NCBI GenBank assembly: GCA_963807605.1
Contig: CAWECG010000004.1
Span: 448,001 to 512,000, forward strand
Length of the DNA: 64,000 bases
Reading direction: 5' to 3'
Origin: Candidatus Bathyarchaeota archaeon
Lineage (GTDB): Archaea > Thermoproteota > Bathyarchaeia > 40CM-2-53-6 > RBG-13-38-9
Part shown: positions 1-64,000 of the stretch, piece by piece
How the letters are laid out: every line of letters starts with the position of its first letter
Position numbering within the stretch: the stretch's first letter is position 1
Translations under genes and position numbers: made by a program
Notes under the pieces: generated by a model
Told to the model about the DNA's origin: nothing
Database searches by the model: none
The model's input: the letters and a program-made list of their open reading frames with translations, nothing else

Positions 1-340
1 TATCTCTCTACCCAACTATCTCCAGCGACCTGAAGACCCGCCACGCCAGCCATGTGGATGTAGAACCTTAGGGGCCCCTCTAGTGGAGGATTGTCATGGT
101 AAATAGAGATGAGATGCTTGACCGTTGGATTAGAGCCTCGATGATAAGGAATTTCAAAGCTAGCTGGAAGCCGATTGCACTGGAAAGAGAGGAGACATAT
201 GAGTCTGTGAGACCGGATAAACCATCTCACTCATATAGAGGCAGGCGATCGCCTGAAGGCGTTCTGGTAACAGGGTTCATTCGGTTGAAACCTCTTGGTG
301 AAGGAGACTATTCGAGGCGTGAGTTCAGTGTAGGCAGAGA

Positions 341-631
341 GTGGGGACCGAGAAGCCTCACTACATAATTGACCGTACACGCGGAGTTAAGAGACGAATA
401 TATCCGTCGGACGAAGCTTACAAACAGTGGCTCAATATATTCCCGCCAGAAAGGGTAATAACGAGTCCACCGAGAAGAATCAACCTCGTATTCGAGAACG
501 ACTATGAAATGTGGCTTCTAGAAGCTAAAGCTGACCCAGACAAGCTGGAGGAAGCCCTAGGACAGGTGCTGGTGGACAGAACTCTATTCAAAAAGATAGC
601 ATCTCTCATAAGCCTATTCGACTTGGCATGA
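341..631 (+). CDS. hypothetical protein (may be joined to ORF 96-368 as a decayed gene)
   Basis: 96-aa ORF overlapping upstream ORF; no recognisable motif. Confidence 0.35.
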   Translation: MGTEKPHYIIDRTRGVKRRIYPSDEAYKQWLNIFPPERVITSPPRRINLVFENDYEMWLLEAKADPDKLEEALGQVLVDRTLFKKIASLISLFDLA

Positions 632-706
632 TCTGTAAGGAGTGCCCTCGACATATTGAAGAGACTTGTGAGGAGCTCGACATAACGGTCTTCGAGAGAA
701 CATTGA

Positions 707-1408
707 ATGGTTTTGGGGGAAGCTAAAAGAGAAGGAGAGAAAAGGGTAGACTTGGTATTGACATGGTTAGTTAGACGCAGGGAACATCACAATGTGGACC
801 GATGGCTTCTCATTGGGCCAATCATATTTCTCGTCCTTACGATTGGGATATTTGTTGAGGCGCCTGCATTCTACTTCGGACCCAAGGTACGAAATGTAGA
901 GACCGACTCGTATACTACAATTAACTTCACTGAGATTCTGTATCAGATCCCGCTTATTGTTGCTACGGGCCTTGTCGCAGTCGCCACATATCTTGTATTT
1001 CGCGCAACAAAGGAGATGGCACATAACATTATTAGGCCATTCCTTATCGTAAGGCCTTCCACACCTCATGAAAGAGAAGAATATTTTCTCTGCCGCAACT
1101 TCCCCGATGGCAGTCAGCCAGAGCGGTGGGAATTCATCAATAAGAAAGGCATCATTTTGGAGAACGTGGGTCTTGGTCCTGCTGTGAAGGGTAAAGTCAC
1201 AGTGAGGGTCGACGGAAGATCCATGAGCGAAACTTTCGGTAGACTATATAGATCTGAGGCTGATGGAGAATTTCGCTACTTCTATCCGAGCCCCAGCTCG
1301 CGCAATATTGAGATTCCTGAGGACGTTCACGAGATATCGGTCGGGATGCAGTACTACGACATAGCAGAGAAATACTACTCTCAGAGGGCCCAGCGTATCG
1401 CGGTTTAG
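707..1408 (+). CDS. hypothetical membrane protein (two TM helices plus soluble domain)
   Basis: 233-aa ORF with two hydrophobic segments. Confidence 0.55.
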   Translation: MVLGEAKREGEKRVDLVLTWLVRRREHHNVDRWLLIGPIIFLVLTIGIFVEAPAFYFGPKVRNVETDSYTTINFTEILYQIPLIVATGLVAVATYLVFRATKEMAHNIIRPFLIVRPSTPHEREEYFLCRNFPDGSQPERWEFINKKGIILENVGLGPAVKGKVTVRVDGRSMSETFGRLYRSEADGEFRYFYPSPSSRNIEIPEDVHEISVGMQYYDIAEKYYSQRAQRIAV

Positions 1409-1913
1409 GATTTAGCCATAATAATTTCAATCAATCTCTCATACTAACTGATGCCTACAGTTCATTTCGCCTCTACGCCTACGAACAACATGATAGCGCG
1501 CGCTTTGAGCCTTTTCCTATATGTTTTACCACTGAAAGTCATGTTTAGTCTCCTGTCTCGAATATCCATCAATCTTTGTCCGCACTAGAAATGGACACAC
1601 CTATGTCTCCATTTCCCTGGCAATTATGGAGCATCCCTATTCAATATACATAGAGTGCAGGCGCTTGAGAACTCACCATTAAAAGCGTAATTGTACACGA
1701 GATATCAAGTTTCAAACTAAGTATTCATACCTATTAGAGATGGGAAAGAGAGAGCAAAATACAAGATAACAAGAAATAAGGACAATACAACCACTACATC
1801 CAAACAAGCCAATAAAGAACAAATCGAAGAGAAGGAACGACATATCAAAACACATAATAAAACAAGAAGATAGGACCAACAAAGAGATAACAAACAATAC
1901 AGACAAGATTTGG

Positions 1914-2250
1914 TGTGGGCCCCTCTAGAAGGAGAACACTTGAAAACAGATACCTGCCAAGAGGGGTAGGCTATGCTTCATGGGCGATGGACAGCAGAAG
2001 AGAAGATCAGGATAGTTCTGGAATCATTGAATACCCACATAGGTGTGGCTGAGCTATGCAGGAAATACGCTGTGAACCCAACTGTATTCTACATATGGAA
2101 AGAGAAGTTCATCCAAGGAGGAAAACAGGCTCTCACCCGATCCAGAAGAAATAGTGGGGAAGGGACGCTCCAAGCAGAGAATGAGTGCTTGAAGCAACGA
2201 TCGGTGAACTCACCATAACGAATGATGCATTCAAAAAATTTTGCGTTGAC
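1914..2250 (+). mobile_element. IS3-family-like remnant: OrfA HTH transposase fragment (1973-2218), no OrfB
   Basis: WTAEEKIRIVLE...VAELCRKYAVNPTVFYIWKEKF is an HTH_Tnp_1 signature; candidate TG-initiated left end at 1914. Confidence 0.65.
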
Positions 2251-2609
2251 TACATGAGGATATACATCGTATCCGAGTTCGCTCTCAAGAACATCTCTGA
2301 CGATGGCCCATGTCCTCCCACGTTCATGATTCTCGAAATATGCAACGTTTTCCAGCAACGTTGACTTATGGAACTGCCGGGGGGGGAAGCCTCAATTGTT
2401 CCTGTTACCTGCGCGTAACTAGGAAGCTACAGGATGACCCTAATCGAAGATGTTGTCAAAAAGCTCCAAATAAAAAAAGGCGACAAAGGTCTATTCATGC
2501 TGGATGAAGGGTCAGGACGCATGTACATAAAGAAAGCATAAATTGTCCAAAGCGCGTTTATTCATATTCTGATCAGAAGCGTGTTAGATACGTTCAAGAG
2601 AGGAAACTA

Positions 2610-3173
2610 ATGGTTTGGACGGCTTTCATTTTTCATGGGAATTTGGATGATTTGATGTTATTCGCTGTCGAAACACTGCGGCCTCTTATGAGGAGATTTG
2701 AGGTCGAGAAGTGGATTCAAGGATTCAACTTCAACTTCTATTCAGGTCAAAATACGCACATGAGCTTACGTTTGGATCTTGCCAAGAAACATCAGAGACA
2801 AGCCAGAAAAGAGTTGAGCAAGCTGCCTTTGAAACCTGAGCCTGGAGAATATGTTGAGCAGGATAAGATAGCGAAATTCTATGAATTGGGAAGTAGATGG
2901 GCTTTCCTTCTGTATGAACAGATTGAGAAGAGAAGATTTCAGAAAGAGTGGATCAGAGATGAAAACTTCATACTCGCTTTTCACGCCTTGTGCAATTCAT
3001 TGGGCTTCGGTTACGAGGAGGAAATTGCGACTTACCTTAAGGCCATTAGCAGAATAGGCGACAAACTCGGCAAATTCGATGAAATCAAGGATGATCTAAG
3101 AATGATTAATGAGAAATCTAGACAATGGTTCCTAAAGCAAAAAACCAGCAATCAGGATTCATTTGAAGGGTAA
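2610..3173 (+). CDS. hypothetical protein, possibly stand-alone lantibiotic/thiopeptide dehydratase C-terminal-like domain
   Basis: WIQGFNFNFY..THMSLRL and FHALCNSLGFGYEEE resemble Lant_dehydr_C motifs (judged by eye). Confidence 0.45.
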   Translation: MVWTAFIFHGNLDDLMLFAVETLRPLMRRFEVEKWIQGFNFNFYSGQNTHMSLRLDLAKKHQRQARKELSKLPLKPEPGEYVEQDKIAKFYELGSRWAFLLYEQIEKRRFQKEWIRDENFILAFHALCNSLGFGYEEEIATYLKAISRIGDKLGKFDEIKDDLRMINEKSRQWFLKQKTSNQDSFEG

Positions 3174-3212
3174 ACTCGTGGGCATGGGAAGTATGTATTT
3201 GGTGGTAAACTG

Positions 3213-3867
3213 GTGGGCGAATCCCACTCCACGCACTATAGTACTGGCAAATTAGTATCCATCAACCGCGCAAGTGTGGCGATGTCATAGTATGGTTCAT
3301 TCCAATCCCTGCAATCGGACGCTTCTCGCTCTGATCCCTCGAGGCACTCGAAAATAATCAGGAGTATGTGTGCCCTAGCGGGTTAGAGCACGCGAATTTG
3401 AACTGATGGTTCTTCTTGTGCGTCTTTTGGTGAGGACACAAAAACACGAATCGTATAATAATGTGTGATATCTAAGGAATGCTGATCCTCTGTTAGAAAC
3501 TAGTGTAGTTTAGGGAATCGAACTTTATCCATACCCCGCCCGGAGCTTCATGTTACTAATTAGAGGCTTTTCCGCTCAATTATTATTCATAGTTGTTCCA
3601 GTGAGAAAGAATTTAAGCCACAAAACCGTACTATCCAGAAGAGATGCTTCTGGAATGGGTTTTTCCATGAAAAAAGAGCGGGATTTAGACCCTAATGGGT
3701 TTAAAACCCACCCGGTCCACTATTGCTTGGCTCATTTGACTCTCATGACTTCCGCCCACTATTCAAGCCCTAACCAAAGTGAATTGGCCTAACAGCTGAA
3801 CCGTTCAGATCAGTCAATCTTGATGGTATCTGACCCTTTATTTAGTCCAACACCCGCGGGTCCATTA
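3213..3867 (+). repeat. array 1 of degenerate tRNA 3'-end fragments (3213-3238 Leu-like, 3531-3550 Glu-like, 3696-3722 Ala-like, 3846-3867)
   Basis: e.g. GTGGG-CGAAT-CCCAC-TCCACGC-A-CTA and TGGGTTTAAAACCCAC-CCGGTCC-A-CTA. Confidence 0.6.
3721..3860 (+). repeat. direct repeat A, copy 1 (copy 2 at 17698-17837)
   Basis: 131/140 identity by manual alignment. Confidence 0.9.
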
Positions 3868-4129
3868 TGATGTACTTGTTGGACGCGCCCGAGATTGTTT
3901 TGCCAGTATTATGTGAGCCACAATTATAGCTAGACTTTGTACAGATTAACACTTCATTCAAACTATGCGTATCATAAGGGTTCCACGCGACTCCTTTCAT
4001 GTATAGACATGACATAAATGCTCAGTTGCCAAAGAACACGAGGTTTCAAAGAACGAGTGAAACGCGTCTAAGAGACACGGAGCGCACGAAGGGGGTTTAG
4101 CACAAGGAGAGTGAAGAACTACCGCCTTT

Positions 4130-4657
4130 TTGGTGATCCGTATGGACGTCATCGTTGACGATTTGGACATTAAGATTCTCAGAGAGTACTTGAAAGATGC
4201 TCGGCTTTCATGCAGGGAGGTAGCAAGGAGGCTCCACACCTCAATCAAAACGGTTCTTGTGAGGCTTCATGAACTGGAGAAAGAAGGTGTAGTTAAAGGA
4301 TACTCAGTAGTTCTAGATTATGAGAAGCTTGACTTCACTATCACAGCCATCATTGAGGTCGTTGTCTCGAGAGGACGACTGATTGAGATGGCGGAGCAGA
4401 TCGTTAGGTTACCCAATACCATAGCAGTTTACGATGTGACAGGCGACACAGATGCAATAGTGATCTCCAAGTTCAAGAGTATGGATGACTTGAGCACTTT
4501 CACAAAGTGGATGTTGAAACTGCCCTCCATAGAAAGAATAAACACCCACGTTGTCCTGACATCCCTCAAGGAAGACCTAAGACTGGATCCGCAAGTAAAA
4601 GAAGGGCCCGCCGTAATGTTCAATAGACATCCAAATTCCCTTTGTGCTGAGCTTTAG
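4130..4657 (+). CDS. Lrp/AsnC family transcriptional regulator
   Basis: DDLDIKIL...DARLSCREVAR HTH; VYDVTGDTD RAM domain. Confidence 0.9.
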   Translation: MVIRMDVIVDDLDIKILREYLKDARLSCREVARRLHTSIKTVLVRLHELEKEGVVKGYSVVLDYEKLDFTITAIIEVVVSRGRLIEMAEQIVRLPNTIAVYDVTGDTDAIVISKFKSMDDLSTFTKWMLKLPSIERINTHVVLTSLKEDLRLDPQVKEGPAVMFNRHPNSLCAEL

Positions 4658-4696
4658 GCATTAGCGTGTACACAAAAAACGATCAGATCACGCTAA

Positions 4697-5626
4697 TCAA
4701 TACTTCCTTATTCCACTGAAGGATGCGTTTAGTATAGTCCTCCTCGTGATGTCGACTGCCCGATAGATTGTATTCCTGATCTCGTCAGCCACCTCGCTCA
4801 ACATTCTGACCAATACACCTGAGTTGTGAGGGAGACTCGTTGCACCTCCCAAAATGTTAGGAGTTTGTTTCAGACTGGCATTTATTTCATCGACCAGTTG
4901 TTTTACGTAGTCCTGTTTTGTAATTATGTACAGACTGCCTACAACAGACTTCTCGCCGAGTATTCCCAAGGTCTTAAGGTTGAATTTCTTTGGTTCTAAT
5001 ATGAAGATGTCTGTAAATTGTATAAGATTATTCTGATTTGTCGCCTGTGTTTTCAGGTAGCAAACATCATATTCGAATGATTCACCGCTCGCGACCCTGC
5101 CAGGGGTTAATATTTCCGAATATAACGCTGTTCCGTTATCGTGGACTTTCAATGCTGTCGTTTGGTAGAACCGTGAATTGCGGTAGGGGATTATTTGGTC
5201 AGGGATGTACTCAAAATAGCAACCGTCATCTACGAAAATAGTAACGACTTGCGTGGCATAATTTCGCTCCATCCTGTATATTCTGGTTGCACCTTGAGTG
5301 GTGATATGGGCGCAAGCGTTTTTAGTTAAAGATAAGTCGATTCGATACCTATCGCCCTGCAGTATCCCGCCGGAGGCAGTCATCACATACACATACGCCA
5401 TTGAAGGGAGCGACTCTTCCAAATAGAGAGCTTTCTGAGTGAAAAGAGGCACTTTAGCGAACTGATCCTTAATCACCGTCTTTCCTATTTCAGGGTTATT
5501 TTCCAATAGAAGTACCAATGCACCTAGTTTACCAGCTCTTCCAGGCTTCAGTTGCAGCAGTTCCGATTCGTACGCCAAAATCTCAGGCGGAATATCTTCT
5601 GGCGTATAGAATTCTACATCATACAT
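4697..5626 (-). CDS. ureD: urease accessory protein UreD
   Basis: SGGILQGD, TTQGATRIY, IIPYRNSRF, PGRVASGESF. Confidence 0.92.
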   Translation of the reverse strand: MYDVEFYTPEDIPPEILAYESELLQLKPGRAGKLGALVLLLENNPEIGKTVIKDQFAKVPLFTQKALYLEESLPSMAYVYVMTASGGILQGDRYRIDLSLTKNACAHITTQGATRIYRMERNYATQVVTIFVDDGCYFEYIPDQIIPYRNSRFYQTTALKVHDNGTALYSEILTPGRVASGESFEYDVCYLKTQATNQNNLIQFTDIFILEPKKFNLKTLGILGEKSVVGSLYIITKQDYVKQLVDEINASLKQTPNILGGATSLPHNSGVLVRMLSEVADEIRNTIYRAVDITRRTILNASFSGIRKY

Positions 5627-5631
5627 TTCCT

Positions 5632-6309
5632 TTATCCATTCGTCACCAATTCTTTTGGAGGAGCGTCAAAGATGACGTCTCGTATTATATGTTCGACAAC
5701 TTTGTCGATATTTTGGTCTGTCTTACAGTTGATGAATAGGTATGGTTTGTCACGTCTTATCACCTTGGCATCTCGTTCCATCACTGAGAGATCCGCCCCG
5801 ACATACGGGGCAAGGTCTATCTTGTTGATAAGGAGTAGATCGCAGTTCTCTATCCCTAACCCCCTCTTCCTTGGATACTTATCCCCTCCGGCAACGTCTA
5901 TGATGTAGATGAAATAATCCGCGAGGGCCGGGCTAAAGGTGGTAGTAATGTTGTCCCCCCCGCTCTCTATGAGTATAAGATCCAATTCACTGTGTTCTGA
6001 CTCCATTTCCTCAACTAGGGATAGATTCATCGATGGGTCTTCCCGAATTGCTGTGTGAGGGCAGCCTCCTACTGCCAATCCTACTACCAAATCTTCAGGT
6101 ACTAGACCTCTTTCGAATGACAGGTTCTTTCGCATCCTATCAGCATCTTCTTTGGAGACGACGTCGTTCGAAATTATGCCTACTTTGTATCTTCTCTCTG
6201 CAAGATATGGAACGACCCGCTCTATCAGGGCAGTCTTTCCAGAACCAACAGGACCGCCGATTCCGACTCTCGGTATATGTTTCAAACTTTGCATTTTCAC
6301 AGGCCTCAA
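5632..6309 (-). CDS. ureG: urease accessory GTPase UreG
   Basis: GGPVGSGKT, GGCPHTAIRED, ESGGDN, NKID. Confidence 0.96.
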   Translation of the reverse strand: MRPVKMQSLKHIPRVGIGGPVGSGKTALIERVVPYLAERRYKVGIISNDVVSKEDADRMRKNLSFERGLVPEDLVVGLAVGGCPHTAIREDPSMNLSLVEEMESEHSELDLILIESGGDNITTTFSPALADYFIYIIDVAGGDKYPRKRGLGIENCDLLLINKIDLAPYVGADLSVMERDAKVIRRDKPYLFINCKTDQNIDKVVEHIIRDVIFDAPPKELVTNG

Positions 6310-7037
6310 GTCGCAAACATTCTGACTGGTAACTCTTCATGAGCAATTTGCGCTATATCGATTACAGGGGCAAACTGCCACATATCCGACAGTTTCCTGC
6401 TGATATTCTTCTTTACGGTTTCCAATATCAGGGGTTTTAACTGATTGATTATTCTCTGGGCTTCAAAATGATCCACCATGCCCAGCCTTAGAGCTGCCCC
6501 GACGATGCTGGCGACGAAGGAATATATCAATACCATGCCAGCCCTACTCTTTGGGATTTCGAAGATGGCGCAAGCCAAAGCCAGCGCTACTGGATAGATT
6601 CCTGTGACCTGCCCGTTTTGAACGGCACTTTGATAATCGTCGAGAGCTCTGTTACCTCTAATAAATGATCCTAAACATTTCAGTACTTGTCTACCTGATC
6701 TGACTGAGGTTTCCCTAATCTCGCGGACAAGCTTCATTGAGTAAATTAGCTGATCTGCCTCTTTCAATTTCTCAAAATCAAAGTTCTTGACAAATTCGTA
6801 GGCGTTGCCAAGGACTACGCAGTCCGCAGGACCAATCTGGTTTTCAATGTATGCTTTTAGAAGATCCTGCAGCTTGTCAGCAGTCCTCACTTTCTTCTCG
6901 TAAAAAAATGTCTCAAGCCCGCTCGATGTCAAAAACATGCCGGTCGGGAAGAGTGAGTCTGAAAGTTGCAACATACTAATGTCGCATTCATTAATTTCAT
7001 CAGTGTTCATGCTCTTCCATTCCTTTGCTCGGTTCAA
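6306..7037 (-). CDS. ureF: urease accessory protein UreF
   Basis: LQLSDSLFPTG..SSGLE, AALRLG, HEELPVRMFAT. Confidence 0.93.
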   Translation of the reverse strand: MNRAKEWKSMNTDEINECDISMLQLSDSLFPTGMFLTSSGLETFFYEKKVRTADKLQDLLKAYIENQIGPADCVVLGNAYEFVKNFDFEKLKEADQLIYSMKLVREIRETSVRSGRQVLKCLGSFIRGNRALDDYQSAVQNGQVTGIYPVALALACAIFEIPKSRAGMVLIYSFVASIVGAALRLGMVDHFEAQRIINQLKPLILETVKKNISRKLSDMWQFAPVIDIAQIAHEELPVRMFAT

Positions 7038-7515
7038 ATACCATCGTTTCTTTTGTTATTTGAAGATGGTCAGATATTGGGGCAAAAAGTAAATTTAGCA
7101 TATCAATTTCGCTGTCGGCTTGAATTGGCAGGTAGATCTTATAGTCGTCAATACTTATTGGGCGATGTAGATTACCAAGAGCATGCCCTATCTTCACAGT
7201 AAGTTCAAAGCACTCATGATCTTCATGATGATCTTTCATCTGGATTACCGCTACACGCTCTGGCTCTATCTCCACAACGATCATTTTTTCTTTCTCAAGA
7301 AAAATCACATCCCCGTTCCTCATGATTGTGCCGGGTGCCAGTTGAATCCCAACATCCGTGCCTTCGTCAGTCTTCTTCCTCATCCTGATGCGCTGTGATT
7401 CCAGCCTGCTTATTCTCAGCTTCTCACAAAGATGATTCTTGCACATCGTCCTATACTTTTCATCGAGTTTCGCATCATCCTTTATGTTACCAATAACTGA
7501 TTGAGCCAAAATCAT
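7000..7515 (-). CDS. ureE: urease accessory Ni chaperone UreE
   Basis: GHALGNLH motif, His-rich segments. Confidence 0.92.
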   Translation of the reverse strand: MILAQSVIGNIKDDAKLDEKYRTMCKNHLCEKLRISRLESQRIRMRKKTDEGTDVGIQLAPGTIMRNGDVIFLEKEKMIVVEIEPERVAVIQMKDHHEDHECFELTVKIGHALGNLHRPISIDDYKIYLPIQADSEIDMLNLLFAPISDHLQITKETMVFEPSKGMEEHEH

Positions 7516-7889
7516 TTCTTATCATCTTTCTTCCGTTTTCTGGATTTGCGGAGCTTTCCCACTCGCTTTCTCATCTCGTCAAGTCTCTGTGCATAATCAA
7601 CGGATCCCAAGTGGGCAAACGCCTCTCTGTGTACGGTAGCGAATATGAATCCTTCATCTCTGAATCTGATTTTTGCTCCTCTTTCGAATTTCTCCGCGAT
7701 GATGCAGAGAGCAAGTCGGTGATCTGGAAAATCAAGGTTTAGATGCGTCAAGGTGTCAACTGGGCCGGACATGTCGTCTATCTGTTTTGCTCTGACTGTT
7801 ACATGCCGTATTCTGGTTGGATCCAAAACGTAGAGACTTTCGTTAACATTGTTGCTCTCGACGCAGTGGCGCACTAACGAGGTTTTCAC
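7512..7889 (-). CDS. hypothetical protein translationally coupled within the urease cluster
   Basis: 125 aa; 4-bp overlaps with both neighbours. Confidence 0.7.
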   Translation of the reverse strand: MKTSLVRHCVESNNVNESLYVLDPTRIRHVTVRAKQIDDMSGPVDTLTHLNLDFPDHRLALCIIAEKFERGAKIRFRDEGFIFATVHREAFAHLGSVDYAQRLDEMRKRVGKLRKSRKRKKDDKK

Positions 7890-9461
7890 CTCTTGATTTC
7901 AGAGACGGCTTGAGTGGTAAGTTCTTCTGCAGCCAGGTTCCTGTCAATCCGTAGAACGGATTTGGCTATTTCTCCTGCAGACTCTAGAGCAGTTGTCTTG
8001 ACTAGAAGAGGGTCAATAATGCCTCTTTTCCACATGTCTATTAATTCGCCGCTCTCTATGTCTATGCCAAAACCTTCTGGCGATGCTTTCACAGCCATGA
8101 CTTTTTCAAGCCCGTTGAAACCGGCATTTGTCAGTATCTGACGCATTATGCTCTCAAGTGCCGCAATCACGACATCGAGGCCAATACTTTCCAAACCTTT
8201 CAAGTTAACATTCTTGACTTTTTTTATTAAGTGAAGTTCTGCAGCGCCACCACCGGCGACAACTCCTGTGTTCAGAGCTGCTTCAGCAGCATTGACGCCA
8301 TCTCTAGTGGCCCTCCACCTTTCAAGGGATGTTTCTTTTGTTGCCCCAGATATGATGATGGTAACTATGTTCTTGCCTGACCCATTTTCTATGTATACTA
8401 CACCTTCCTTCTCGTCCTCATAGATGCGGTCTGCTTCCCCCAGGATGTCGGGTTGCTTTAGGTCTTCAAGCATTCTTACCAGCTTTGCGCGTGTATGCCG
8501 TGCTAGGTGTTCTATCTCATCTGTGGAAATTCGGATTGCGAACACTTTGTTCTTGATAAGCAAATTCTCAATGAACTCATCCACCTCGGGAGATGCGATA
8601 AGAAGGGTGTTGACGCCGGTGGCTAGGATTTCATTCACTATTTCTTTCGATTTTCTGATTCGGTCATTTTCCATAGCGGCTATATCGTCATATTTGTTGC
8701 TGTCTTTCATCCATTGTTCTTTGATAGGCTTCAGGTCAAGCTTGCACAACATTATCTTTGGAGTTTTGACCTCCTTGGGCATATCAACGTCCATTCTCTT
8801 TCTTTCCAAGACGATGCCATCGACGACTCTATCCTTCATATTCAGTTTCCTAATGACCATTACAGCCTTGTCGAAGTCATATTTCCCGTCAAATAATGCG
8901 TTATCACCAATAGACCTTATTGCGGATATTACTAAGGGCGCGAGTATTTGTCCATCCAGTTTTGATGCTAAGGAAGTTCTAACAACTTGTTCGAGCTCAA
9001 TTTCATTTATCTTGATTCTTTTTTGCTTCTTCTTCCATCATCTTACAGGCATACTTTACTCCGCTATCTATGCCGCCGACGATCTTTGATGGATGGACCC
9101 CCAGTTCTTTTATGAATTTTTTACCTTCCTTAATCATTTCTGCGGCCATGACTACTGCCGTAGTGGTGCCATCGCCGACCATTTCTTCCTGTCTTTCCGC
9201 TATCTCCACAATCATCCTTGCTACAGGATGTATCGTCTTCAGGGAGAGAAGGATTGTTACTCCATCATTAGTGACGTGTCTGTTCAAAGTCTGATCTATG
9301 AGGAGTTTATCCAGTCCTTTGGGGCCCAAAGTTGTCCTAACTGTTTCAGCTACAGCTACTACGGCATTGCAGTTGGACTCTAGAGCGTCCATCTCCACAT
9401 TTTGAGCCACAGGCCGCCAAACACTATGACCTGGACTAGACACCATTATCCCCCTTTCCAT
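7886..9461 (-). pseudogene. thermosome-like (TCP-1/cpn60) chaperonin, interrupted by a +1 frameshift in the A6 run at ~9019-9024
   Basis: TLGPKG, TNDGVTI, GDGTTT, AGGGAAE, GIIDP; removing one A joins ORFs 9003-9461 and 7886-8860 through a stop-free linker. Confidence 0.85.
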
Positions 9462-9477
9462 TAGGAAATAGGTACTT

Positions 9478-9506
9478 AAAAAAAGGAGTGCGCGCGTAGG
9501 CGCGCA
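9478..9506 (-). terminator. hairpin plus T-tract downstream of ureC
   Basis: TGCGCGC-CTAC-GCGCGCA followed by CTCC-T7 on the minus strand. Confidence 0.55.
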
Positions 9507-9524
9507 TATGTTTGATCGGGTATG

Positions 9525-11252
9525 TCACGCCATGAAGTACCTTTGGGCCAAGGCTAGCTCTTTCGCCGGTTCTACTGTAGCAATCTCTCCGTCAAGTCTT
9601 ACCTCGTAGGTTTCAGGGTCTACTGTTATCTTGGGAGTACTATCGTTCCACACCATGTTCTTCTTGCCTATGTTCCGGCAGTTCTTTACTGGCAATATGA
9701 CCTTTTCGAGTCCTAACTTTTGAGGCACTCCAAGCTCTGCGGCTGCTTTTGATATGAATGTGAAGCTAGTTTTCTTTACTGCCCGACCGAGTGCACCGAA
9801 CATTGGTCTGTAGTAAACCGGCTCCGGAGTTGGTAGGGACGCATTCGGATCTCCCATTATAGACCAAGCTATGAATCCTCCCTTGAAGATCATCTTTGGT
9901 TTCGCTGCAAAGAAGGGCGCCTGATACATTACTATATCTGCGTACTTACCGACTTCAAGGGAGCCGAGATATTCTGCAACACCATGAGTGATTGCTGGGT
10001 TTATTGTTGTCTTTGCGATGTACCGCTTAGCTCTAAAGTTGTCGTTCTCCGGGGAGTCTTCCTTCAGCTTGCCGGTCATCTTTTTCATCTTGTCCGCAGT
10101 CTGCCAGCAACGGATTACTACCTCCCCAATCCTACCCATAGCTTGACTGTCTGCGGAGTACATGCTCAAGACACCTTTATCATGCAGAACATCCTCTGCA
10201 GCGATTGTTTCGGCTCTGATTCTGGATTCTGCAAAGGCGACATCCTCTGATACCGCAGGATTCAGGTGATGACAGAACATCAACATGTCCAGATGCTCAT
10301 CCACTGTATTGACAGTATAAGGTCTTGTCGGGTTTGTTGAAGAAGGAAGTACGTTTGGCTCTCCTGCTATCTTCATAATATCGGGCGCGTGACCTCCGCC
10401 AGCTCCCTCTGTGTGGTAGGTGTGTATTGTTCTACCGTCGATCGCATTTATCGTGTCCTCGACGTAACCGCATTCGTTAATCGAGTCGGTGTGTATCGCC
10501 ACTTGTGTATCCGTGAGGTCCGCTGCTCTAAGCGAAGCGTCTATAACTGCGGCGGTTGTCCCCCAATCCTCATGGTCTTTAAGACCGCATGCTCCAGCCT
10601 CTATCTGTTCCAGCTGAGTGGCGAGTGTTGGGTGTGAGTCGTTGCCTTTGCCCAGGAAGCCCCAGTTCATCGGTGTATCCTCTACAGCTTCCAACATTCT
10701 ATGCATGTTAAAGACGCCAGGAGTACATGTAGTAGCGTTGGTACCGTCTGCAGGCCCGGTTCCTCCACCGATCATATTGCATATTCCATTACTTATCGCG
10801 TCGACGTATTGCTGTGGGCTTATCATGTGAACGTGTGTATCAAAATGACCTGGAGTGCAGATTGTATGTTCCCCGGCGGTGGCTTCCGTACATGCCGAGA
10901 CTACCATGTGAGGATCAACGCCATCCATTACATTGGGATTGCCGCCTTTTCCAATCCCTGCTATTTTGCCGTCTTTTATCCCGATATCGGCCTTCAGGAT
11001 TCCCAGGATAGGATCTAGTATGATGGAATTGGTGATTATGAAATCCAAAGCCCCATTCGCATTTGTAACTCCTGGCGTTTGGCCTAGTCCATCTCTTATT
11101 GTCTTGCCTCCACCGAAGACCTCCTCGTCTCCGTGGGTTATCAGATCTTTCTCTATCTCGATGAGTAGGTCTGTGTCACCTAGTCTTACTTTATCTCCGG
11201 TTGTGGGCCCATAAAGATCACTGTACTGTTTTCTTGTTAGTTTCAAAACCAT
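9525..11252 (-). CDS. ureC: urease subunit alpha
   Basis: [51 protein letters not shown]. Confidence 0.98.
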
Positions 11253-11258
11253 TTTTCT

Positions 11259-11675
11259 TCACGCTCCTTTGAAGTCTAGTTTCTTCGCCTTTTCAAGAGC
11301 GGCGGACTTGACTGTACTTGACAGTAGACTGCCCATCGTTAGTGCATTGAATCCGTAGACAACCTTCTTGCCGCCTAATTCGCAGATCTCAACTTCTTTT
11401 GAGTCACCCGGCTCAAACCTTACAGCTGTTCCTGCCGGGATATTCAGTCTATACCCGAATGTTTGTCCTCTTGGGAAATCGAGTTTCTTGTTTACCTCGA
11501 AGAAATGCGTGTGGGAGCCTATCTGTATTGGCCTGTCACCGGTGTTCTTCACCGTAATCTTAATGGTCTTTCTATCTTTGTTGCAGATGACTTCTCCGGG
11601 AGCTAGAACGTATTCGCCCGGTAGGACGTGTGTTGGGTGTTCCTCTTTCCTTTTTTCTTCTTTCTGCTTACTCAG
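11259..11675 (-). CDS. ureB: urease subunit beta (probable CTG start at 11675)
   Basis: PGEY..., NTGDRPIQIGSHTHFFEVN, RLNIPAGTAVRFEPG; frame open upstream of track start; AGGTGA SD. Confidence 0.93.
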   Translation of the reverse strand: MSKQKEEKRKEEHPTHVLPGEYVLAPGEVICNKDRKTIKITVKNTGDRPIQIGSHTHFFEVNKKLDFPRGQTFGYRLNIPAGTAVRFEPGDSKEVEICELGGKKVVYGFNALTMGSLLSSTVKSAALEKAKKLDFKGA

Positions 11676-11686
11676 ATTTCATCACC

Positions 11687-11989
11687 TTACTGAATAGGAT
11701 CGTGTACGGTCACAAGTTTGGTGCCGTCTGGGAACGTGCCTTCTACTTGTACAGTGTGTATTAGCTCAGAGACACCGGACATTACATCGCCTCTTCTTAG
11801 TACGGTTCTTGCGGATTGCATCAGTTCTGCAACGCCTTTTCCCTCACGAGCGCCCTCGACTATGTAGCTTGCAATGAAAGCGACCGCTTCCGGGTGATTC
11901 AGCTTTATTCCTTTCTTCTTGCGTTGTTCTGCTATTTGTGCCGCTGTCCAAATCATCATTTTTTCAATTTCTCTTGGAGCCAACATCAT
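11687..11989 (-). CDS. ureA: urease subunit gamma
   Basis: [31 protein letters not shown]. Confidence 0.97.
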
Positions 11990-12138
11990 TTTATTTTCTC
12001 TCTCCTAATTTTATTTTCTCTCTCCTATTTTCATCCTGACTTTTACGCTCACCTTTCATTTGGAAATTTCTTCTCGATTCGAAATCATCTCAGTATTCTT
12101 TTGTAGTTTGTATCCATCTCCTCATGGCGCAGCACTTG

Positions 12139-13194
12139 TCAGGGCCTAGCCCATCCGATGCCAGCTGGGATATTCAACGCGAACGGAGCTGCTAGCAGAA
12201 ATGCCCACGCCGTAAAGACGAACGGTCCAGTCAAAGCTGGAAGCCCCCATTTGCTAAAGAAGTTCTGGAAGGCAGGCATCGTAACCAAGCTGCAGACTAT
12301 TGTTGCAAATACCGCGTACAGGAAGGTTTGCCAAGTCAACGGCAGGAAACTTGTAAGCGCGATCATGACCAGGACTTGGTTGAATCCGTGTACGCCAACC
12401 CTAATTTCTGAAGTCGGAAGCCTCGCCATTATTGCCAGAGCTGCTCCTATCGCGGATCCTATCAGTGCCATCAAACCAGCCAACCAAAGCGTAGATGTCG
12501 GATCCCACCCACTAGTGAAGGCATTCGTGAATAATCGGTCTGGAGGAAAGAGCTCGAAAGAAAGGGTTAGGCCCACAACCCAGAATATTCCCGTCTTCCA
12601 ATTTTCAACAAATGTGACTTGGGAAACCCCATTGAGAACTGCCTTCGTGAATTCTTTTGCCGTCCATTTGAATCCAGCTATCACTGTATCAGCTGGCGCA
12701 CTTGGCCATATGTCATGGCCGTATCTTTTGGTTGCATACATTAGAAGCCATGTTGAGAATATGAAAGATGAAGTAAAGCCCGGAATAGCCCAACCTTTTC
12801 CACCTAAGACGAACCAATCACCCATGACGTGAGCCATCGTCATCCAGACTACCGCAGTGAATGCAGCGCCAAATAATGAAAGTACAAGTGTTGCTCTGTT
12901 GGTCTTTGCGAATGGCCCAGACCAGAATGCCATCCCAGTCAAGATGGAGTTAAATCCGAAAAGACCAAAAGTAACCAGACCATAGGGAGCACCCAATATT
13001 AACGCAACTGCTGCGCCTATTAATCCAGAAACCACCATCATTACACCTGCTTTTCGAGAGGCGATCAAAACTCCAATTAGGATGAGCAGACCAGTAAGTG
13101 CTGAACTAATCAGAGGTACTTCTGAAATCCCATTGAAGAGAATGTAGATGAAATCCAATATTGGATTTCCAGTTACAAAACCTGGTGCCGACAA
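12139..13194 (-). CDS. urea transporter (UT/Yut family)
   Basis: duplicated NGISEV/NGVSQV, GLFGFN/GVHGFN and GLPALTGPF motifs; first gene of the ure cluster. Confidence 0.88.
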   Translation of the reverse strand: MSAPGFVTGNPILDFIYILFNGISEVPLISSALTGLLILIGVLIASRKAGVMMVVSGLIGAAVALILGAPYGLVTFGLFGFNSILTGMAFWSGPFAKTNRATLVLSLFGAAFTAVVWMTMAHVMGDWFVLGGKGWAIPGFTSSFIFSTWLLMYATKRYGHDIWPSAPADTVIAGFKWTAKEFTKAVLNGVSQVTFVENWKTGIFWVVGLTLSFELFPPDRLFTNAFTSGWDPTSTLWLAGLMALIGSAIGAALAIMARLPTSEIRVGVHGFNQVLVMIALTSFLPLTWQTFLYAVFATIVCSLVTMPAFQNFFSKWGLPALTGPFVFTAWAFLLAAPFALNIPAGIGWARP

Positions 13195-13875
13195 GTATCC
13201 ATAACCTCCATTGGATTACCCGTACTCAGTTAGATCTTAACACAATACTCTAGTTTTGCCTGGTAGCGCCTTAGCTCGGTGAACCCCACCGGCAGCGCTG
13301 CGCCAGTCCAGTTAATGAGCAGATTATTCATATAAGATAAATGGAAGAAAATCGATACGAATGTCTAAAATTGATAGAAAATCCTATCATTTGTTTAGAC
13401 TAGCATCAGATTTTCTGACCTCCTCGCCTATTGCTACTCGAACGCGTTATGTCAAACGCGCTCGAAACAAGAAATACCTTAAGCACCTAACTTGTTGAGC
13501 AAGACAGGAAGACTGGTTTCATCTGTCATACCCCGTACTAATCTAAATCCTTCAACAATCAAAGACTGGAGGAGATCGTCGGATGCACTAATACGTAAGC
13601 AAACACCCTAAGGAAGTAGCCATTGACGACTACCATTACAAAAATCTGCATAGAGACGCACACACAAATTCATCACACTGGGAAAAAGAACTTCAGGTCT
13701 GAGATGCAGTTAGCGCAGGCTTCATAGATCCTTTTCGACATTCAGACGGTTATGGGTGTGAGATGTTGACGAATCCTATTGGTAGTAGAACCAACCGTTT
13801 TCCTGGCATGGCTTGGATTGTTGTAGAATAAGGCACTTCTGAACGATAAAGGGCTCTAATTCACACTTAGATGAG

Positions 13876-13896
13876 CAAGTCCCGGCGGCCGCACCA
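13876..13896 (+). repeat. tRNA-Gly 3'-end fragment (att-like scar)
   Basis: CAAGT-CCCGG-CGGCCGC-A-CCA; no 5' tRNA half; weaker copy at 13281-13299. Confidence 0.75.
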
Positions 13897-14041
13897 CTCT
13901 AGCAATGAATAGATACAACTTGCCCCCATACTTGCTATTGCTTGCAGGTTTTCATATCGTTCAGAATGGAGAGTTGGACTATGGGTGGCTCTGTAGGCAA
14001 ATTAGCGCGCTTGTCCTGTCAGTTTTTTTGTCAGTCCCACT

Positions 14042-14650
14042 TCAATTTTTTGTGATGTCAAGAAAATATTCATAGATTCTCAAATCTTCAGTGAGCTCAG
14101 GGTGGAAACAGGTTCCTATCATGTTGCCCTGTTGGACAGCAACCGTTCTGCCCTCTAGTTTGCTGAGTACCTTTACGCCTGAGCCAATTTCGACGACTGT
14201 TGGAGCTCTTATGAAGACTCCTCTAAATCTCTCTCCCAAGATGGGAATGTCTAGGTCTGCCTCGAATGATTCACGTTGCCTTCCGAAGGCATTTCTCTCA
14301 ACCGTTACATCCATCAACCCTAAAGTCGTTTGAGCAACCTCCCCCACATTCCGATCGTGGACTTTCTTAGCCAGCATTATTAGCCCTGCGCATGTGCCCA
14401 TTATGGGCATGTCTTCATACGCGCGTTTCTGGAGGGTTTTGGTCACATCGTTAAGGTTGGCGAGTATGCCTATGACTGTGCTCTCTCCGCCTGGAATTAT
14501 TAGTGCGTCTGCTCTTTGAATATCGGTGGATCCTTTGACTGTTTCAACTATACCTTTGAATCCTTTTCGATCCATCGCGTGCCTAGCCGCTTTTACGTGT
14601 TCTTCGATGTCGCCTTGAAATCCTAAGATGCCTACAGTTATATCGCTCAA
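14042..14650 (-). CDS. pdxT: PLP synthase glutaminase subunit
   Basis: [35 protein letters not shown]. Confidence 0.97.
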
Positions 14651-15612
14651 CCACTGCCACGCTCCTGCATTCTCAACTCCAGAGTCTGGAGGTCCATACC
14701 GATCATGGACTTCTTCTCGTCGACCATGCTCTGGGCCTCAGCAACTTTGGATGGATCGTCATGGAATGTTACGGCCAAGACTATTGAGCGTGCACGCTCA
14801 GCAGGATCCTCCGATTTGAATATTCCTGAGCCAACGAAGACCCCGTCACATCCCAGATTCATCATTAAAGCAGCGTCTGCAGGTGTAGCAATCCCTCCGG
14901 CTGCGAAATTAACCACAGGTAACCTTCCAAGCCTTCCAGTCTCGTTCACTAGCTCGTAGGAAGCCCTCAACTCCCTCGCGATCTTAATCAGTTCCTGCGT
15001 GTCTTGTACCTCGTAGATAGATTTGATCCGTCTGATCTCGTTGTTAACAATCCTAGTATGTTTGACAGCTTCTGCAACATTTCCAGTGCCAGGTTCACCT
15101 TTTATCCTGATCATGGCTGCACCTTCTTCTATCCGACGAAATGCTTCTCCAAGATCTCTGGCACCGCACACAAACGGCGTTGTGAAATCCCATTTCCATA
15201 TGTGCCTCTCCTCATCTGCTGGGGTTAAAACCTCGGATTCGTCTATCATATCCACGCCAGCAGTCTCTAAGATCTTTGCTTCCCAAGTGTGGCCTATGCG
15301 GCATTTCGCCATAACCGGGATCGTAACGTTATCCAATATCTCCTTGATCGCGTTGAGGCTGGCGGTTCTGGCTACACCTCCAGATTTCCTTACATCGTAG
15401 GGTAGCTTATCCAGAACCATGACGGCTACCGCCCCAGCCTTCTCAGCAATCCTAGCCTGTTCCACATTTGTGACATCCATTATCACACCGTGCTTAAGCA
15501 TATGGGCGAAGCCACGTTTCAGAAGGGTGCTCCCTTGAACGGTATCAGCCCCCTCGATCCTTGCGTTGTGTACTCCTTTAGGCTGATGTATAGTTCCAGC
15601 TATTGAAATCAT
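14647..15612 (-). CDS. pdxS: PLP synthase lyase subunit
   Basis: [47 protein letters not shown]. Confidence 0.98.
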
Positions 15613-15636
15613 GGTATATAAGAGGGGGAAGAGATT

Positions 15637-15674
15637 ATATAAGTTTGAACCTATATATCAGTTCGGACTTATAT
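15637..15674. promoter_or_regulatory. candidate operator over the divergent pdxS / thrC-HTH promoters
   Basis: inverted repeat ATATAAGTTTGAAC-N10-GTTCGGACTTATAT (12/14), containing TATA-like boxes. Confidence 0.6.
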
Positions 15675-17139
15675 GGTTCTGCTATGTTCAGATTGTGGCG
15701 TCAATTACGCGGACTCTGAGGCGCTCAGGGTCTGCCGAAGATGCGGGCAGCCTCTATCGGTAACCTATGACTACGACAAGATCAGGGAGACACTTAGCAT
15801 CAAAGAGATCTCCAAGAGACCTTTTCGGCTATGGAGGTATCTCGAACTGCTGCCCATCACAGAGGAGGCTCATGTGATCTCACTGGGCGAGGGCGGAACC
15901 TACCTGCATAGATGCGATAGGCTCGCCAAATCATTGAGGTTAAAGAAGCTATACTTGAAAAATGAGACCACCAACCCTACTGGCTCATTTATGGATCGGG
16001 GCGTAACGGTCACTGTCACCAAGGTTAAACAAACAGGAATCAGAACCGTCTGCTGTGCCCCAACAGGGAATCTTGGCTCCTCCCTAGCAGCCTACGCAGC
16101 CAAAGCAGATCTAGAATGTAGAGTCTTCATCTCACATGAGGTGGACCTTGGTAAGCTCTACCAGATGATAGCCTTCGGTGCCGATGTCCAGACCGCCAGA
16201 GACATAGACGATGCATATCAAAAGGCCACTAGGATCGCTGATAAGAGCTACTTGGTAACCCCAGAAGATCCATACCTCCTCGAGGGAGAGAAGACTATAG
16301 GATATGAAATATGTGAACAACTCGATTGGCACACACCAGACTTGATAGTAGTTCCAATGGGAAGCGGCGGAAACCTCTCAATGATCTGGAAGGGAATTCA
16401 GGAATTCCTCCAAATCGGCTTAATCCGGAATAGTCATGCAGCCATGGTCGGCATTCAGAGCTCAAGCCACTCACCGATAGTAGACGCCTTCAAGGGCGCT
16501 CGTAAACTAGAAAAATCCAAGGGAGAAGGAAGATCTTTAGCTGTTGACATAGCTGTCAAGAATCCCGCTCTTGGAGACGCAGCCTTGAAGGTGATAGAGG
16601 CCTCAAAAGGCATAGCAACAAGCGTCTCCGACAACGAGATTCTAGAAGCAACACGATTACTTGCAAAGACAGAAGGGATCTTCGCCGAACCTGCTGCAGG
16701 CTCCACAATTGCCGGGCTTACGAAACTGGTAGAGTCTGGAGAGGTGGCCAGAGACCAAGAGGTCGTCTGCATAATAACAGGCTCAGGGCTCAAAGACCCT
16801 TACACCGCCCGTAAGTTTGCAGATGAAATGAAGCGTACTCGCAAACTCGTAAACAGTATCGACGAAGGTAGGGATGTCAGGCTCGGCGGTACAAAAATGA
16901 ACATCCTCAAGATCCTTCAGAATAGAGAACTTTATGGTTATGGCATATGGAAGGAGCTGTTAACTTATCATTCGAAAAAAGTCACCATGCCAACAGTGTA
17001 TCAACATCTACAAGAGATGGAGATGCGGGGATTGCTCAAACGTACAAGAAGAGAGGAATCAGTGGGAAGACCAGACCGCTGGTATTACATCCTAACAGAG
17101 AGGGGCAGGGAGGCTCTAAAAGCCTTCAGCAGACTATAG
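15673..17139 (+). CDS. thrC: threonine synthase-like (fold type II PLP) domain with the catalytic Lys replaced by Met, fused to a C-terminal PadR-like winged HTH
   Basis: Zn ribbon, SLGEGGT, NPTGSFMDRG (normally FKDRG), GEKTIGYE, ITGSGLKD; YGYGIWKEL..TVYQHL..YYILTERG. Confidence 0.85.
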   Translation: MVLLCSDCGVNYADSEALRVCRRCGQPLSVTYDYDKIRETLSIKEISKRPFRLWRYLELLPITEEAHVISLGEGGTYLHRCDRLAKSLRLKKLYLKNETTNPTGSFMDRGVTVTVTKVKQTGIRTVCCAPTGNLGSSLAAYAAKADLECRVFISHEVDLGKLYQMIAFGADVQTARDIDDAYQKATRIADKSYLVTPEDPYLLEGEKTIGYEICEQLDWHTPDLIVVPMGSGGNLSMIWKGIQEFLQIGLIRNSHAAMVGIQSSSHSPIVDAFKGARKLEKSKGEGRSLAVDIAVKNPALGDAALKVIEASKGIATSVSDNEILEATRLLAKTEGIFAEPAAGSTIAGLTKLVESGEVARDQEVVCIITGSGLKDPYTARKFADEMKRTRKLVNSIDEGRDVRLGGTKMNILKILQNRELYGYGIWKELLTYHSKKVTMPTVYQHLQEMEMRGLLKRTRREESVGRPDRWYYILTERGREALKAFSRL

Positions 17140-17343
17140 CACCTGATCCAATAGAGAATATCGAGGGTCAGTATCACGTCGGGCCGCCCAAGGTCAGACA
17201 GCTCAGACTCAAATGTCGAATGTTATGTTATGAACCTCAATTTCAACCCAATTTCCTCAACAAAAATGCTCTGGGCCCGGTTCGAACATCAGAGGTATGA
17301 ACCCGCGTGAATTTTGAGCCCAAATCTAGCACCGTTAACGCAT

Positions 17344-17442
17344 CGAATCCCGTCGGGCTCGCCAACAATAATCGATAAAAATTGTGGCATAATAACGGCG
17401 ATTGTGGTCTACAGGCAATTCAGGTATTCGCACCTAATAAGG
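17344..17442 (+). repeat. direct repeat B, copy 1 (copy 2 at 24661-24759)
   Basis: 88/99 identity by manual alignment; weaker similarity extends ~60 bp upstream. Confidence 0.9.
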
Positions 17443-17697
17443 GGTGCATACCGGCGGCTGCACCATTCTAGCGGTTCACAGTATCATCTGTAGACAAGAT
17501 TCCTGAACCTAAACAATTCGCCTTCGACACGGCTGTGAAAGTGTGAATCCCGCCCGGTCCACCATTCTGCACGTTCCGAATGAAAACGGTCTTTTTACGC
17601 ACTATCTTGGAGCTGTGGAAGAGCCACTTGCGAGAGGTAGATAGTTCTTATTCATATCTAGCTAATCAAATCCCGGCGGCCGCACCAATGATTTTTG

Positions 17698-17837
17698 TAT
17701 TGCTTGGTTCATTTGACTGTCATGACTTCCGCCCGCTATTCGAGCCCTAACCAAAGTGAATTGGCCTAAATGCTGAACCGTTCAGATCGGTCAATTTTGA
17801 TGGTATCTGACTCTTTATTTAGTCCAACACCCGCGGG
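17698..17837 (+). repeat. direct repeat A, copy 2
   Basis: matches 3721-3860. Confidence 0.9.
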
Positions 17838-17854
17838 CCGGCAATTCTCAGTGC

Positions 17855-18700
17855 CTACGTGCTACCGTCTTCTGTTTCAGATCTTTTCGTATGCTGAAGG
17901 GTGGCCATCTTGAGGCGGGACGTCATTTTTCTCAGTTTCTCCGTTGTCCTAATGGGTGATCCATGATTCTGCTCAATCACTTTGACAAACACGCTTCCAA
18001 CGATAGCCCCATCAGCTCCAGCTGCCACAATCTCTCTGATCTGTTCAGGGGTTGATATTCCAAAGCCGGTTGCAAGTGGAATCTCGTCCCTTATGTAGGA
18101 ACGAAACTCCTTAACTAACCTCACAGTCGAATCTGGGAGCCTTCTCCTGGCTCCAGTTACACCAAAGAGTGAGACTAAGTATAGAAAACCTGATGTGTAT
18201 TTCAGGATTTCCTGCAGTCTTTCCGCTGTGGTGGAGGGTGCTGCGAGAAATATTGTGTCGATCTTGGCTTCATCAGCGATCCTCTTGTAAGTGTCTGCCT
18301 CTTCAAAGGGCAGATCAGGGATTACTATCCCGTCAACCCCATTCATCTTTGCTAGTTCCAAGAAATTCTTCAGTCCGCTTTTGTAGATTATGTTATAGTA
18401 GGTCAGAAGTACGACGGGGATCCTGTGTTTTTCCTTGATCTTCTTTACGATCTTCATGACCAGTGGGGGCTTGGTTCCGGCTTTCAATGCTCTGACTGTT
18501 GCAGCTTGAATCGTCGGCCCATCCGCAATTGGATCAGAGAATGGGATGCCAAGTTCAATTACGTCTGCACCTCCTTCAACTAGAGCATCCACAATTCTAG
18601 GAGTGAATTTTGGAGATGGATCGCCCGCGGTCACGTACGTGATCAGCGCGGCCTCATTCCTCTCGCTCAGATCTCTGAAGGTTTCTGCAATAATGGTCAA
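17855..18700 (-). CDS. trpA: tryptophan synthase alpha
   Basis: [36 protein letters not shown]. Confidence 0.97.
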
Positions 18701-19896
18701 AGTCTTCGCCCCATTCTTCCAGCCACAACCTCCACATCCTTGTCACCTCTTCCTGAGATTGTGACCACGACACCTTCTTCGCTGTTCATCTTGGGTACTA
18801 TCTTCTTCATGTGTGCTAGCGCATGGCATGTCTCCAAAGCTGGAATAATCCCCTCTGTCCTGGAAAGCTCACAGAAGGCTTCCAGGGCCTCTTTGTCTGT
18901 GGCTGTGGCATACTCGACACGCCCTATACTGTGAAGATAGGAGTGTTCTGGGCCGACTGCTGGGTAGTCGAGGCCTGCAGAGACACTGTGGGTTGGCTGT
19001 ACCTGGCCATAGGCGTCTTGGAGAAGATAGGTTAGCATGCCATGGAATACCCCCTCTGACCCTGCACAGATTGAGGCTGCATGCTTTCCAGTCTTAATTC
19101 CTCTTCCTCCGGCCTCGACGCCATACATCTTTACGTTGTCATCATTAAGGAAGTGGTGGAATGTTCCTATGGCGTTGCTGCCGCCTCCAACGCATGCGAA
19201 GAGTGCGCTAGGTAACTTCTTCTCCTTCAGCAGGATCTGTTCCTTGATCTCCTTTCCAATGATACTCTGGAGGTCTCTTACGATCATTGGGTAGGGGTGA
19301 GGTCCTACCGCTGATCCAATCAAGTAGTATGTTGTCTGGGGGTTGGTCGTCCAGTCTCGGAGGGCCTCGTTTATCGCATCCTTCAGTGTCCTTGAACCCG
19401 AATCCACAGGGTGGACCTTCGCCCCGAGTAGCTCCATGCGGAAGACATTGAGCCTCTGCCTCTTCATATCCTCGGTTCCCATGTAGATCTCCGCATCCAG
19501 ACCTAGGGTAGCGCATGCTATCGCCGTGGCCACTCCATGCTGGCCTGCGCCGGTCTCCGCGATAACCCTCTTCTTGTTCATCCTCTTGGCCAGGAGAGCT
19601 TGACCTAGTGTGTTGTTGATCTTGTGGGCTCCTCCGTGAGCCAGATCTTCCCGTTTCAGATAGATCCTTGGGCCCCCGTACCTGCTGGATAGATTCTTGG
19701 CATAGTAGAGGGGTGTCGGTCTGCCAGCGAACTCTCTTAGATAATGGTCGAGCTGGTTCTTGAAATCAAGGTCCTCCTTGAAGCTAAGGTATGCATCTTC
19801 CAGCTCGCTGAGCACAGACATCAGAGTCTCAGGTACAAAGCGTCCTCCATACTTACCGAATTTGCCCTTGAACAAATTGGCCTGTTGCAGGTTCAA
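18697..19896 (-). CDS. trpB: tryptophan synthase beta (TrpB1)
   Basis: [39 protein letters not shown]. Confidence 0.98.
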
Positions 19897-20537
19897 TATG
19901 CAGCCTCCCTAGCTTTCCTGATGAACTCGGTCATCTTCTCAGGATCCTTAACCCTAGGACGCACCTCGACCCCCGTTGAGACATCGACCCCGTATGGCCT
20001 AACCGTACTTATCGCGTGGCCGACATTCTCTGGAGTGAGCCCTCCGGCAAGAATCATGGGTGCCGGGTATATTGCGTCCCTGATTTTTCTGCTTAAACTC
20101 CAGTCGTGTACAAGGCCTGTCCCTCCACGACCAGTCTGATCATGGGTGTCTACCAATACGGCTTGAGAGAATCTCGAGTATGACAGAGCTTGTTCGATCG
20201 CATCAAGCGCTCCAACATCAACAGCTACTATTACCTTGACTCTTGATGCCAAACCATTCCGGCGATACGATTCAGAAGCCACTCCATGAAGTTGTAGGAA
20301 TTTTGGAGCCAGCTCTTGGCAGATCTCCGCGGTTCTTTTTATTCCGTTGAAGACCGTCACTACCACGCTGTCCACGTTGCTTGGCAATCGGTCTATCAGG
20401 TTCTTTGCTTCTCTGAAAGAGAGATTTCTCGGTGATGCGGCTATGTCGACAATGAATCCTATGGAATCAACACCGGCCTGGACAGCTATATCCAAATCTT
20501 CCTGTTGAGTTACTCCGCAGATCTTTACTTTCACCAT
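19893..20537 (-). CDS. trpF: phosphoribosylanthranilate isomerase
   Basis: [32 protein letters not shown]. Confidence 0.96.
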
Positions 20538-20543
20538 CTGGAT

Positions 20544-21317
20544 CTATGCCTCCGCCAGCTCCCGGACTTTCTCTTCAGGGTTGAGAGCTGACATGATGGA
20601 TGATCCAACTAGGAAAGCACTCGCTCCACACTCTCTGAGGAAACGAACATGATCTCCGGTGTCGATTCCACTCTCACTCACGACAACATGGTTGCTTGGG
20701 TGGCGTGAACTCAATATCTTCCTTGTGACATCCAGATCTGTCTGCAGGGTCGAGAGATCTCGATTGTTTATTCCAATGAGGTCAGCCTCGGTGCTGAGAG
20801 CTCTTTCGAACTCTTCTGTGGTATGGGCCTCAAGCAGAATCTCCATACCTCTGTCATGCGCTAGATCTATCGTTCCTTCAAGATCGTTATCGCATAGGTT
20901 TCTCTCGAAGAGAGATTCGATCAGCAGTATCGCTTCAGCTCCGATCCTGGATGCGGCTTCAACCTGGATTGGATCGACGATTATGTCTTTCATGAGCCGC
21001 GGAAGGCCACATCTACGCGCGGTTATGAGGTATTCAGTTCTGCCTCTGAAGTGTTTCGGCTCGGTCAAGATCGATAAGCCGACTGCACCACCCAGTTTCA
21101 TCATCGACGCCAAAGCTTCAACGTTAATGTTCTGAGTGATGATCCCCTTCGAGGGTGAGGCGGGTTTGATCTCAGCTATTACTGGATTCCTCTTGCATTT
21201 GAGAATCGACTCTTTGAGCCCCATGCCGACTCTCTCATGAGATTGCTCAATATGATAGTAGCCTTCCGCAACGGTCTCTCTGGCATCCCTTGCCAGGATA
21301 TCTAGATAGTCACGCAG
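20544..21317 (-). CDS. trpC: indole-3-glycerol phosphate synthase (probable CTG start at 21317)
   Basis: IAEIKPASPS, SILTEP, MKD, GINNRDL, ESGI; frame open 31 codons upstream of the track ATG. Confidence 0.94.
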   Translation of the reverse strand: MRDYLDILARDARETVAEGYYHIEQSHERVGMGLKESILKCKRNPVIAEIKPASPSKGIITQNINVEALASMMKLGGAVGLSILTEPKHFRGRTEYLITARRCGLPRLMKDIIVDPIQVEAASRIGAEAILLIESLFERNLCDNDLEGTIDLAHDRGMEILLEAHTTEEFERALSTEADLIGINNRDLSTLQTDLDVTRKILSSRHPSNHVVVSESGIDTGDHVRFLRECGASAFLVGSSIMSALNPEEKVRELAEA

Positions 21318-22368
21318 TTATCTCCAGCTCCTCAAGTCTCGACAGGTTGCCGCCAGTGAACTCGATCAGCGAGACGAGTTTTCCGTAAGCTGCACCGCTC
21401 TCAATTGACTGGGCAGCGAGCTCGAGGCCTTCTTCGAAGCTTTCTGCTTTCCCTCCGACTACGATGCCTGCGGCTGCATTGAGTAGTACTATGGCTTGCT
21501 TGGGATCCCTGTGGGTACAGTGGCCTCTCATAATCCTAAGAGTCGCCACCGCGCTCTCATGGGTAGTTGAGCATCGCAGCGCCTCGGGTTTGGCTTTCTC
21601 TATACCAAAGTCCTCTGGCTCGATCGTGAAGCTGCATATCTCATCCTCTCTTAACCAAGAGATCTTGGTCCCTCCGACTGTGGAGACCTCGTCTAAGCCG
21701 TCGAGGCCGTGCACAACCATTGCTTGCTTGACACCAAGGTTTGAAAGTACGCTCGCTAGTGGTTCGGTCAAGGATTCTTGGTATACACCCAGAAGCTGGG
21801 CTGTTACGTTGGCCGGATTGGTCAGAGGACCCAGAATGTTGAACACTGTTCTGATCCCGATCTGACTCCTAGGGTTGACTGCATACTTCATTGCTGGGTG
21901 AAATGCTGGAGCGAACATGAATCCAATCCCAACCTCCTCTATTGCTTTCTCCACCGTCTCTGTTGGTATGTTGAGCCTGAGCCCCAGGGTCTCCAGAACG
22001 TCGGCGCTTCCACATCGGCTTGTCACAGACCGGTTCCCATGCTTTGCAACAGGTATGCCTGCGCCAGCGATGACAAAGGCGGACACTGTACTGATGTTGA
22101 ATGTCTTGACCTGATCGCCGCCTGTTCCACATGTGTCGACTAGGTTGCCTGCAACTTCAGGGTTAATCCGGTGGCAACAGCTTCTCATTACTCTTGCAAG
22201 TGATGTGATCTCGTCTACGGTCTCACCCTTCATCCTGAGGGCTGTCAGGAATGCGGCGATCTGTGCGTCTGTGGCTTTGCCCTCCATGATCTCCTGCATG
22301 ACCTCCCGTGCCTCTTTCTGTGTCAGGTCTCTTCGCTCAACGAGTTTTGCAATGGCTTCCTTAATCGT
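21310..22368 (-). CDS. trpD: anthranilate phosphoribosyltransferase (probable ACG start at 22368)
   Basis: DTCGTGGD, KHGNRS, GSADVLE, LGPLTNP, DGLDE; upstream (M)IKEAIAKLV. Confidence 0.95.
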   Translation of the reverse strand, partial: TIKEAIAKLVERRDLTQKEAREVMQEIMEGKATDAQIAAFLTALRMKGETVDEITSLARVMRSCCHRINPEVAGNLVDTCGTGGDQVKTFNISTVSAFVIAGAGIPVAKHGNRSVTSRCGSADVLETLGLRLNIPTETVEKAIEEVGIGFMFAPAFHPAMKYAVNPRSQIGIRTVFNILGPLTNPANVTAQLLGVYQESLTEPLASVLSNLGVKQAMVVHGLDGLDEVSTVGGTKISWLREDEICSFTIEPEDFGIEKAKPEALRCSTTHESAVATLRIMRGHCTHRDPKQAIVLLNAAAGIVVGGKAESFEEGLELAAQSIESGAAYGKLVSLIEFTGGNLSRLEELEITA

Positions 22369-22954
22369 CTCGGTAACCTCCGTCTAGGAAGTTTCTGAGA
22401 ATTCTTTTTCCTTGGTTGGTCAGGATAGACTCCGGATGGAACTGTAGGCCCTCGATTGGGTACTTGGTGTGGCGAATACCCATTATTTCGCAATCATCAA
22501 GAGAGTAGGCTGTTGCCTTCAAACAGTCTGGGAGCGAGAACAGATCAGCTACGAGGGAGTGGTATCTGGTGGCCTCAAGTGGATTTGGTGTGTCTCGGAA
22601 GATCCCTTTTCCGTCATGTTTTATCAGGCTGGTCTTGCCGTGCATCAGCCTCTGTGCTCTGATGATCTTTCCTCCAAAGGCATGTACGATCCCTTGATGC
22701 CCAAGGCAGATACCTAGTGTTGGTATGTGTCTGCTTAGATCTCTCAGGATGGCCAAGCAGTTGCCGAAGTATCGGGTTTCTGCTGGTGTTCCAGGTCCAG
22801 GGGAGAGAATCACTCTGTCGGGGTTGAGTCGTCTTGCCTCTCCTAGAGTCACCGTGTTGTTTCTGTGGACAACTGGTGTTCCGCCAAGTTCACCGACATA
22901 CTGTGCGATGTTGTATACGAATGAGTCATAGTTGTCTATTATCAGGACTTTCAA
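22361..22954 (-). CDS. trpG: anthranilate synthase component II
   Basis: IDNYDSF, SPGPG, GICLGHQ, RYHSL, QFHPES. Confidence 0.97.
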   Translation of the reverse strand: MKVLIIDNYDSFVYNIAQYVGELGGTPVVHRNNTVTLGEARRLNPDRVILSPGPGTPAETRYFGNCLAILRDLSRHIPTLGICLGHQGIVHAFGGKIIRAQRLMHGKTSLIKHDGKGIFRDTPNPLEATRYHSLVADLFSLPDCLKATAYSLDDCEIMGIRHTKYPIEGLQFHPESILTNQGKRILRNFLDGGYRDD

Positions 22955-24373
22955 ATCATTTCACCCGCCTTCTCCAAGGCCTTCATGAGAGCCGCGGCTT
23001 TTTGTTCTGTTTCAAACCATTCTTTCTCGGGGTCTGAGTCAGCCACTATCCCTGCGCCTACTTGGATTGAGGCTTTATTCTGATGGGTTGTCAGGGTACG
23101 GATGGTTATGGCAAAGTCTGCGTTTCCGTTGTTCGAGAAGTATCCGACGGCGCCCGCGTATGGTCCTCTTCTTGTGGGTTCAAGTTCCTCAATTATCTCC
23201 ATGGCTCTGACTTTCGGTGCTCCTGAGACAGTTCCGGCGGGGAGCATGGCTTTGAGTGCGTCAAAGCAATCCATGTCTGGACGTATCTTTCCGACGACTC
23301 TGGAGACGATGTGTTGGACATGACTGTATTGGTGTACAGTCATGAATTCAGGTGTGTGGACTGACCCAAACTCAGCTATTCTGCCGATGTCGTTCCGTGC
23401 CAGGTCTACAAGCATCACATGTTCAGCCCGCTCCTTCGGGTCTGAAAGCAACTCTTCAGCCAAGATCTGGTTCTTGGCTTGATCGTCGGTTCTTGGTCTG
23501 GTCCCGGCTATCGGATAGGTCTCCACGAGACCATTTTCAACTCTCACAAGCATCTCAGGACTTGAACCTACGACCTGTCTTTCTCCCATTTTGAGAAAAT
23601 ACATGTATGGGGATGGGTTGATGTTTCTCAACGTTCTGTAGAAGTTGATGAGGCTGCCCTCGAAGTTGAAGTTATAACGTTTTGAAAGGACTGCCTGGAA
23701 GATGTCTCCCGAAGAGATGTAGTTCTTGGCTTTCAAAACAGCCTCTTGAAAGTCGTCTTTTGAAGTATTCGATGTTGGGGTGGTGTATCTGAAGGGTTCT
23801 GGATCGGTGATGGCCTCTTGGATTCTGCTTTTGATCTCTGCCAATCGATCCCTGTTTTGAAAGTAGTAGTATGCTGTTCTGTTGATGTGATCGAAGACTA
23901 TCCCATCGTCAAAGAACGCCATCTCGAGATCTGGGAACTTGAGATCATCGGTGGCGGATTCCGGAATCTTTTCCCAGTACCTTACCGCATCATACGAGAT
24001 GTATCCTACGGCACCACCTGCGAGACGAAACTGGTCGAATGTTAAATGATTCCTCTGAATCTCACTTCGCATGATGTCAAGTGGATTGTGCGTTTCTTGG
24101 CATTCGTCTCCTGATGTCATGCTAGTGGTTCTTGCCACATGTCCTTTGACAGAGATCACTAGGTGTGGGTCAAACCCTATGAACGAGAACTTCGCCAGTT
24201 TTTCCGGGCCTTCAACTGACTCTAGAAGATATGTGTACCCGCTGTCTCCCTCAAGTCTTGCAAAGATATCTGCTGGCGTGTCGGTGTAGGGGATCTCTTC
24301 AAGATTGACCTTAGGCGATTTTCTGGAAGTTGGCTCCTCTAGTCTTGAGGTTTGTCCAAAGGCGATACCCCAT
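22951..24373 (-). CDS. trpE: anthranilate synthase component I; 5' ATG (24373) is one base out of frame
   Basis: LLESVEG motif upstream of the track start; NPSPY, SSPE, PIAGT, EHVMLVDLARND, GTVSGAPK, GAGIVADS. Confidence 0.93.
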
Positions 24374-24660
24374 TTACGCTAGTCCCCTGCATATCTGATG
24401 CATTAGGGACACACGAGTTCTATTTAAGGTTAGTGAGTACACTATTGTACATCTATATGCCTCACAACTTGAGAAGACCGACCATTATGTGCTTGACAGG
24501 ACAGAACACGAACACTGAAGCCTGTCCTCACGGTCCAATCGCACGCTGCTGAGAAAATCCGGCATAGTCAGAAAGTTCCTTCGCGGAGCTTGAAAGTGTA
24601 AGTTCGAATTATAGGAGAAAAAAATCAATTTTGAGCTCGGTCATGGCAACTATAACGTTA

Positions 24661-24782
24661 CGAACCCCGTCGGGCCCGCCAACGGTAATCGATACAACTT
24701 GCGGCATAATAACGGTCATTGTGGTCTGTAGGCAATTCAGGTATTCGCACCTAATAAGGCTCGAGTACCCGCGGGCCCGCCA
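24661..24782 (+). repeat. array 3: two Lys/Arg-like tRNA 3'-end fragments enclosing direct repeat B copy 2
   Basis: CGAACCCCGTCGGGCCCGCCA (24661-24681) and TCGAGTACCCGCGGGCCCGCCA (24761-24782). Confidence 0.8.
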
Positions 24783-24959
24783 TGATGACGTTCCTAGTGC
24801 TAATTTGTGTGAGGAAACATCACGCGGTGTACCGACGGGATCACCACTTCGAGGTTTCGATGTATATCTGAAGTGGGATTTACGGGGCTTGTCACAAAAT
24901 TGGGGGGTAGAATTCCAGAGAATACTCGACGGGGGAACTGCCAACAACTTTGGATCAGG

Positions 24960-25273
24960 AGTCCATTAAGTTCTCGGCGTATTCTTTGTTTCAACAGGGT
25001 TTCTAGAAGCCTCCCCTTTTCCAAAGAAGCGTAAAAAAGCCTTCTTGAATTCATTGAATTCCTTGGGTAAGTTCTTCCTTTGTCACTTATCTGATATGTC
25101 TTGCCGAATGCGTCTCGTGTCAGAAGTCCAGTATTCAAAGCCTGATCCATATACTTCTTCAATAGAGTATAGCTCAGTCTTGCGTCGTACATTATGTGCG
25201 CCTTCTTTCGCGATCTTTCTGTGGATCTAAGGATAAATGCGATTATTTCCAGGGAGTTCCGATTTTTCCCCAT
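24960..25273 (-). pseudogene. winged-helix (HTH_45/DUF4364-like) regulator, apparently decayed after ~25066
   Basis: RNSLEIIAFIL...KAHIMYDARLSY...YQISDKG; expected KEFNEF continuation lies in another frame. Confidence 0.6.
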
Positions 25274-25573
25274 TAAGGGTAAAAATGTTCTTTCTGGATA
25301 GCTGCAATCTTTCTCGAGTTAGAGATAACAATGGGTTCAGGGCGTACAGGCTCTCGTATGGCTCAGTTGATCTCTCTCTGAGTCATATCACAGCAGCAAT
25401 AGTGTACGTTAGCATTCGTTAATGAAGAGGGGTTAGGCACAACATGAATGACTACCAAAGTCACTTCTGGGCGATTTCCGAGATTGCCCGAATCAAATCG
25501 ATTATGTCGCATATCCGTTAAACATCGACATGTTAGGCAGAGCGTACTTGAGAATGAAAATGTCTGCCTATTG

Positions 25574-26359
25574 TTACATGATTAGACGCTTCTTCATCAA
25601 ATTTATTGACAATGCGTACAGGACGAAGCTCACAATCACAATCCAAGCTAAACTTGGAATTATAGCGAAGTTGATCTGGCCCGTCGCGAGGCTACGTGTA
25701 ATGATGACTACGTGGACAAGTGGTAGGAATACCTTTGCGAAATACTGTATCTGCAGTGGAAGAACTGAGAACGGGAAGAAGGTTCCGCTGAACAAAAACA
25801 TTGGAGTTATGAACAGATAGATGGGGTAATTCAGGGAATCGATGCTGACTGTCAGAGATGTGAAGCACATGGCTATCGTGGAGAAGAGGAGTCCTGCTAG
25901 GAAAGAGAATGGTATTACCAGCAGGGCAATTGGGAGCTGAGCAAGCCCAAAGAGTACAATTACTATCAGCATGATTGTCGCGTATATCGCGCTCTTGGTT
26001 GCCCCCCACAATAGTTCTCCTGCAATTACCTCCTCGAGGCTGACTGGCGTGGCTATTATCGCGTCGAAGGTCTTTTGGTAATACATGCGCACAAATGAAC
26101 CGTAGGTACATTCGAAGAATGCGGTGTTCATCATTGATATTGCTAGTAGTGCGGGGGCGATGAATTTAATGTAAGGGACACCCTCAACCTCTTGGACGAA
26201 GAGGCCCAAGCCAAATCCCAGAGAGAAGAGGTAAAGAATCGGCTCGAGTATGGGAGGAATGAAGTTCGTGCGATATGTCTTCATGAAGACATCTTTGTCT
26301 CTAAGCCAGACCTTCCAAGCTCTTACGCCTACTTTGGGTATCGATAGAAGACTGCCCAT
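25574..26359 (-). CDS. ABC-2 permease (NodJ-like)
   Basis: LEPILYL, ECTYGSFVRM..QKTFDAI, PMFLFSGTFFP. Confidence 0.9.
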   Translation of the reverse strand: MGSLLSIPKVGVRAWKVWLRDKDVFMKTYRTNFIPPILEPILYLFSLGFGLGLFVQEVEGVPYIKFIAPALLAISMMNTAFFECTYGSFVRMYYQKTFDAIIATPVSLEEVIAGELLWGATKSAIYATIMLIVIVLFGLAQLPIALLVIPFSFLAGLLFSTIAMCFTSLTVSIDSLNYPIYLFITPMFLFSGTFFPFSVLPLQIQYFAKVFLPLVHVVIITRSLATGQINFAIIPSLAWIVIVSFVLYALSINLMKKRLIM

Positions 26360-26365
26360 GCCTTT

Positions 26366-27277
26366 CTATTCCCTCAGCGCTCGACCTGTCAATTTTAAGA
26401 AGACATCTTCCAGGGTCGATCGTCGGATAGTCGCCTTTTCGATCTGACATGCCTCAAACAGCTCATCCATGGTCTCCCTCGGAGACTCGGAGTATACGTA
26501 AATGGTTTCTCCCACTACGTCGAAACTTAGGCGCTCCTTCTTCTTGAGGCATAGAAGGGCATCAGGATTAGTCTTTGTCTCTATGACATTCTCTCCGGCG
26601 TATTTCCTGACGAGCCCCTTTGGACTACCTTCTTCGATGATCTTTCCTTGATCCATGATAACGAGCCTGTCACAAAGCGCCTCTGCTTCCTCCATATAGT
26701 GTGTTGTCAATAGAACCGTGACACCGAGTCGTCGGAGATCCGTCAGCTTATCCCATATGAGGTGCCTTGCCTGCGGGTCTAAGCCTACCGTAGGTTCATC
26801 CAAGACGAGTAGCCTAGGATCGTTGATGAGTGCTCTCGCCAGTTGGAGTCTTCTCTTCATCCCTCCTGAGAGTTTCTCGACTATTGTGTCTCTCTTATCT
26901 TCAAGTTGGACAAGGTGTAGCAGCTCCAGCGCTTTCTTCTTTGCCGCATCCCCCGGAATATCATAATACCGCGAGTAGATCATGAGATTCTCATAAACTG
27001 TGAATTCAGGGTCGAGATTGATTTCCTGAGGGCAAACACCTAAGATTTTCTTTATCTCTCTTGGATGTTCATCAACACTTAAGCCTGCGACCTCCACCCT
27101 CCCAGATGTTTTTGGATATACACACTGAATAATCTTCATTGTTGAAGTCTTCCCAGCACCATTCGGGCCGAGGAAGCCGAAACATTCGCGCTCTCTAACC
27201 TGGAAACTAATGCCTGATACCGCAGTGAAATCTCCGTACTTCTTGGTCAATCCTTCAGCTATTACTACGTTTGACAT
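26366..27277 (-). CDS. ABC transporter ATP-binding protein (NodI-like)
   Basis: GPNGAGKT, LSGGMKRR, LDEPTVGLDPQARH. Confidence 0.93.
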   Translation of the reverse strand: MSNVVIAEGLTKKYGDFTAVSGISFQVRERECFGFLGPNGAGKTSTMKIIQCVYPKTSGRVEVAGLSVDEHPREIKKILGVCPQEINLDPEFTVYENLMIYSRYYDIPGDAAKKKALELLHLVQLEDKRDTIVEKLSGGMKRRLQLARALINDPRLLVLDEPTVGLDPQARHLIWDKLTDLRRLGVTVLLTTHYMEEAEALCDRLVIMDQGKIIEEGSPKGLVRKYAGENVIETKTNPDALLCLKKKERLSFDVVGETIYVYSESPRETMDELFEACQIEKATIRRSTLEDVFLKLTGRALRE

Positions 27278-27389
27278 TTAATTCGTCCTTGCTCCAGCTC
27301 TGCGATCGACTTTTGATCTCAGATGTTTCGTGGTCTGTGGGATGGAAATTAGTGCAGCTATCTTAGACAACTGAGAACGGAAGAAATTG

Positions 27390-27734
27390 TTAGCTCGGCC
27401 CCTTCTTCGCAGCTGCCTCTGCCACGATGAAAAGCCCGATTACCACTATTATCGTAGGAATCAATGGGAGCATAAGTCCTCCTACCATGGAGAACCCAAT
27501 TAGTAATGCTACAATGCCCAAGCCGAGGCTGAACTTGCTCATCTTAGCTCCGATACTGCGGCGAGCCAGATTAAGACCGATCAATATCAGGCCGACGCCA
27601 AGCGCAAAGTACGAAACCACGTTGAGCTTAGTGATGTCATCAACGATCCAGAGACCACCTATGAGGATTATGAAAAGTCCCCAAGCCACACTGGTTAGCG
27701 TTCCCTCTCTCATGACCAAGAGTTCACCCCCCAA
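27390..27734 (-). CDS. small four-TM membrane protein
   Basis: hydrophobic helices. Confidence 0.7.
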   Translation of the reverse strand: MGGELLVMREGTLTSVAWGLFIILIGGLWIVDDITKLNVVSYFALGVGLILIGLNLARRSIGAKMSKFSLGLGIVALLIGFSMVGGLMLPLIPTIIVVIGLFIVAEAAAKKGPS

Positions 27735-27780
27735 ATCTTTGAAGTGCCACGAAACTTGTGTTCATCGCATATCACCTTCA

Positions 27781-28104
27781 TCAACCATAGGCCGGGCTCT
27801 TCGACTCTTCTTTTTCTGATTGTTTCTTCAATATCTCACCGAGCCCTCTTGTTGCTGAGATATCGAATTCCAGAAACTCAAGAGCGAACTTCTTGAAGTT
27901 GTTGAAAATATCGTCAAGTTTCTCTTGGTTGAACTGCCCCACAATCATCGGGTTATAGACCCACTGCATCCATCCTTGGCAGCTGCTGGCAATGTACTGG
28001 TTTATCTCGGTTATCGCCTCAACGAGACTCAGGCGATCGTGAGGCTGTAGACTCTTTATCCTTTCTATCTGCTTCTCCTTAGCCTTAGACCAATCATCAC
28101 TCAT
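27781..28104 (-). CDS. DUF2153-like protein
   Basis: DRLSLV...SCQGWMQWV.NP...FLEFDI. Confidence 0.75.
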   Translation of the reverse strand: MSDDWSKAKEKQIERIKSLQPHDRLSLVEAITEINQYIASSCQGWMQWVYNPMIVGQFNQEKLDDIFNNFKKFALEFLEFDISATRGLGEILKKQSEKEESKSPAYG

Positions 28105-28206
28105 GTGATCACATAACCAAATGAGGTTAGCACTGACTCACTAATATATCAAACGATAATCGACTCGGCATGTCAGGCACGCCTTGCTCCGCAAGACAAA
28201 GTTTTA

Positions 28207-29256
28207 GTGGAACAAGACATCTGCAAGATGCGGACATGGCGAGGGTTATTGGGAGAAGATCTTTACAGGCTCCTGCGTCCCAAATTTGAATTACCGTATA
28301 CCCAATACCCTGGCAAGGTAAATGAAGTCCGAATTGGCAATATTCCCCCTACTGGGACAAGGAATTACACCATAACTCTTGGCGGGAGCAGAGATCTCCC
28401 GTTCTTCAGCGATCCAACAAGAGTAGTTGAGAGACCTAGGCTTGCTATGCGGGTTCAGACCTCACCAGCCGATATTCCAGCGACGGTATTGATGGCGCTG
28501 GGTGACCGAGCAAATCATCCAGTTGCATGGGCAAGATTCTGTATCGAGGAGTGCGGCGCTGAAATAATCGAGATTAAGTTCAGTCTGCCGGACAGGACTC
28601 TGAGCAATGAGTCTCTCAAGGAGTATGCGAACCTCTCACAACAACTCGTGAATGAATTTGATGTGCCCCTCATTTTTTCAGGCCCAGATGTTAAAGAGGC
28701 AGACCACCTGATCCTAGAGGCTGTTGCCAACGCAGTCAAGGGAGAACGAGTATTGCTGGCATCGGCACGACCAGAGAACGACTATACTAGAATAGCCAAA
28801 GCAGCAATTGACAATCAGCATCTGATTCTTGCACACACTGACTGCGATCCGCCATCACAAAAGATGCTAAATGACAGATTGTTGAATCTCGGCCTTTCCC
28901 ACGACCAGATTGTCATCGATCCTACAACCGCTGCTCTCGGTTACGGCCTCGAATACTCGCTCTCAATAACTGAACAGATCAGGTTGAATGCACTGAAAGG
29001 TGACCAGAGCCTTCAGATGCCAATAGCCGCATTCCCACTCAACAGCTGGACAGCTAGGGAGGCGAATTTTGAAGATGCACGGTATGGCGACCTTCAGTCA
29101 AGAGGGATCATCTGGGAGCTTACGACATCTCTTGCGATGTTCCTTGCAGGCGCTGAACTTCTCGTGCTGCTGCACCCGGAATCAGTTAGACGATTTAAAC
29201 TCATGACTAAAGAAGTCGGATTGGCTGAGCCCCGGGACATTGGAAAGGGAGCTTGA
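28207..29256 (+). CDS. cdhD: ACDS/corrinoid Fe-S protein small (delta) subunit
   Basis: YPGKVNEVRIG, IDPTTAALGYGLEYS, IRLNALKGD, WELTT. Confidence 0.9.
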   Translation: MEQDICKMRTWRGLLGEDLYRLLRPKFELPYTQYPGKVNEVRIGNIPPTGTRNYTITLGGSRDLPFFSDPTRVVERPRLAMRVQTSPADIPATVLMALGDRANHPVAWARFCIEECGAEIIEIKFSLPDRTLSNESLKEYANLSQQLVNEFDVPLIFSGPDVKEADHLILEAVANAVKGERVLLASARPENDYTRIAKAAIDNQHLILAHTDCDPPSQKMLNDRLLNLGLSHDQIVIDPTTAALGYGLEYSLSITEQIRLNALKGDQSLQMPIAAFPLNSWTAREANFEDARYGDLQSRGIIWELTTSLAMFLAGAELLVLLHPESVRRFKLMTKEVGLAEPRDIGKGA

Positions 29257-29264
29257 GCTCATAG

Positions 29265-30623
29265 ATGCCTCAAAAACCCTCTCTGCTTAGCCTTTACGGA
29301 AACTTGCCAAAGAAGAACTGTAATGAGTGTGGCTTTCCTACTTGCATGGCTTTTGCCGCCGCGATACTTGAAGGAAAGGTCAGGCTTGCGGACTGCCCCT
29401 ACATCTCAGAGGAGGAGAAGACGCTAATAGAGGGTTTGATTGCGGCTCCGGTTGCTAAGCTCGTATTCGGCAAGAGAAAACCGCTGGCAATTGGTGACGC
29501 GAGGGTAATGCATCGTCACGAACTCAAGTTTTACAATCCTACAGCTATCGCAGTCGAGTTATCTGATTCTTACAATGAGACCAAACTGGAAACTGCCATC
29601 AAGAAGGCCCTTGATGTTAAAGTGGAGAGGCTAGGCGAGACCTACAGCATCGACGCATTCGCGATTAGATCAGATTCTGGAGATGCCCAATCATTCGCTG
29701 AGGCTACAAGTCAGATAATCAAGACCATAGACCACCCACTCATATTGAATTGCTGGGACCCCACAATCCTTGAGGCGGGACTTGAAGCCTGTGGCGACGA
29801 AATCCCCCTCATCTTTGCGGCGACGAAAGAGACTCTTGAATCGTACGTAGACCTTGCAAAGGGTCATGACGCCCCGCTTGTGGTTGCCAATGAAGACCTA
29901 GGTGAAATCAGGCTAATGGCAAAGAGGGCTTCAGACAGTGGTTTGAAGGTCGCATTGTACCCTATCACCATGTCGTTCCAGGAGACGCTGAAAAGCTGTA
30001 TCACGATAAGGAGGGGAGCTATCGAAAACAAAATTCAGGAGTTCGGGCATCCACTCATCGGAGTTCCAGCCTCACTAACGGGAAAAATTGACTCCTCCAA
30101 AGAGCTCTGGTGGCGCGAGTCTCTGGTCGCTTCGGCTCTGGTTTTCAGATATTCTGACGCACTAATCATCAAGCAAGCGGAGATCGAAACGCTCCTCCCA
30201 GTAATTACTCTCCGCCAAGGAGTCTTCTCCGATCCTAAGGTTCCTGCAAAAGTCAAACCAGGACTCTACAGATGCGGCTCACCTAATAGAAGCTCACCAG
30301 TCCTGCTCACAGTCAACTATGCCCTAACCTACTATTTAGTCACCGCAGACATAGACAAGGCCGGAATACACTGCCACCTGCTTGTGGTCGACACTGGAGG
30401 TATGTCCGTGCTGAACGCTCTAGCCGGCGGACAACTCAAACCAGAGACGGTGTCGGAAGTGATCAAACAGACAGGACTGGAATCGACAGTAAGTCACAAG
30501 AAGCTGATCATACCCGGCTTAGCTGCTAGGCTTCGCAGCGAGATAGAGGACCTAAGTGGCTGGGAGGTCCTCGCGGGACCCGTTGAGTCCAGAGACATAC
30601 CTCTCTTCCTCCAAAAAAAATAG
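29265..30623 (+). CDS. cdhE: ACDS/corrinoid Fe-S protein large (gamma) subunit
   Basis: NCNECGFPTCMAFA..CPY Fe-S motif, RHE, NYALTY, DTGGMSV, IIPGLAA, GP. Confidence 0.92.
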   Translation: MPQKPSLLSLYGNLPKKNCNECGFPTCMAFAAAILEGKVRLADCPYISEEEKTLIEGLIAAPVAKLVFGKRKPLAIGDARVMHRHELKFYNPTAIAVELSDSYNETKLETAIKKALDVKVERLGETYSIDAFAIRSDSGDAQSFAEATSQIIKTIDHPLILNCWDPTILEAGLEACGDEIPLIFAATKETLESYVDLAKGHDAPLVVANEDLGEIRLMAKRASDSGLKVALYPITMSFQETLKSCITIRRGAIENKIQEFGHPLIGVPASLTGKIDSSKELWWRESLVASALVFRYSDALIIKQAEIETLLPVITLRQGVFSDPKVPAKVKPGLYRCGSPNRSSPVLLTVNYALTYYLVTADIDKAGIHCHLLVVDTGGMSVLNALAGGQLKPETVSEVIKQTGLESTVSHKKLIIPGLAARLRSEIEDLSGWEVLAGPVESRDIPLFLQKK

Positions 30624-30721
30624 AACTGAGATCGAAGACGCTCTTGGAATGGGGTCTCAAGTGACTAGACCTGCAGTTAGCTTCAACTAGTATGGTGGTC
30701 TAAAGAGAACTCGGGAAGCAT

Positions 30722-31234
30722 ATGACCGTTACAGTAGTTCATGATCTTGATTTCCCTATCTACTCTAGGAAAACATGCCTCAGAAGAATCTACTGGCTAG
30801 TCTATTACCTTCTACTCGGCTGGTCTGTAAGATTTCGAAGAAGAATTCCTGATTGGTTTTTACTAGAAAAATACTATTACGCACTCGCTTTAGCAAAGAT
30901 CGACGAACTACTCGAGGCCAAAGCCTTCTTCGGCCTCACGAAAGAAGTGCAGGAATTGTTTCCAGATCTCAAGCGCAGATTGGAGGAGATGGGCTTCGAG
31001 GTCAGGAATCACTATCACGTCAAAGGTCCGCCTGAGTATGGCAAGGGAAGATGGGATCCACCTCTTCCCCCAGTGCCCAAGAAGTATGCGACCTACGATC
31101 GGAGATACACCTTCTTGGGCGATAGAGAACTCCCCCCTCACGGCGCCATCGTTGCTTGGCACGTAGACCATCCACTCAACCTTTACGACTATCTCGATTT
31201 TGTTGTGAGCTGCAAGAAGGTAGGCAAAATGTAA
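30722..31234 (+). CDS. hypothetical protein (possible polysaccharide deacetylase-like remnant)
   Basis: HDLD, FEVRNHYH, WHVDH motifs. Confidence 0.55.
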   Translation: MTVTVVHDLDFPIYSRKTCLRRIYWLVYYLLLGWSVRFRRRIPDWFLLEKYYYALALAKIDELLEAKAFFGLTKEVQELFPDLKRRLEEMGFEVRNHYHVKGPPEYGKGRWDPPLPPVPKKYATYDRRYTFLGDRELPPHGAIVAWHVDHPLNLYDYLDFVVSCKKVGKM

Positions 31235-31356
31235 GTCTTGGACCTTTCTCTCTATCAACGCTTTCCGCTACCAAGATCGGACTGAATCAACCAGGTCTGT
31301 TCATCATAGGTAAACTTGAAAATGGACAACCCTATACTCCAGTGTGATGAAAAGGC

Positions 31357-31950
31357 ATGTTTGAAAGTTTTCTGCAAGAACTTCTCAAAGCGACTATCGC
31401 GTTACTCATAGTCGTTGATCCTCTAGGAAATGTGCCGATCTTCATTTCTCTCACAAAAAGCTTGCCTAAGGGTGACCGAAAAAGAGTCTTCAACACCGCA
31501 ACCGTAGTAGCCTTTGTTATTGCAATCGTTATCGTCCTCGGCGGTCAGCAAATCCTGAAGCTCTTCGGAATAGACATCTACAGCTTCATGATAGCTGGAG
31601 GAATCCTGCTGGGATTCGTAGCAATGAAGATACTAGTATATGGAGAGTGGTTGGAGGTGTCAGAGTCCAAAGAGGAGATTGGGGCAGTTCCCATAGCATT
31701 CCCCCTCCTTATAGGTCCAGGTGCAATAACTACACTTCTGGTCTTCCATGAAACCTCCGGCGTTGCTATCGCAGTCCTCTCCGTGCTGATAGTCACTATT
31801 ATTACCAGGTTAGTAATGCAATTCGTAGATACCATCTATCGAATTCTAGGCAAGATTGGCTCCGTTGTAATCGCCAGATTGATGGCCGTATTCATTACGG
31901 CGATAGCTATTGAGTTCATCATAACAGGAATAAAGCACTCCTTCCCCTGA
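31357..31950 (+). CDS. MarC family membrane protein
   Basis: DPLGNVPIF, AGGILL, PIAFPLLIGPG. Confidence 0.93.
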   Translation: MFESFLQELLKATIALLIVVDPLGNVPIFISLTKSLPKGDRKRVFNTATVVAFVIAIVIVLGGQQILKLFGIDIYSFMIAGGILLGFVAMKILVYGEWLEVSESKEEIGAVPIAFPLLIGPGAITTLLVFHETSGVAIAVLSVLIVTIITRLVMQFVDTIYRILGKIGSVVIARLMAVFITAIAIEFIITGIKHSFP

Positions 31951-31985
31951 AGAGCTACTGCCACATATGACGATTAAGCGAAGCT

Positions 31986-33322
31986 GTGACATCCTCCCAC
32001 GGCTAAAGCCGTGGGCTTCCTGTTTCAATGACCGAACTTGCCTCCTCTCTTTTGCGGTAGAGGTATAGGTTCAATCTTCGCAGGCGTAGATTCGGGTGTG
32101 TCCCACCCTAGTCGATTCAGAATATTTACTGCGGAATTCCAGTCTCTATCCTTCATGAGTTCACAGTTTGGACACAGGTGCATCCGCTCGGAAAGGTTCT
32201 TCGGTACTGGAAATCCACATCTTGAACATTCTGTAGTTGTGTCACGTGATTCAGCAAATCTCACGTTCTTACCAGCGTATTCTGCTTTGTAAGAGGTGAA
32301 GGTTTGTAGTTGATGCCATGAAGCGTCTGCTATTGATTTGGCAAGATGATGATTTCGTATCATGTTTCTTATTGATAGGCGTTCAAATGCTATTAGGTCG
32401 AATCTATTCACGAGCGTATGGCTTAGCTTATGGTTGAAGTCTGTTCTCTGCAAGCGCACTTTGCGATGGACTCTCGCCACCTTGATGCGTTGTTTATCTT
32501 GATTATTCGATTCTTTCTTCTTTCTTGATAGTCGGCGTTGCTCTCTCCTCAACCTTTTTTGCATCTTCCGTAGGTATTTTGGTGGCTCTATCTTCTCGCC
32601 ATTGTTCAGGGTTATGAGAGATTTCAGACCGACATCAACGCCGACTGGGTTCTTTGGATGTCTCGTCTTTACTACTGTGAGAGGTATCTCCACTGGGAAG
32701 CATGCATACCACCTGTCAACGTCTCTGCGGATGGTGCAAGTCTTCACTGTTCCTTCTATAGGTCTGTGTTGTACAATTCGTATCGCGCCTATTTTTGAGA
32801 GAAACAACTTTCCAGTCGTTAGCTTGCATCCGTTCCCATATTGTGGGTATGTGAAACTGTCGTACTGGTTGCGTCCCTTGAAGCGGGGGTATCCGACCTT
32901 GCCATTCCACTTGCCTTCTTTCTTCTTTCTTGCTCTATCAAAGAAAGCGTTGAAAGTCCTCTCTATGCGTAGAGCGACGTCTTGCAAGACTTGTGAGTGG
33001 ACATCTTGGAGATAGTGGCTGGTGTTTTTGGCGTTTACGAGTCCTCGTTTCTGCTCGTAGAAAGATGGTGATCTTCCGTCGTTTCCATATTTGTCTCTGC
33101 GTTCCGCAAGCATAAGGTTATAGAGGATTCGACAGGTGTTGAGTGTCTTTGCGAGTTTTTCCTCTTGGTCCCTGTTCGGATAGATGCGGTACTTGTAGGC
33201 TAGAAGCATCACAGCACCTCACAAACATATGTTGACCTAAAAATTTAAACATCTGGCGTCTCGCTCTGGAACGCAATTCATCCCACCGCTAAAGCATGTG
33301 GGGTTTCTTGCTCAAATCCTCT
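31986..33322 (-). mobile_element. TnpB-only IS200/IS605 element 1 (target probably TTAG)
   Basis: subterminal hairpins at both ends; right end ...GATGTCAC. Confidence 0.88.
32025..33212 (-). CDS. tnpB: RNA-guided endonuclease TnpB
   Basis: YKYRIYP, GVDVG, FERL, Zn finger, DRDWNSA. Confidence 0.95.
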   Translation of the reverse strand: MMLLAYKYRIYPNRDQEEKLAKTLNTCRILYNLMLAERRDKYGNDGRSPSFYEQKRGLVNAKNTSHYLQDVHSQVLQDVALRIERTFNAFFDRARKKKEGKWNGKVGYPRFKGRNQYDSFTYPQYGNGCKLTTGKLFLSKIGAIRIVQHRPIEGTVKTCTIRRDVDRWYACFPVEIPLTVVKTRHPKNPVGVDVGLKSLITLNNGEKIEPPKYLRKMQKRLRREQRRLSRKKKESNNQDKQRIKVARVHRKVRLQRTDFNHKLSHTLVNRFDLIAFERLSIRNMIRNHHLAKSIADASWHQLQTFTSYKAEYAGKNVRFAESRDTTTECSRCGFPVPKNLSERMHLCPNCELMKDRDWNSAVNILNRLGWDTPESTPAKIEPIPLPQKRGGKFGH

Positions 33323-33389
33323 CTAAGAATGCTATAATTGAGTAGGGTGTTCGCATCTCGCTTCACTGCAACATCTTGAAGGCTGAACG

Positions 33390-33818
33390 CTAAGGTTTGC
33401 CGATTCTCCAGACGATGTCACCGAGGATCTCGGTCAACCTAGGTTCGTTCCTGACGATATCGGTGGAGGTGACAATTCCAACTAGCTTCCTATCTCGCAC
33501 CACAGGCAACTTCTTGATGCGTCTATCAGCCATAATCTTAGCCGCTTCTTCAATGCTGACTTCCTCATTTATTGTTAAAAGGGGACTGGACATAATCTCC
33601 TTCGCCTTCATAGACTCACCTGCCAGATTCACCTCAAGAACTCGGCGGAGTATGTCTCTCTCGGTAATTATTCCCGTGGGCTTTTCTCCTTCAACAACCA
33701 CCAGTGAACCGATATCGAACTTGTTCATCTTACGAACTACTTCAGTGACCGTGGAGTTGGTCCTCACGGTCTTTACATTCTGACTCATTACATCTCTAAC
33801 GAGGATTACGCCTTCCAT
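33390..33818 (-). CDS. CBS-pair protein
   Basis: VRDVMS, GIITERD, GIVTSTD. Confidence 0.92.
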   Translation of the reverse strand: MEGVILVRDVMSQNVKTVRTNSTVTEVVRKMNKFDIGSLVVVEGEKPTGIITERDILRRVLEVNLAGESMKAKEIMSSPLLTINEEVSIEEAAKIMADRRIKKLPVVRDRKLVGIVTSTDIVRNEPRLTEILGDIVWRIGKP

Positions 33819-34020
33819 GATTGTATGAAATAGGAACCAATCTCTTTATTCTTTTCCATTTGTGCCAAGTCCTAGATCGACAATATCTGACCCGCCCCGC
33901 ACCGCACCGTAAAAAAATGCATGCCTCAGCTCAGTTTATGCCGTGTCCGCACAGGAAAAAGATCATTCAGTGGTTCCGGCGCGTGCTGATGTCATGCTTC
34001 AATCTTGGAACATTTACAGA

Positions 34021-34773
34021 CTAAATTATCAGGCCTCCGCTGACAACAATCAGTTGGCCCGTAACATAATCGAAGTCCTCAGAGCAGAGGCTGAGAACAA
34101 CACGGGCAACATGTTCCGGAGTACCTAAGCCCATCGGAATAGCTCCAGCCACACTCTCAAACTTCTCAGAAGGCATTGCTCTGGTCAATCTCGTATCGAT
34201 TATCCCAGGGGCGATAACATTTACGCAGACATTGTAGGAAGCCAGATCCCTCGCCGCTGATTTCGTAAAAGAGATCACGGCAGCCTTCGACGTCGCGTAG
34301 TTTATCTGTCCGAGATTGCTCCCGAGGCCCGCCATACTGGATAGGTTCACGATCTTTCCATAACGCTGATTCTTGAAATACTCGCAGACAGCCTTGGTCA
34401 TTAGAAACGTTCCTTTTAGATTGACATTCAAAACTAAACGCCACATTTGATCATCCATTTTGTGGATGACTTTATCCTGAGTTGTCCCAGCGTTATTGAC
34501 CAAAATGTGTAATCCTCCGAGTTCTTTCTTGGCCTTCTCTACCATCCCTTTGCAACTCTGCCAATCAGTCACATCACCTTCTTGCCTACCTGCCGACACA
34601 GCAACCTTTGTATTGTTTCTCATAAGCTCCTCAGCTGTGGCTTCTGCAACCTCGGAGTCAATGTCATTCAACAGAAGGGAAGCACCTTCCTTTGCGAGGA
34701 GACTGGCAATACTCTTTCCTATGCCTCGCCCTGAACCTGTGACTATTGCCACTCGACCTTCGAGTCGTTGCAT
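34021..34773 (-). CDS. SDR oxidoreductase (FabG-like)
   Basis: TGSGRGIG, NNAG, YATSK, PG. Confidence 0.92.
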   Translation of the reverse strand: MQRLEGRVAIVTGSGRGIGKSIASLLAKEGASLLLNDIDSEVAEATAEELMRNNTKVAVSAGRQEGDVTDWQSCKGMVEKAKKELGGLHILVNNAGTTQDKVIHKMDDQMWRLVLNVNLKGTFLMTKAVCEYFKNQRYGKIVNLSSMAGLGSNLGQINYATSKAAVISFTKSAARDLASYNVCVNVIAPGIIDTRLTRAMPSEKFESVAGAIPMGLGTPEHVARVVLSLCSEDFDYVTGQLIVVSGGLII

Positions 34774-34783
34774 GTAATTCACC

Positions 34784-35542
34784 TCAGAAATTGTAGGTGT
34801 CCAGTCCATAGTCGACGTTTATCGCTTGCCCGTTGATTGGTCTTCCATCCTCTGAGGCCAGAAAGAGAATGACCCGCGCGACCTGTTCAGCAGTAACATT
34901 GGTATTCGCCAATTCGACCTGAGTCTGCCTAAACTGATCCTTCAAGCTTGAGCTTAGACCTTGATCACCCTCGACGACTGGCCCCGTACAGACCGCTGAA
35001 CATGTAACTCCCCATCTGGACCATTCTCTACTTACAGACTTCATAATCCCCAAAACGCCGCCCATGGATGAAGAATAATCAATCATTGCTGCACACCCAC
35101 TCCTGGCGGCTATCGAGGAGACCAAAATCACACTTCCACGCTTTTTTTCCCTGAAACACTCGTAAACACCCTGAAGAGCATGGAAGACTGTCGTAAGATT
35201 CCTCTCCATCAACATGTCAATATCTTCGACACTAGATTTTTCCATCTCCTTTCCGACTGAACTTCCCTCATTACAAACCAGAATATCTACAGAGTTGAAT
35301 CTATCAACAACCGCCTTTGTAAGCTGAATACCAGCCTGAGCCTTACACAGATCAAAATTCGTAGCCAAAGCCCTAGAGCCCAAGCTCTCCTGAAGAGACC
35401 TTATAATTTCCTCTCTGGCATCATTCATGGCAACGTTAGCATTCTCTTCGTGGAAAAGACGAGCAGCAACTTGACCTACACTCCCCGCAGCATTAGTAAT
35501 CACAACTGTCTTACCTGCAAATCTTCCCGGACTAATGCCCAA
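34784..35542 (-). CDS. degenerate SDR (probably non-catalytic)
   Basis: TNAAGSVG, CNEG and YSSSM replace the canonical motifs. Confidence 0.85.
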   Translation of the reverse strand: MGISPGRFAGKTVVITNAAGSVGQVAARLFHEENANVAMNDAREEIIRSLQESLGSRALATNFDLCKAQAGIQLTKAVVDRFNSVDILVCNEGSSVGKEMEKSSVEDIDMLMERNLTTVFHALQGVYECFREKKRGSVILVSSIAARSGCAAMIDYSSSMGGVLGIMKSVSREWSRWGVTCSAVCTGPVVEGDQGLSSSLKDQFRQTQVELANTNVTAEQVARVILFLASEDGRPINGQAINVDYGLDTYNF

Positions 35543-35703
35543 AACGCACTCCGCCCCTCAATACTCTCGATAGAGACATTGAGAACTAGACAATATGGTA
35601 AAGGGTTTTGCGGTTCAGACGCATTTGTACTGACGATATGCCTTAAAGGAGGTCCAAGCAACTCTCAAGTTTGAAATGGTAAGCTTCAAAGGTTGATCCC
35701 GAG

Positions 35704-36348
35704 TTGAACAAGACCGTTTTTACAATAGTATCGATTGTTCTCATCTCCCTCGTCATACCCGTTGTTAGCGGTGCTCAATCAAATCAGAAAGCTCCAGACT
35801 TCCAGCTCACTGATATCCATGGAAAAACCTTCTCCCTCTCCGATTTCAAGGGCAAGATCTTCTTATTGGAATTCTTTGCTAGCTGGTGTGGTCCTTGTAA
35901 GACTCAGCTTACGGAGCTGAAGGCCATCAGAACAGCGTACCCGCAGGAGCAGTTAGCAATGGCTTCCATAAGCTTCGACCCTGCCACTGATACTGATGAG
36001 AGCCTGAGCCGCCTAGCCGATAATGTTAGTGCGACATGGATTCTAGCTAGGGATACTACAGGCATAAGCGACGCTTATAACGTCAACATCGCTCCAACCA
36101 TATTCTTGATCGACAGAACAGGTTTCATTCGTTATACACACATGGGATTCACAAAATCCAAAATCTTAACACCGGAGATCGATCAGCTGACCTCAGAGTC
36201 GCCTCCACCCATATCACCGAAATCACCGTCGGGGGGCGACACAACATCCTTACTTTTAGTGGTAGTCGTCATCATCATGGCAGGCAGTGCGATATTAGCA
36301 ATAAGAAAGTGGAGGCCCCGACAGAAAGCTCGAAGACCCAAGCGCTAA
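35704..36348 (+). CDS. membrane-anchored TlpA/ResA-like thiol-disulfide oxidoreductase
   Basis: signal peptide, APDF, WCGPC, C-terminal TM with basic tail. Confidence 0.88.
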   Translation: MNKTVFTIVSIVLISLVIPVVSGAQSNQKAPDFQLTDIHGKTFSLSDFKGKIFLLEFFASWCGPCKTQLTELKAIRTAYPQEQLAMASISFDPATDTDESLSRLADNVSATWILARDTTGISDAYNVNIAPTIFLIDRTGFIRYTHMGFTKSKILTPEIDQLTSESPPPISPKSPSGGDTTSLLLVVVVIIMAGSAILAIRKWRPRQKARRPKR

Positions 36349-36349
36349 C

Positions 36350-37674
<1,325 letters not shown>

Positions 37675-37732
37675 ATAAAAGACTGAAGGATCCACAATTT
37701 CAATGCATTCATGACAAGGAAGGATAGGAAAG

Positions 37733-38026
37733 TCATTTCGATCTATAAGCTTGGGCAACTGCTTCCACGACTGCCTTTGCGAAATCCTCTGGAGCAGCTC
37801 CTACCAAAACATACCCCTTTCCTAAGAAACTCAGTACATGGCTACTAATAATCTCTGGTCGTGCTCTCAACATAACGAGTTCCTTTTCCAGTTCCTGAAT
37901 TCCATCCTCTGGGTGCAGGAAGAAGTCTCCAGTGATGACTACGTTCTCCACAACTCCTCTATCGACGGTGCACTGAACCCTGATCAGTTTGCCACCGGCG
38001 ACCTTGATTTCAGATCTTCCTATCAT
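37733..38026 (-). CDS. lipoate-protein ligase accessory (C-terminal) subunit
   Basis: KVAGGKLIRV, ITGDFFLHPE. Confidence 0.88.
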   Translation of the reverse strand: MIGRSEIKVAGGKLIRVQCTVDRGVVENVVITGDFFLHPEDGIQELEKELVMLRARPEIISSHVLSFLGKGYVLVGAAPEDFAKAVVEAVAQAYRSK

Positions 38027-38031
38027 CTACG

Positions 38032-38817
38032 TCATCTCCTGAAGATCCACTCTGGATTCGAATACTTCCCTTTGCTAAGATCTTCGGCGAGTGTAATCTC
38101 TTCCTTTGTAAGGCTTCCGTTGGCCAATCTGAGATTGAGTGCCTTTTCAAACCCTCTTTCGAGCGATTCGGCGACATCTTCCAATGATGGTTTCTTTGAC
38201 AGTTCCTTCTTCAATGTAGTAACGCGCTGTTGAGCAGAAACGATCATCTTGTCACGTATCTTCTCATCAGAGACTCTAAGCAAGTTGAACATCTTCTCCA
38301 AGTCGGCATCGACAAGGATGGTGCCATGCTGCAGTACAACACCAAGTCTCCTTGTTTGGGCGTTACCAGATATCTTTTTGCCACCAACCATTATGTCGTT
38401 GACTGCGTGAAACGAAGCATCGACGCCTAAGGATTGGAGACCACTGATTATGCCGCCGCAGATCACTTCATACGACCTTATGATGTCTTTCGGTATGGAT
38501 AGCTCATCTTCGCCAGCAATCAGACTGTACGTAACTTCTCCCAGACTATCATGAAAAACCGCCCCGCCACCAGTAATTCTCCGTACAACATCGACTCCCT
38601 CAGCCTTGCAAACATCAAGATTGACTTCAGCTTCGACGCTCTGAAAAAAGCCTATAGACACTGCAGAGGGATTCCAGCGATAGAACCTGATTGTGTTGGG
38701 ACTCTGTTTCTTGGAACAGGTAGTCAAGATCGCTTCATCAATGGCCATGTTCATGGCTGCATTGTTCGCTGAGAATTCAAGAAGACGCCAGTCAGATGTC
38801 GTATCCACCATATTCAT
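38032..38817 (-). CDS. lplA: lipoate-protein ligase catalytic subunit
   Basis: NMAIDEA, RRITGGGAVFH, NDI..GKKISGNAQ, QHGT. Confidence 0.93.
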   Translation of the reverse strand: MNMVDTTSDWRLLEFSANNAAMNMAIDEAILTTCSKKQSPNTIRFYRWNPSAVSIGFFQSVEAEVNLDVCKAEGVDVVRRITGGGAVFHDSLGEVTYSLIAGEDELSIPKDIIRSYEVICGGIISGLQSLGVDASFHAVNDIMVGGKKISGNAQTRRLGVVLQHGTILVDADLEKMFNLLRVSDEKIRDKMIVSAQQRVTTLKKELSKKPSLEDVAESLERGFEKALNLRLANGSLTKEEITLAEDLSKGKYSNPEWIFRR

Positions 38818-38860
38818 TCGTGCTCAACACACACGCTCAACCTAAAATATTTAACTAGAT

Positions 38861-39868
38861 GTGCATAAGGTCCAGCTATCGGTTGGAAGGGGGAGATTGC
38901 CGAAATTCATTGAGCGCCTAATCGACAGCGACATCAAGGCTGAGTTGCTAATGCTCTTCCATCGCAACCCAAGCTTGAACGTTGCTCTCGAAGATTTGGT
39001 TACAAGAATTGGCAAAGACGCCTCCCTGGTACGAAAGGATGTTGAAGAGTTCGTTCACCTTGGTATACTGAAAGAGAGTAAGAACTATCAACTCAATGTG
39101 GAGAAGGATAAAGAAATCCAGGACCTAATCGCTGTTCACTTGGCAGGCGAAACCAAGATCGAGGAACCTGAAATCACGAAATACAGATCGACTACCGGCA
39201 TACCCTTTCTCGATGAACGATTGTCAGGCGGCATCCCACCGTCATCGACTATTCTCATCATGGGAGATCCCAACTCTGGGAAAGAACTGCTGGTCTATCA
39301 GATAATCGCGGAAGTCCTCAAGAACAACAAAGCCGTTGTCTACGCGGCCTTCGACGATTTTCCAGAAAGAATCAGAGAGTCCATTGGAAGGCTCGCCCCC
39401 CAAGTTCTGAGTAAGGTCGATACCAAGTTTCTGTTCATCGACTATTACTCGAAACTGGTGGGTTCGGAGAGCCTTGAGAAGTACAGTGGGGATCCGTCGA
39501 ACATAATGGAGCTGGCGATTACGATAACTCGACTTCTCCCCAAGGAAGAAGGATTGCTTGTCTTGGACTCGGCCTCAACTCTTTTTCAAAGTGCGGGTGT
39601 CAAATCATCGATCGAGCTTCTGCGGAGAGTGATAGCGAGGGTGAGGAAATCAAAGGCAAATTGCTTGATAAGTATGACAAGAGGAGCCTTTCATCCCGCC
39701 ATTGTCGCGGCAACTCAAGATCTTGTCGATGGAGTAGTGGAGATGAAGGTTGAAGAGATTCAAGGAGCTCTTAAGGCGCAGCTTAGAGTGGCAAAGATGA
39801 GACATGCAAAGTGTGATACTTCCTGGATCTCCTACGAATTTACTCCAGACCAAGGATTGCGAGTCTGA
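38861..39868 (+). CDS. KaiC/RAD55-family ATPase with N-terminal winged helix
   Basis: TTGIPFLD..L.GG, GDPNSGKE, LVLDS, VAKMR. Confidence 0.85.
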   Translation: MHKVQLSVGRGRLPKFIERLIDSDIKAELLMLFHRNPSLNVALEDLVTRIGKDASLVRKDVEEFVHLGILKESKNYQLNVEKDKEIQDLIAVHLAGETKIEEPEITKYRSTTGIPFLDERLSGGIPPSSTILIMGDPNSGKELLVYQIIAEVLKNNKAVVYAAFDDFPERIRESIGRLAPQVLSKVDTKFLFIDYYSKLVGSESLEKYSGDPSNIMELAITITRLLPKEEGLLVLDSASTLFQSAGVKSSIELLRRVIARVRKSKANCLISMTRGAFHPAIVAATQDLVDGVVEMKVEEIQGALKAQLRVAKMRHAKCDTSWISYEFTPDQGLRV

Positions 39869-39903
39869 GGAGAACACTACGAACTCATCTGGACAAAGAA
39901 TCT

Positions 39904-40305
39904 TCATGTTGGAAGGACGAACGGTCCTCTAGAGAGGGCGCGCTTCTTCAATTCCGCTATCGCCAATGTGAGGCCGCCGTTACAGATTTCACCGTGTTCT
40001 GCATCGAGATTATCAAGGAGGTTGTGTGTGATTATTCGTTGGATCACCGTCCCTCCCTTGCCGAATACTTTGTCGATTGCCTCACAGAAGAGATCGGGCT
40101 TGGTAGCAACATCGCCTCTTCTAAAATCAAAGTTTTTCAGCAAATATGAGTAGAGAGCTTCAGTTGCCTTCCCACCTAGGATTGAGGTCAAGATGTCTTC
40201 GACGACTGCAGTCACCAGATCCTCGGGGCTTGACAGGCGCACTACACCTTCGGTTCTGTTGTCGAACGGTTTGTGTTTTGGGCGGAGGTTCAACTGTTCG
40301 GTCAT
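39904..40305 (-). CDS. hypothetical protein (DUF3227/NitrOD-like small domain)
   Basis: L..ILG..A..ALY.YL...PDLF..A...VFG.GG pattern. Confidence 0.55.
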   Translation of the reverse strand: MTEQLNLRPKHKPFDNRTEGVVRLSSPEDLVTAVVEDILTSILGGKATEALYSYLLKNFDFRRGDVATKPDLFCEAIDKVFGKGGTVIQRIITHNLLDNLDAEHGEICNGGLTLAIAELKKRALSRGPFVLPT

Positions 40306-40321
40306 TTCCGACCGGTAACTC

Positions 40322-40774
40322 CTATGGATTAATAGGGTTCCCCAGACCCCAGATGGACTGTTCCAACGCGTGAAACGTCAGCTCATCTCTGCCCATGAAA
40401 TAACCCAATAAACACCGGGGAACATCCGAGTCAGGCTTTTCAACCTTAAGAGCCTCAACGAAAGCTTCGCATGCATACTTCGGCCACGACTGGATCAGAC
40501 TGAGAACTGTTTTATGAACGAAGTCTCTTTCATATTCTTCCTTGCTCTTTATCGGGAAGTATCTTTTTCGTCTTCCACCTCTACATGTCTCTTCTCGAAA
40601 CCGCAGGACGTTTTTCCTGCAGAGGTCTTTGAGATAGAGCAGGATGGCTGTGCGAGAGACACTTCTGAGGCCAAACCTTTCCTTAACATAATTGTAGACT
40701 TCGCTTCCTATGAGACCTTCATCAACCTTAGTCCACAAAATATCTAAAACAACATCTCTGTAATCTTCATCCAA
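40322..40774 (-). CDS. winged-helix regulator (BlaI/CopY-like)
   Basis: VLDILW, GSEVY, SRTAILLYL, GGRRKRY. Confidence 0.75.
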   Translation of the reverse strand: MDEDYRDVVLDILWTKVDEGLIGSEVYNYVKERFGLRSVSRTAILLYLKDLCRKNVLRFREETCRGGRRKRYFPIKSKEEYERDFVHKTVLSLIQSWPKYACEAFVEALKVEKPDSDVPRCLLGYFMGRDELTFHALEQSIWGLGNPINP

Positions 40775-40895
40775 CTGTGAGGAGCCCCGCGCCCATTTTG
40801 AAACAATAACTGCTAGCTTTCACTAACACTTTAACTTGGCGAATCCCACAATCCCACGACTCGATGAATCTCACAATCCCGCTTCACCACCGGGC

Positions 40896-42323
40896 TTATC
40901 TCCTTGCACGTATTCTCGGATTCAAGACCTCATCCATAGTGTTGCCTATGAATACAAAGGAGATCGAGAGCATTGTTATAGCAACTCCAGGCGGGATGAT
41001 CCACCACCATGCAAGGTTCTGGAATGCACCGAAGGCGTTGGCTGAGTAGAACATCCTCCCCCAGGACGCGGTATTCGGATCGCCGAGCGCAAGGAAACTC
41101 AGCGCCGCCTCCGTTATGATTGCTCCAGGAATGTAGAGTGCGATGCTAGCGTACGCCAAGGGCAGGACGTTGGGAAGTAGATGTCTCAAAATTATCCATC
41201 TGCTTGAGGAGCCGATGGCTCTCGAAGCCTCAACAAACGTCGCCGTCTTAAGCTGGAGAACTTGAGCTCTAACCAACCTGGCGAATCCTGGCCAACTCAA
41301 TATTCCGAGCAGAAAGACTATGTTCCAAATATTTCTCCCGAAGAGTCCACTTAAGATCATCAGCATCGGCAGGCCCGGAAGGACGAGCAAGACATCAACC
41401 AGCCTCATGGATGCTTCATCCGTTATCCCACCTTGGTAACCCGAGACTAGGCCGACACCAAGCCCTATGAATACAGAAAGCAGAGCTGCACTCACGCCTA
41501 TCAACAAAGACACCCTCGTGCCGTACAAGAGCTGAGCGAATAGGTCAGCACCCAATTCATCCGTTCCAAGGACTCCATGGACCCTTCCAGGCACATGAAT
41601 CACCAGTCTACTCATAGTGACATTCAAAATTGAAGGACCAGCCGTAGATCCGTTTGCTTGGAACCTAATCATTAAGGAATAGATACCCTTCTTTGAGAAG
41701 ACTCGTACAGCCACGTTCTGGTACCATTCAAGCCCCAATTCAGCTTTATACTCGAAGGGTAAACCTTTCGAGTCAAGGTTCAGTTGCGAAGGCTCCAAGG
41801 GCCCTGTTCTGGGACCGCTACTCCAGATCATAAACCGCTTCGAGCCCGGATCGATTATGAATACCTGAACTTGATAGGTGCTGTTCTTTACAGCGTTAAA
41901 CCGGAAGTCTGTGCTGACTTGAAAGCTTAGAGGAGGGGCGTACTCGTATCCGAATTGGTGAGTCATTTCAGCATTCGCTGACACCTTCGATCCGTTGGAT
42001 GTCAAGAAAGCAAAAGTCAATGGATCGCTGCGCATCACTTTGAAAGGCTCTTCCGTCCTGATGCTCCAATTACCCGCATCTGCCTTTGGAGACACGGAAA
42101 AATCCATTGTACTCGGGAAGTCCCTGTATTGAGGGAGTATTCTATACCAGGAGGGTAGCGCTAGGCCTTCCGCGAGAAACCTGCCACCCAAAGGATCATA
42201 AGGCGTCAAGACCGGAGCGAAGATCGCTACGAATAGGAAGAATGCCAGTATGGACAGCCCAATCAGTCCCAATCGGCTTCTTCTGTAAGATGACCAGAAT
42301 CTCCGAAGGGTACTTCGTGACAA
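40896..42323 (-). CDS. peptide ABC transporter permease (DppC-like)
   Basis: LGTDELGAD, EAA loop, RHLLPN. Confidence 0.92.
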   Translation of the reverse strand: MSRSTLRRFWSSYRRSRLGLIGLSILAFFLFVAIFAPVLTPYDPLGGRFLAEGLALPSWYRILPQYRDFPSTMDFSVSPKADAGNWSIRTEEPFKVMRSDPLTFAFLTSNGSKVSANAEMTHQFGYEYAPPLSFQVSTDFRFNAVKNSTYQVQVFIIDPGSKRFMIWSSGPRTGPLEPSQLNLDSKGLPFEYKAELGLEWYQNVAVRVFSKKGIYSLMIRFQANGSTAGPSILNVTMSRLVIHVPGRVHGVLGTDELGADLFAQLLYGTRVSLLIGVSAALLSVFIGLGVGLVSGYQGGITDEASMRLVDVLLVLPGLPMLMILSGLFGRNIWNIVFLLGILSWPGFARLVRAQVLQLKTATFVEASRAIGSSSRWIILRHLLPNVLPLAYASIALYIPGAIITEAALSFLALGDPNTASWGRMFYSANAFGAFQNLAWWWIIPPGVAITMLSISFVFIGNTMDEVLNPRIRARR

Positions 42324-42334
42324 TCAATTCATCC

Positions 42335-43321
42335 TCAGTATCTTATCCTGGGGTCCAACAGACCGTATGCCAAGTCTACTACCAAGTTGGCCAAGATCGT
42401 TACGAGGCTGAGAAGGAAGAATGTCCCCTGCATTACAGGATAATCGTTTTGCAGGATTGCCTCGTACAGATAGCGTCCTATTCCATACCAGCTGAAGATA
42501 GTCTCGGTAAGTACGGCTCCGCCCATTATTCCTGCCAGACTTAATCCAATCATAGTCGAGATGGGGGGCAGGATGCTTCGCAAACCGTGGTGGTAGACTA
42601 TTGACCGAGAGTCGAGGCCCTTCGCCCTAGCCGTTACAATGTAATCTTGCGTCAGGACATCTATCATCAGGTTCCGTATTATCAGGGTATATCCGCCGAA
42701 ACCAATTATCACCAAAGTGATCATCGGCAGGGTGAGATGCCACAAAACGTCAAGAGCATAACTTACAGGGTCTGTTGGTGGGGGTCTCGACACGGTTCCT
42801 GCAACCGGAAAATTGATGAGACCACCGGTTTTTATTGGTAAGTAGTAAGCAAAGACCATTAGAAGCAGCAGGCCAAGAAAGAAGGTTGGCAACCCTTCGG
42901 TCAAGAGACCGAAGGTTACGCTTCCAACATCTCTCTTCGACCCTCTATGTGAAGCGGCAGAAACACCCAGAATTACTCCCAATATTATAGTCAAGATTGT
43001 TGAGGATCCCATCAAAAGAATTGTGTTTGGAAGTCGTTCCATTATTTCGTCAGAGACGTATCTCTGGGAGATGAAGGAGATGCCGAGTCTTCCGCTGAAG
43101 AGATTGTACAGATACGTGAAGAATTGCTCATAGAGGGGCCTATCCAGTCCCCAGAGTTGCATTAGAGCTTGCCTAGCCTCCAATGGGAGGTTCGGGCTAA
43201 CAAAATATGTGATTGGGTTGCCCGGCATGACCCTGAAGATGAAAAACTGTAGGGTAACGGTCACTATCAGAACAATGAACGTGTTTATGATTCTTCTCGT
43301 TGCATAGGCTTTGAAGCCCAT
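42335..43321 (-). CDS. peptide ABC transporter permease (DppB-like)
   Basis: MPGNP, TARAKGL, ETIFSW.GIG, DPRIR. Confidence 0.93.
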   Translation of the reverse strand: MGFKAYATRRIINTFIVLIVTVTLQFFIFRVMPGNPITYFVSPNLPLEARQALMQLWGLDRPLYEQFFTYLYNLFSGRLGISFISQRYVSDEIMERLPNTILLMGSSTILTIILGVILGVSAASHRGSKRDVGSVTFGLLTEGLPTFFLGLLLLMVFAYYLPIKTGGLINFPVAGTVSRPPPTDPVSYALDVLWHLTLPMITLVIIGFGGYTLIIRNLMIDVLTQDYIVTARAKGLDSRSIVYHHGLRSILPPISTMIGLSLAGIMGGAVLTETIFSWYGIGRYLYEAILQNDYPVMQGTFFLLSLVTILANLVVDLAYGLLDPRIRY

Positions 43322-43329
43322 CCAAGCAC

Positions 43330-45187
43330 CTAGCTATCGATTGCGCGTTTCATTCTACGTCGCTTAACAAGGATAGTCCCTATTGTCACCAAACAAACTA
43401 TTGCCACAACTTCGACAACAGTGACCTGTGAGCTTGGAGGATTCGATTGCGCCTGCCCTGTCTTTTCTGTCTCCGGACTTGTCAACGGAAGTCTCTTAAA
43501 GTAGCCTGGGTTAGACTTCAGCCTCCAGAATTCTCCGGGTTTCTGTTCGGTTAGCATAAACGGCCCTGTCCCAACCATCTTCGTGAGTTCAGGTTTGAGT
43601 GGATTGGGTTCCCTGTCAGGCTGGAAGGTCCGCCAATCAGATACGTTCTTCCAGATGTGCTCAGGTAAAATTAGGATCCCGCCTGCATCTATCAGATTAA
43701 AGATGCTGGTTCCATTCATTATAATCTCAACAGTGTAAGGCGTCGGGTTGGAGACCTCTATGATTCTCTCTACTGTAGAAAGGAAGCTGGGGATCTTATT
43801 CTTCTTAACATATTCTATGGAAAATCTTACGTCACTAGATGTGAACGGCTCACCGTCCTGCCACGTGGCATTATGTACTAGGTTGAAGGTTATCCTCTGG
43901 CTTTTCTTGCCACTAGTGTCTACTGATGTGATATTCCAGTTCTCAGCGAGATAGGGTACCGGGTCGCCGGTCCCCGGGTCTGATGCAAGCAAGGAGTCAT
44001 AGATGAGAGTGATTATCTTTTGTTCATAGGCGCCAGTTCCGTAAAGTGGATTTAGCGTCCTCACCCTTCCCCCAAGGTCGACTTTGATTGATCCTCCGCG
44101 TTCTACGCCTGATTTGTGGAGATTTAGATAGGTCCAGAACGACCCAGAGGTGAAGTACCCAATTCCCGTCTGCTGGATCATGCCTTCCCACCCCTTTCTG
44201 TAGGCTTCAATCTCGTATCGTGAGTAGACGGGAACTCTAGCTGCCAAGTCAGCAATGATCGCCTGCGCTTGCCAGATCGCCGAGTTAGCCGCATCCTCTG
44301 TCGCAGACTCGAACCTGAATTTGTATAGGAGGTTATCAAGCTCAGGGTCTCTCACTCCAGGCGTATTATCACCGTCTGGAACATCCAGGCTAGAATCATA
44401 ATAGTCGTAGAGCCACCTCGGGAATCTCCCCAGGTTGGATACGCAGAGAAAGTACATATCAAAATTTCTCTCGGTCATAACCCTCGTTTGTAGCGCGTCG
44501 AAGGCGACACCCTCCTGATATACGTCGAAACCGATTTTCTGCATTTCTTCAACGATTAACCTTGCTATCTCGTAAGAGGTAGGTGCCTCTTCCTGAGTTG
44601 GGGAGAGGAAACTGATCCTGCCCAAAGGCTGTCCGTCGGGGCTCAATAGTTTTCCATCTTTAGACCAGCTGTACCCTGCGGCGGAGAGAATCTCTTTCGA
44701 CTTCGACGGATCATAAGGGTAGATGTCAACATTCGGATTGTGCCATTTGCCAAACGCTGGCGAGGTCTCATACAACATCGGAGTCACAATTATTCCTTCG
44801 AAAAGGTTGTCAGAGATTTCCTCCCTTGGCACCAAACAGGCTATGGCTTTCCTCAGTTGCTTATCACTCAACGGTGCCTTCCTTGTGTTGAAACCGACAT
44901 AACAATAGTGGGTCTGAGAAGTGCAAGTTATGTTTATGTTAGGATCTGCTGAGATATTCCGCGACGTCAGACGGCCGGGCAATGTCTGACAGAACATCGG
45001 TGTCCCCTTTTCGGATAGCTGCGACAGACGCCTCAGGAGTACCCTGATAGACAAACACAATCTCATCCAGTCTAGGACCATTGATCGGATAACTTAACGG
45101 TGCCTCACCCTTAGAAGGTACAACAGCCACGTAGAGGCTTTGAGTTAACAGTAGAATCAGAAAACAACCCGGAAGAAACTTAGACAA
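43330..45187 (-). pseudogene. peptide ABC transporter substrate-binding protein with a +1 frameshift at ~44960
   Basis: TTG start at 45187 with GAGGAGG SD and signal peptide; SBP_bac_5 motifs (WQDGEPFTSSDVRFS, GTGPF) in the second frame. Confidence 0.85.
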
Positions 45188-45261
45188 CCGTGTTCCCTCC
45201 TCATTTTGATCAATTATTGAAAACGGTTTCTTATCACTATCTATGCCTATATGCGCTTTAC

Positions 45262-46629
45262 ATTGAACTAGCAAGAAAACCCACCCTTCAGGAGTGGGAT
45301 GAATTGCGACCAGAGTGAGACGTTTGGGGCTTAAATGTCTGGTGTTTCAATAATAATGCTGGTAGTTTCATGCGGAGAACTAACACCTTCATCCTTGATT
45401 CAACGGTGGAGCAAGAGAGGATACTGAGGGATAGAGCTACCAACTGTGCTAAATTTTGGAATGAGGCAACCTACCGCAAAAAACAGGCATACATGAACTA
45501 TCAACCGATAGACTGGGAGTGCAAAGACCTCTATCAAAAGTACACACCACTAATCGATTCAGCGACAACACAACAAATACTCCGGAAGAGCAATGAGTCT
45601 TGGAGGAGCTTCTTTGCCCTCAAGAAGATGGAGCAAGAAGGTAAACTACCTCCAAACATTGAGAAAGTATGTATGCCTGGATACTGGAAGCGAGATGGAA
45701 AATACAGGCTAATGATGGTTCTGAGAAAAGACTGCTACAGTGTAAAGGATGAAGTAATGAGACTGCCAAAGAAGTTGAAGATACCCATCCGAGGCAAGCC
45801 GAGATGGAGTGGGAAGCAGGGAAAGGCCGAGGTCATCTATGATGAGGTTGATGGGAAGTGGCGTGTCTTTCAGGCAGTTAAGGTTAGGCCATTATTCAAG
45901 CCGAAAGGCTCCAAGACATGCTACATCGACATCGGTATCATTAACCTGTTCACCATTTGGCTTGAAGGATGGAGGCAACCAATAGCATTCAGCGGGAGAA
46001 ACCTCCTAGCAGTTTGGTGGTACTGGGTCGATAGAATAGCAGAATGCCAGAGCAGACTTGAAACAGTAAACGGCAAGAAGAGTTCAAAGCACCTCAGTAG
46101 ACTGTACAGGGTGAGGCAGCGGAGATTCCGACAGGCCATCAACACCATGATAAGAGTCATGGTAAGAGACCTCTACGATCTCGGTGTTTCAAAGATTGTG
46201 ATAGGAGACCTAACAGGCATCAGAGACGGCAACGATAAAGGAAAGAAGAGCAACTCGATGATCCACAACTTCTGGAGCTTCAAATACACTGTTCAAAGGC
46301 TAAGGTGTACAGCACAGGAATATGGCATCCGAATCAAAGAGGTTAGTGAATACAAGACCTCAAGTAGATGCATAAGATGCAGCTCAGAGAACATTGAGAG
46401 AAAAGGCAGACTCTTCAAGTGTCTAGAATGTGGATTGGAAGCTCATAGAGATGCTATTGGCGTCTTGAACATGGCGAACCTCTACGGAGGAACAGCTATC
46501 AGGGTGATGACACACCCTAACCTTCTAAAGTGGGATGGAATGAGGTGGCAGCCTAGAAGGGCAGTGACCCACCAACCAATGAACATGATAGAAGCTAGAA
46601 TCCCCTGTCTTTAGGCAGGGGAGTGTCAA
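45262..46629 (+). mobile_element. TnpB-only IS200/IS605 element 3 (target TTAC, right end TCAA)
   Basis: left end GCAAGAAAACCCAC..GTGGGATGAATTGCG shared with elements 1/2; right hairpin CCCCTGTCTTTAGGCAGGGG. Confidence 0.87.
45370..46614 (+). CDS. tnpB: TnpB of a different subclade
   Basis: YIDIG, VIGDL, Zn finger, HRDAIG. Confidence 0.92.
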   Translation: MRRTNTFILDSTVEQERILRDRATNCAKFWNEATYRKKQAYMNYQPIDWECKDLYQKYTPLIDSATTQQILRKSNESWRSFFALKKMEQEGKLPPNIEKVCMPGYWKRDGKYRLMMVLRKDCYSVKDEVMRLPKKLKIPIRGKPRWSGKQGKAEVIYDEVDGKWRVFQAVKVRPLFKPKGSKTCYIDIGIINLFTIWLEGWRQPIAFSGRNLLAVWWYWVDRIAECQSRLETVNGKKSSKHLSRLYRVRQRRFRQAINTMIRVMVRDLYDLGVSKIVIGDLTGIRDGNDKGKKSNSMIHNFWSFKYTVQRLRCTAQEYGIRIKEVSEYKTSSRCIRCSSENIERKGRLFKCLECGLEAHRDAIGVLNMANLYGGTAIRVMTHPNLLKWDGMRWQPRRAVTHQPMNMIEARIPCL

Positions 46630-46656
46630 AAGATCAAGATACAGAAGAAGACTAGG

Positions 46657-47631
46657 TTGTCTCGGAAGCCTCATTTAGACAAATTCCTCCTTGAAGTTGA
46701 CTCATTAAGAGTTAACTACTCCACAGAACGAACGATCGTGAAGGCAGTTGATGAAGTAACTTTCGGGGTTCCTAGCGGTGAGGCCTTTGGTTTAGCTGGC
46801 GAATCGGGTTCAGGAAAATCAACAATTGCCCAGACCGTACTCAAGCTCTTGCCGACAAACGCGAAGATCGAGGCGGGAAGGATCATCTTCGATGGGGCAG
46901 AAATCCTGAAGATGAACGATGAAGAATTTAGGACCAAATATAGGTGGAAACGCATCTCAACGGTGCCGCAGGCAGCTATGAACGCCCTAACACCGGTTCA
47001 CAGGATCAATAGACAGATAGCTGAGGCTATTACCACGCATGAGCACGTGAACACCGTCGAGGCGCTTTCAAGAGCCAGCGAACTTCTAGAAATGGTAGGG
47101 ATACGAAAGGAAAGGGGTTCAGACTACCCACACCAATTCAGTGGCGGCATGAAACAGAGGGCTGTGATTGCTATGGCCTTGGCCTGCAACCCAAGCCTTC
47201 TTGTCGCGGACGAACCCACCACAGGACTCGACGTCATAACTCAGGCAGAAATTCTTCAGCTCCTGGAAGACCTGAAGTCAAGGCTGGGGCTATCACTCAT
47301 CTTCATAACCCATGACCTGTCGATCCTCCCAAACCTCTGCGATAAGATAGGGATAATGTACATGGGAAAGATGGTTGAACAAGGAGATTCAAATTCATTA
47401 TTCATCAATCCAACCCACCCGTATACAAGAGCGCTCCTAGCTTCCTTCCCCGATATTGAGAATAGCAAAGAGAGGCTGAGAACGATGCCAGACCCCCTTC
47501 CTCCGGTAAGAGAGGCACAAACTGGATGTCGATTCTCCCCAAGATGTGAATTCAGATTTGACCAATGTCAAAAGGAGCCGCAGCCACGTGAGATTGCGGA
47601 AGACCACTTCGTCTTATGCCACCTAGCCTGA
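46657..47631 (+). CDS. peptide ABC ATPase (DppD-like)
   Basis: GESGSGKS, YPHQFSGG, HPYT, C-terminal Cys motif. Confidence 0.94.
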   Translation: MSRKPHLDKFLLEVDSLRVNYSTERTIVKAVDEVTFGVPSGEAFGLAGESGSGKSTIAQTVLKLLPTNAKIEAGRIIFDGAEILKMNDEEFRTKYRWKRISTVPQAAMNALTPVHRINRQIAEAITTHEHVNTVEALSRASELLEMVGIRKERGSDYPHQFSGGMKQRAVIAMALACNPSLLVADEPTTGLDVITQAEILQLLEDLKSRLGLSLIFITHDLSILPNLCDKIGIMYMGKMVEQGDSNSLFINPTHPYTRALLASFPDIENSKERLRTMPDPLPPVREAQTGCRFSPRCEFRFDQCQKEPQPREIAEDHFVLCHLA

Positions 47632-47644
47632 AGGCTCTGAATCT

Positions 47645-48466
47645 ATGTCGACAGTTATGATCAAAGTCCTGAACCTCAGGAAGTCTTTCCGGAAAACGGG
47701 AACCCTACTCGAGACAATGAGGGGCAAGACTGAGTATGTCAAGGCTGTCGACGATGTCACGTTTGAGATTCCTAGAGGAGAGATTCTAGGACTGGTAGGT
47801 GAGAGCGGGAGTGGTAAGACCACTCTGGGCAGAACAATACTTAGACTTGAGGAACCTGACAGTGGACACGTCTACCTCGATGGATTGGACTTTACGTCGG
47901 TAAAAGACTGGCATACGATGAAAGATTTTAGACGAAGAATGCAGATGGTCTTTCAGGATCCCTTTGAATCAATCAACCCGAGAATGAAGGTCAAAGATGT
48001 GGTAGAAGAGCCTCTGCATGTTCACGGCATTGGAACAGCAGAGAAAGAGAGAGTTCGACTCATCACCGAGACCTTAAGAGATGTCAAGATTACTCCACCT
48101 GAAGATTTTCTCGACAGATATCCTCACGAGCTAAGTGGCGGCCAGAGGCAGAGGGTCGCCTTGGCAAGGACCTTGGTACTCAAGCCCAGCTTTATCGTAG
48201 CCGATGAACCAGTCTCAATGCTTGATGTATCGGTGAGGACAGACTTGCTCAACCTGATGCTTGATCTCAAGAAGAGGTACAACCTAACTTATCTATTCAT
48301 AACGCATGATCTCGCCGTTGCGAAGTATATCTGCGATAGGATCGCAGTCATGCAGTTCGGGAAGATTGTTGAATCGGGTCCCGCACTTGATGTAATACAC
48401 AACCCGCAACATCCATATACAAAAGCGCTCAGAGCTGCCGTACCCGTCATAAAACACTATTCGTAG
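47645..48466 (+). CDS. peptide ABC ATPase (DppF-like)
   Basis: GESGSGKT, QMVFQDP, YPHELSGGQRQR. Confidence 0.94.
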   Translation: MSTVMIKVLNLRKSFRKTGTLLETMRGKTEYVKAVDDVTFEIPRGEILGLVGESGSGKTTLGRTILRLEEPDSGHVYLDGLDFTSVKDWHTMKDFRRRMQMVFQDPFESINPRMKVKDVVEEPLHVHGIGTAEKERVRLITETLRDVKITPPEDFLDRYPHELSGGQRQRVALARTLVLKPSFIVADEPVSMLDVSVRTDLLNLMLDLKKRYNLTYLFITHDLAVAKYICDRIAVMQFGKIVESGPALDVIHNPQHPYTKALRAAVPVIKHYS

Positions 48467-48570
48467 ACGAGCAGTAGCTGATTTAATCTAGGCTGAGCAA
48501 TTTCTAGGCGTATTGAGAAAGTGTTCCATGGGGTCAAGGCAAATCAAGGCTTATTAGATCATGCTCGTTT

Positions 48571-50043
48571 ATGACGGAGAGCATGGCTTCGCGGACGACT
48601 TCCACAAACGCAAATGAGGCGAAGATTGCAGTCAGGAAGCTCTTTGAGCCGGAAAGCGTTGCAGTTGTAGGAGCATCAGACGACCCAGCGAAATTCGGGT
48701 ACCTCCTGATGAGTAACCTCATCGACCTGGGTTATAGTGGAAGGATCTATCCGGTGAATAGGAATAGAGAGTCCGTTCTTGGAATGAAATGCTACCCTTC
48801 AGTCAGCGTAATCTCGCATAGTATTGACACTGTGATAATCATAGTTCCAGCCCAATATGTACCGCAAATAATTAAGGAGTGCGCGGAGAAAAACGTGAAG
48901 GGCGCAATAGTCTGTACATCAGGTTTCAAAGAGGCAGGCGAGAGAGGAGCAGAACTTGAAAGGAAGATGCTCGAAATTGCCAAGGCAGGCAGGGTCAGAA
49001 TTGTAGGACCCAACACGACAGGCTTGCTAAATGTATACAGTGGATTCACATCAGCATTCGTCAAGATATCAAGACCCAGAAGAGGCAACGTATCGATAAT
49101 CTCACAGACGGGCATGTTCGCCTCAGTTCTCTTGGAGCACATTCTTTCAACACAACCTTATGGTCTAAGCAAGGTCGCAGGTCTGGGTAACAAGGCGGAC
49201 CTCGACGACGCTGACATTCTTGAGTATTATGATGACGACCCAAATACGAAAGTCATCGCCATCTACGCTGAAGGGATAAAAAATGGGAGAAGATTTCTTG
49301 AGGTAGCTAGAAGGGTCGCCAAAAGGAAGCCGATACTTATACTGAAATCTGCGCGATCTCAATCAGGCGGAAAGGCAGCGCTTACTCATACAGGCTCGCT
49401 AATGGTGAGAGACGAGATCTTCGAGGCAGTTTGCAAGAGCGCAGGTCTCATGCGGGTGGAGGACATTGAGGAATTACTTGACCTCATTAAAGCATTCGCG
49501 CTACTTCCCCAACCCAAAGGTGACGGAGTGGGGGTGATAGCCTACACAGGCGCTGGCTGCGTGATGAGTGCTGATGCAGTTGAGAAGTACGGTCTTCGCT
49601 TAGCTAAACTCTCAGCGGAGAGTATGGAGAAACTGACACGTTACACGCCTGAGTTCGGCATAGTATCCAACCCGCTCGACGCAGAACTTGTCCGCCAAGG
49701 CATCGGGAGTACTGAAGGCTCACTTACTCTCGCTCTGGAAACCTATCTGACAGATCCAAACGTGGACATGTTATCACTGGTAATGGTCGGCCTCACGAAA
49801 GAGAGCAAGATATGGGATGTAGACGTCAGGAAGGTCTTCTCGAGCATCAAGGAGAAATTCCCAGATAAGCCAATCGTGGTGACAAATCTTGCTTCGAGAG
49901 AGATTATTGAGGAATACCGTGAGACACTCGAGGAACTTGGGATCCCCACATTTCCCTCCCTTCTCAGGAATATTCGTGCTCTAAACGCGCTTAGGAGGTA
50001 TTACGGGAGAGCCTCTCCTTCGCAAGAAGAACTCTCGAGTTAG
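48571..50043 (+). CDS. acyl-CoA synthetase (NDP-forming) alpha subunit
   Basis: SVAVVGAS, GPN, SQTG, GLGNKAD, HTGSL. Confidence 0.9.
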   Translation: MTESMASRTTSTNANEAKIAVRKLFEPESVAVVGASDDPAKFGYLLMSNLIDLGYSGRIYPVNRNRESVLGMKCYPSVSVISHSIDTVIIIVPAQYVPQIIKECAEKNVKGAIVCTSGFKEAGERGAELERKMLEIAKAGRVRIVGPNTTGLLNVYSGFTSAFVKISRPRRGNVSIISQTGMFASVLLEHILSTQPYGLSKVAGLGNKADLDDADILEYYDDDPNTKVIAIYAEGIKNGRRFLEVARRVAKRKPILILKSARSQSGGKAALTHTGSLMVRDEIFEAVCKSAGLMRVEDIEELLDLIKAFALLPQPKGDGVGVIAYTGAGCVMSADAVEKYGLRLAKLSAESMEKLTRYTPEFGIVSNPLDAELVRQGIGSTEGSLTLALETYLTDPNVDMLSLVMVGLTKESKIWDVDVRKVFSSIKEKFPDKPIVVTNLASREIIEEYRETLEELGIPTFPSLLRNIRALNALRRYYGRASPSQEELSS

Positions 50044-50056
50044 GGAAGGTGGAAAC

Positions 50057-51229
50057 TTGTCCAAACCTCTTGAGGGAGTTGGCATTCTTGATCTATCGCG
50101 CCTGAACCCCGGTGGTTACTGCACCATGATCTTAGCAGACCTTGGGGCTGAAGTCCTCAAGATCGAGCAACCAGGCGTCGGAGACTACATGAGAACCACT
50201 CCGCCTCTGATCGGTAGCCAAAGTGCAATGTTCCTTACATTAAACCGGAACAAGAAAAGCCTCACCCTGAACCTCAAGTCTGAGAAGGGCAGAGCGATCC
50301 TCTACAAACTGCTGAACAAATATGACATCGTGGTGGAGAGTTTCAGACCTGGGGTGATGAAGAAACTTGCGGTTGATTATGAGACCCTGAAGAAGATCAA
50401 TCCGAGAGTGATCTACTGCCCAATAACGGGATTCGGCCAAGACGGGCCCTATAGAGATCTAGTTGGACACGACATAAACTACCTCGCACTTGCTGGAGTC
50501 CTGAGTCTGACGGGTGAAGAGGACGGCCCACCAATAGTCCCAGGAATACCTATCGCAGACATAGCGGGCAGCATGTTCGCAACGATAGGCATACTCGCGG
50601 CCCTAAGTTCAAGAGAAAAGACCGGGCGCGGCCAGCTTGTTGACATCTCGATGTTTGATGGAATGGTCTCATGGTTGACTATACAAGCGGCAAGATATAT
50701 TGGCGAAGGCAAGCCCCCTGAGAGGGGGACCTTTCCAGCAGGCGGAGAACTGTTCTATGACGTGTACGAGACGAAGGACGACAGATACATCGCGGTGGGG
50801 GCGGTTGAAGAAAAATTCTGGCAGAACCTCTGTCAAGCCATCGGTACAACAGAGCTAATGCAGTACAGACCTTTCAAGGATCGGAAGACAAAGGAGGCTC
50901 ACGAGAGGCTATCACGCGTATTCAAGACCAAAACGAGGGATGAGTGGTTCAGCCTTCTGGGGAATAAAGAAGTATGCGTCACACCTGTTAAAACCCTTGA
51001 TGAGGTCTTCTCGGATCCCCACGTGCAATACCGGAAACTTGTCTTCGACTTGAATTGCCCCGGGTCCGGATTGGTCAAACAGCTTGCCCTTCCAATAAAG
51101 TTTAGCGAAACACAGCCAGTTCTGAAGAGCCCACCTCCCACACTGGGTGAACACACGGAGTTAATCCTGGATGAACTAGGCTACACGCACACTCAAATTG
51201 AACAACTAAGAAAGGAAGGCGTAATCTGA
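50057..51229 (+). CDS. CaiB/BaiF family III CoA-transferase
   Basis: LADLGAEV, NRNKKS, GFGQDGP, GHDINY, AD. Confidence 0.94.
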   Translation: MSKPLEGVGILDLSRLNPGGYCTMILADLGAEVLKIEQPGVGDYMRTTPPLIGSQSAMFLTLNRNKKSLTLNLKSEKGRAILYKLLNKYDIVVESFRPGVMKKLAVDYETLKKINPRVIYCPITGFGQDGPYRDLVGHDINYLALAGVLSLTGEEDGPPIVPGIPIADIAGSMFATIGILAALSSREKTGRGQLVDISMFDGMVSWLTIQAARYIGEGKPPERGTFPAGGELFYDVYETKDDRYIAVGAVEEKFWQNLCQAIGTTELMQYRPFKDRKTKEAHERLSRVFKTKTRDEWFSLLGNKEVCVTPVKTLDEVFSDPHVQYRKLVFDLNCPGSGLVKQLALPIKFSETQPVLKSPPPTLGEHTELILDELGYTHTQIEQLRKEGVI

Positions 51230-51778
51230 CTAAGCTGTGACGATGCTCATATGGTTGTGAAGAAGGTTTCTAAGCAGATTCCAATCGAGGTCGGTCTCAA
51301 GGCATCCATCTCTTAACAGGGGTAATCCCTGACCTACTATTCCAAACTTCTCACAAACGAAGCTCCCCATTACAAGCTCCTTTAAACAGCCCGCAACGAG
51401 ACAGACTCTAGGCTTCAGCCTGATGAGAGCTTTTGGAACTATGCTCCCACCAGAGATTATCATGGCTTTTTTGTACCCTAAGGCTTCAGCCTCTCCGATG
51501 AGCAAACCGAGTTTGCACCTTCCACAATTGACACACTGATAACCATACTCACTTGACTTTGCAGGACAGTCTCTTGACCTAAGACACTGGGGCAGAAGCA
51601 ATATCCTCTCTGAATAGAGAGTCTTGGTGAATCTGTCTCGCCCCGCGTTATTCTTCGCCTCTACGTAGAGCTGTAAAACCCTTTCCTCGTCTACCCCCAT
51701 CCTTGTTGCAATTCTCTCAAATCTGCTGAGAGCTATCTCACTAAGCCTCAACTTTGCGAGCTTCTCAATAGCACGCAT
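51230..51778 (-). CDS. DUF116 protein
   Basis: LPQCLR..CPA....C..CG.C, GGS, GC. Confidence 0.85.
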   Translation of the reverse strand: MRAIEKLAKLRLSEIALSRFERIATRMGVDEERVLQLYVEAKNNAGRDRFTKTLYSERILLLPQCLRSRDCPAKSSEYGYQCVNCGRCKLGLLIGEAEALGYKKAMIISGGSIVPKALIRLKPRVCLVAGCLKELVMGSFVCEKFGIVGQGLPLLRDGCLETDLDWNLLRNLLHNHMSIVTA

Positions 51779-52010
51779 CAGAGTGCTTTCTCGATTCAGT
51801 AATCATCATCCTCTTGCTCATTCTTCGCTACTGCTGATTCATCCATCTTGTCCGGACTGAAAATGGACATCTACGCTGAGATAGAGGTGCGATCCTAATA
51901 GGCTTTGAGAGAAACGTCCTTTCTCCAACCCTATGACAACTGTTATAGCACGCACTGCGCTAGATCGGAGAGCTAGAGACTCGAACTCGAAGCAAAGGAT
52001 CCTCTCTGGT

Positions 52011-52262
52011 TCAACATCCTCCGTACCACTCCTTACTCTTCTCCGATTTGCCGAACCTAGAAACAAGTACTATACTTATCAAACCTCCAATGTATAGTGG
52101 AGCGACAACCAGAGCGAAGTAAAAGCTTCCTTGAAGAAGTACAACAACCAAGAGAATAGAAACGCACCAAACGGCTACGTTACCAAACACTACTGCTCCG
52201 TGACATCCTCCCACGGCTAAAGCCGTGGGTTTTCTTGCGCATTTTCTATAACTCAATTTCAA
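52011..52262 (-). CDS. small membrane protein carrying an in-frame 16-aa transposon scar
   Basis: two TM helices; RKCARKPTALAVGGCH is encoded by the solo hairpin. Confidence 0.5.
   Translation of the reverse strand: MKLSYRKCARKPTALAVGGCHGAVVFGNVAVWCVSILLVVVLLQGSFYFALVVAPLYIGGLISIVLVSRFGKSEKSKEWYGGC
52200..52247 (-). mobile_element. 48-bp solo-hairpin derivative of the element 1/2 family (fused left and right ends)
   Basis: left-end flank + CCCACGGCTTTAGCCGTGGG + GAGGATGTCAC, preceded by TTAT. Confidence 0.85.
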
Positions 52263-52296
52263 TGTTTATCGCTAGTTCACAAATTGGGATAGATAT

Positions 52297-53641
52297 GTGA
52301 ACTTACCCACCCCTGAAGGGTGTGGGCTTCTCCCCTTGCGGATAGAGAAGTTCCTGCTTCAGCGACGAAACATGCCCACTAATAATAGTGGGCACAGGCT
52401 TCATTTCCACAGGCGTGCATTCGGATGGTTCCCACCCTATTCTTTCCAGTCCTAAACGCCTTATATTGAGTGATGCATTGAAGTCTCTATCAATCTTTAG
52501 TCCACAATGGGGACACTTGTGTATCCTCACTGCAAGAGGTTTAGGAACCTTAGCGCCACATCCGCTGCAATCCTGGCTGGTGTTCTGGGGTGGTACTTGG
52601 ATTCGTAGTTTACAGGCGGTTTCAGCCTTGTACCCTACCATCATTCCAAATCTTCCCCATGAAGCATCAGCCATATTCTTGGCATTAGGGATCTCCTGCA
52701 TCAAATCCTGAATATTCAGATCTTCCATGCAGATTACATCGTGTTTGTCAACGTAGTATCTTGAGAGTTTGTGTAAGAAGTCATTTCTGCAATTTGTTAT
52801 GTCCTCATGGATTGATGCAACCTTGACCTTCTGCTTCATCCTGTTTCTTGATTCCTTCTTCTTTCTTGATAGTCGCCTCTGCTCTCTTTGGAGTCTCTTC
52901 AGTTTTTTGTTGATGTTATGTGGATGAGGGGTCACTCTTCCATTAGAATCGTAGGCATAGTTTACTATGCCACATCTATCCCAACAGTTTTGCTATTGTC
53001 CGCTGGCTCAGTATTTATCGGATGGTCGTATTCAATGGAGGTTATTGCATACCAATTGTTGTTTGCAGAATGTTTTATGATAACCTGTTTGATCTCACCA
53101 TCAATCTCTCTATGCAGTCTGACTGGAATTTCTCCTATCTTGCTGAGGTGGAGTAATCCCATCTGTCGTATCTGCTTGGCACCATGCTTGATTAAGAATC
53201 CAGATTGGTTGTAGATGAAGGCCTTGAACCATCCACGTCCCTTGAATCTTAGCCTCCCAACCTTCCTGCCTTTCTTCTTCATCTGTGAGAGTGCCCTGAG
53301 ATTAGAGTACAGCTGGTAGAGGACGTATTGCCGTGTCTTTGAGTGTAGCTTCTCAAGCTCAGGCTTGTATTTGCATAGGGCAGGGATCATCTCTTGTAGA
53401 AGTATCCTGTCTGGCGTCTTTACACTGCACCTAACTATTCCCAAGAAGTAGTTGTAGAGCCACCGGCAAAGCTCAAGGATTGCAGACATCTCCTCCTCTT
53501 GTTCCCTTGTTGGGTAAAGCCTATAGCGCACTGAAGACTGCATTGTACTCACTATATTTTTTGTAAACTCCGCTTATAATGCTGATACCAGTTCGCTTTC
53601 ATCCCACCCCTAAAGGGTGGGGGATTTCCCGCTCACCTTTT
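52297..53641 (-). mobile_element. TnpB-only IS element 4 (target TTAA, right end TTCAC)
   Basis: near-identical to elements 5 and 6. Confidence 0.9.
52303..53552 (-). pseudogene. tnpB: TnpB with a 1-bp deletion at ~52972 (RuvC-I)
   Basis: GCCACATC versus GCCAACATC in copies 5 and 6. Confidence 0.88.
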
Positions 53642-53783
53642 TTAATGCTTAGTGCACGATGATCGGTCCTGCAGCGGTTAAGTCTGTCTCCGCGCAGGCA
53701 AGACCAGTCATATGGCGGGAGCCAAATACCGGATGTGCGAAGAAGATATCTATTTGAACATGGGAACAGTGGTTGAGTAGACT

Positions 53784-54191
53784 GTGTTCAAACTTGACAT
53801 TGAAGAGGCTCTGAAAACTGCATCTGCCACAATACTCATCCTAGTCTTCGCCGCATCATTCCACCAGAACGCCCCACAAGCACCTAGACCCACCCCTGAT
53901 AAGTCCATGAGGTTGATCATCTTTCCTGCTAGGCCAATCCACGTAGCCATTCGGAGAAATACGACGATTCTTGATTTTGATTCTAACTACAACATAATCC
54001 AAAACAGACACACCACAATCGAATTAGCACTTAACGAGAAGAGCTCCGCTCTTTTGAGAGTATCAAAACCGGCGGACTTAATCTGGGGCAGGGATCTGGC
54101 AATTAGGCTACAGAATGGGCGAGCTGACTTGCTCTTGGTAGCGAGGAGGCAAGAATGCGCAGTAGACCTGGGGGGAGAAACTATCAGTTGA
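53784..54191 (+). CDS. hypothetical protein with N-terminal TM
   Basis: ORF with TTGA overlap to the next gene. Confidence 0.5.
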   Translation: MFKLDIEEALKTASATILILVFAASFHQNAPQAPRPTPDKSMRLIIFPARPIHVAIRRNTTILDFDSNYNIIQNRHTTIELALNEKSSALLRVSKPADLIWGRDLAIRLQNGRADLLLVARRQECAVDLGGETIS

Positions 54192-54754
54192 GTCACGAAG
54201 ACACCATAAGGAAGCTAGCGGAGATGAAGGCGTACGTTGAGAAAAAAGTCTCAGAGCTAAACCAAGAGAGTGCTGCGCTGAGTTCCTTCTTGGAGGTAAT
54301 TGATGATCTACTGGCCGAAAGAAGTTTTAGAAGAATAGACATTTCCAAAGAGCACTTAGAGCCTGTAACCCCTCAACATCTCAATCGAGAAAAGGCACCT
54401 ACTCACGAGACCACGATTCTCGCAGCAGAAGGAGCTCAACTCGGAGAAATACATATTGAAGATGACAATGTAACCCTGATTCCGCGTGAGGATATCAAGT
54501 TCGACGTGAACTCTCCACCCCTCCGAGCATTCCTGCTCGCCAGAGTCCTGGAGCCCATGAGAGTCAAAGATGCCGAGTTAGTTAAAGAAGGAAGGCTGCA
54601 GCAAGGAAAGGCACTCACCTATGCAATTGACCAAGACAAAGGAATTCTGCGATCATTAGTCGTCCATAATTTTGGTGATGAAAAAAGACTTTCAGAACTC
54701 AGAAATGCCTTTCGCTGGACATTCAGGAGAATGTATGAGAAAAGCGCTAAATAA
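54188..54754 (+). CDS. conserved-looking hypothetical protein (N-terminal coiled coil)
   Basis: TTG start with GGAG SD; SPPLRAFL, WTFRRMYEK. Confidence 0.7.
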   Translation: MSHEDTIRKLAEMKAYVEKKVSELNQESAALSSFLEVIDDLLAERSFRRIDISKEHLEPVTPQHLNREKAPTHETTILAAEGAQLGEIHIEDDNVTLIPREDIKFDVNSPPLRAFLLARVLEPMRVKDAELVKEGRLQQGKALTYAIDQDKGILRSLVVHNFGDEKRLSELRNAFRWTFRRMYEKSAK

Positions 54755-55000
54755 GCAGAGTTGACTCGATTTCTAGCCTCGAACATTATTTGGATAATCT
54801 CGCGGCAGCATGGAAGCCCTAGAGACAGTCGACACCGTCAGATTAGTATTTGCCACTATCCATCCTTCTCACTTCAACGCTGAGACGTCTGACAACGATT
54901 TTTATTACACTCGGTCACCTCTGAATGATTCTCTCAAAAGAATTAAGTTGACGTAAAGCACAGTAAATGTTGGATACAACACATTAGGAATGATAACTGT

Positions 55001-55429
55001 ATGGCGAATTGGAGAGAGGATCTGAGAAGAACTTTCGAGAATAAAGATGTTCAAAAGAAGAAGAGAAAGTCGGAAACAGAACTTTGGGAAAGGAAGGTTC
55101 AAGACTTCTTCTTATCGACGGTCTCTGTCGCGTTTGAAGAGTTGAAAACTGAACTGGAGAAGTACGGAAGAGAGGTAAGTGTCCGGTGTCTGAAGAACTA
55201 TGCGTCAATAGAGGTGCGGCTGGGAGACATAAGAGAATTGCTCTATTCCTTAAGAGTAGAGTCTTATGATCGTCCCTTGGTTATCGTCGACGCTCACTCG
55301 ACAGACAAAAATACTGAAAAAGGATATGTAACGACGAGTTTTATTGGTCCTGATTATTCCATTATTTCCAAGGAACAGATAATTCAGGGCTTTTTGGACA
55401 CGTATGAGAGAGAGATCCTGAACGAATAG
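55001..55429 (+). CDS. hypothetical protein
   Basis: 142-aa orphan ORF in an AT-richer patch. Confidence 0.6.
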   Translation: MANWREDLRRTFENKDVQKKKRKSETELWERKVQDFFLSTVSVAFEELKTELEKYGREVSVRCLKNYASIEVRLGDIRELLYSLRVESYDRPLVIVDAHSTDKNTEKGYVTTSFIGPDYSIISKEQIIQGFLDTYEREILNE

Positions 55430-55563
55430 TGAGTATTAGCCCGCGTTCCCCTTTCGTGACACTAATTACCTTAATTGAACACTACTAGCCTTGAAAACGA
55501 TCAAAACAGAAGGCATTCAGGAGAAAGTTGCAGAACAGCCTTGCCGGATAAGTTGAAGGATTG

Positions 55564-56905
55564 GTGAACTTACCCACCCCTAAAGGGTGTGGGCTTCTCC
55601 CCTTGCGGATAGAGAAGTTCCTGCTTCAGCGACGAAGCATACCCACCAATGGTGGGTAGAGGCTTCATCTCCACAGGCGTGTATTCGGATGGTTCCCACC
55701 CTATTCTTTCCAGTCCTAGACGCCTTATATTGAGTGATGCATTGAAGTCCCTATCAATATTTAGCCCACAATGGGGGCACTTGTGTATCCTCACTGCAAG
55801 AGTCTTAGGAACCTTAGCGCCACATCCACTGCAATCCTGGCTGGTGTTCTGGGATGGTACTTGGATTCGTAGTTTACAGGCGGTTTCAGCCTTGTACCCT
55901 ACCATCATTCCAAATCTTCCCCATGAAGCATCAGCCATATTCTTGGCATTAGGGATCCCCTGCATCAAATCCTGAATATTCAGATCTTCCATGCAGATTA
56001 CATCGTGTTTGTCAACGTGGTATCTTGAGAGTTTGTGCAGGAAGTCATTCCTGCAGTTTGTTATGTCCTCATGGATTGATGCAACCTTGACCTTCTGCTT
56101 CATCCTGTTTCTTGATCCCTTCTTCTTTCTTGATAGCTGCCTTTGCTCTCTTTGGAGTCTCTTCAGTTTTTTGTCGATGTTATGCGGATGAGGGGTCACT
56201 CTTCCATTAGAATCGTAGGCATAGTTTACTATGCCAACATCTACCCCAACAGTTTTGCTTCTGTCCGCTGGCTCAGTATTTATCGGATGGTCATATTCAA
56301 TGGAGGTTATTGCATACCAATTGTTGTTTGCAGAATGTTTGATGATAACCTGTTTGATCTCACCATCAATCTCTCTATGCAGTCTGACTGGAATTTCTCC
56401 TATCTTGCTGAGGTGGAGTAATCCCATCTGTCGTATCTGCTTGGCACCATGCTTGATTGAGAATCCAGATTGGTTGTAGATGAAGGCCTTGAACCATCCA
56501 CGTCCCTTGAATCTTAGCCTCCCAACCTTCCTGCCTTTCTTCTTCATCTGTGAGAGTGCCCTGAGATTGGAGTACAGTTGGTAGAGGACGTATTGCCGTG
56601 TCTTTGAGTGTAGCTTCTCAAGCTCAGGCTTGTATCTGCATAGGGCAGGGATCATCTCTTGTAGAAGTTTCCTGTTTGGCACCTTTACACTGTACCTAAC
56701 TATTCCCAAGAAGTAGTTGTAGAGCCACCGGCAAAGCTCAAGGATTGCAGACATCTCCTCCTCTTGTTCCCTTGTTGGGTAAAGCCTATAGCGTACTGAA
56801 GACTGCATTGTACTCACTAAGTTTTTTGTAAACTCCGCTTATAATGCTGATACCAGTTCGCTTTCATCCCACCCCTAAAGGGTATGGGATTTCCCGCTCA
56901 CCTTT
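55564..56905 (-). mobile_element. TnpB-only IS element 5 (target TTAA)
   Basis: shared ends with elements 4 and 6. Confidence 0.9.
55570..56817 (-). CDS. tnpB: TnpB
   Basis: GVDVG, MEDL, DRDFNAS. Confidence 0.95.
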   Translation of the reverse strand: MSTMQSSVRYRLYPTREQEEEMSAILELCRWLYNYFLGIVRYSVKVPNRKLLQEMIPALCRYKPELEKLHSKTRQYVLYQLYSNLRALSQMKKKGRKVGRLRFKGRGWFKAFIYNQSGFSIKHGAKQIRQMGLLHLSKIGEIPVRLHREIDGEIKQVIIKHSANNNWYAITSIEYDHPINTEPADRSKTVGVDVGIVNYAYDSNGRVTPHPHNIDKKLKRLQREQRQLSRKKKGSRNRMKQKVKVASIHEDITNCRNDFLHKLSRYHVDKHDVICMEDLNIQDLMQGIPNAKNMADASWGRFGMMVGYKAETACKLRIQVPSQNTSQDCSGCGAKVPKTLAVRIHKCPHCGLNIDRDFNASLNIRRLGLERIGWEPSEYTPVEMKPLPTIGGYASSLKQELLYPQGEKPTPFRGG

Positions 56906-56922
56906 TTAATTTGACCGGCAAG

Positions 56923-57675
56923 TTAAGCGACCTCTGAAGAAGACTTGCCACTAGCGTACGGTTTACCGACAGTCCTTTGTGTATTAATCTTCCTGATCAG
57001 GACCGGAAGTTCTGCGACGGATTCCAAGATGTAGTCTGCTCCTATTTCGATCAGTTCTTCCTTGCTACCAAGTCCTGTAGTGACTCCTACGGTTGTCGCT
57101 CTAACATAGTTGCCAGAAATTATGTCTGCTACACTGTCACCGACTACAATAGCCTCTTCGGGGTTCACACTCACGCGTTCCATTGCTGAGGTAATGTGGT
57201 GAGGATGCGGCTTGACCTCCACTGATGATCCTCTTGAGGCGAGTAACTCGAAGAATCCCGCGATACCCGTCCTCTTGAGTGTGATAGTCGTGGATCTATC
57301 TCCGTCGGCAGTAAAAAGTACCAGTCTCAGACCCATTCTTGTCAAGTCTTCAAGTGTCTCTCTGACGCGTGGTAGGAGTTTAGTTCTTTCTGCAGCTCGC
57401 AACTCATACTTCTCCAAAATTCCCAGTAAGCCTTCGTGAATTTCTTTGTATGTAGTTTCCAATTTACCGCGACCACTGAGAAAAAGTCTGATTTCTCTGT
57501 CCATTACAAAGATGCTATCATTTGGTGTGAACTTCAGGTCTTGTGGAAGAGCATAGCTCTCAAGAAATTTCAAAGCCTTTGACCTGGCCTTCAGATAGTC
57601 GATGCAGAACTCTACCAGGGTTCCATCAAGATCCAGGAAGATGACTTTGGGAATACATTGATTCTTTATGTTCAT
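56923..57675 (-). CDS. HAD-family hydrolase
   Basis: DLDGTL, KPHP, VGDS..D. Confidence 0.92.
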   Translation of the reverse strand: MNIKNQCIPKVIFLDLDGTLVEFCIDYLKARSKALKFLESYALPQDLKFTPNDSIFVMDREIRLFLSGRGKLETTYKEIHEGLLGILEKYELRAAERTKLLPRVRETLEDLTRMGLRLVLFTADGDRSTTITLKRTGIAGFFELLASRGSSVEVKPHPHHITSAMERVSVNPEEAIVVGDSVADIISGNYVRATTVGVTTGLGSKEELIEIGADYILESVAELPVLIRKINTQRTVGKPYASGKSSSEVA

Positions 57676-57728
57676 GATGGATCATTTCTCCGGGATTCTT
57701 GGTCGATAAGGTAAGAGGCGATCGCTCG

Positions 57729-58961
57729 TTAGTCTGCATGAGACTTTCTTTGATGTGCAACTCTCTCTATCAGCTCGGCGGCGGTGTTTACTGGATCGAG
57801 CTTGAGAGCAAGGTTACCTAAGCTCTCTGCCTTCTGTCTGTACTCGCTTGAGTTGAGAATCGTAGTCAGACATCTCAAAAGACTTTCATCGTTCAACGCT
57901 CTCTGATCCAGCATAACGGCTACGCCAAGTTGTACAGCTCTCTTTGCGTTTCCATATTGTTCTGTATGGTCCGGAGTCGGGATGAGTATGAGAGGTTTGC
58001 TGAAGGCAACAGTCTTTGTGACTATTCCATGTCCTGACCTGCTTATGACGACATCAGCCGCTTTGAGCAGTTTGAAGTGTGTCTGGTCGTCCACCCATTT
58101 ATAACTGCGGACATTCTTCGTAATAGTTGGTATGGTGCTTCCTTTTGGATTCCCGCGAGATATTATGAACTCGTAGTCTTCAGGCATCGTTTGAAATAGG
58201 TCAAAGATGGCTTTAGCCAAGTACTGCCTTTCCACCCTTGGCCCACTTACTGCTGCGTAAACTATGGGGAGTCCTGTTGCAAGAGATAACTCCTTGATTA
58301 TCGCGTCTCTGGTGGGAAGATCTTGAGGAGATCTGTTGACAATAGGCCCAAGATACCGCACCTTGCTTCTGTATCTGCTAGGGATTGCCAGATTCTCTAG
58401 AGATATCGTATTAGGATATGGGAAATCTGGAATGAGTATGAGCTTGCTCTGCGCCCAGACGCCGCCTATAATGGTCCTGACGAAGATCCAAAAGACATTC
58501 GCCTCAAAGAAGAATAACCTATCCATAAGGGATTGCTTTCCGACGCTTGGTTTGCGAACAATTTCCACTCTGAACTGATTTAGCATCAACACTACCGGGA
58601 TTCCTAGGAGTCTTGCAGCGACTATTGACGAAGCGCGTGAGTCAGAGAAAACGACATCTGGCTTGAACATCTTCATGTTTCTAATCTCGACTCTCACCTG
58701 TTTCAGAAATCTCCGAAGACCTAACGAGAGGCCACTCCTAGCTGCTGTCTGTTTGAAGTCGACGGTGCCGTCGCTCTGAACTCTGAATCCGATAGACACA
58801 CTCTCTACAAGCTTGAATCCTCTTGCCTTACCATATGCCAAGCCGTCAAGATAAGTAGAGAATACAGCTTGTGCCCCTCTTGACAGAAGTTCTTCAACTA
58901 TCGGTGTCGTTCTGGTAATGTGTCCCAGACCTATCCCAGAGGGCGAAACATATACCCTCAT
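57729..58961 (-). CDS. MurG/GT28-like glycosyltransferase (ATG at 58961)
   Basis: GIGLGH, SRSGH, HTEQYGNA. Confidence 0.88.
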   Translation of the reverse strand: MRVYVSPSGIGLGHITRTTPIVEELLSRGAQAVFSTYLDGLAYGKARGFKLVESVSIGFRVQSDGTVDFKQTAARSGLSLGLRRFLKQVRVEIRNMKMFKPDVVFSDSRASSIVAARLLGIPVVLMLNQFRVEIVRKPSVGKQSLMDRLFFFEANVFWIFVRTIIGGVWAQSKLILIPDFPYPNTISLENLAIPSRYRSKVRYLGPIVNRSPQDLPTRDAIIKELSLATGLPIVYAAVSGPRVERQYLAKAIFDLFQTMPEDYEFIISRGNPKGSTIPTITKNVRSYKWVDDQTHFKLLKAADVVISRSGHGIVTKTVAFSKPLILIPTPDHTEQYGNAKRAVQLGVAVMLDQRALNDESLLRCLTTILNSSEYRQKAESLGNLALKLDPVNTAAELIERVAHQRKSHAD

Positions 58962-59593
58962 CACTGATGCGACTCTTGGTGTACCCTCTCTACAAGACCT
59001 TTGGGCTCTCTCTCCTTGAAGACGGCTGCTTGGAACTTGAGAACTTCCGTGCCCTTCAGAAGCCACTCATCCGGCGGCAAACCCGCTTTGAGGCAGCAAT
59101 TAGTTAGAAACTCCTGACTATCCCATCCCCATTCCGGTGCAACTTGCGGGAGTAGCAAGCCCCGGCACGCGCCTTTACTTACTATAAGCCCATCCACACC
59201 TACAACCACGTGATTCGGGAGGTCTTCAGGTTTCACTCTAATCTCTTCGGGAGTCGTCAAAACACTAACTTCCACAACAAGATCTCTTTCGAGTTCCTCC
59301 AATGTTACCGGATTGAATCTTGGGTCGCCAGTTGCGGCCTCTATCGCTGACAGTATTGTTGCCTTTACAAGTTGCTCGGTTGGAGTAGGGAAACCTATGC
59401 ATCCTCTCAGCTCGTCAGACACATGATTTGTCAGTGTCACAAAGACTCCACGTTTCTGTGTGAGGTCTTCGGGGGTATCTGGGGGCGGAGTGAGTATCTT
59501 CTTTTCCGACAAGTATTTGGAGATCGCTTCTCTTGAGAGGGCCACTAGAAATCTTCCTTCTTCTACACTTAGGTGGTCCGTGAACTTACCCAC
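58961..59593 (-). CDS. AMMECR1/TIGR00296 protein; original 5' end displaced to ~60926-60951 by element 6
   Basis: GVFVTL, LRGCIG, DPRF, GLLLPQV, C.KAG. Confidence 0.9.
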   Translation of the reverse strand: MGKFTDHLSVEEGRFLVALSREAISKYLSEKKILTPPPDTPEDLTQKRGVFVTLTNHVSDELRGCIGFPTPTEQLVKATILSAIEAATGDPRFNPVTLEELERDLVVEVSVLTTPEEIRVKPEDLPNHVVVGVDGLIVSKGACRGLLLPQVAPEWGWDSQEFLTNCCLKAGLPPDEWLLKGTEVLKFQAAVFKEREPKGLVERVHQESHQ

Positions 59594-60925
59594 CCCTGAA
59601 GGGTGTGGGCTTCTCCCCTTGCGGATAGAGAAGTTCCTGCTTCAGCGACGAAGCATGCCCACTAATAATAGTGGGCACAGGCTTCATTTCCACAGGCGTG
59701 CATTCGGATGGTTCCCACCCTATTCTTTCCAGTCCTAAACGCCTTATATTGAGTGATGCATTGAAGTCTCTATCAATCTTTAGTCCACAATGGGGACACT
59801 TGTGTATCCTCACTGCAAGAGGTTTAGGAACCTTAGCGCCACATCCACTGCAATCCTGGCTGGTGTTCTGGGGTGGTACTTGGATTCGTAGTTTACAGGC
59901 GGTTTCAGCCTTGTACCCTACCATCATTCCAAATCTTCCCCATGAAGCATCAGCCATATTCTTGGCATTAGGGATCTCCTGCATCAAATCCTGAATATTC
60001 AGATCTTCCATGCAGATTACATCGTGTTTGTCAACGTGGTATCTTGAGAGTTTGTGCAGGAAGTCATTCCTGCAGTTTGTTATGTCCTCATGGATTGATG
60101 CAACCTTGACCTTCTGCTTCATCCTGTTTCTTGATCCCTTCTTCTTTCTTGATAGCTGCCTTTGCTCTCTTTGGAGTCTCTTCAGTTTTTTGTCGATGTT
60201 ATGCGGATGAGGGGTCACTCTTCCATTAGAATCGTAGGCATAGTTTACTATGCCAACATCTACCCCAACAGTTTTGCTTCTGTCCGCTGGCTCAGTATTT
60301 ATCGGATGGTCATATTCAATGGAGGTTATTGCATACCAATTGTTGTTTGCAGAATGTTTGATGATAACCTGTTTGATCTCACCATCAATCTCTCTATGCA
60401 GTCTGACTGGAATTTCTCCTATCTTGCTGAGGTGGAGTAATCCCATCTGTCGTATCTGCTTGGCACCATGCTTGATTGAGAATCCAGATTGGTTGTAGAT
60501 GAAGGCCTTGAACCATCCACGTCCCTTGAATCTTAGCCTCCCAACCTTCCTGCCTTTCTTCTTCATCTGTGAGAGTGCCCTGAGATTAGAGTACAGTTGG
60601 TAGAGGACGTATTGCCGTGTCTTTGAGTGTAGCTTCTCAAGCTCAGGCTTGTATCTGCATAGGGCAGGGATCATCTCTTGTAGAAGTATCCTGTCTGGCG
60701 TCTTTACACTACACCTAACTATTCCCAAGAAGTAGTTGTAGAGCCACCGGCAAAGCTCAAGGATTGCAGACATCTCCTCCTCTTGTTCCCTTGTTGGGTA
60801 AAGCCTATAGCGCACTGAAGACTGCATTGTACTCACTATATTTTTTGTAAACTCCGCTTATAATGCTGATACCAGTTCGCTTTCATCCCACCCCTAAAGG
60901 GTGGGGGATTTCCCGCTCACCTTTT
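59580..60925 (-). mobile_element. TnpB-only IS element 6 inserted at TTAA in codon 9 of the AMMECR1 gene
   Basis: removal restores TTG AGA AAA GCG CCA TCC AAT CTT AA|G GAC CAC in frame. Confidence 0.92.
59586..60836 (-). CDS. tnpB: TnpB
   Basis: GVDVG, MEDL, DRDFNAS. Confidence 0.95.
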   Translation of the reverse strand: MSTMQSSVRYRLYPTREQEEEMSAILELCRWLYNYFLGIVRCSVKTPDRILLQEMIPALCRYKPELEKLHSKTRQYVLYQLYSNLRALSQMKKKGRKVGRLRFKGRGWFKAFIYNQSGFSIKHGAKQIRQMGLLHLSKIGEIPVRLHREIDGEIKQVIIKHSANNNWYAITSIEYDHPINTEPADRSKTVGVDVGIVNYAYDSNGRVTPHPHNIDKKLKRLQREQRQLSRKKKGSRNRMKQKVKVASIHEDITNCRNDFLHKLSRYHVDKHDVICMEDLNIQDLMQEIPNAKNMADASWGRFGMMVGYKAETACKLRIQVPPQNTSQDCSGCGAKVPKPLAVRIHKCPHCGLKIDRDFNASLNIRRLGLERIGWEPSECTPVEMKPVPTIISGHASSLKQELLYPQGEKPTPFRGG

Positions 60926-60958
60926 TTAAGATTGGATGGCGCTTTTCTCAATATGAAT

Positions 60959-61426
60959 TCACTCCCTAGCTTTCTCTAAGGTCTCCTTTATCTTTCTCCA
61001 GTGGCTTCCTCTCCAGTAGACCTTTGAGCAAGAGGAGCTTGTACATATCCAGAACCTCTTGTATGTTTGATATGTTCGTTTTGGAATCTTGCCTTCAACC
61101 GAGTCTTTTGCCACACGAGCTAAGATTGACCCACATGTTGGGCATCTTGACCGCATTTGGTTGAAAATCAAAGGAAGCTTCAGTTTCTTAGATAGTCTCG
61201 ACAGGGACTGAACAGTTGAGGTCTCCTTTACAAGTACAGCCTTCACGCCTCTTCTCTTAGCCAATCTGAAAAGCTCCACGTCGGCTGTCAAAAGGATCCT
61301 TTCCTCAACCATTGATCTGCGGATCAGTTCGGTATCGTCCTTGACTGGTGCGTACTCAACATCGTAACCTAGAAGCCGCAACCATCTCGAAATGTTTCCG
61401 AGCATTCCATTCGCAAGAAACTTCAC
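60959..61426 (-). CDS. Mut7-C RNase (PIN + Zn ribbon) domain protein (GTG at 61426)
   Basis: MLG..RWLRLLGYD, SRCPTC, C....KVYWRGSHW. Confidence 0.9.
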   Translation of the reverse strand: MKFLANGMLGNISRWLRLLGYDVEYAPVKDDTELIRRSMVEERILLTADVELFRLAKRRGVKAVLVKETSTVQSLSRLSKKLKLPLIFNQMRSRCPTCGSILARVAKDSVEGKIPKRTYQTYKRFWICTSSSCSKVYWRGSHWRKIKETLEKARE

Positions 61427-62769
61427 CCGGGTGCACGCTCCAGGACTTGGCCTACTCCTGGCGGCGCAACGATCTCCCCATTTTCGAATACCATCTGACC
61501 GCCTACAATAACCTTTGAGACTTGGCCTTTGCACCTGTAGCCTGCGAAGGGGGAGTATCTGGCTTTGCTATGAAACTTCTCCGGGTCGATGACGTACTCC
61601 TTTTCGAGATCGATGAGTGTGATATCAGCATCAGCTCCCTCTGTCAGCCCCATTTTTCCTTGGAGGCCGAAGATCTTGGCGGGCCTATGTGCTAGAAGCT
61701 CAACCACTTTTGAGAGGGACAGTTCTCCCTGACTTACCTTGGTAAGCAGTAGGGGGAGGGTGGTCTCTAGTCCTGGCATGCCGGGTTTAATCTCCCTGGC
61801 GTCGGGAGAGCTCTTCTCCGCCAAAGAGTGAGGCGCATGGTCGCTTGCGATCGTTGTGAATTCAAGACTCAGGAATTCTTTCCAGAGGTTTCTTACCTCT
61901 TGAAGATCCCTGAGGGGAGGATCTGACAAGGCCCAACCCTTCAATTCGTCCTGGTTCTTTTTTGAGAGGAGAAGGTGATGTGGAGTGGCTTCGCAGGAGA
62001 CTTGCATGTGTACGCTTCTTGCTCCTTTGATCACATCTATGGATGATGCTAGACTCATATGACACAAATGGACTGTTGCACCAGACTTTCCCGTGATCTC
62101 AAGTATCCTTTTGACGCCTTTGAATTCAGCATCAGGCCCATGAACGTAGGAGTAGTCTTCCAGTCTGAGCGGTTTACCTTTGAACTTTGACATTCTCTCC
62201 TCGATGGTTGCCCTATCCTCTGCGTGAACTGAAATTGGGATCTTCAGCAATGCGCAGGTTGAGAAGGCATCCGTGATCGCAGGGTCGCTGTTTGTATCTA
62301 TTGCAGCCTGAGCATCATTAAGGTACAATTTGAAGGAATACGCGCCCATGTCTCGCATTTTCTCCAACTCTGTTGGATCACCGACCAGCCCCGCATGAAA
62401 TCCTAAGTTCGTGACGATCTTTCCTATCGCTGCGTCGCGTCTTAGCCTGAGATTTGCAGCGGAGTTTGTGGGAGGGACATTGTTCGGCATGTCAAGTACA
62501 GTTGTGAAACCCCCCGCAGCAGCAGCGCAGGTTCCGGTGTAGAAGTCTTCTTTGTAGGCGAGTTGGAGATCGCGTAGGTGGACGTGCGTATCGATGAGGC
62601 CGGGGATGGCCACAAGGCCCTTAGCATTATAATTCTGCTGCGCCCGCGGTAAGCTAGATGTCTTCCCTATCTTTGTGATCTTGCCTTCTTCGATGCTTAT
62701 TCCGCCTTCAATCAGATCGTTGCCGACGAGAAGTCTGGCTCCGACAATGTTCGCGTCGGCTTCAAACAT
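61423..62769 (-). CDS. pyrC: dihydroorotase
   Basis: PGLIDTHVHLR, DMPN, EATPHH, PPLR, SDHAPH, SKARYSPF. Confidence 0.92.
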   Translation of the reverse strand: MFEADANIVGARLLVGNDLIEGGISIEEGKITKIGKTSSLPRAQQNYNAKGLVAIPGLIDTHVHLRDLQLAYKEDFYTGTCAAAAGGFTTVLDMPNNVPPTNSAANLRLRRDAAIGKIVTNLGFHAGLVGDPTELEKMRDMGAYSFKLYLNDAQAAIDTNSDPAITDAFSTCALLKIPISVHAEDRATIEERMSKFKGKPLRLEDYSYVHGPDAEFKGVKRILEITGKSGATVHLCHMSLASSIDVIKGARSVHMQVSCEATPHHLLLSKKNQDELKGWALSDPPLRDLQEVRNLWKEFLSLEFTTIASDHAPHSLAEKSSPDAREIKPGMPGLETTLPLLLTKVSQGELSLSKVVELLAHRPAKIFGLQGKMGLTEGADADITLIDLEKEYVIDPEKFHSKARYSPFAGYRCKGQVSKVIVGGQMVFENGEIVAPPGVGQVLERAPG

Positions 62770-62893
62770 CGGAGTAACCTCTGGCAGCGTCGTCTCTTAC
62801 CAATCTAATTAGATCCTTCGCCACAATCCTAGAAACTGAGAAGTGGATATCCATGATAATGAATGGAAATGGACTTATCGCTGAGAGCACCTG

Positions 62894-63475
62894 CTAGTGC
62901 GCCTTCGTCTCCTCCTCCACATCAGACAGGCAGTCGTCGCAATAAAACTGCCCGTCATGCTGGATCAAAGTATCCGACCAATCACCGCAGTCATCACAGT
63001 ATCCCGCCAATCTATTCGGTGTTCTGATTGACTCAGGGGACACAAGTCTCGACCTCTCCGTGAGGACATCGATCATGGCGGGCATTATTCTAAGAATGTC
63101 CTTGCTCGTTATTATTCCCTGAAGCTCTCCTTTGCCGACAACTGCAAGCCTTCTGATCTCGAGTCTACTCATTTTCTTAGCGACCTCTATGATGCTTGCA
63201 TCCCCGTCTATTGTGGCCAGCGGTCTGCTCATGACACTTGAAACGGTGACCTCCCTTGGATGAAGATCTTTTGCGATTACTCTGGTTGCCAAGTCTCTCT
63301 CGGTGATTATTCCTAGGGGTTTGCCTGCTTCATTAACAACTACGACTCCGCTAACTCCTGTCTTCTCCATGAGTTGAGCAACTTTCACTGCACTCTCCTT
63401 GTCTCCTACTGTAAAGACAGGCTTCGACATAACATCCTTCGCTGTGGCGACAGCCTCATCTCCCTCGATTGCCAT
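62894..63475 (-). CDS. CBS-pair protein with C-terminal Zn ribbon
   Basis: GIITERD, GYCDDC...CDDC. Confidence 0.9.
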   Translation of the reverse strand: MAIEGDEAVATAKDVMSKPVFTVGDKESAVKVAQLMEKTGVSGVVVVNEAGKPLGIITERDLATRVIAKDLHPREVTVSSVMSRPLATIDGDASIIEVAKKMSRLEIRRLAVVGKGELQGIITSKDILRIMPAMIDVLTERSRLVSPESIRTPNRLAGYCDDCGDWSDTLIQHDGQFYCDDCLSDVEEETKAH

Positions 63476-63515
63476 GATCGATCCTCTCTTTGCGAAGATA
63501 CGACGGAAGAGTTGT

Positions 63516-64000
63516 TTATAGTATTTTTGGAAAGATCCTTCCTCGATAAACTATGTCGCCCCTACCGGCAGGGATCAGTCTTGCCGCCTCATCGGGGGGG
63601 AGACGATTAAGCTTATCTCTAATGAACTCAGGACTTGAATTCTTCAGGATCTCGATTATGCTCTTGGCTAATCTTCCTGAAGAGGTCCGCCCAGGGACGA
63701 CCTCGACATAGGCGGTTGACTGTTTTTTTATTGTAGAGGGGGGACCTGCAATGAGTCTTATCTCCCCTTCCTCTGCTTCTTGTTCGACTCCAATAGCCAT
63801 CTTCAACTCTATCCCTCGGATGTAGTTCCTCTTTCCGGTCATCATGAACTGCCCCCTGCCGAGGTATTCTCCGCTTGGAGCTTTGGTTCCTACTTGTTGT
63901 GCGCTAACCCAGTATACGTCAACCGAGCTAAGGTTCAGAGACCACGCTTTACTCCTCGAAGCGGCTGCCTGCGCGGCTTCCGATAGTGTGGATTCAGGGA
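63516..64000 (-). CDS. rqcH: ribosome quality-control NFACT/RqcH protein, C-terminal part (5' end outside the window)
   Basis: EAAQAAASRSKAW...VYWV..QV...APSGEYL.RG.FM..GKRNY. Confidence 0.85.
   Translation of the reverse strand, partial: PESTLSEAAQAAASRSKAWSLNLSSVDVYWVSAQQVGTKAPSGEYLGRGQFMMTGKRNYIRGIELKMAIGVEQEAEEGEIRLIAGPPSTIKKQSTAYVEVVPGRTSSGRLAKSIIEILKNSSPEFIRDKLNRLPPDEAARLIPAGRGDIVYRGRIFPKIL

What the first reader, a model, noticed from the sequence alone, without database searches (positions are those of the whole stretch)
14042..17139. Candidate archaeal vitamin B6 regulator: dead threonine-synthase fold fused to a PadR-like HTH, divergent from pdxST
Seen: the PLP Schiff-base motif is NPTGSFMDRG (Lys to Met, codon ATG) and ASTGN is APTGN. 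A winged HTH is fused at the C-terminus, and the gene is head-to-head with pdxS-pdxT across 60 bp. Established: ThrC needs this Lys. In bacteria pdxST is controlled by PdxR (MocR family: HTH plus fold type I PLP domain), often divergently encoded. Inference: this is a convergent PdxR analogue built on fold type II, sensing PLP/PMP non-covalently.
Basis: partly seen in the sequence, partly recalled or inferred. Interest (0 to 1): 0.82.

Follow-up and report, generated by a model that had tools for sequence, protein, structure and literature searches.

The report
Archaeal vitamin B6 gene switch
A gene that databases call threonine synthase has lost its catalytic lysine, gained a DNA-binding tail, and most likely senses vitamin B6 to control the neighbouring B6-synthesis genes, a job for which I found no described regulator in archaea.

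Summary
Observation confirmed. 15673-17139 encodes a zinc ribbon, a ThrC fold and a PadR winged helix, 60 bp head-to-head with pdxS-pdxT. Loss of the PLP lysine is family-wide (0 of 121 nearest homologues keep it). The substrate-binding residues are gone while the PLP pocket is kept.

The family's usual divergent partner is a PdxU2/HmpT-type B6 transporter, in genomes where pdxS was not found. pdxST replaces it in four separate branches of the regulator tree. One DNA element (a TATA-like box, 6 bp, a 12-bp palindrome) follows both targets. A blind metagenome scan gave 68 distinct sites: 61 face the transporter or pdxS, and 62 face the regulator. The palindrome also precedes unlinked targets in regulator-bearing genomes (7 of 12, against 0 of 29 controls).

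Best reading: a B6-responsive transcription factor that works like bacterial PdxR but is not a MocR member. DNA binding, the ligand, and activator versus repressor mode are inferred, not shown. No paper was found. This scan has reported the family repeatedly on other genomes.

The parts
14042..14650 (-). pdxT, glutaminase subunit of PLP synthase (predicted regulated gene)
   Evidence: TIGR03800 212.8 bits, cut-off 105.55; overlaps the pdxS stop by 4 bp
14647..15612 (-). pdxS, PLP synthase lyase subunit (predicted regulated gene)
   Evidence: PRK04180 463.8 bits, cut-off 395; similar N-terminal extension in relatives supports this start
15635..15643 (.). Box 1, TTATATAAG: likely a TATA box used in both directions, and possibly also a half-site for the regulator
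   Evidence: Left arm of the conserved 24-bp dyad; start codons mostly lie 19-32 nt away on the regulator side and from about 17-19 nt away on the target side
15650..15661 (.). Box 2, CCTATATATCAG: predicted operator core (family consensus CCYATATATRGG), 6 bp from box 1
   Evidence: 12-mer scores 15.1 bits, third-best in the 2.65-Mb genome; the 24-bp site 15635-15658 is the best genome-wide hit, 30.1 bits against 15.5 next
15653..15676 (.). Weaker second 24-bp site, offset by 18 bp, covering the regulator's start codon
   Evidence: 13.3 bits; invariant in L277; a similar second site in G002 and G010
15673..17139 (+). Regulator gene: Cys4 zinc ribbon + lysine-less ThrC (fold-type II) sensor domain + linker helix + PadR-type winged helix, 488 aa
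15685..15744 (+). CxxC...CxxC zinc ribbon (C5, C8, C21, C24), inherited from the Zn-ribbon ThrC type
   Evidence: At least 90% conserved in the family; zinc binding not tested
15991..15993 (+). Met107 in place of the PLP Schiff-base lysine (Lys61 of T. thermophilus ThrC)
16546..16548 (+). Asp292 at the position of T. thermophilus Ala240: family-specific acidic residue in the predicted PLP pocket
   Evidence: Asp 94%, Glu 5% in 157 family members; Ala 100% in 21 sister ThrC
16903..17121 (+). PadR-type winged helix-turn-helix (residues 411-483)
   Evidence: PF03551 53.4 bits; PDB PadR relatives E 4e-7; Y443 and H445 invariant
14017..17358 (.). pdxT-pdxS-regulator unit shared as a block with another assembly that has different flanks
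   Evidence: 92.5% DNA identity to L277 over exactly this span

Best explanation
The 488-aa protein is a dimeric, vitamin-B6-responsive transcription factor of archaea, built from a threonine synthase that lost catalysis but kept its PLP pocket. Its PadR winged helices bind the palindrome at 15650-15661 and probably the neighbouring half-sites. A phosphorylated B6 vitamer (PLP or PMP), held non-covalently, changes that binding so that pdxST is expressed when B6 is low and shut off when B6 is high. In genomes without pdxST the same factor controls a B6 importer. The operator lies just upstream of the target's likely BRE/TATA and downstream of the regulator's own TATA, so I slightly favour PdxR-like logic: the ligand-free protein activates pdxST and represses its own gene, and B6 cancels activation (about 50%). 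A B6-dependent repressor covering the TATA box is nearly as likely (about 40%). Shown by computation: architecture, residue pattern, linkage, shared element. Inferred: DNA binding, ligand, direction of control.
For: (1) Dead enzyme, kept pocket. Against the sister ThrC clade, the positions of K61, T88, N154, S155, R160 and N188 are lost or variable, while F60, N87, G187, E287, T317 and G318 are 96-100% kept (residue roles from my knowledge of T. thermophilus ThrC). (2) Partners. Of 36 loci, 22 are divergent from a PF07155 ECF S component, 3 from pdxS, 11 from other genes. The ECF's only PDB match is HmpT/PdxU2, 4HZU, reported to bind pyridoxamine (PMC4860826). (3) Complementarity. pdxS was not found in 29 of 31 regulator-bearing genomes whose regulator is not beside pdxS. 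(4) pdxS-linked regulators fall in 4 separate branches, and one clade is rejected (AU p 8e-14). (5) The 24-bp element scores above 16 bits in 30 of 36 family loci and at most 2.8 in 34 sister-subfamily loci. A blind scan of 301 genomes hit 20, with 17 next to the regulator, 8 of them new. A blind metagenome scan gave 68 distinct sites: 57 face ECF, 4 face pdxS, 62 face the regulator. (6) In trans, the palindrome scores at least 10 bits before 7 of 12 unlinked ECF or pdxS genes in regulator-bearing genomes and before 0 of 29 in genomes where the regulator was not found. (7) Sensor-domain homodimer model: score 0.92, best control 0.00, runs agree in at least 98% of contacts, pLDDT at least 89. 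That mark was reached by 20 of 30 solved homodimers and 1 of 23 monomers, and ThrC dimers are solved, so this may be memory.
Against: No binding, ligand or expression data. The element is TATA-like, so part of its conservation may be promoter conservation. Five of 12 unlinked targets lack a strong palindrome, including the ECF genes of the two pdxST-linked relatives G022 and G091. Three of the seven positives were found through the motif itself (gene-first only: 4 of 9). Related genomes are not independent, and some control ECF genes are distant paralogues. Two HmpT pocket residues (His84, Gln87) differ in the archaeal transporter. Four family loci show neither the 24-bp element nor the palindrome upstream.
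Confidence: 0.82

Rival explanations
1. It is a transcription factor of these genes, but its signal is not a free B6 vitamer. It may sense an amino acid or phospho-amino acid, a PLP-amino acid adduct, or the thiamine precursor HMP.
For: The fold's native ligand is a phospho-amino acid and K116 is invariant. HmpT was first named as an HMP transporter (PMC4860826). No ligand was tested, and PLP was not scored in the complex job.
Against: The substrate-binding positions are the ones that decayed, and the cofactor-binding ones are kept. The only recurrent targets are B6 synthesis and a B6-type importer.
Confidence: 0.1
2. The conserved element is only a pair of back-to-back TATA boxes of an old divergent promoter. 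The protein binds elsewhere or is mainly a B6 storage or chaperone protein kept next to B6 genes.
For: Both boxes are TATA-like, and box 1 sits at TATA distance from both start codons. Some family members have lost the element.
Against: Box 2 has conserved CC...GG ends (CC in 18 of 22, GG in 14 of 22; box 1 has 1 and 2) and a fixed 6-bp spacing. It occurs alone upstream of both the regulator and the unlinked ECF in G099, follows targets in trans, and is absent from controls. The winged helix is strongly conserved.
Confidence: 0.05
3. It is still an enzyme, the genome's threonine synthase or another fold-type II enzyme, with a fused regulatory HTH.
For: It is the only ThrC-like gene found in this 94%-complete genome, passes the TIGR00260 and PRK08197 cut-offs, and hom is present.
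Against: No Schiff-base Lys and no new family-specific invariant Lys. Substrate residues are lost. thrB is not found here, and hom and thrB are not found in G022 and G091, which keep the gene. Other carriers have a separate Lys-bearing ThrC homologue.
Confidence: 0.03

Closest known systems
PdxR (MocR subfamily of GntR regulators, Bacteria; PMC5320631)
   Same: Winged helix fused to a PLP-enzyme-derived sensor; encoded divergently from pdxST; regulon of pdxST and/or pdxU-type transport; operator in the shared intergenic region.
   Different: PdxR has an N-terminal GntR HTH and a fold-type I aminotransferase domain, and binds PLP through a lysine (my knowledge). This protein has a fold-type II ThrC domain without that lysine, a zinc ribbon and a C-terminal PadR HTH. 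The paper states that MocR factors are not present in Archaea. No homology detected.
Threonine synthase ThrC, Zn-ribbon type (TIGR00260, PRK08197; PDB 6CGQ, 2ZSJ, 1UIM, 2D1F)
   Same: Same fold (Foldseek E 1e-30, about 37% identity), predicted dimer, and PLP-contacting residues; the sister group in my tree.
   Different: Catalytic lysine and substrate-binding residues lost; new Asp at the Ala240 position; fused PadR HTH; linked to B6 genes, not threonine genes.
NCBIfam PRK05638 / NF004170 'threonine synthase' (442-position model that includes the HTH)
   Same: Same ThrC+HTH architecture; best full-length family hit (E 1e-94, residues 4-485; the HTH alone also matches).
   Different: Score 317 is below the cut-off of 421. 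The model is labelled an enzyme with no regulatory role. I could not inspect its members' lysine.
Archaeal enzyme-derived vitamin regulators ThiR (thiamine) and RbkR (riboflavin) (my knowledge; not retrieved)
   Same: HTH fused to a metabolic-enzyme domain that senses a B vitamin and controls synthesis and ECF-type uptake genes in archaea.
   Different: Different vitamins, folds and operators; RbkR remains an active kinase.
PadR-like regulators (PF03551)
   Same: The winged-helix domain passes the Pfam cut-off.
   Different: Stand-alone PadR proteins dimerise and bind ligands through their C-terminal helix; here a 370-residue enzyme fold is the likely dimer and ligand module.

Membership tests
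Threonine synthase (ThrC) | Fold-type II PLP (PALP) domain passing ThrC models | tested here: met
   TIGR00260 230.7 over 167.1; PRK08197 314.7 over 303; Foldseek
Threonine synthase (ThrC) | Schiff-base lysine in the SFKDR motif | tested here: not met
   Met107; 0 of 121 homologues keep Lys
Threonine synthase (ThrC) | Phosphohomoserine-binding residues (T88, N154, S155, R160, N188, T. thermophilus numbering) | tested here: not met
   L134, T196, P197, L202, S231 here; all 100% kept in the sister ThrC set
Threonine synthase (ThrC) | Homoserine kinase thrB in the genome to supply substrate | tested here: not met
   No TIGR00191 match over cut-off in G000, G022 or G091; G000 is 94% complete
Threonine synthase (ThrC) | Enzyme activity | not testable with these tools
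   Needs an assay
MocR/PdxR | N-terminal GntR-type HTH | tested here: not met
   The HTH is C-terminal and PadR-type
MocR/PdxR | Fold-type I aminotransferase-like sensor domain | tested here: not met
   PALP fold-type II only
MocR/PdxR | Linkage to pdxST or pdxU with a conserved operator in the shared intergenic region | tested here: met
MocR/PdxR | PLP-dependent control of DNA binding or transcription | not testable with these tools
   Needs EMSA and in vitro transcription
PadR-like regulators | PF03551 winged helix over the gathering score | tested here: met
   53.4 bits against 27; predicted three helices plus beta-hairpin wing
PadR-like regulators | Sequence-specific binding to a palindromic operator | tested here: inconclusive
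   A conserved palindrome was found; binding itself not tested
NCBIfam PRK05638 | Score over the curated cut-off (421) | tested here: not met
   317.4 bits

The most novel reading that the evidence does not exclude
This is the missing archaeal vitamin B6 regulator: a fold-type II pseudoenzyme that reads B6 status without a Schiff base, possibly the amine vitamer PMP through the family-specific Asp292, and switches between half-sites around a two-way TATA box to activate synthesis or uptake genes and repress itself. It would be an independent invention of PdxR logic, present in TACK and Asgard archaea and mostly annotated as threonine synthase.
Probability: 0.45. Interest if true: 0.86.

Novelty: new variant of a known kind. 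Interest (0 to 1): 0.76.

Why it matters
MocR-type B6 regulators are reported absent from Archaea (PMC5320631), and my literature searches found no archaeal B6 regulator. This family supplies a candidate with a defined operator, targets and pocket residues, so archaeal B6 homeostasis becomes directly testable. It would be a clear case of convergence: two unrelated PLP folds recruited as sensors and fused to two different HTH types. It also corrects annotation. These proteins pass threonine synthase cut-offs, so metabolic models of Bathyarchaeia and Asgard genomes can wrongly predict threonine synthesis, as in this genome, where neither thrB nor a lysine-bearing thrC was found. The operator also gives regulon-level support for B6 as the substrate of an archaeal PF07155 transporter group.

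Tried and rejected
Private mutation or sequencing error: rejected.

Separate intact thrC in this genome: not found.

A third box at 15613-15622: not conserved in L277, so dropped.

A wider regulon in this genome: no second strong 24-bp site (next best 15.5 bits, not inspected). The only PF07155-like gene found here is distant (E 1e-10) and has no site.

The sigma-70 promoter scan is uninformative for an archaeon (6 found, 6.5 expected).

RNA evidence: no RNA holder listed.

Ten literature searches found no description of the family. PMC11237513 mentions only a cysH-thrC fusion. The library lacks most subscription papers. I could not retrieve a paper on T. thermophilus ThrC residue roles, so those roles rest on my own knowledge.

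The PRK05638 members in Thermococcales could not be reached. The full-length dimer exceeded the size limit, so only residues 1-400 were modelled, and PLP placement was not scored. The single related-loci scan returned mostly ordinary ThrC.

Full report
1. The observation. The ORF at 15673-17139 (+) gives 488 residues with a Cys4 ribbon at the start, a PALP domain at 69-370 and a PadR domain at 411-483. The Schiff-base motif reads SFMDR, with Met107 encoded by ATG at 15991-15993. pdxS and pdxT pass their curated cut-offs and start 60 bp away on the other strand. An independent assembly has the same Met, gap and partners. The AlphaFold model (mean pLDDT 86) has a ThrC body, a low-confidence helical linker at 371-402 and a winged helix. 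Its best structural matches are bacterial ThrC. The host is probably a Bathyarchaeia archaeon, inferred from the names of its homologues.

2. A family, not an accident. None of the 121 nearest homologues keeps the lysine. In a tree of ThrC domains, the HTH-fused proteins form one clade (FastTree support 0.99) next to ordinary archaeal ThrC. It splits into subfamily A (hydrophobic or small residue at the lysine position, about 490 aa, this protein; support only 0.79) and subfamily B (Arg 88%, Lys 11%, about 465 aa; support 1.0). Members occur in Bathyarchaeia, other Thermoproteota and several Asgard groups.

3. What was lost and what was kept. I mapped the alignment on T. thermophilus ThrC (residue roles from my own knowledge). 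Positions that bind the substrate (K61, S84, T88, N154, S155, R160, N188) are 100% kept in 21 sister ThrC sequences but lost or variable in 157 subfamily A sequences. Positions that hold the cofactor (F60, N87, G187, E287, T317, G318) are 96-100% kept. The only invariant lysines are those shared with ordinary ThrC. One new feature is Asp (94%) or Glu (5%) at the Ala240 position. Losing a positive charge and gaining a negative one in the pocket would suit an amine-bearing vitamer such as PMP. This is inference, since I had no coordinates with the ligand.

4. Is it the genome's threonine synthase? None was found. thrB was not found either, while hom is present. Two relatives keep the fusion although hom and thrB were not found in them. 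A fourth family member, G078, has thrB and an HTH-less thrC side by side and no fusion. Three more distant carriers have a separate lysine-bearing ThrC homologue. The fusion therefore does not track the threonine pathway.

5. It tracks vitamin B6 genes. Of 36 subfamily A loci, 22 are head-to-head with a PF07155 ECF S component, 3 with pdxS and 11 with something else. Five of eight further look-ups gave a divergent PF07155 gene and one a co-directional one. The transporter's only PDB match is 4HZU (E 2.5e-11). Glu41, Tyr120, Asn140 and Gln143 align with identical residues, while His84 and Gln87 differ. 4HZU is HmpT/PdxU2, reported to bind pyridoxamine (PMC4860826), and PMC9997740 lists PdxU and PdxU2 under PF07155. 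pdxS was not found in 29 of 31 carriers whose regulator is not beside pdxS, so the regulator sits by the importer in apparent auxotrophs and by pdxST in prototrophs. The six pdxS-linked proteins need four label changes on a maximum-likelihood tree of 30 chosen rows, and a single clade is rejected (AU p 8e-14). One pdxS-linked protein is a near twin of an ECF-linked one. In this genome pdxT-pdxS-regulator is a block (14017-17358) shared at 92.5% with an assembly that has other flanks.

6. The DNA element. Upstream of subfamily A genes lies WTATATAAG, 6 bp, CCTATATATAGG. A 24-bp matrix scores above 16 bits in 30 of 36 A loci and at most 2.8 in 34 B loci. Without this genome in the training set, its best hit in 2.65 Mb is 15635-15658 (30.1 bits, next 15.5). 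An exact-pattern scan of 301 genomes hit 20, with 17 beside the regulator, 8 of them not seen before. The reversed control pattern hit 2 genomes. A scan of metagenomes gave 68 distinct sites: 57 face the ECF gene, 4 face pdxS and 62 face the regulator. Two of the pdxS sites have no regulator on their contig. Where regulator and target are apart, the element goes with the target. In G002 and G010 the best site in the genome lies before the ECF gene on another contig, and G311 has a site before its ECF gene 2.4 kb from the regulator. The 12-bp palindrome alone precedes both the regulator and the ECF gene in G099, and both the ECF gene and pdxS in G205. Overall, 7 of 12 unlinked targets in carriers score at least 10 bits, against 0 of 29 in genomes where the regulator was not found. 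The chance rate is about 0.003 per 150 bp in this genome. Three of the seven were found through the motif, and related genomes are not independent, so I give no p-value.

7. Likely mechanism. Box 2 is more self-complementary than box 1 (10.0 against 6.4 of 12) and carries the CC...GG ends, so I read it as the operator core. Start codons mostly lie 19-32 nt from box 1 on the regulator side and from about 17-19 nt on the target side, which fits box 1 as a two-way TATA box with short or no leaders. The operator is then upstream of the target's BRE/TATA and downstream of the regulator's own TATA. In archaea these are the usual activator and repressor positions (PMC5937170). The same logic is known for PdxR, where the apo form activates pdxST, represses pdxR, and PLP is the anti-activator (PMC5320631). 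I put this at about 50%. A B6-bound repressor that covers box 1 is at about 40%, because the invariant G after box 1 and the fixed spacing suggest the protein also contacts that box. Either way B6 lowers pdxST output. The sensor domain models as a homodimer (score 0.92, best control 0.00; runs agree in at least 98% of contacts; pLDDT at least 89; the mark was reached by 20 of 30 solved homodimers and 1 of 23 monomers). ThrC dimers are solved, so this shows likeness only.

8. Known or new. It works like PdxR but fails MocR membership on both domains, and MocR factors are reported absent from Archaea (PMC5320631). It fails ThrC membership on the lysine and substrate residues although it passes ThrC model cut-offs. 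The design principle, an enzyme domain fused to an HTH to sense a vitamin, is known in archaea from ThiR and RbkR (my knowledge). Ten literature searches found no description of this family, within a library that lacks most subscription papers. Earlier agents of this scan reached the same reading on at least ten other genomes. Those notes are not independent support, and one of them named the ECF partner and the palindrome before I tested them.

9. Verdict. It is most likely an undescribed archaeal vitamin B6 regulator (0.82), a new variant of a known kind, interest 0.76. DNA binding, ligand identity and direction of control await experiment.

Noticed in passing
L130-L163 (genomes of the same class): Sister subfamily B (about 465 aa) has Arg (88%) or Lys (11%) at the catalytic position, has also lost the substrate Arg and Asn, and usually lies upstream of, and co-directional with, the same ECF gene or near it. 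It lacks the subfamily A element, so it may use another operator. G130 carries both subfamilies.
   Followed up: partly
window 13876-13896 and 17344-17364; also 24662-24790: tRNA 3'-end-like fragments flank the pdxT-pdxS-regulator block. Homology with L277 ends at 17358, inside the right-hand fragment, which suggests a cassette-like island. Other first-stage notes describe an array of such tails.
   Followed up: partly
L115, L117, L130, L134, L138, L142, L146, L197, L198, L200, L282, L283: A PurM/AIRS-family gene (PF00586, PF02769) recurs next to the ECF gene, and in L283 it is directly divergent from the regulator. ThiL kinase belongs to this superfamily, so it could be a B6 salvage kinase, though its orientation varies.
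   Followed up: no
L196 (G146 pdxS upstream, about 2207-2230): A relative with pdxST but no regulator found has only a decayed copy of the element (4.7 bits) before pdxS, as expected after loss of the regulator. The genome is in 370 contigs.
   Followed up: partly
whole genome G000: hom is present, but neither thrB nor a lysine-bearing thrC was found, so the organism may need external threonine or use another route (94% complete).
   Followed up: partly
window 9525-13194 and 17855-24159: Urease subunits with a urea-transporter-like gene lie on one side of the module and a trp operon on the other. PLP synthesis sits next to PLP-dependent TrpB.
   Followed up: no
L119 / L213 / L358 (G130 and a relative): The element is intact but the divergent gene is a membrane-anchored GNAT acetyltransferase followed by an EamA-like gene. 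In L007 the same two genes follow the ECF gene, so they may belong to the regulon.
   Followed up: no
P0191: One subfamily B homologue (Bathyarchaeota B26-2) is named 'transcriptional regulator' by NCBI. The other named homologues are called threonine synthase.
   Followed up: no

Follow-up and report, generated by a model that had tools for sequence, protein, structure and literature searches.

Stacked tRNA 3'-end junctions of mixed isotype between thrC and trpA in a probable Bathyarchaeia genomic island

The array between thrC and trpA

The stretch of DNA considered here (the window) comprises 64,000 nucleotides of a Candidatus Bathyarchaeota archaeon genome (G000; 94%-complete; contigs C1, C3 and C4) and corresponds to C4:448001-512000. 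Coordinates without a contig name are those of the window; other G numbers denote other genomes, L numbers their loci, and X1, X4, X5 and X6 metagenome runs. Between a thrC-PadR fusion gene (15673-17139, +) and trpA (17855-18700, -) lie six tRNA tails (tRNA positions 58-76), all on the + strand. They end at 17190, 17364, 17465, 17564, 17687 and 17844; the periods of 174, 101, 99, 123 and 157 bp are those that a preliminary description of this DNA had reported. Four of the tails (Lys-CTT, Gly, Ala and Gly) are clear, with 0-1 mismatch to the genome's own tRNA ends over positions 62-76, and the outer two are decayed. The 5' tRNA half is indeed missing: no tail has a 5' T-stem, and there is no tRNA gene anywhere in the window. 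ARAGORN and Rfam returned nothing relevant in the array region, and promoter and terminator scans stayed at chance level.

A 15-nt tail pattern, expected 0.27 times in the window, occurs there seven times, always on the + strand. None of 100 shuffles reached seven; motifs no commoner than in shuffled sequence would have counted against the earlier description. A weak HMM match adds a further, truncated site at 17229-17278, the seventh of the array.

The array contains nearly nothing but tails and the arms that precede them. Throughout the genome, orphan tails are preceded by conserved arms of 30-70 bp, which fall into six families labelled A to F. The array holds at least four arm families (A at site 2, B at sites 3 and 6, E at site 4 and F at site 5) and four tRNA types (Lys, Gly, Ala and Arg), with no isotype hybrids among its tails. 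The spacers had been called mutually unrelated. This holds within the array, where they are unlike each other, and fails elsewhere, as the arms recur genome-wide and in other Bathyarchaeia: 17310-17466 has a 78% copy at C4:472627, 17451-17563 a 96% copy in G008, and the arm ahead of the Lys tail recurs more than 15 times.

Site 1 (17172-17190, +) is a decayed Lys-type tail to which no arm family is assigned; it is weak on its own because by-eye comparison with tRNA-Lys leaves 4 mismatches. The extra site (17229-17278, +; HMM E 0.77) is a decayed A-type arm whose tail ends after position 62 and is fused to the next arm, and its end resembles the Arg-type A arms of G040 and G010. Site 2 (17279-17364, +) joins an A-type arm (17279-17345) to a Lys-CTT tail (17346-17364) with one mismatch. 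This arm mirrors the one found between tRNA-Lys and an integrase gene (C3:420078-421352) at 21/32 positions, only at register 57<->72. Several decayed copies of a T-loop-like box, GGTTCGAACC, are spaced 13-17 bp apart in the A arm (17279-17351) and are probably protein-binding boxes. Site 3 (17365-17465, +) consists of a shortened left-end remnant, a B-type arm (17416-17446) and a Gly tail (17447-17465) with one mismatch in 62-76 and different bases at 58-61; its overlap, positions 62-67, falls at 17451-17456. The 101-bp unit of this site, following a Lys tail, is repeated at 24682-24782, and its arm mirrors the integrase-side arm at C1:9384 (22/32).

Site 4 (17466-17564, +) is a 99-bp unit with an E-type arm (~17497-17545) and an exact Ala tail (17546-17564). 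This Gly-to-Ala unit is found at 96% identity in G008 and, at 68% without gaps and with the same 99-bp period, in G089, a genome of another family; the E arm is present also in G097, G101 and G102. Site 5 (17622-17687, +) has an F-type arm and an exact Gly tail (17669-17687), and as a right border it pairs with a Gly/F site at 13878-13896. It is 73% identical to C4:461831-461896 and mirrors the right arm of the 13896 site at 16/32 positions. Site 6 (17698-17844, +) carries a B-type arm (17796-17825) and an Arg tail with a decayed right half; its overlap lies at 17830-17835, and it forms the left border of the trp module. The unit 17698-17837 has a 94% copy of 140 bp at 3721-3860 (C4:451721), and the arm mirrors that after tRNA-Arg C4:439696 (18/32). 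Within this unit, 17776-17800 shares a short motif, TGAACCGTT, with the inner part of a Cas1-flanking repeat (C3:796400-805490), which also has a loose likeness to the A arm; the motif is possibly a common host-factor site.

Arms, integrases and crossover geometry

The earlier suggestion to look for a co-occurring tyrosine recombinase is borne out by two integrase families, which are tied to the A and B arms. The reverse complement of the A arm sits between tRNA-Lys(TTT) and a 424-aa integrase (C3:420078-421352) with weak Phage_integrase and XerA matches. Relatives of this protein come after tRNA-Lys or tRNA-Arg with the A arm kept, and G088 holds a 15-kb A-family element. On the 5' side of the same tRNA-Lys(TTT), a second integrase (466 aa; C3:421537-422937) reads away from the gene, which therefore has an integrase on both sides.

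The reverse complement of the B arm sits between tRNA genes and a family of 450-500-aa proteins, represented in G000 by C4:439744-441270, after tRNA-Arg(GCG). The family has no Pfam match, and its homologues are named site-specific integrase; a scan of the genome contigs with a single protein gave nothing, and an alignment-based scan did find it. Residues R152, K197, R274, H301 and Y309 are invariant, and a structural model (pLDDT 72, pTM 0.43) has XerA and other tyrosine recombinases as its best matches (XerA/Cre fold). Of 133 loci, 88 have the B-family integrase beginning a short way past a tRNA 3' end (mostly 55-100 bp); 16 different overlap hexamers occur among these 88, with the arm conserved. 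Ten further loci were scored as following orphan tails, about six of them clearly. Relatives occur in Nitrososphaeria, and viral contigs gave no match to the A-arm pattern or to the B-family integrase. A tyrosine recombinase thus stands beside a tRNA-side att arm for the A and B families; the link is weak for F and D, and no recombinase is tied to E. The F arm, a third type, mirrors the right arm of another orphan site.

Mirror symmetry of the A, B and F arms peaks only at register 57<->72 (16-25/32, against about 4-14 at other registers), which sets the axis at tRNA position 64.5 and leaves 14 bases (58-71) between the mirrored arms. Identity to the cognate tRNA has a left boundary specific to the family. 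B sites mostly differ at 61, where identity is 18%, and match from 62, with mostly 90-100% over 62-76; A sites vary at 58-60. Three complete elements of 4.5-8.7 kb (L117, L204 and L212) run from tRNA through arm, integrase, cargo and mirrored arm to tail, and their tails differ from their own tRNA at 58-61 and match it from 61/62. From the axis and the shared identity from 61/62 we infer a crossover overlap of about 6 bp (at most 8 bp) at positions 62-67, and not in the T-loop, where it had been placed before.

Each array tail belongs to an att junction that is specific to one arm family and one isotype, the arm mirroring the tail it precedes; these comparisons establish what the sites are and tie them to two integrase families. 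Of the earlier proposal that the tails serve as generic recombination or processing sites, recombination stands, given the tie to tyrosine recombinases; generic use does not, as the junctions are specific to family and isotype, and no RNA-processing structure was found.

Orphan sites and stacks in the genome and its relatives

A genome-wide tail search that allowed up to 3 mismatches gave 99 matches, where a 5th-order Markov null gave 9. Some 40 of the 99 are real tRNA genes; once tRNA genes, including those with T-loop or other introns, had been taken out and HMM matches added, about 55 orphan sites were left. Of the 55, 22 have another site within 200 bp, against 0.64 under a naive uniform null that overstates the significance of clustering because sites concentrate in islands. 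Further stacks of G000 lie at C3:162k and C3:577k, and mixed stacks occur in five other genomes from three families (G008, G040, G088, G089 and G097), with the order Leu, Ala, Gly, Ala, Lys in G008. A strict two-tail pattern was found in 3 of 401 genomes of the class, where repeats are often unassembled, so the trait is patchy or poorly assembled. Order and period vary between stacks (about 66-174 bp). The Gly-to-Ala unit was met in three genomes, each time behind a different left arm. In G102 a full tRNA-Gly gene is followed, ~240 bp further on, by an E-arm Ala site.

Some arrangements elsewhere in these genomes are less regular. At C3:59923 an A-type arm of the Lys-TTT kind is joined to a Gly right half and an F-type right arm; tRNA-Lys-TTT and tRNA-Gly have an identical 62-67 hexamer, and the site is likely a cross-isotype recombinant. 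Inverted att pairs, tail-to-tail or back-to-back (C3:347001(+)/347029(-), C3:167357(-)/167327(+) and L079:17448-17591), suggest inversions or opposed insertions. In G040 (L089:5071-9520) the end of a his operon directly abuts a stack of three A-type sites, as trp and thrC abut a stack in G000.

Architecture of the proposed island and possible exchange of modules

The array had been described as far from any tRNA gene. It is nevertheless anchored: 25 kb upstream of it, and 8.3 kb beyond the left edge of the window, stands a co-oriented tRNA-Arg (C4:439696) with an intact integrase (C4:439744-441270), and the array probably belongs to an island downstream of that gene. Arg/B sites at 3864, 17844 and 24782 mark off three parts of this island, namely a block with the integrase, the Lrp-urease-pdx-thrC block and the trp operon. 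The left border of the Lrp-urease-urea transporter block is an upstream stack (3198-3864, +) with Leu/C at 3238, a D-type remnant at 3495-3540, an Ala-like site at 3722 and Arg/B at 3864. A two-armed Gly/F junction (13850-13925, +; site 13896) borders the pdxT-pdxS-thrC module on the left. This integrase-less module (14042-17139; pdxT and pdxS on the - strand, thrC-PadR on the +) lies between the Gly/F sites 13896 and 17687. Its last gene (15673-17139) encodes a threonine-synthase-like PALP enzyme with a C-terminal PadR helix-turn-helix; relatives of similar length (45-49%) occur in G002, G013 and G023.

The trpEGDCFBA operon (17855-24159, -) forms another integrase-less module. It is bracketed by two site pairs, Arg/B at 17844 and 24782 and Lys/A at 17364 and 24681, and its right border (24624-24782, +) consists of an A arm with a Lys tail (to 24681) and the 101-bp unit, with a B arm and Arg tail (to 24782). 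Integrase-less modules thus keep matching sites at both ends (Gly/F, Arg/B and Lys/A), and stacks sit at the right ends of blocks. Successive junctions with the same target gene end are limited to the outer Arg series; the neighbouring stack sites are Lys, Gly, Ala, Gly and Arg, and the mixture of isotypes does, as first argued, go beyond one conventional element. The 64-kb window contains no integrase homologue, the nearest integrase being 24 kb from the array. The surroundings of the G012 and G023 trp operons yielded no att sites, so an att-bounded trp operon is seen only in G000 and the metagenome contigs. In G013 (genus g3) trp lies between divergent tRNA-Gly and tRNA-Ala genes (L079:6281-14546), beside ABC genes that follow trpE in G000; a similar pair, 3 kb apart and without trp, is present in G000 at C3:27983-31087. 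The window also holds an IS605/TnpB-like ORF (32025-33212) and two identical palindromic sequences of 21-22 bp, 7.3 kb apart (52373-52394 and 59656-59677).

Metagenome contigs were compared at 85% likeness. A contig of the soil run X4 agrees with 17830-18276 apart from one difference, and ahead of this stretch it carries a different B arm, which stops at position 61; it thus joins the trpA region to that arm exactly at 61|62 of site 6 (one contig, depth 3.7). In the marsh run X6 a match begins at 17833 after 127 foreign bases (a single low-depth contig). Both contigs break inside the predicted overlap of site 6. The identity of G008 over 17451-17563 sets in with position 62 of site 3, and what precedes it in G008 is an A arm instead of the B arm of G000. 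The left arm has thus been exchanged at sites 3 and 6, which act as natural breakpoints. Another X6 'joint', 17334-17541, is no deletion: it consists of an A arm and an Ala tail, as does C3:162429.

Evidence on movement of the modules themselves comes from coverage and affinity. The trp operon is mostly covered at about 90-99% identity in X1 and X4, and pdx-thrC at about 94-97% in X5; the urease block has little cover in four runs and no match in five relatives, and carries no weight as evidence. TrpB is 51% identical to that of a genome of the same genus, against 82-84% in two other genera, one of another family, whereas for a transporter gene outside the island the nearest relative is in the same genus. 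This discordant affinity fits transfer. An exact look-up of TrpB returned nothing, and no excised circles or empty sites were seen.

Interpretation

We consider it quite probable (roughly 0.78) that the motifs are attR-type junctions of elements with tRNA-targeting tyrosine integrases, stacked in a tandem island by serial accretion and loss. The array is, in our judgement, a variant of the tRNA-island accretion described for CIMEs. An attR-type junction would comprise an element arm, an overlap of ~6 bp at 62-67 and the remaining tRNA 3' end. The tandem island would have grown downstream of tRNA-Arg from integrase-less modules (the urease block, pdx-thrC and trp) that move by integrases supplied in cis or in trans, and the stack would have formed by repeated accretion, with integrase and cargo lost between neighbouring ends. 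A site left just 3' of another tail would travel as the flank of the upstream tail; stacks would therefore pass on by descent, be broken up when new elements insert, and be rearranged where overlaps match. The three left arms of the Gly-to-Ala unit and the G102 site after tRNA-Gly are as such flank carriage predicts. Where pairs of matching sites overlap, more than one integrase family could excise one module. The first placing of different isotypes 75-170 bp apart has to be inferred, because classical accretion gives same-isotype junctions. A further point against accretion is that stacks show no consistent age gradient: an old-to-new order fits the array here, and not the stacks of G008 or C3:162k. 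A variant in which att-only circles of ~100 bp insert into non-cognate tails was rejected, as it predicts hybrid tails and those of the array are single-isotype.

The same att junctions may instead have been kept by selection, as landing pads or multi-helper sites. With such multi-key platforms ('key rings'), integrase-less operons (trp, pdx-thrC, urease and perhaps his) could be captured and cut out by whichever helper integrase is present and could dock again at different tRNA genes; the stacks would amount to an integron-like exchange platform made of tRNA ends without IntI. We regard this as possible, though unlikely. It would account for an array composed almost wholly of tightly packed arms and tails, for the excess of close neighbours over the naive null, for a Gly-to-Ala unit that holds its 99-bp length in another family, for the bracketing of trp by both Arg/B and Lys/A pairs, and for the his operon adjoining a stack in G040. 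It is harder to reconcile with the decay or truncation of sites 17190, 17278 and 17844, with the variable order and period and with the rarity of the strict pattern in the class, and neutral inheritance can explain the shared units. Packing and the conserved 99-bp length thus favour selection, and decay and variable order favour debris.

Readings that do without serial integration by tRNA-targeting integrases fare much worse. A pile-up of casposons, with the 14 bases between mirrored arms as Cas1-made target duplications and the arms as terminal inverted repeats, draws on the size of that interval (58-71) and on the Cas1 genes of the genome. Yet positions 58-61 differ systematically from the tRNA, complete elements included, so that the duplication does not directly abut the arms; the arms adjoin tyrosine recombinases, not Cas1; the Cas1 loci are on C1 and C3, with none on C4; and the main one is flanked by a different repeat family that has no match to the array sites. 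For A and B sites the mismatch at 58-61 and the lack of Cas1 in the elements rule this reading out, and overall we hold it to be very improbable. The repeat family in question (C3:796400-805490) flanks Cas1 at C3:803636 in the manner of casposon-like ends and has dozens of copies genome-wide; separately, 1587-1635 of the window is a 49-bp match (86%) to DNA 3 kb from that gene.

Equally improbable is the integron-like or repeat-spacer system first proposed, or an array that yields tRNA-like small RNAs by cleavage at the CCA ends, in spite of the co-oriented sites, the near-regular period and the cassette-like blocks. No integron integrase was found (TIGR02249 at best 34 bits against a cut-off of 265) and no attI/Pc beside the integrase; the sites form no stable, attC-like hairpins (z -1.3 to +1.1; top strands, folded as RNA), and the units are gene-free or whole operons rather than single-gene cassettes. 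A CRISPR-like array would need a constant repeat with unique spacers, but the spacers are reused integrase arms, and no cas genes lie nearby; small RNAs are disfavoured by tails that lack the 5' T-stem and acceptor strand and match no Rfam family. Retroviral primer copying stops at m1A58, and a left boundary near positions 58-62 could recall a reverse transcriptase that copies tRNA primers and stops near modified A58, or else halves of split tRNAs. This last reading is the most doubtful of all. As to the reverse transcriptase that had been suggested for a check, no RVT_1 match was found in the 94%-complete genome; the boundary at 61/62 is family-specific and accounted for by integrase-linked complete elements; intact Lys, Gly, Ala and Arg genes are present, and the arm complements follow complete tRNA genes, not 5' halves.

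Relation to known systems

Elements of the ICE, IME and CIME type at tRNA 3' ends provide the closest precedent: integrase-less modules keep their att sites and stack in tandem, the described tandems share one target gene, and chimeric junctions between elements with different integrases are known (PMC5704250). The array resembles CIME accretion in its att-keeping integrase-less modules, its tandem stacking at a tRNA and its chimeric junctions (PMC5704250). It differs in that junctions of four arm families and four tRNA types follow one another at intervals of 99-174 bp without intervening genes, and in that modules are bracketed by overlapping site pairs. Tycheposon islands of Prochlorococcus, in the part of the source at hand, are likewise tRNA-anchored, with new elements pushing old ones inward, nutrient-acquisition cargo, and partial tRNAs and integrase fragments scattered through them (10.1101/2020.12.28.424599). 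Here, in contrast, the host is archaeal and the integrase family divergent, and the same part of that source does not describe close stacks in which isotypes are mixed and arms intact. Cryptic integrated elements of Thaumarchaeota, as far as the portions of the reports at hand extend, show piggybacking, and their att sites, which lie in tRNA 3' regions, are short, with a median of 17 bp (PMC6563490; review PMC8371274). They share tyrosine integrases and many tRNA targets with the array, whereas arm symmetry, a 62-67 crossover, stacks and att-bounded biosynthetic operons do not figure in those portions (PMC6563490). The likeness to integrons is loose, namely ordered, reshuffled gene blocks parted by tyrosine-recombinase sites; the array has no IntI, attI or attC, involves several integrases, and consists of multi-gene operons or gene-free units. 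In the literature covered, which is incomplete, such mixed stacks were not found described: single tRNA-end junctions are well known, and what appears new is a tight pile from several integrase families and tRNA types within 700 bases.

Bathyarchaeia are an abundant, mostly uncultured sediment lineage. The island offers a concrete way for entire operons of amino-acid, vitamin and nitrogen metabolism to pass between them, and it specifies att sites that can be tested (arms, overlap 62-67) for a tyrosine integrase family that is large and has no Pfam match. The B-family integrase has switched among many tRNA targets with its arm kept, which makes it useful for studying how targets are switched and perhaps as a tool for integration in archaea. 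If selected, the stacks would be a new means for helper-dependent elements to broaden their range; if not, they would be a legible record of former landing sites, and a caution for the annotation of tRNA fragments. Four apparent tRNA genes of G000 with a bulge-helix-bulge intron in the T-loop, at about 59/60 (C4:224105(-), C4:91990(+), C1:69922(-) and C4:321632(+)), are missed by ARAGORN and are easy to mistake for orphan tails.

What the first reader, a model, noticed from the sequence alone, without database searches (positions are those of the whole stretch)
17344..24782. The trp operon is bracketed by a direct-repeat cassette whose downstream tRNA tail has been swapped
Seen: a 99-bp unit (Lys-like tail + spacer) occurs at 17344-17442 and 24661-24759 (88/99 identical). 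Both copies end right before the next tail with the same 101-bp tail-to-tail period. That next tail is Gly-like in one copy and Lys/Arg-like in the other. Inference: homology breaking at the T-loop is what site-specific exchange between tails would leave. Whole operons such as trpEGDCFBA may be inserted or excised as cassettes between tails.
Basis: partly seen in the sequence, partly recalled or inferred. Interest (0 to 1): 0.8.

Follow-up and report, generated by a model that had tools for sequence, protein, structure and literature searches.

The report
Integrase scars flanking the trp operon
The repeats on both sides of this archaeon's tryptophan operon are leftover docking sites (copies of tRNA gene ends) of integrase-carrying mobile elements, a known kind of genome scar; nothing shows that the operon itself moves.

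Summary
Positions 17344-17442 and 24661-24759 are 88/99 identical, both tail-to-tail periods are 101 bp, and the next tail is Gly-like in one copy and Arg(GCG)-like in the other.

The "tails" are the last 16-21 nt (T-loop to CCA) of this Bathyarchaeia genome's own tRNA genes. Each follows a conserved "arm". A strict count finds 35 orphan tails genome-wide, against 0-2 in shuffles.

I read them as attachment-site scars of elements that integrate into tRNA 3' ends with tyrosine integrases:
- A Pfam-negative integrase family sits directly after several true tRNAs. One is tRNA-Arg(GCG), 8.3 kb before the window.
- The arms are inverted copies of the sequence between those tRNAs and their integrase genes.
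- In the sister species, an orphan tail upstream of trpE appears to carry such an element.

So exchange at tails is supported. The trp-cassette idea is not:
- The operon occurs with the same gene order in nine related genomes.
- TrpE diverges like LysRS (both 77% to the sister species).
- Two other genera have no tails at the operon flanks.
- No empty site or circle junction was found.

A urease cluster in the same tail-delimited series is unique to this genome.

Earlier follow-ups of this scan reached similar readings on other DNA of this genome. This is a variant of a known process.

The parts
17265..17343 (+). Arm 1 (family-1 arm), the conserved sequence that precedes orphan tails
   Evidence: nhmmer finds 22 copies in the genome, copies in 9 of 15 other genomes of the same family and copies in 7 metagenome contigs.
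17344..17364 (+). Tail T1, like the 3' end of tRNA-Lys(CTT) from the T-loop to CCA
   Evidence: 19 of 21 positions match the tRNA at C3:610580-610697.
17365..17444 (+).
   Evidence: 90.5% identical over 74 nt to 24686-24759. Its last 20 nt recur at C2:544-563. Diverged relatives of its last ~40 nt precede Arg-type tails at C3:577257 and C3:313453, and a Lys-type tail in G001. It is an inverted copy of the sequence after the tRNA at C1:9387.
17445..17465 (+). Tail T2, Gly-like and degenerate
   Evidence: 17 of 21 positions match the tRNA-Gly gene ending at C4:38050.
17544..17564 (+). Tail T3, like the 3' end of tRNA-Ala (carries the G3:U70 acceptor)
   Evidence: 19-24 nt are identical to tRNA-Ala genes.
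17667..17687 (+). Tail T4, like the 3' end of tRNA-Gly(GCC)
   Evidence: 19-20 nt are identical to tRNA-Gly genes.
17698..17827 (+). Arm X, a second copy of 3721-3860. Its two ends resemble the two ends of the element at tRNA-Arg(GCG).
   Evidence: 93.6% identity over 140 nt. The inverted similarity to the sequence after tRNA-Arg(GCG) was read by eye.
17828..17844 (+). Tail T5, Arg(GCG)-like and degenerate, lying just beyond the end of trpA
   Evidence: Repeat family D19.
17855..24159 (-). trpE-G-D-C-F-B-A operon
   Evidence: Pfam hits for all seven genes. The gene order is conserved in relatives.
24627..24660 (+). Remnant of arm 1 (its last 34 nt)
24661..24681 (+). Tail B1, tRNA-Lys(CTT)-like
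   Evidence: 19 of 21 positions match.
24682..24761 (+). Arm 2, second copy
24762..24782 (+). Tail B2, like the 3' end of tRNA-Arg(GCG)
   Evidence: 19 of 21 positions match the tRNA at C4:439601-439696.
3721..3866 (+). Arm X plus an Arg-like tail, the likely right end (attR) of the integrase element that begins at tRNA-Arg(GCG) 8.3 kb before the window
13855..13896 (+). Arm plus a perfect tRNA-Gly(GCC) tail between the urea transporter gene and pdxT
3215..3240 (+). Unit with a short arm and a Leu/Ser-type tail, a third tail family

Best explanation
The repeated units are attachment-site scars of mobile elements that integrate into the 3' ends of tRNA genes with tyrosine integrases.

How a scar forms: each integration copies the last 16-21 nt of the target tRNA (T-loop to CCA). 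The result is an orphan tail preceded by the element's own end, which I call the arm. When the element's interior is later deleted, and further elements integrate into the orphan tails, solo scars of about 100 bp stack into arrays.

How this applies here: the window begins inside such an element, anchored at tRNA-Arg(GCG). The scars at about 3.9, 13.9, 17.3-17.8 and 24.7 kb all lie on the tRNA's strand and separate blocks of genes. Arm 2 is joined to a different tail in each copy because the arm-2 element recombined with different tail targets, or because one tail was later overwritten.

The trp operon is an old chromosomal operon lying between two such hot spots. It is not a demonstrated cargo.

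Shown: the repeats, the identity of the tails, the integrase family and its position next to tRNAs, the inverted arms, and conservation of the operon. Inferred: the order of events, the crossover point, and whether the scars are still active in this genome.
For: 1. The tails match this genome's own tRNA 3' ends, and its tRNA genes encode CCA.
2. There are 35 orphan tails against 0-2 in shuffled genomes. Array A is the largest cluster.
3. A 508-aa ORF starts 47 nt after tRNA-Arg(GCG). It has no Pfam hit but matches a PF00589- and PHROG-integrase protein by BLASTP at E = 3e-19.
4. A profile of this protein family hits the XerA structures 4a8e (6.5e-12) and 5hxy (4.7e-9). The catalytic Arg, Arg, His and Tyr are invariant.
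5. Homologues lie directly 3' of true tRNAs at C1:9387, C4:65886 and C3:590401. Two more flank tRNA-Lys(TTT).
6. A canonical PF00589 integrase follows the tRNA at C3:770912, which serves the third tail family.
7. Arms 1, 2 and X are inverted copies of the sequence between a cognate tRNA and its integrase gene. A complete arm-tail-inverted-arm site occurs in metagenome contig L051.
8. G007 has LysRS, then tRNA-Arg, then 7.5 kb, then arm 1 with a perfect Arg tail. G013 has tRNA-Ala, then 3 kb of genes with no known relatives, then arm 1 with an Ala tail, next to its trp operon.
9. In G001 the orphan tail upstream of trpE is followed by an arm and the first residues of an integrase-like gene.
10. 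The operon looks ancestral.
Against: - There is no integrase gene inside 3.9-25 kb of the window, so the scars around trp have no resident enzyme.
- Tandem integration at one tRNA predicts identical tails, yet the arrays mix Lys, Gly, Ala and Arg tails. Explaining this needs integration into non-cognate orphan tails, which is not shown here.
- The inverted arms lie about 24 nt apart. That is wide for classical core sites and also looks like transposon terminal inverted repeats with a target duplication.
- The tails and arms flanking trp are conserved between two species whose proteins are only 77% identical. That is more than a neutral relic should keep.
- The arms were not found on any free viral contig.
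Confidence: 0.65

Rival explanations
1. The trp operon is, or recently was, an integrase-less mobilisable cassette. It would be bounded by directly repeated tail sites and excised and reinserted in trans by the genome's integrases.
For: - Arg-type tails in direct orientation lie on both sides of the operon, at 17828-17844 and 24762-24782.
- G000 and G001 both show tail, trp operon, tail, but with different outer neighbours.
- The interval from tRNA-Arg to the ABC transporter genes is variable between genera.
- A urease cluster in the same tail-delimited series is unique to G000 among 16 genomes.
- An orphan tail in G001 appears to be used as an integration target.
- trpB and trpA are closer to genus g8 than to the sister species.
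Against: - TrpA has a single match in G000, and the operon occurs with the same gene order in the relatives examined.
- TrpE identity tracks that of LysRS.
- The ABC genes are also neighbours of trp in G013 and G003, which suggests an old adjacency.
- G007 and G004 have no tails at the flanks.
- In G001 the two flanking tails are of different types.
- The left tail in G000 is degenerate.
- No empty site or circle junction was seen. The only other assembly found is identical to the window.
Confidence: 0.17
2. The arms are terminal inverted repeats and the tails are 15-16 bp target-site duplications of Cas1-driven casposons, or of their miniature derivatives. Earlier follow-ups proposed this for other tail families in this genome.
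For: - The arms on the two sides of a tail are inverted copies of each other.
- The invariant part of a tail is about 16 nt, close to the 15-bp duplication at the tRNA-Pro T-loop target of the A. boonei casposon (PMC5137440).
- The element at tRNA-Arg carries a PolB exonuclease fragment and a VRR-NUC nuclease.
- The genome has one full Cas1 gene.
Against: - There is no Cas1 on contig C4. The genome has one full copy and two fragments, all elsewhere.
- Integrase genes sit immediately after the tRNA-proximal arm at six or more loci.
- About 20 arm-then-tail copies of family 1 exist, against one copy in the opposite arrangement. A transposon should leave equal numbers of both ends.
- Seven to twelve T-loop-like bases separate the inverted part of the arm from the tail on one side only.
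Confidence: 0.1
3. The units are functional genes for 3' pieces of split, trans-spliced tRNAs, and the arm is a leader that pairs with the trailer of a 5' piece.
For: - tRNA genes here are heavily interrupted. ARAGORN finds only 9 without allowing introns.
- T-loop introns exist in this lineage.
- The tails end in an encoded CCA.
- The arms are conserved across genera.
Against: - Intact genes exist for every tail type in the arrays: Lys, Ala (three genes), Gly and Arg.
- No tail-less 5' piece with a trailer complementary to an arm was found. The only reverse-complement copy of an arm follows a complete tRNA-Lys and precedes an integrase gene.
- RNAalifold finds no consensus structure.
- Several tails are degenerate.
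Confidence: 0.03

Closest known systems
Tandem genomic islands at ssrA in Dehalococcoides (PMC3146451)
   Same: There, a series of islands lies downstream of one small-RNA gene. Each island is bounded by a roughly 20-bp direct repeat of the gene's 3' end, and insertion is in the T-loop. The islands carry metabolic operons. Some have no integrase and were proposed to be cis-mobilisable or fixed. A conserved motif sits next to each repeat.
   Different: Those repeats all derive from one gene (ssrA), and the enzyme is a serine recombinase. Here the tails of at least five different tRNAs are mixed in arrays with a period of about 100 bp, the enzymes are tyrosine recombinases, and the host is an archaeon.
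Archaeal tRNA-targeting tyrosine integrases and 'gene capture' (review PMC8371274; She et al. 2001, cited there)
   Same: Integration is into tRNA genes and the tRNA is restored. Orphan tRNA fragments mark the far end of the element. Elements integrate in tandem and then decay. Integrase lineages switch between tRNA targets.
   Different: The integrase family here is not recognised by Pfam for most members. The integrase gene stays intact next to the tRNA, so it is not the SSV 'suicidal' type. Dense stacks of solo scars with unlike tails have not, to my knowledge, been described.
Mycobacteriophage Ms6 attP core and tRNA-Ala T-loops (PMC1762012)
   Same: The crossover region lies at the T-loop and 3' end of a tRNA gene. 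Changing the attP core redirects integration to other tRNA T-loops. This is a precedent for one arm being found with different tails.
   Different: That is a bacterial phage, and the retargeting was engineered.
Family-2 casposon target at tRNA-Pro of Aciduliprofundum boonei (PMC5137440)
   Same: The target is the T-loop segment plus the 3' end of a tRNA gene. Insertion makes a short direct duplication with terminal inverted repeats abutting it. Tandem copies are known.
   Different: There is no Cas1 near these loci, and an integrase gene is next to the tRNA instead. The two kinds of element end are present in very unequal numbers.
Scattering of tRNA fragments by a mobile element in Caldiarchaeum (PMC3293823)
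   Same: An orphan tRNA fragment is separated from its gene by a recombinase-bearing insert, and copies are scattered through the genome.
   Different: That case involves a 5' fragment at a single locus and was used to explain intron gain.

Membership tests
att sites of tRNA-targeting tyrosine integrases | A tyrosine recombinase gene lies next to the target tRNA. | tested here: met
   The family profile hits XerA structures at 6.5e-12, with the catalytic Arg, Arg, His and Tyr invariant. Members lie directly 3' of tRNA-Arg(GCG), C1:9387, C4:65886, C3:590401 and tRNA-Lys(TTT).
att sites of tRNA-targeting tyrosine integrases | A direct repeat of the tRNA 3' segment marks the far end of the insert, on the same strand as the tRNA. 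| tested here: met
   Arg-type tails lie at 3866, 17844 and 24782, all on the + strand downstream of tRNA-Arg(GCG). G007 and G013 give clean examples.
att sites of tRNA-targeting tyrosine integrases | The insert differs from the backbone in content, or is absent in relatives. | tested here: inconclusive
   The first 12 kb after tRNA-Arg hold the integrase, genes with no known relatives, a nuclease and a PolB fragment. The urease cluster is unique to G000. But the pdxST-PALP/PadR block and the trp operon, which lie in the same series, are ancestral.
att sites of tRNA-targeting tyrosine integrases | The integrase recombines the sites (integration and excision). | not testable with these tools
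   This needs an in vitro or in vivo assay.
Cis-mobilisable cassette (integrase-less element with working att sites) | The segment is present or absent between strains, with breakpoints exactly at the att repeats, or a circular junction exists. | tested here: not met
   No variant was found. The operon is present in relatives with or without tails.
Casposon ends and target duplication | A Cas1 casposase lies between terminal inverted repeats that are flanked by a duplication of about 15 bp. | tested here: not met
   There is no Cas1 on C4, and the one full copy in the genome is not near these families. The inverted arms are present, so the geometry alone does not exclude this.
Integron | An integron integrase with an attI site and promoter, followed by cassettes that end in folded attC sites. 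| tested here: not met
   There is no integrase next to the arrays. The units are tRNA 3' ends and RNAalifold predicts no consensus structure for them. Most units are empty.
Split or trans-spliced tRNA genes | A matching 5' piece with a complementary trailer exists, and no intact gene exists for that tRNA. | tested here: not met
   Intact genes exist for all the tail types, and no complementary 5' pieces were found.

The most novel reading that the evidence does not exclude
In this family of Bathyarchaeia, orphan tRNA tails with their arms form a dispersed, still-active recombination platform. Integrases supplied in trans would recombine unlike tails, with the crossover in the shared T-loop or acceptor segment. 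This would stack mini-elements into arrays and move integrase-less chromosomal blocks, such as the urease cluster and possibly the trp operon, as cassettes. The result would work like an integron but be built from tRNA ends.
Probability: 0.15. Interest if true: 0.75.

Novelty: new variant of a known kind. Interest (0 to 1): 0.42.

Why it matters
tRNA genes are the classical landing sites of integrating elements, and scars at them are routine. Three things are less ordinary here:
- The scars are dense: 35 strict orphan tails in 2.65 Mb.
- Tails of five different tRNAs are stacked in arrays with a period of about 100 bp.
- The scars sit at the borders of ordinary metabolic gene blocks, one of which (urease) is unique to this genome.

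If the scars are still used, they would explain how gene order is reshuffled and how metabolic operons are gained in an abundant, uncultured archaeal class. The work also defines an integrase family that standard profiles miss. For annotation, these tails should not be called tRNA pseudogenes or split tRNAs.

Tried and rejected
- Split-tRNA 3' pieces: rejected. Intact genes exist for every tail type, and no complementary 5' pieces were found.
- A structured RNA: RNAalifold gives no consensus structure, and Rfam finds nothing at the arrays.
- A decayed tandem tRNA gene cluster, suggested by the 100-bp period: considered and not favoured. The spacers are arm sequences that recur elsewhere with other tails, and relatives have no tRNA cluster next to PALP/PadR.
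- A simple inversion of trp between flanking tRNAs, working from the G013 arrangement: the predicted tail orientations do not fit (reasoned).
- Arms on free viral contigs: 0 hits, or chance hits only.
- A population variant: the exact-protein look-up gave only one identical 1.8-kb contig, which ends inside arm 1.
- Hybrid tails after arm X, as proof of a crossover inside the tail: suggestive for the copy at 3866 but not for the copy at 17844, so I do not rely on it.
- My first loose tail scans were mostly noise. Only the strict count is used.


Full report
**The observation**

The window is G000:C4:448001-512000 of a 2.65-Mb, five-contig genome. Its nearest named relatives are Bathyarchaeia.

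The repeat is real:
- Positions 17310-17466 and 24627-24783 match over 157 nt at 78%.
- Tails end at 17364 and 17465, and at 24681 and 24782, so both periods are 101 bp.
- Between the copies lie trpE, G, D, C, F, B and A on the minus strand.
- No complete tRNA is detected in the window.

**What the tails are**

The genome's tRNA genes are rich in introns and encode CCA. Each tail is the last 16-21 nt of one of these genes, from the T-loop to CCA. The best matches are:

| Tail | Coordinates | Best match |
|---|---|---|
| T1 | 17344-17364 | tRNA-Lys(CTT), 19 of 21 |
| B1 | 24661-24681 | tRNA-Lys(CTT), 19 of 21 |
| T2 | 17445-17465 | tRNA-Gly, 17 of 21 |
| T3 | 17544-17564 | tRNA-Ala |
| T4 | 17667-17687 | tRNA-Gly(GCC) |
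| T5 | 17828-17844 | tRNA-Arg(GCG), degenerate |
| B2 | 24762-24782 | tRNA-Arg(GCG), 19 of 21 |

Further tails lie at about 3240, 3552, 3722, 3866 and 13896.

I counted 13-mers within one mismatch of a real tRNA end, followed by CCA, and lacking a contiguous T-arm. This strict count gives 35 orphans against 0-2 in shuffled genomes. A few of the 35 are probably real tRNAs with an odd or interrupted T-loop. Array A is the largest cluster.

**The arms**

The sequence before each tail belongs to recurring families.
- Arm 1 has 22 copies in the genome. It also occurs in 9 of 15 other genomes of the same family, in none of 15 genomes from other families of the order, and in 7 environmental contigs.
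Its last 20 nt recur at C2:544-563. Diverged relatives of its last ~40 nt precede Arg-type tails at C3:577257 and C3:313453, and a Lys-type tail in the sister species. Copy A in the window is the odd one, with a Gly-like tail.
- Arm X (17698-17837) is 93.6% identical to 3721-3860.
- A third, short-armed family carries a Leu/Ser-type tail.

**The link to integrases**

- tRNA-Arg(GCG) lies at C4:439601-439696, 8.3 kb before the window. It is followed after 47 nt by a 508-aa ORF with no Pfam hit.
- That ORF matches, at E = 3e-19, a protein with PF00589 and PHROG integrase hits.
- A profile of six paralogues hits the XerA structures 4a8e and 5hxy. The catalytic Arg, Arg, His and Tyr are invariant.
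- Homologues sit directly after true tRNAs at four more loci, and on both sides of tRNA-Lys(TTT).
- A canonical integrase follows the tRNA at C3:770912, which serves the third tail family.
- The short sequence between each such tRNA and its integrase gene is an inverted copy of the matching arm.
- Contig L051 shows a full site: arm, then tail, then inverted arm.

Clean examples exist in relatives:
- G007 has LysRS, then tRNA-Arg, then 7.5 kb, then arm 1 with a perfect Arg tail.
- G013 has tRNA-Ala, then 3 kb of genes with no known relatives, then arm 1 with an Ala tail, directly upstream of its trpE.

I therefore read the units as right-end (attR-type) scars, and the 100-bp arrays as stacked, internally deleted remnants. 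Cas1 is absent from this contig. The two kinds of element end are also very unequal in number. For these reasons I rank the casposon reading, proposed in earlier notes of this scan, as a minor rival for these families.

**The trp operon**

- TrpA has a single match in G000.
- The operon has the same gene order in nine related genomes.
- TrpE is 77% identical to that of the sister species G001, the same figure as LysRS.
- In G001 the operon is flanked, in the same orientation as here, by two units. An arm-1-like unit with an Arg-like tail lies beyond trpA. Arm 2 with a Lys tail lies upstream of trpE.
- That second tail is followed by an arm and the first residues of an integrase-like gene, and then the contig ends. 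The residues are few, so this occupancy is an inference.
- G007 and G004 have no tails at the flanks.
- G013 and G003 have real tRNA genes at the flanks, and the ABC transporter pair lies on the other side of the operon.
- The only other assembly with this TrpA is identical to the window and breaks inside arm 1.

So the flanks are long-lived integration hot spots, but movement of the operon is not shown.

**What speaks for the bolder reading**

- All scars in 3.9-24.8 kb lie on the strand of tRNA-Arg(GCG) and separate gene blocks.
- The urease and urea-transporter block between the tails at 3866 and 13896 is found in no other of the 16 family genomes.
- The interval between tRNA-Arg and the ABC genes is also variable in G007.
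- trpB and trpA are closer to genus g8 than to G001.
- Against this, the pdxST-PALP/PadR block in the same series is ancestral and has no adjacent tails in three relatives.

**Comparison and verdict**

The closest analogue is the set of tandem ssrA islands of Dehalococcoides. Those have T-loop insertion, 20-bp repeats, metabolic cargo and some integrase-less members (PMC3146451). The general archaeal picture is reviewed in PMC8371274. Retargeting of a T-loop attP core is shown for phage Ms6 (PMC1762012).

This is a variant of a known process.

Noticed in passing
window 4130-13896: The block holding an AsnC regulator, the urease genes and a urea transporter is bounded by orphan tails at 3866 and 13896. 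UreC is found in none of the other 15 genomes of the family. This is a better candidate for an acquired, tail-bounded island than trp.
   Followed up: partly
window 10804-11102 (+): Rfam reports 5_ureB_sRNA at 45.5 bits. The hit lies antisense inside the urease alpha-subunit gene (9525-11252, minus strand). It probably reflects coding-sequence conservation rather than an sRNA.
   Followed up: no
G000:C4:439601-441267 (L033 9602-11271); G001 contig C74; G007 contig C71 at about 40.3 kb: LysRS followed by a tRNA-Arg is a shared integration hot spot. In G000 a tRNA-Arg and an integrase gene follow LysRS. In G001 an integrase homologue follows LysRS (the tRNA was not checked). In G007 a tRNA-Arg, a 7.5-kb insert, an orphan Arg tail and an integrase fragment follow it.
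   Followed up: partly
whole genome; in the window at 1496, 9490-9505, 14005 and 39938: The motif GCGCGCGC occurs 298 times against about 25 expected. It often sits at unit or insert borders, including in G001 and G013. Its cause is unknown.
   Followed up: partly
L037 (G001 contig C324) 4807-6736: In the sister species, trpB and trpA are only 52% and 39% identical to those of G000, and trpA has two stop codons. In genus g8 (G012) they are 85% and 69% identical. This suggests a mosaic or decaying 3' half of the operon.
   Followed up: no
window 15673-17139 (+): This gene fuses a pyridoxal-phosphate enzyme domain (TrpB-like PALP fold) to a PadR DNA-binding domain. It is divergent from pdxS, and the arrangement is conserved in G005, G002 and G013.
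   Followed up: no
L025 8079-10938 (G000:C3:420-423 kb): tRNA-Lys(TTT) has an integrase gene on each side. Nearby lie a HEPN and nucleotidyltransferase pair and a HerA-like ATPase.
   Followed up: no
L027 5250-5390 (-) (G013): A tRNA gene beyond trpA appears to carry an intron inside the T-loop as well as others. Rfam's gathering threshold does not detect it.
   Followed up: no
G000 C1:487171, C1:487847, C2:71703, C2:75094, C3:18203, C3:452197, C3:765428 and others: Ten or more orphan Leu/Ser-type tails share one short arm. Several are followed by the inverted arm, so they look like complete sites.
   Followed up: partly
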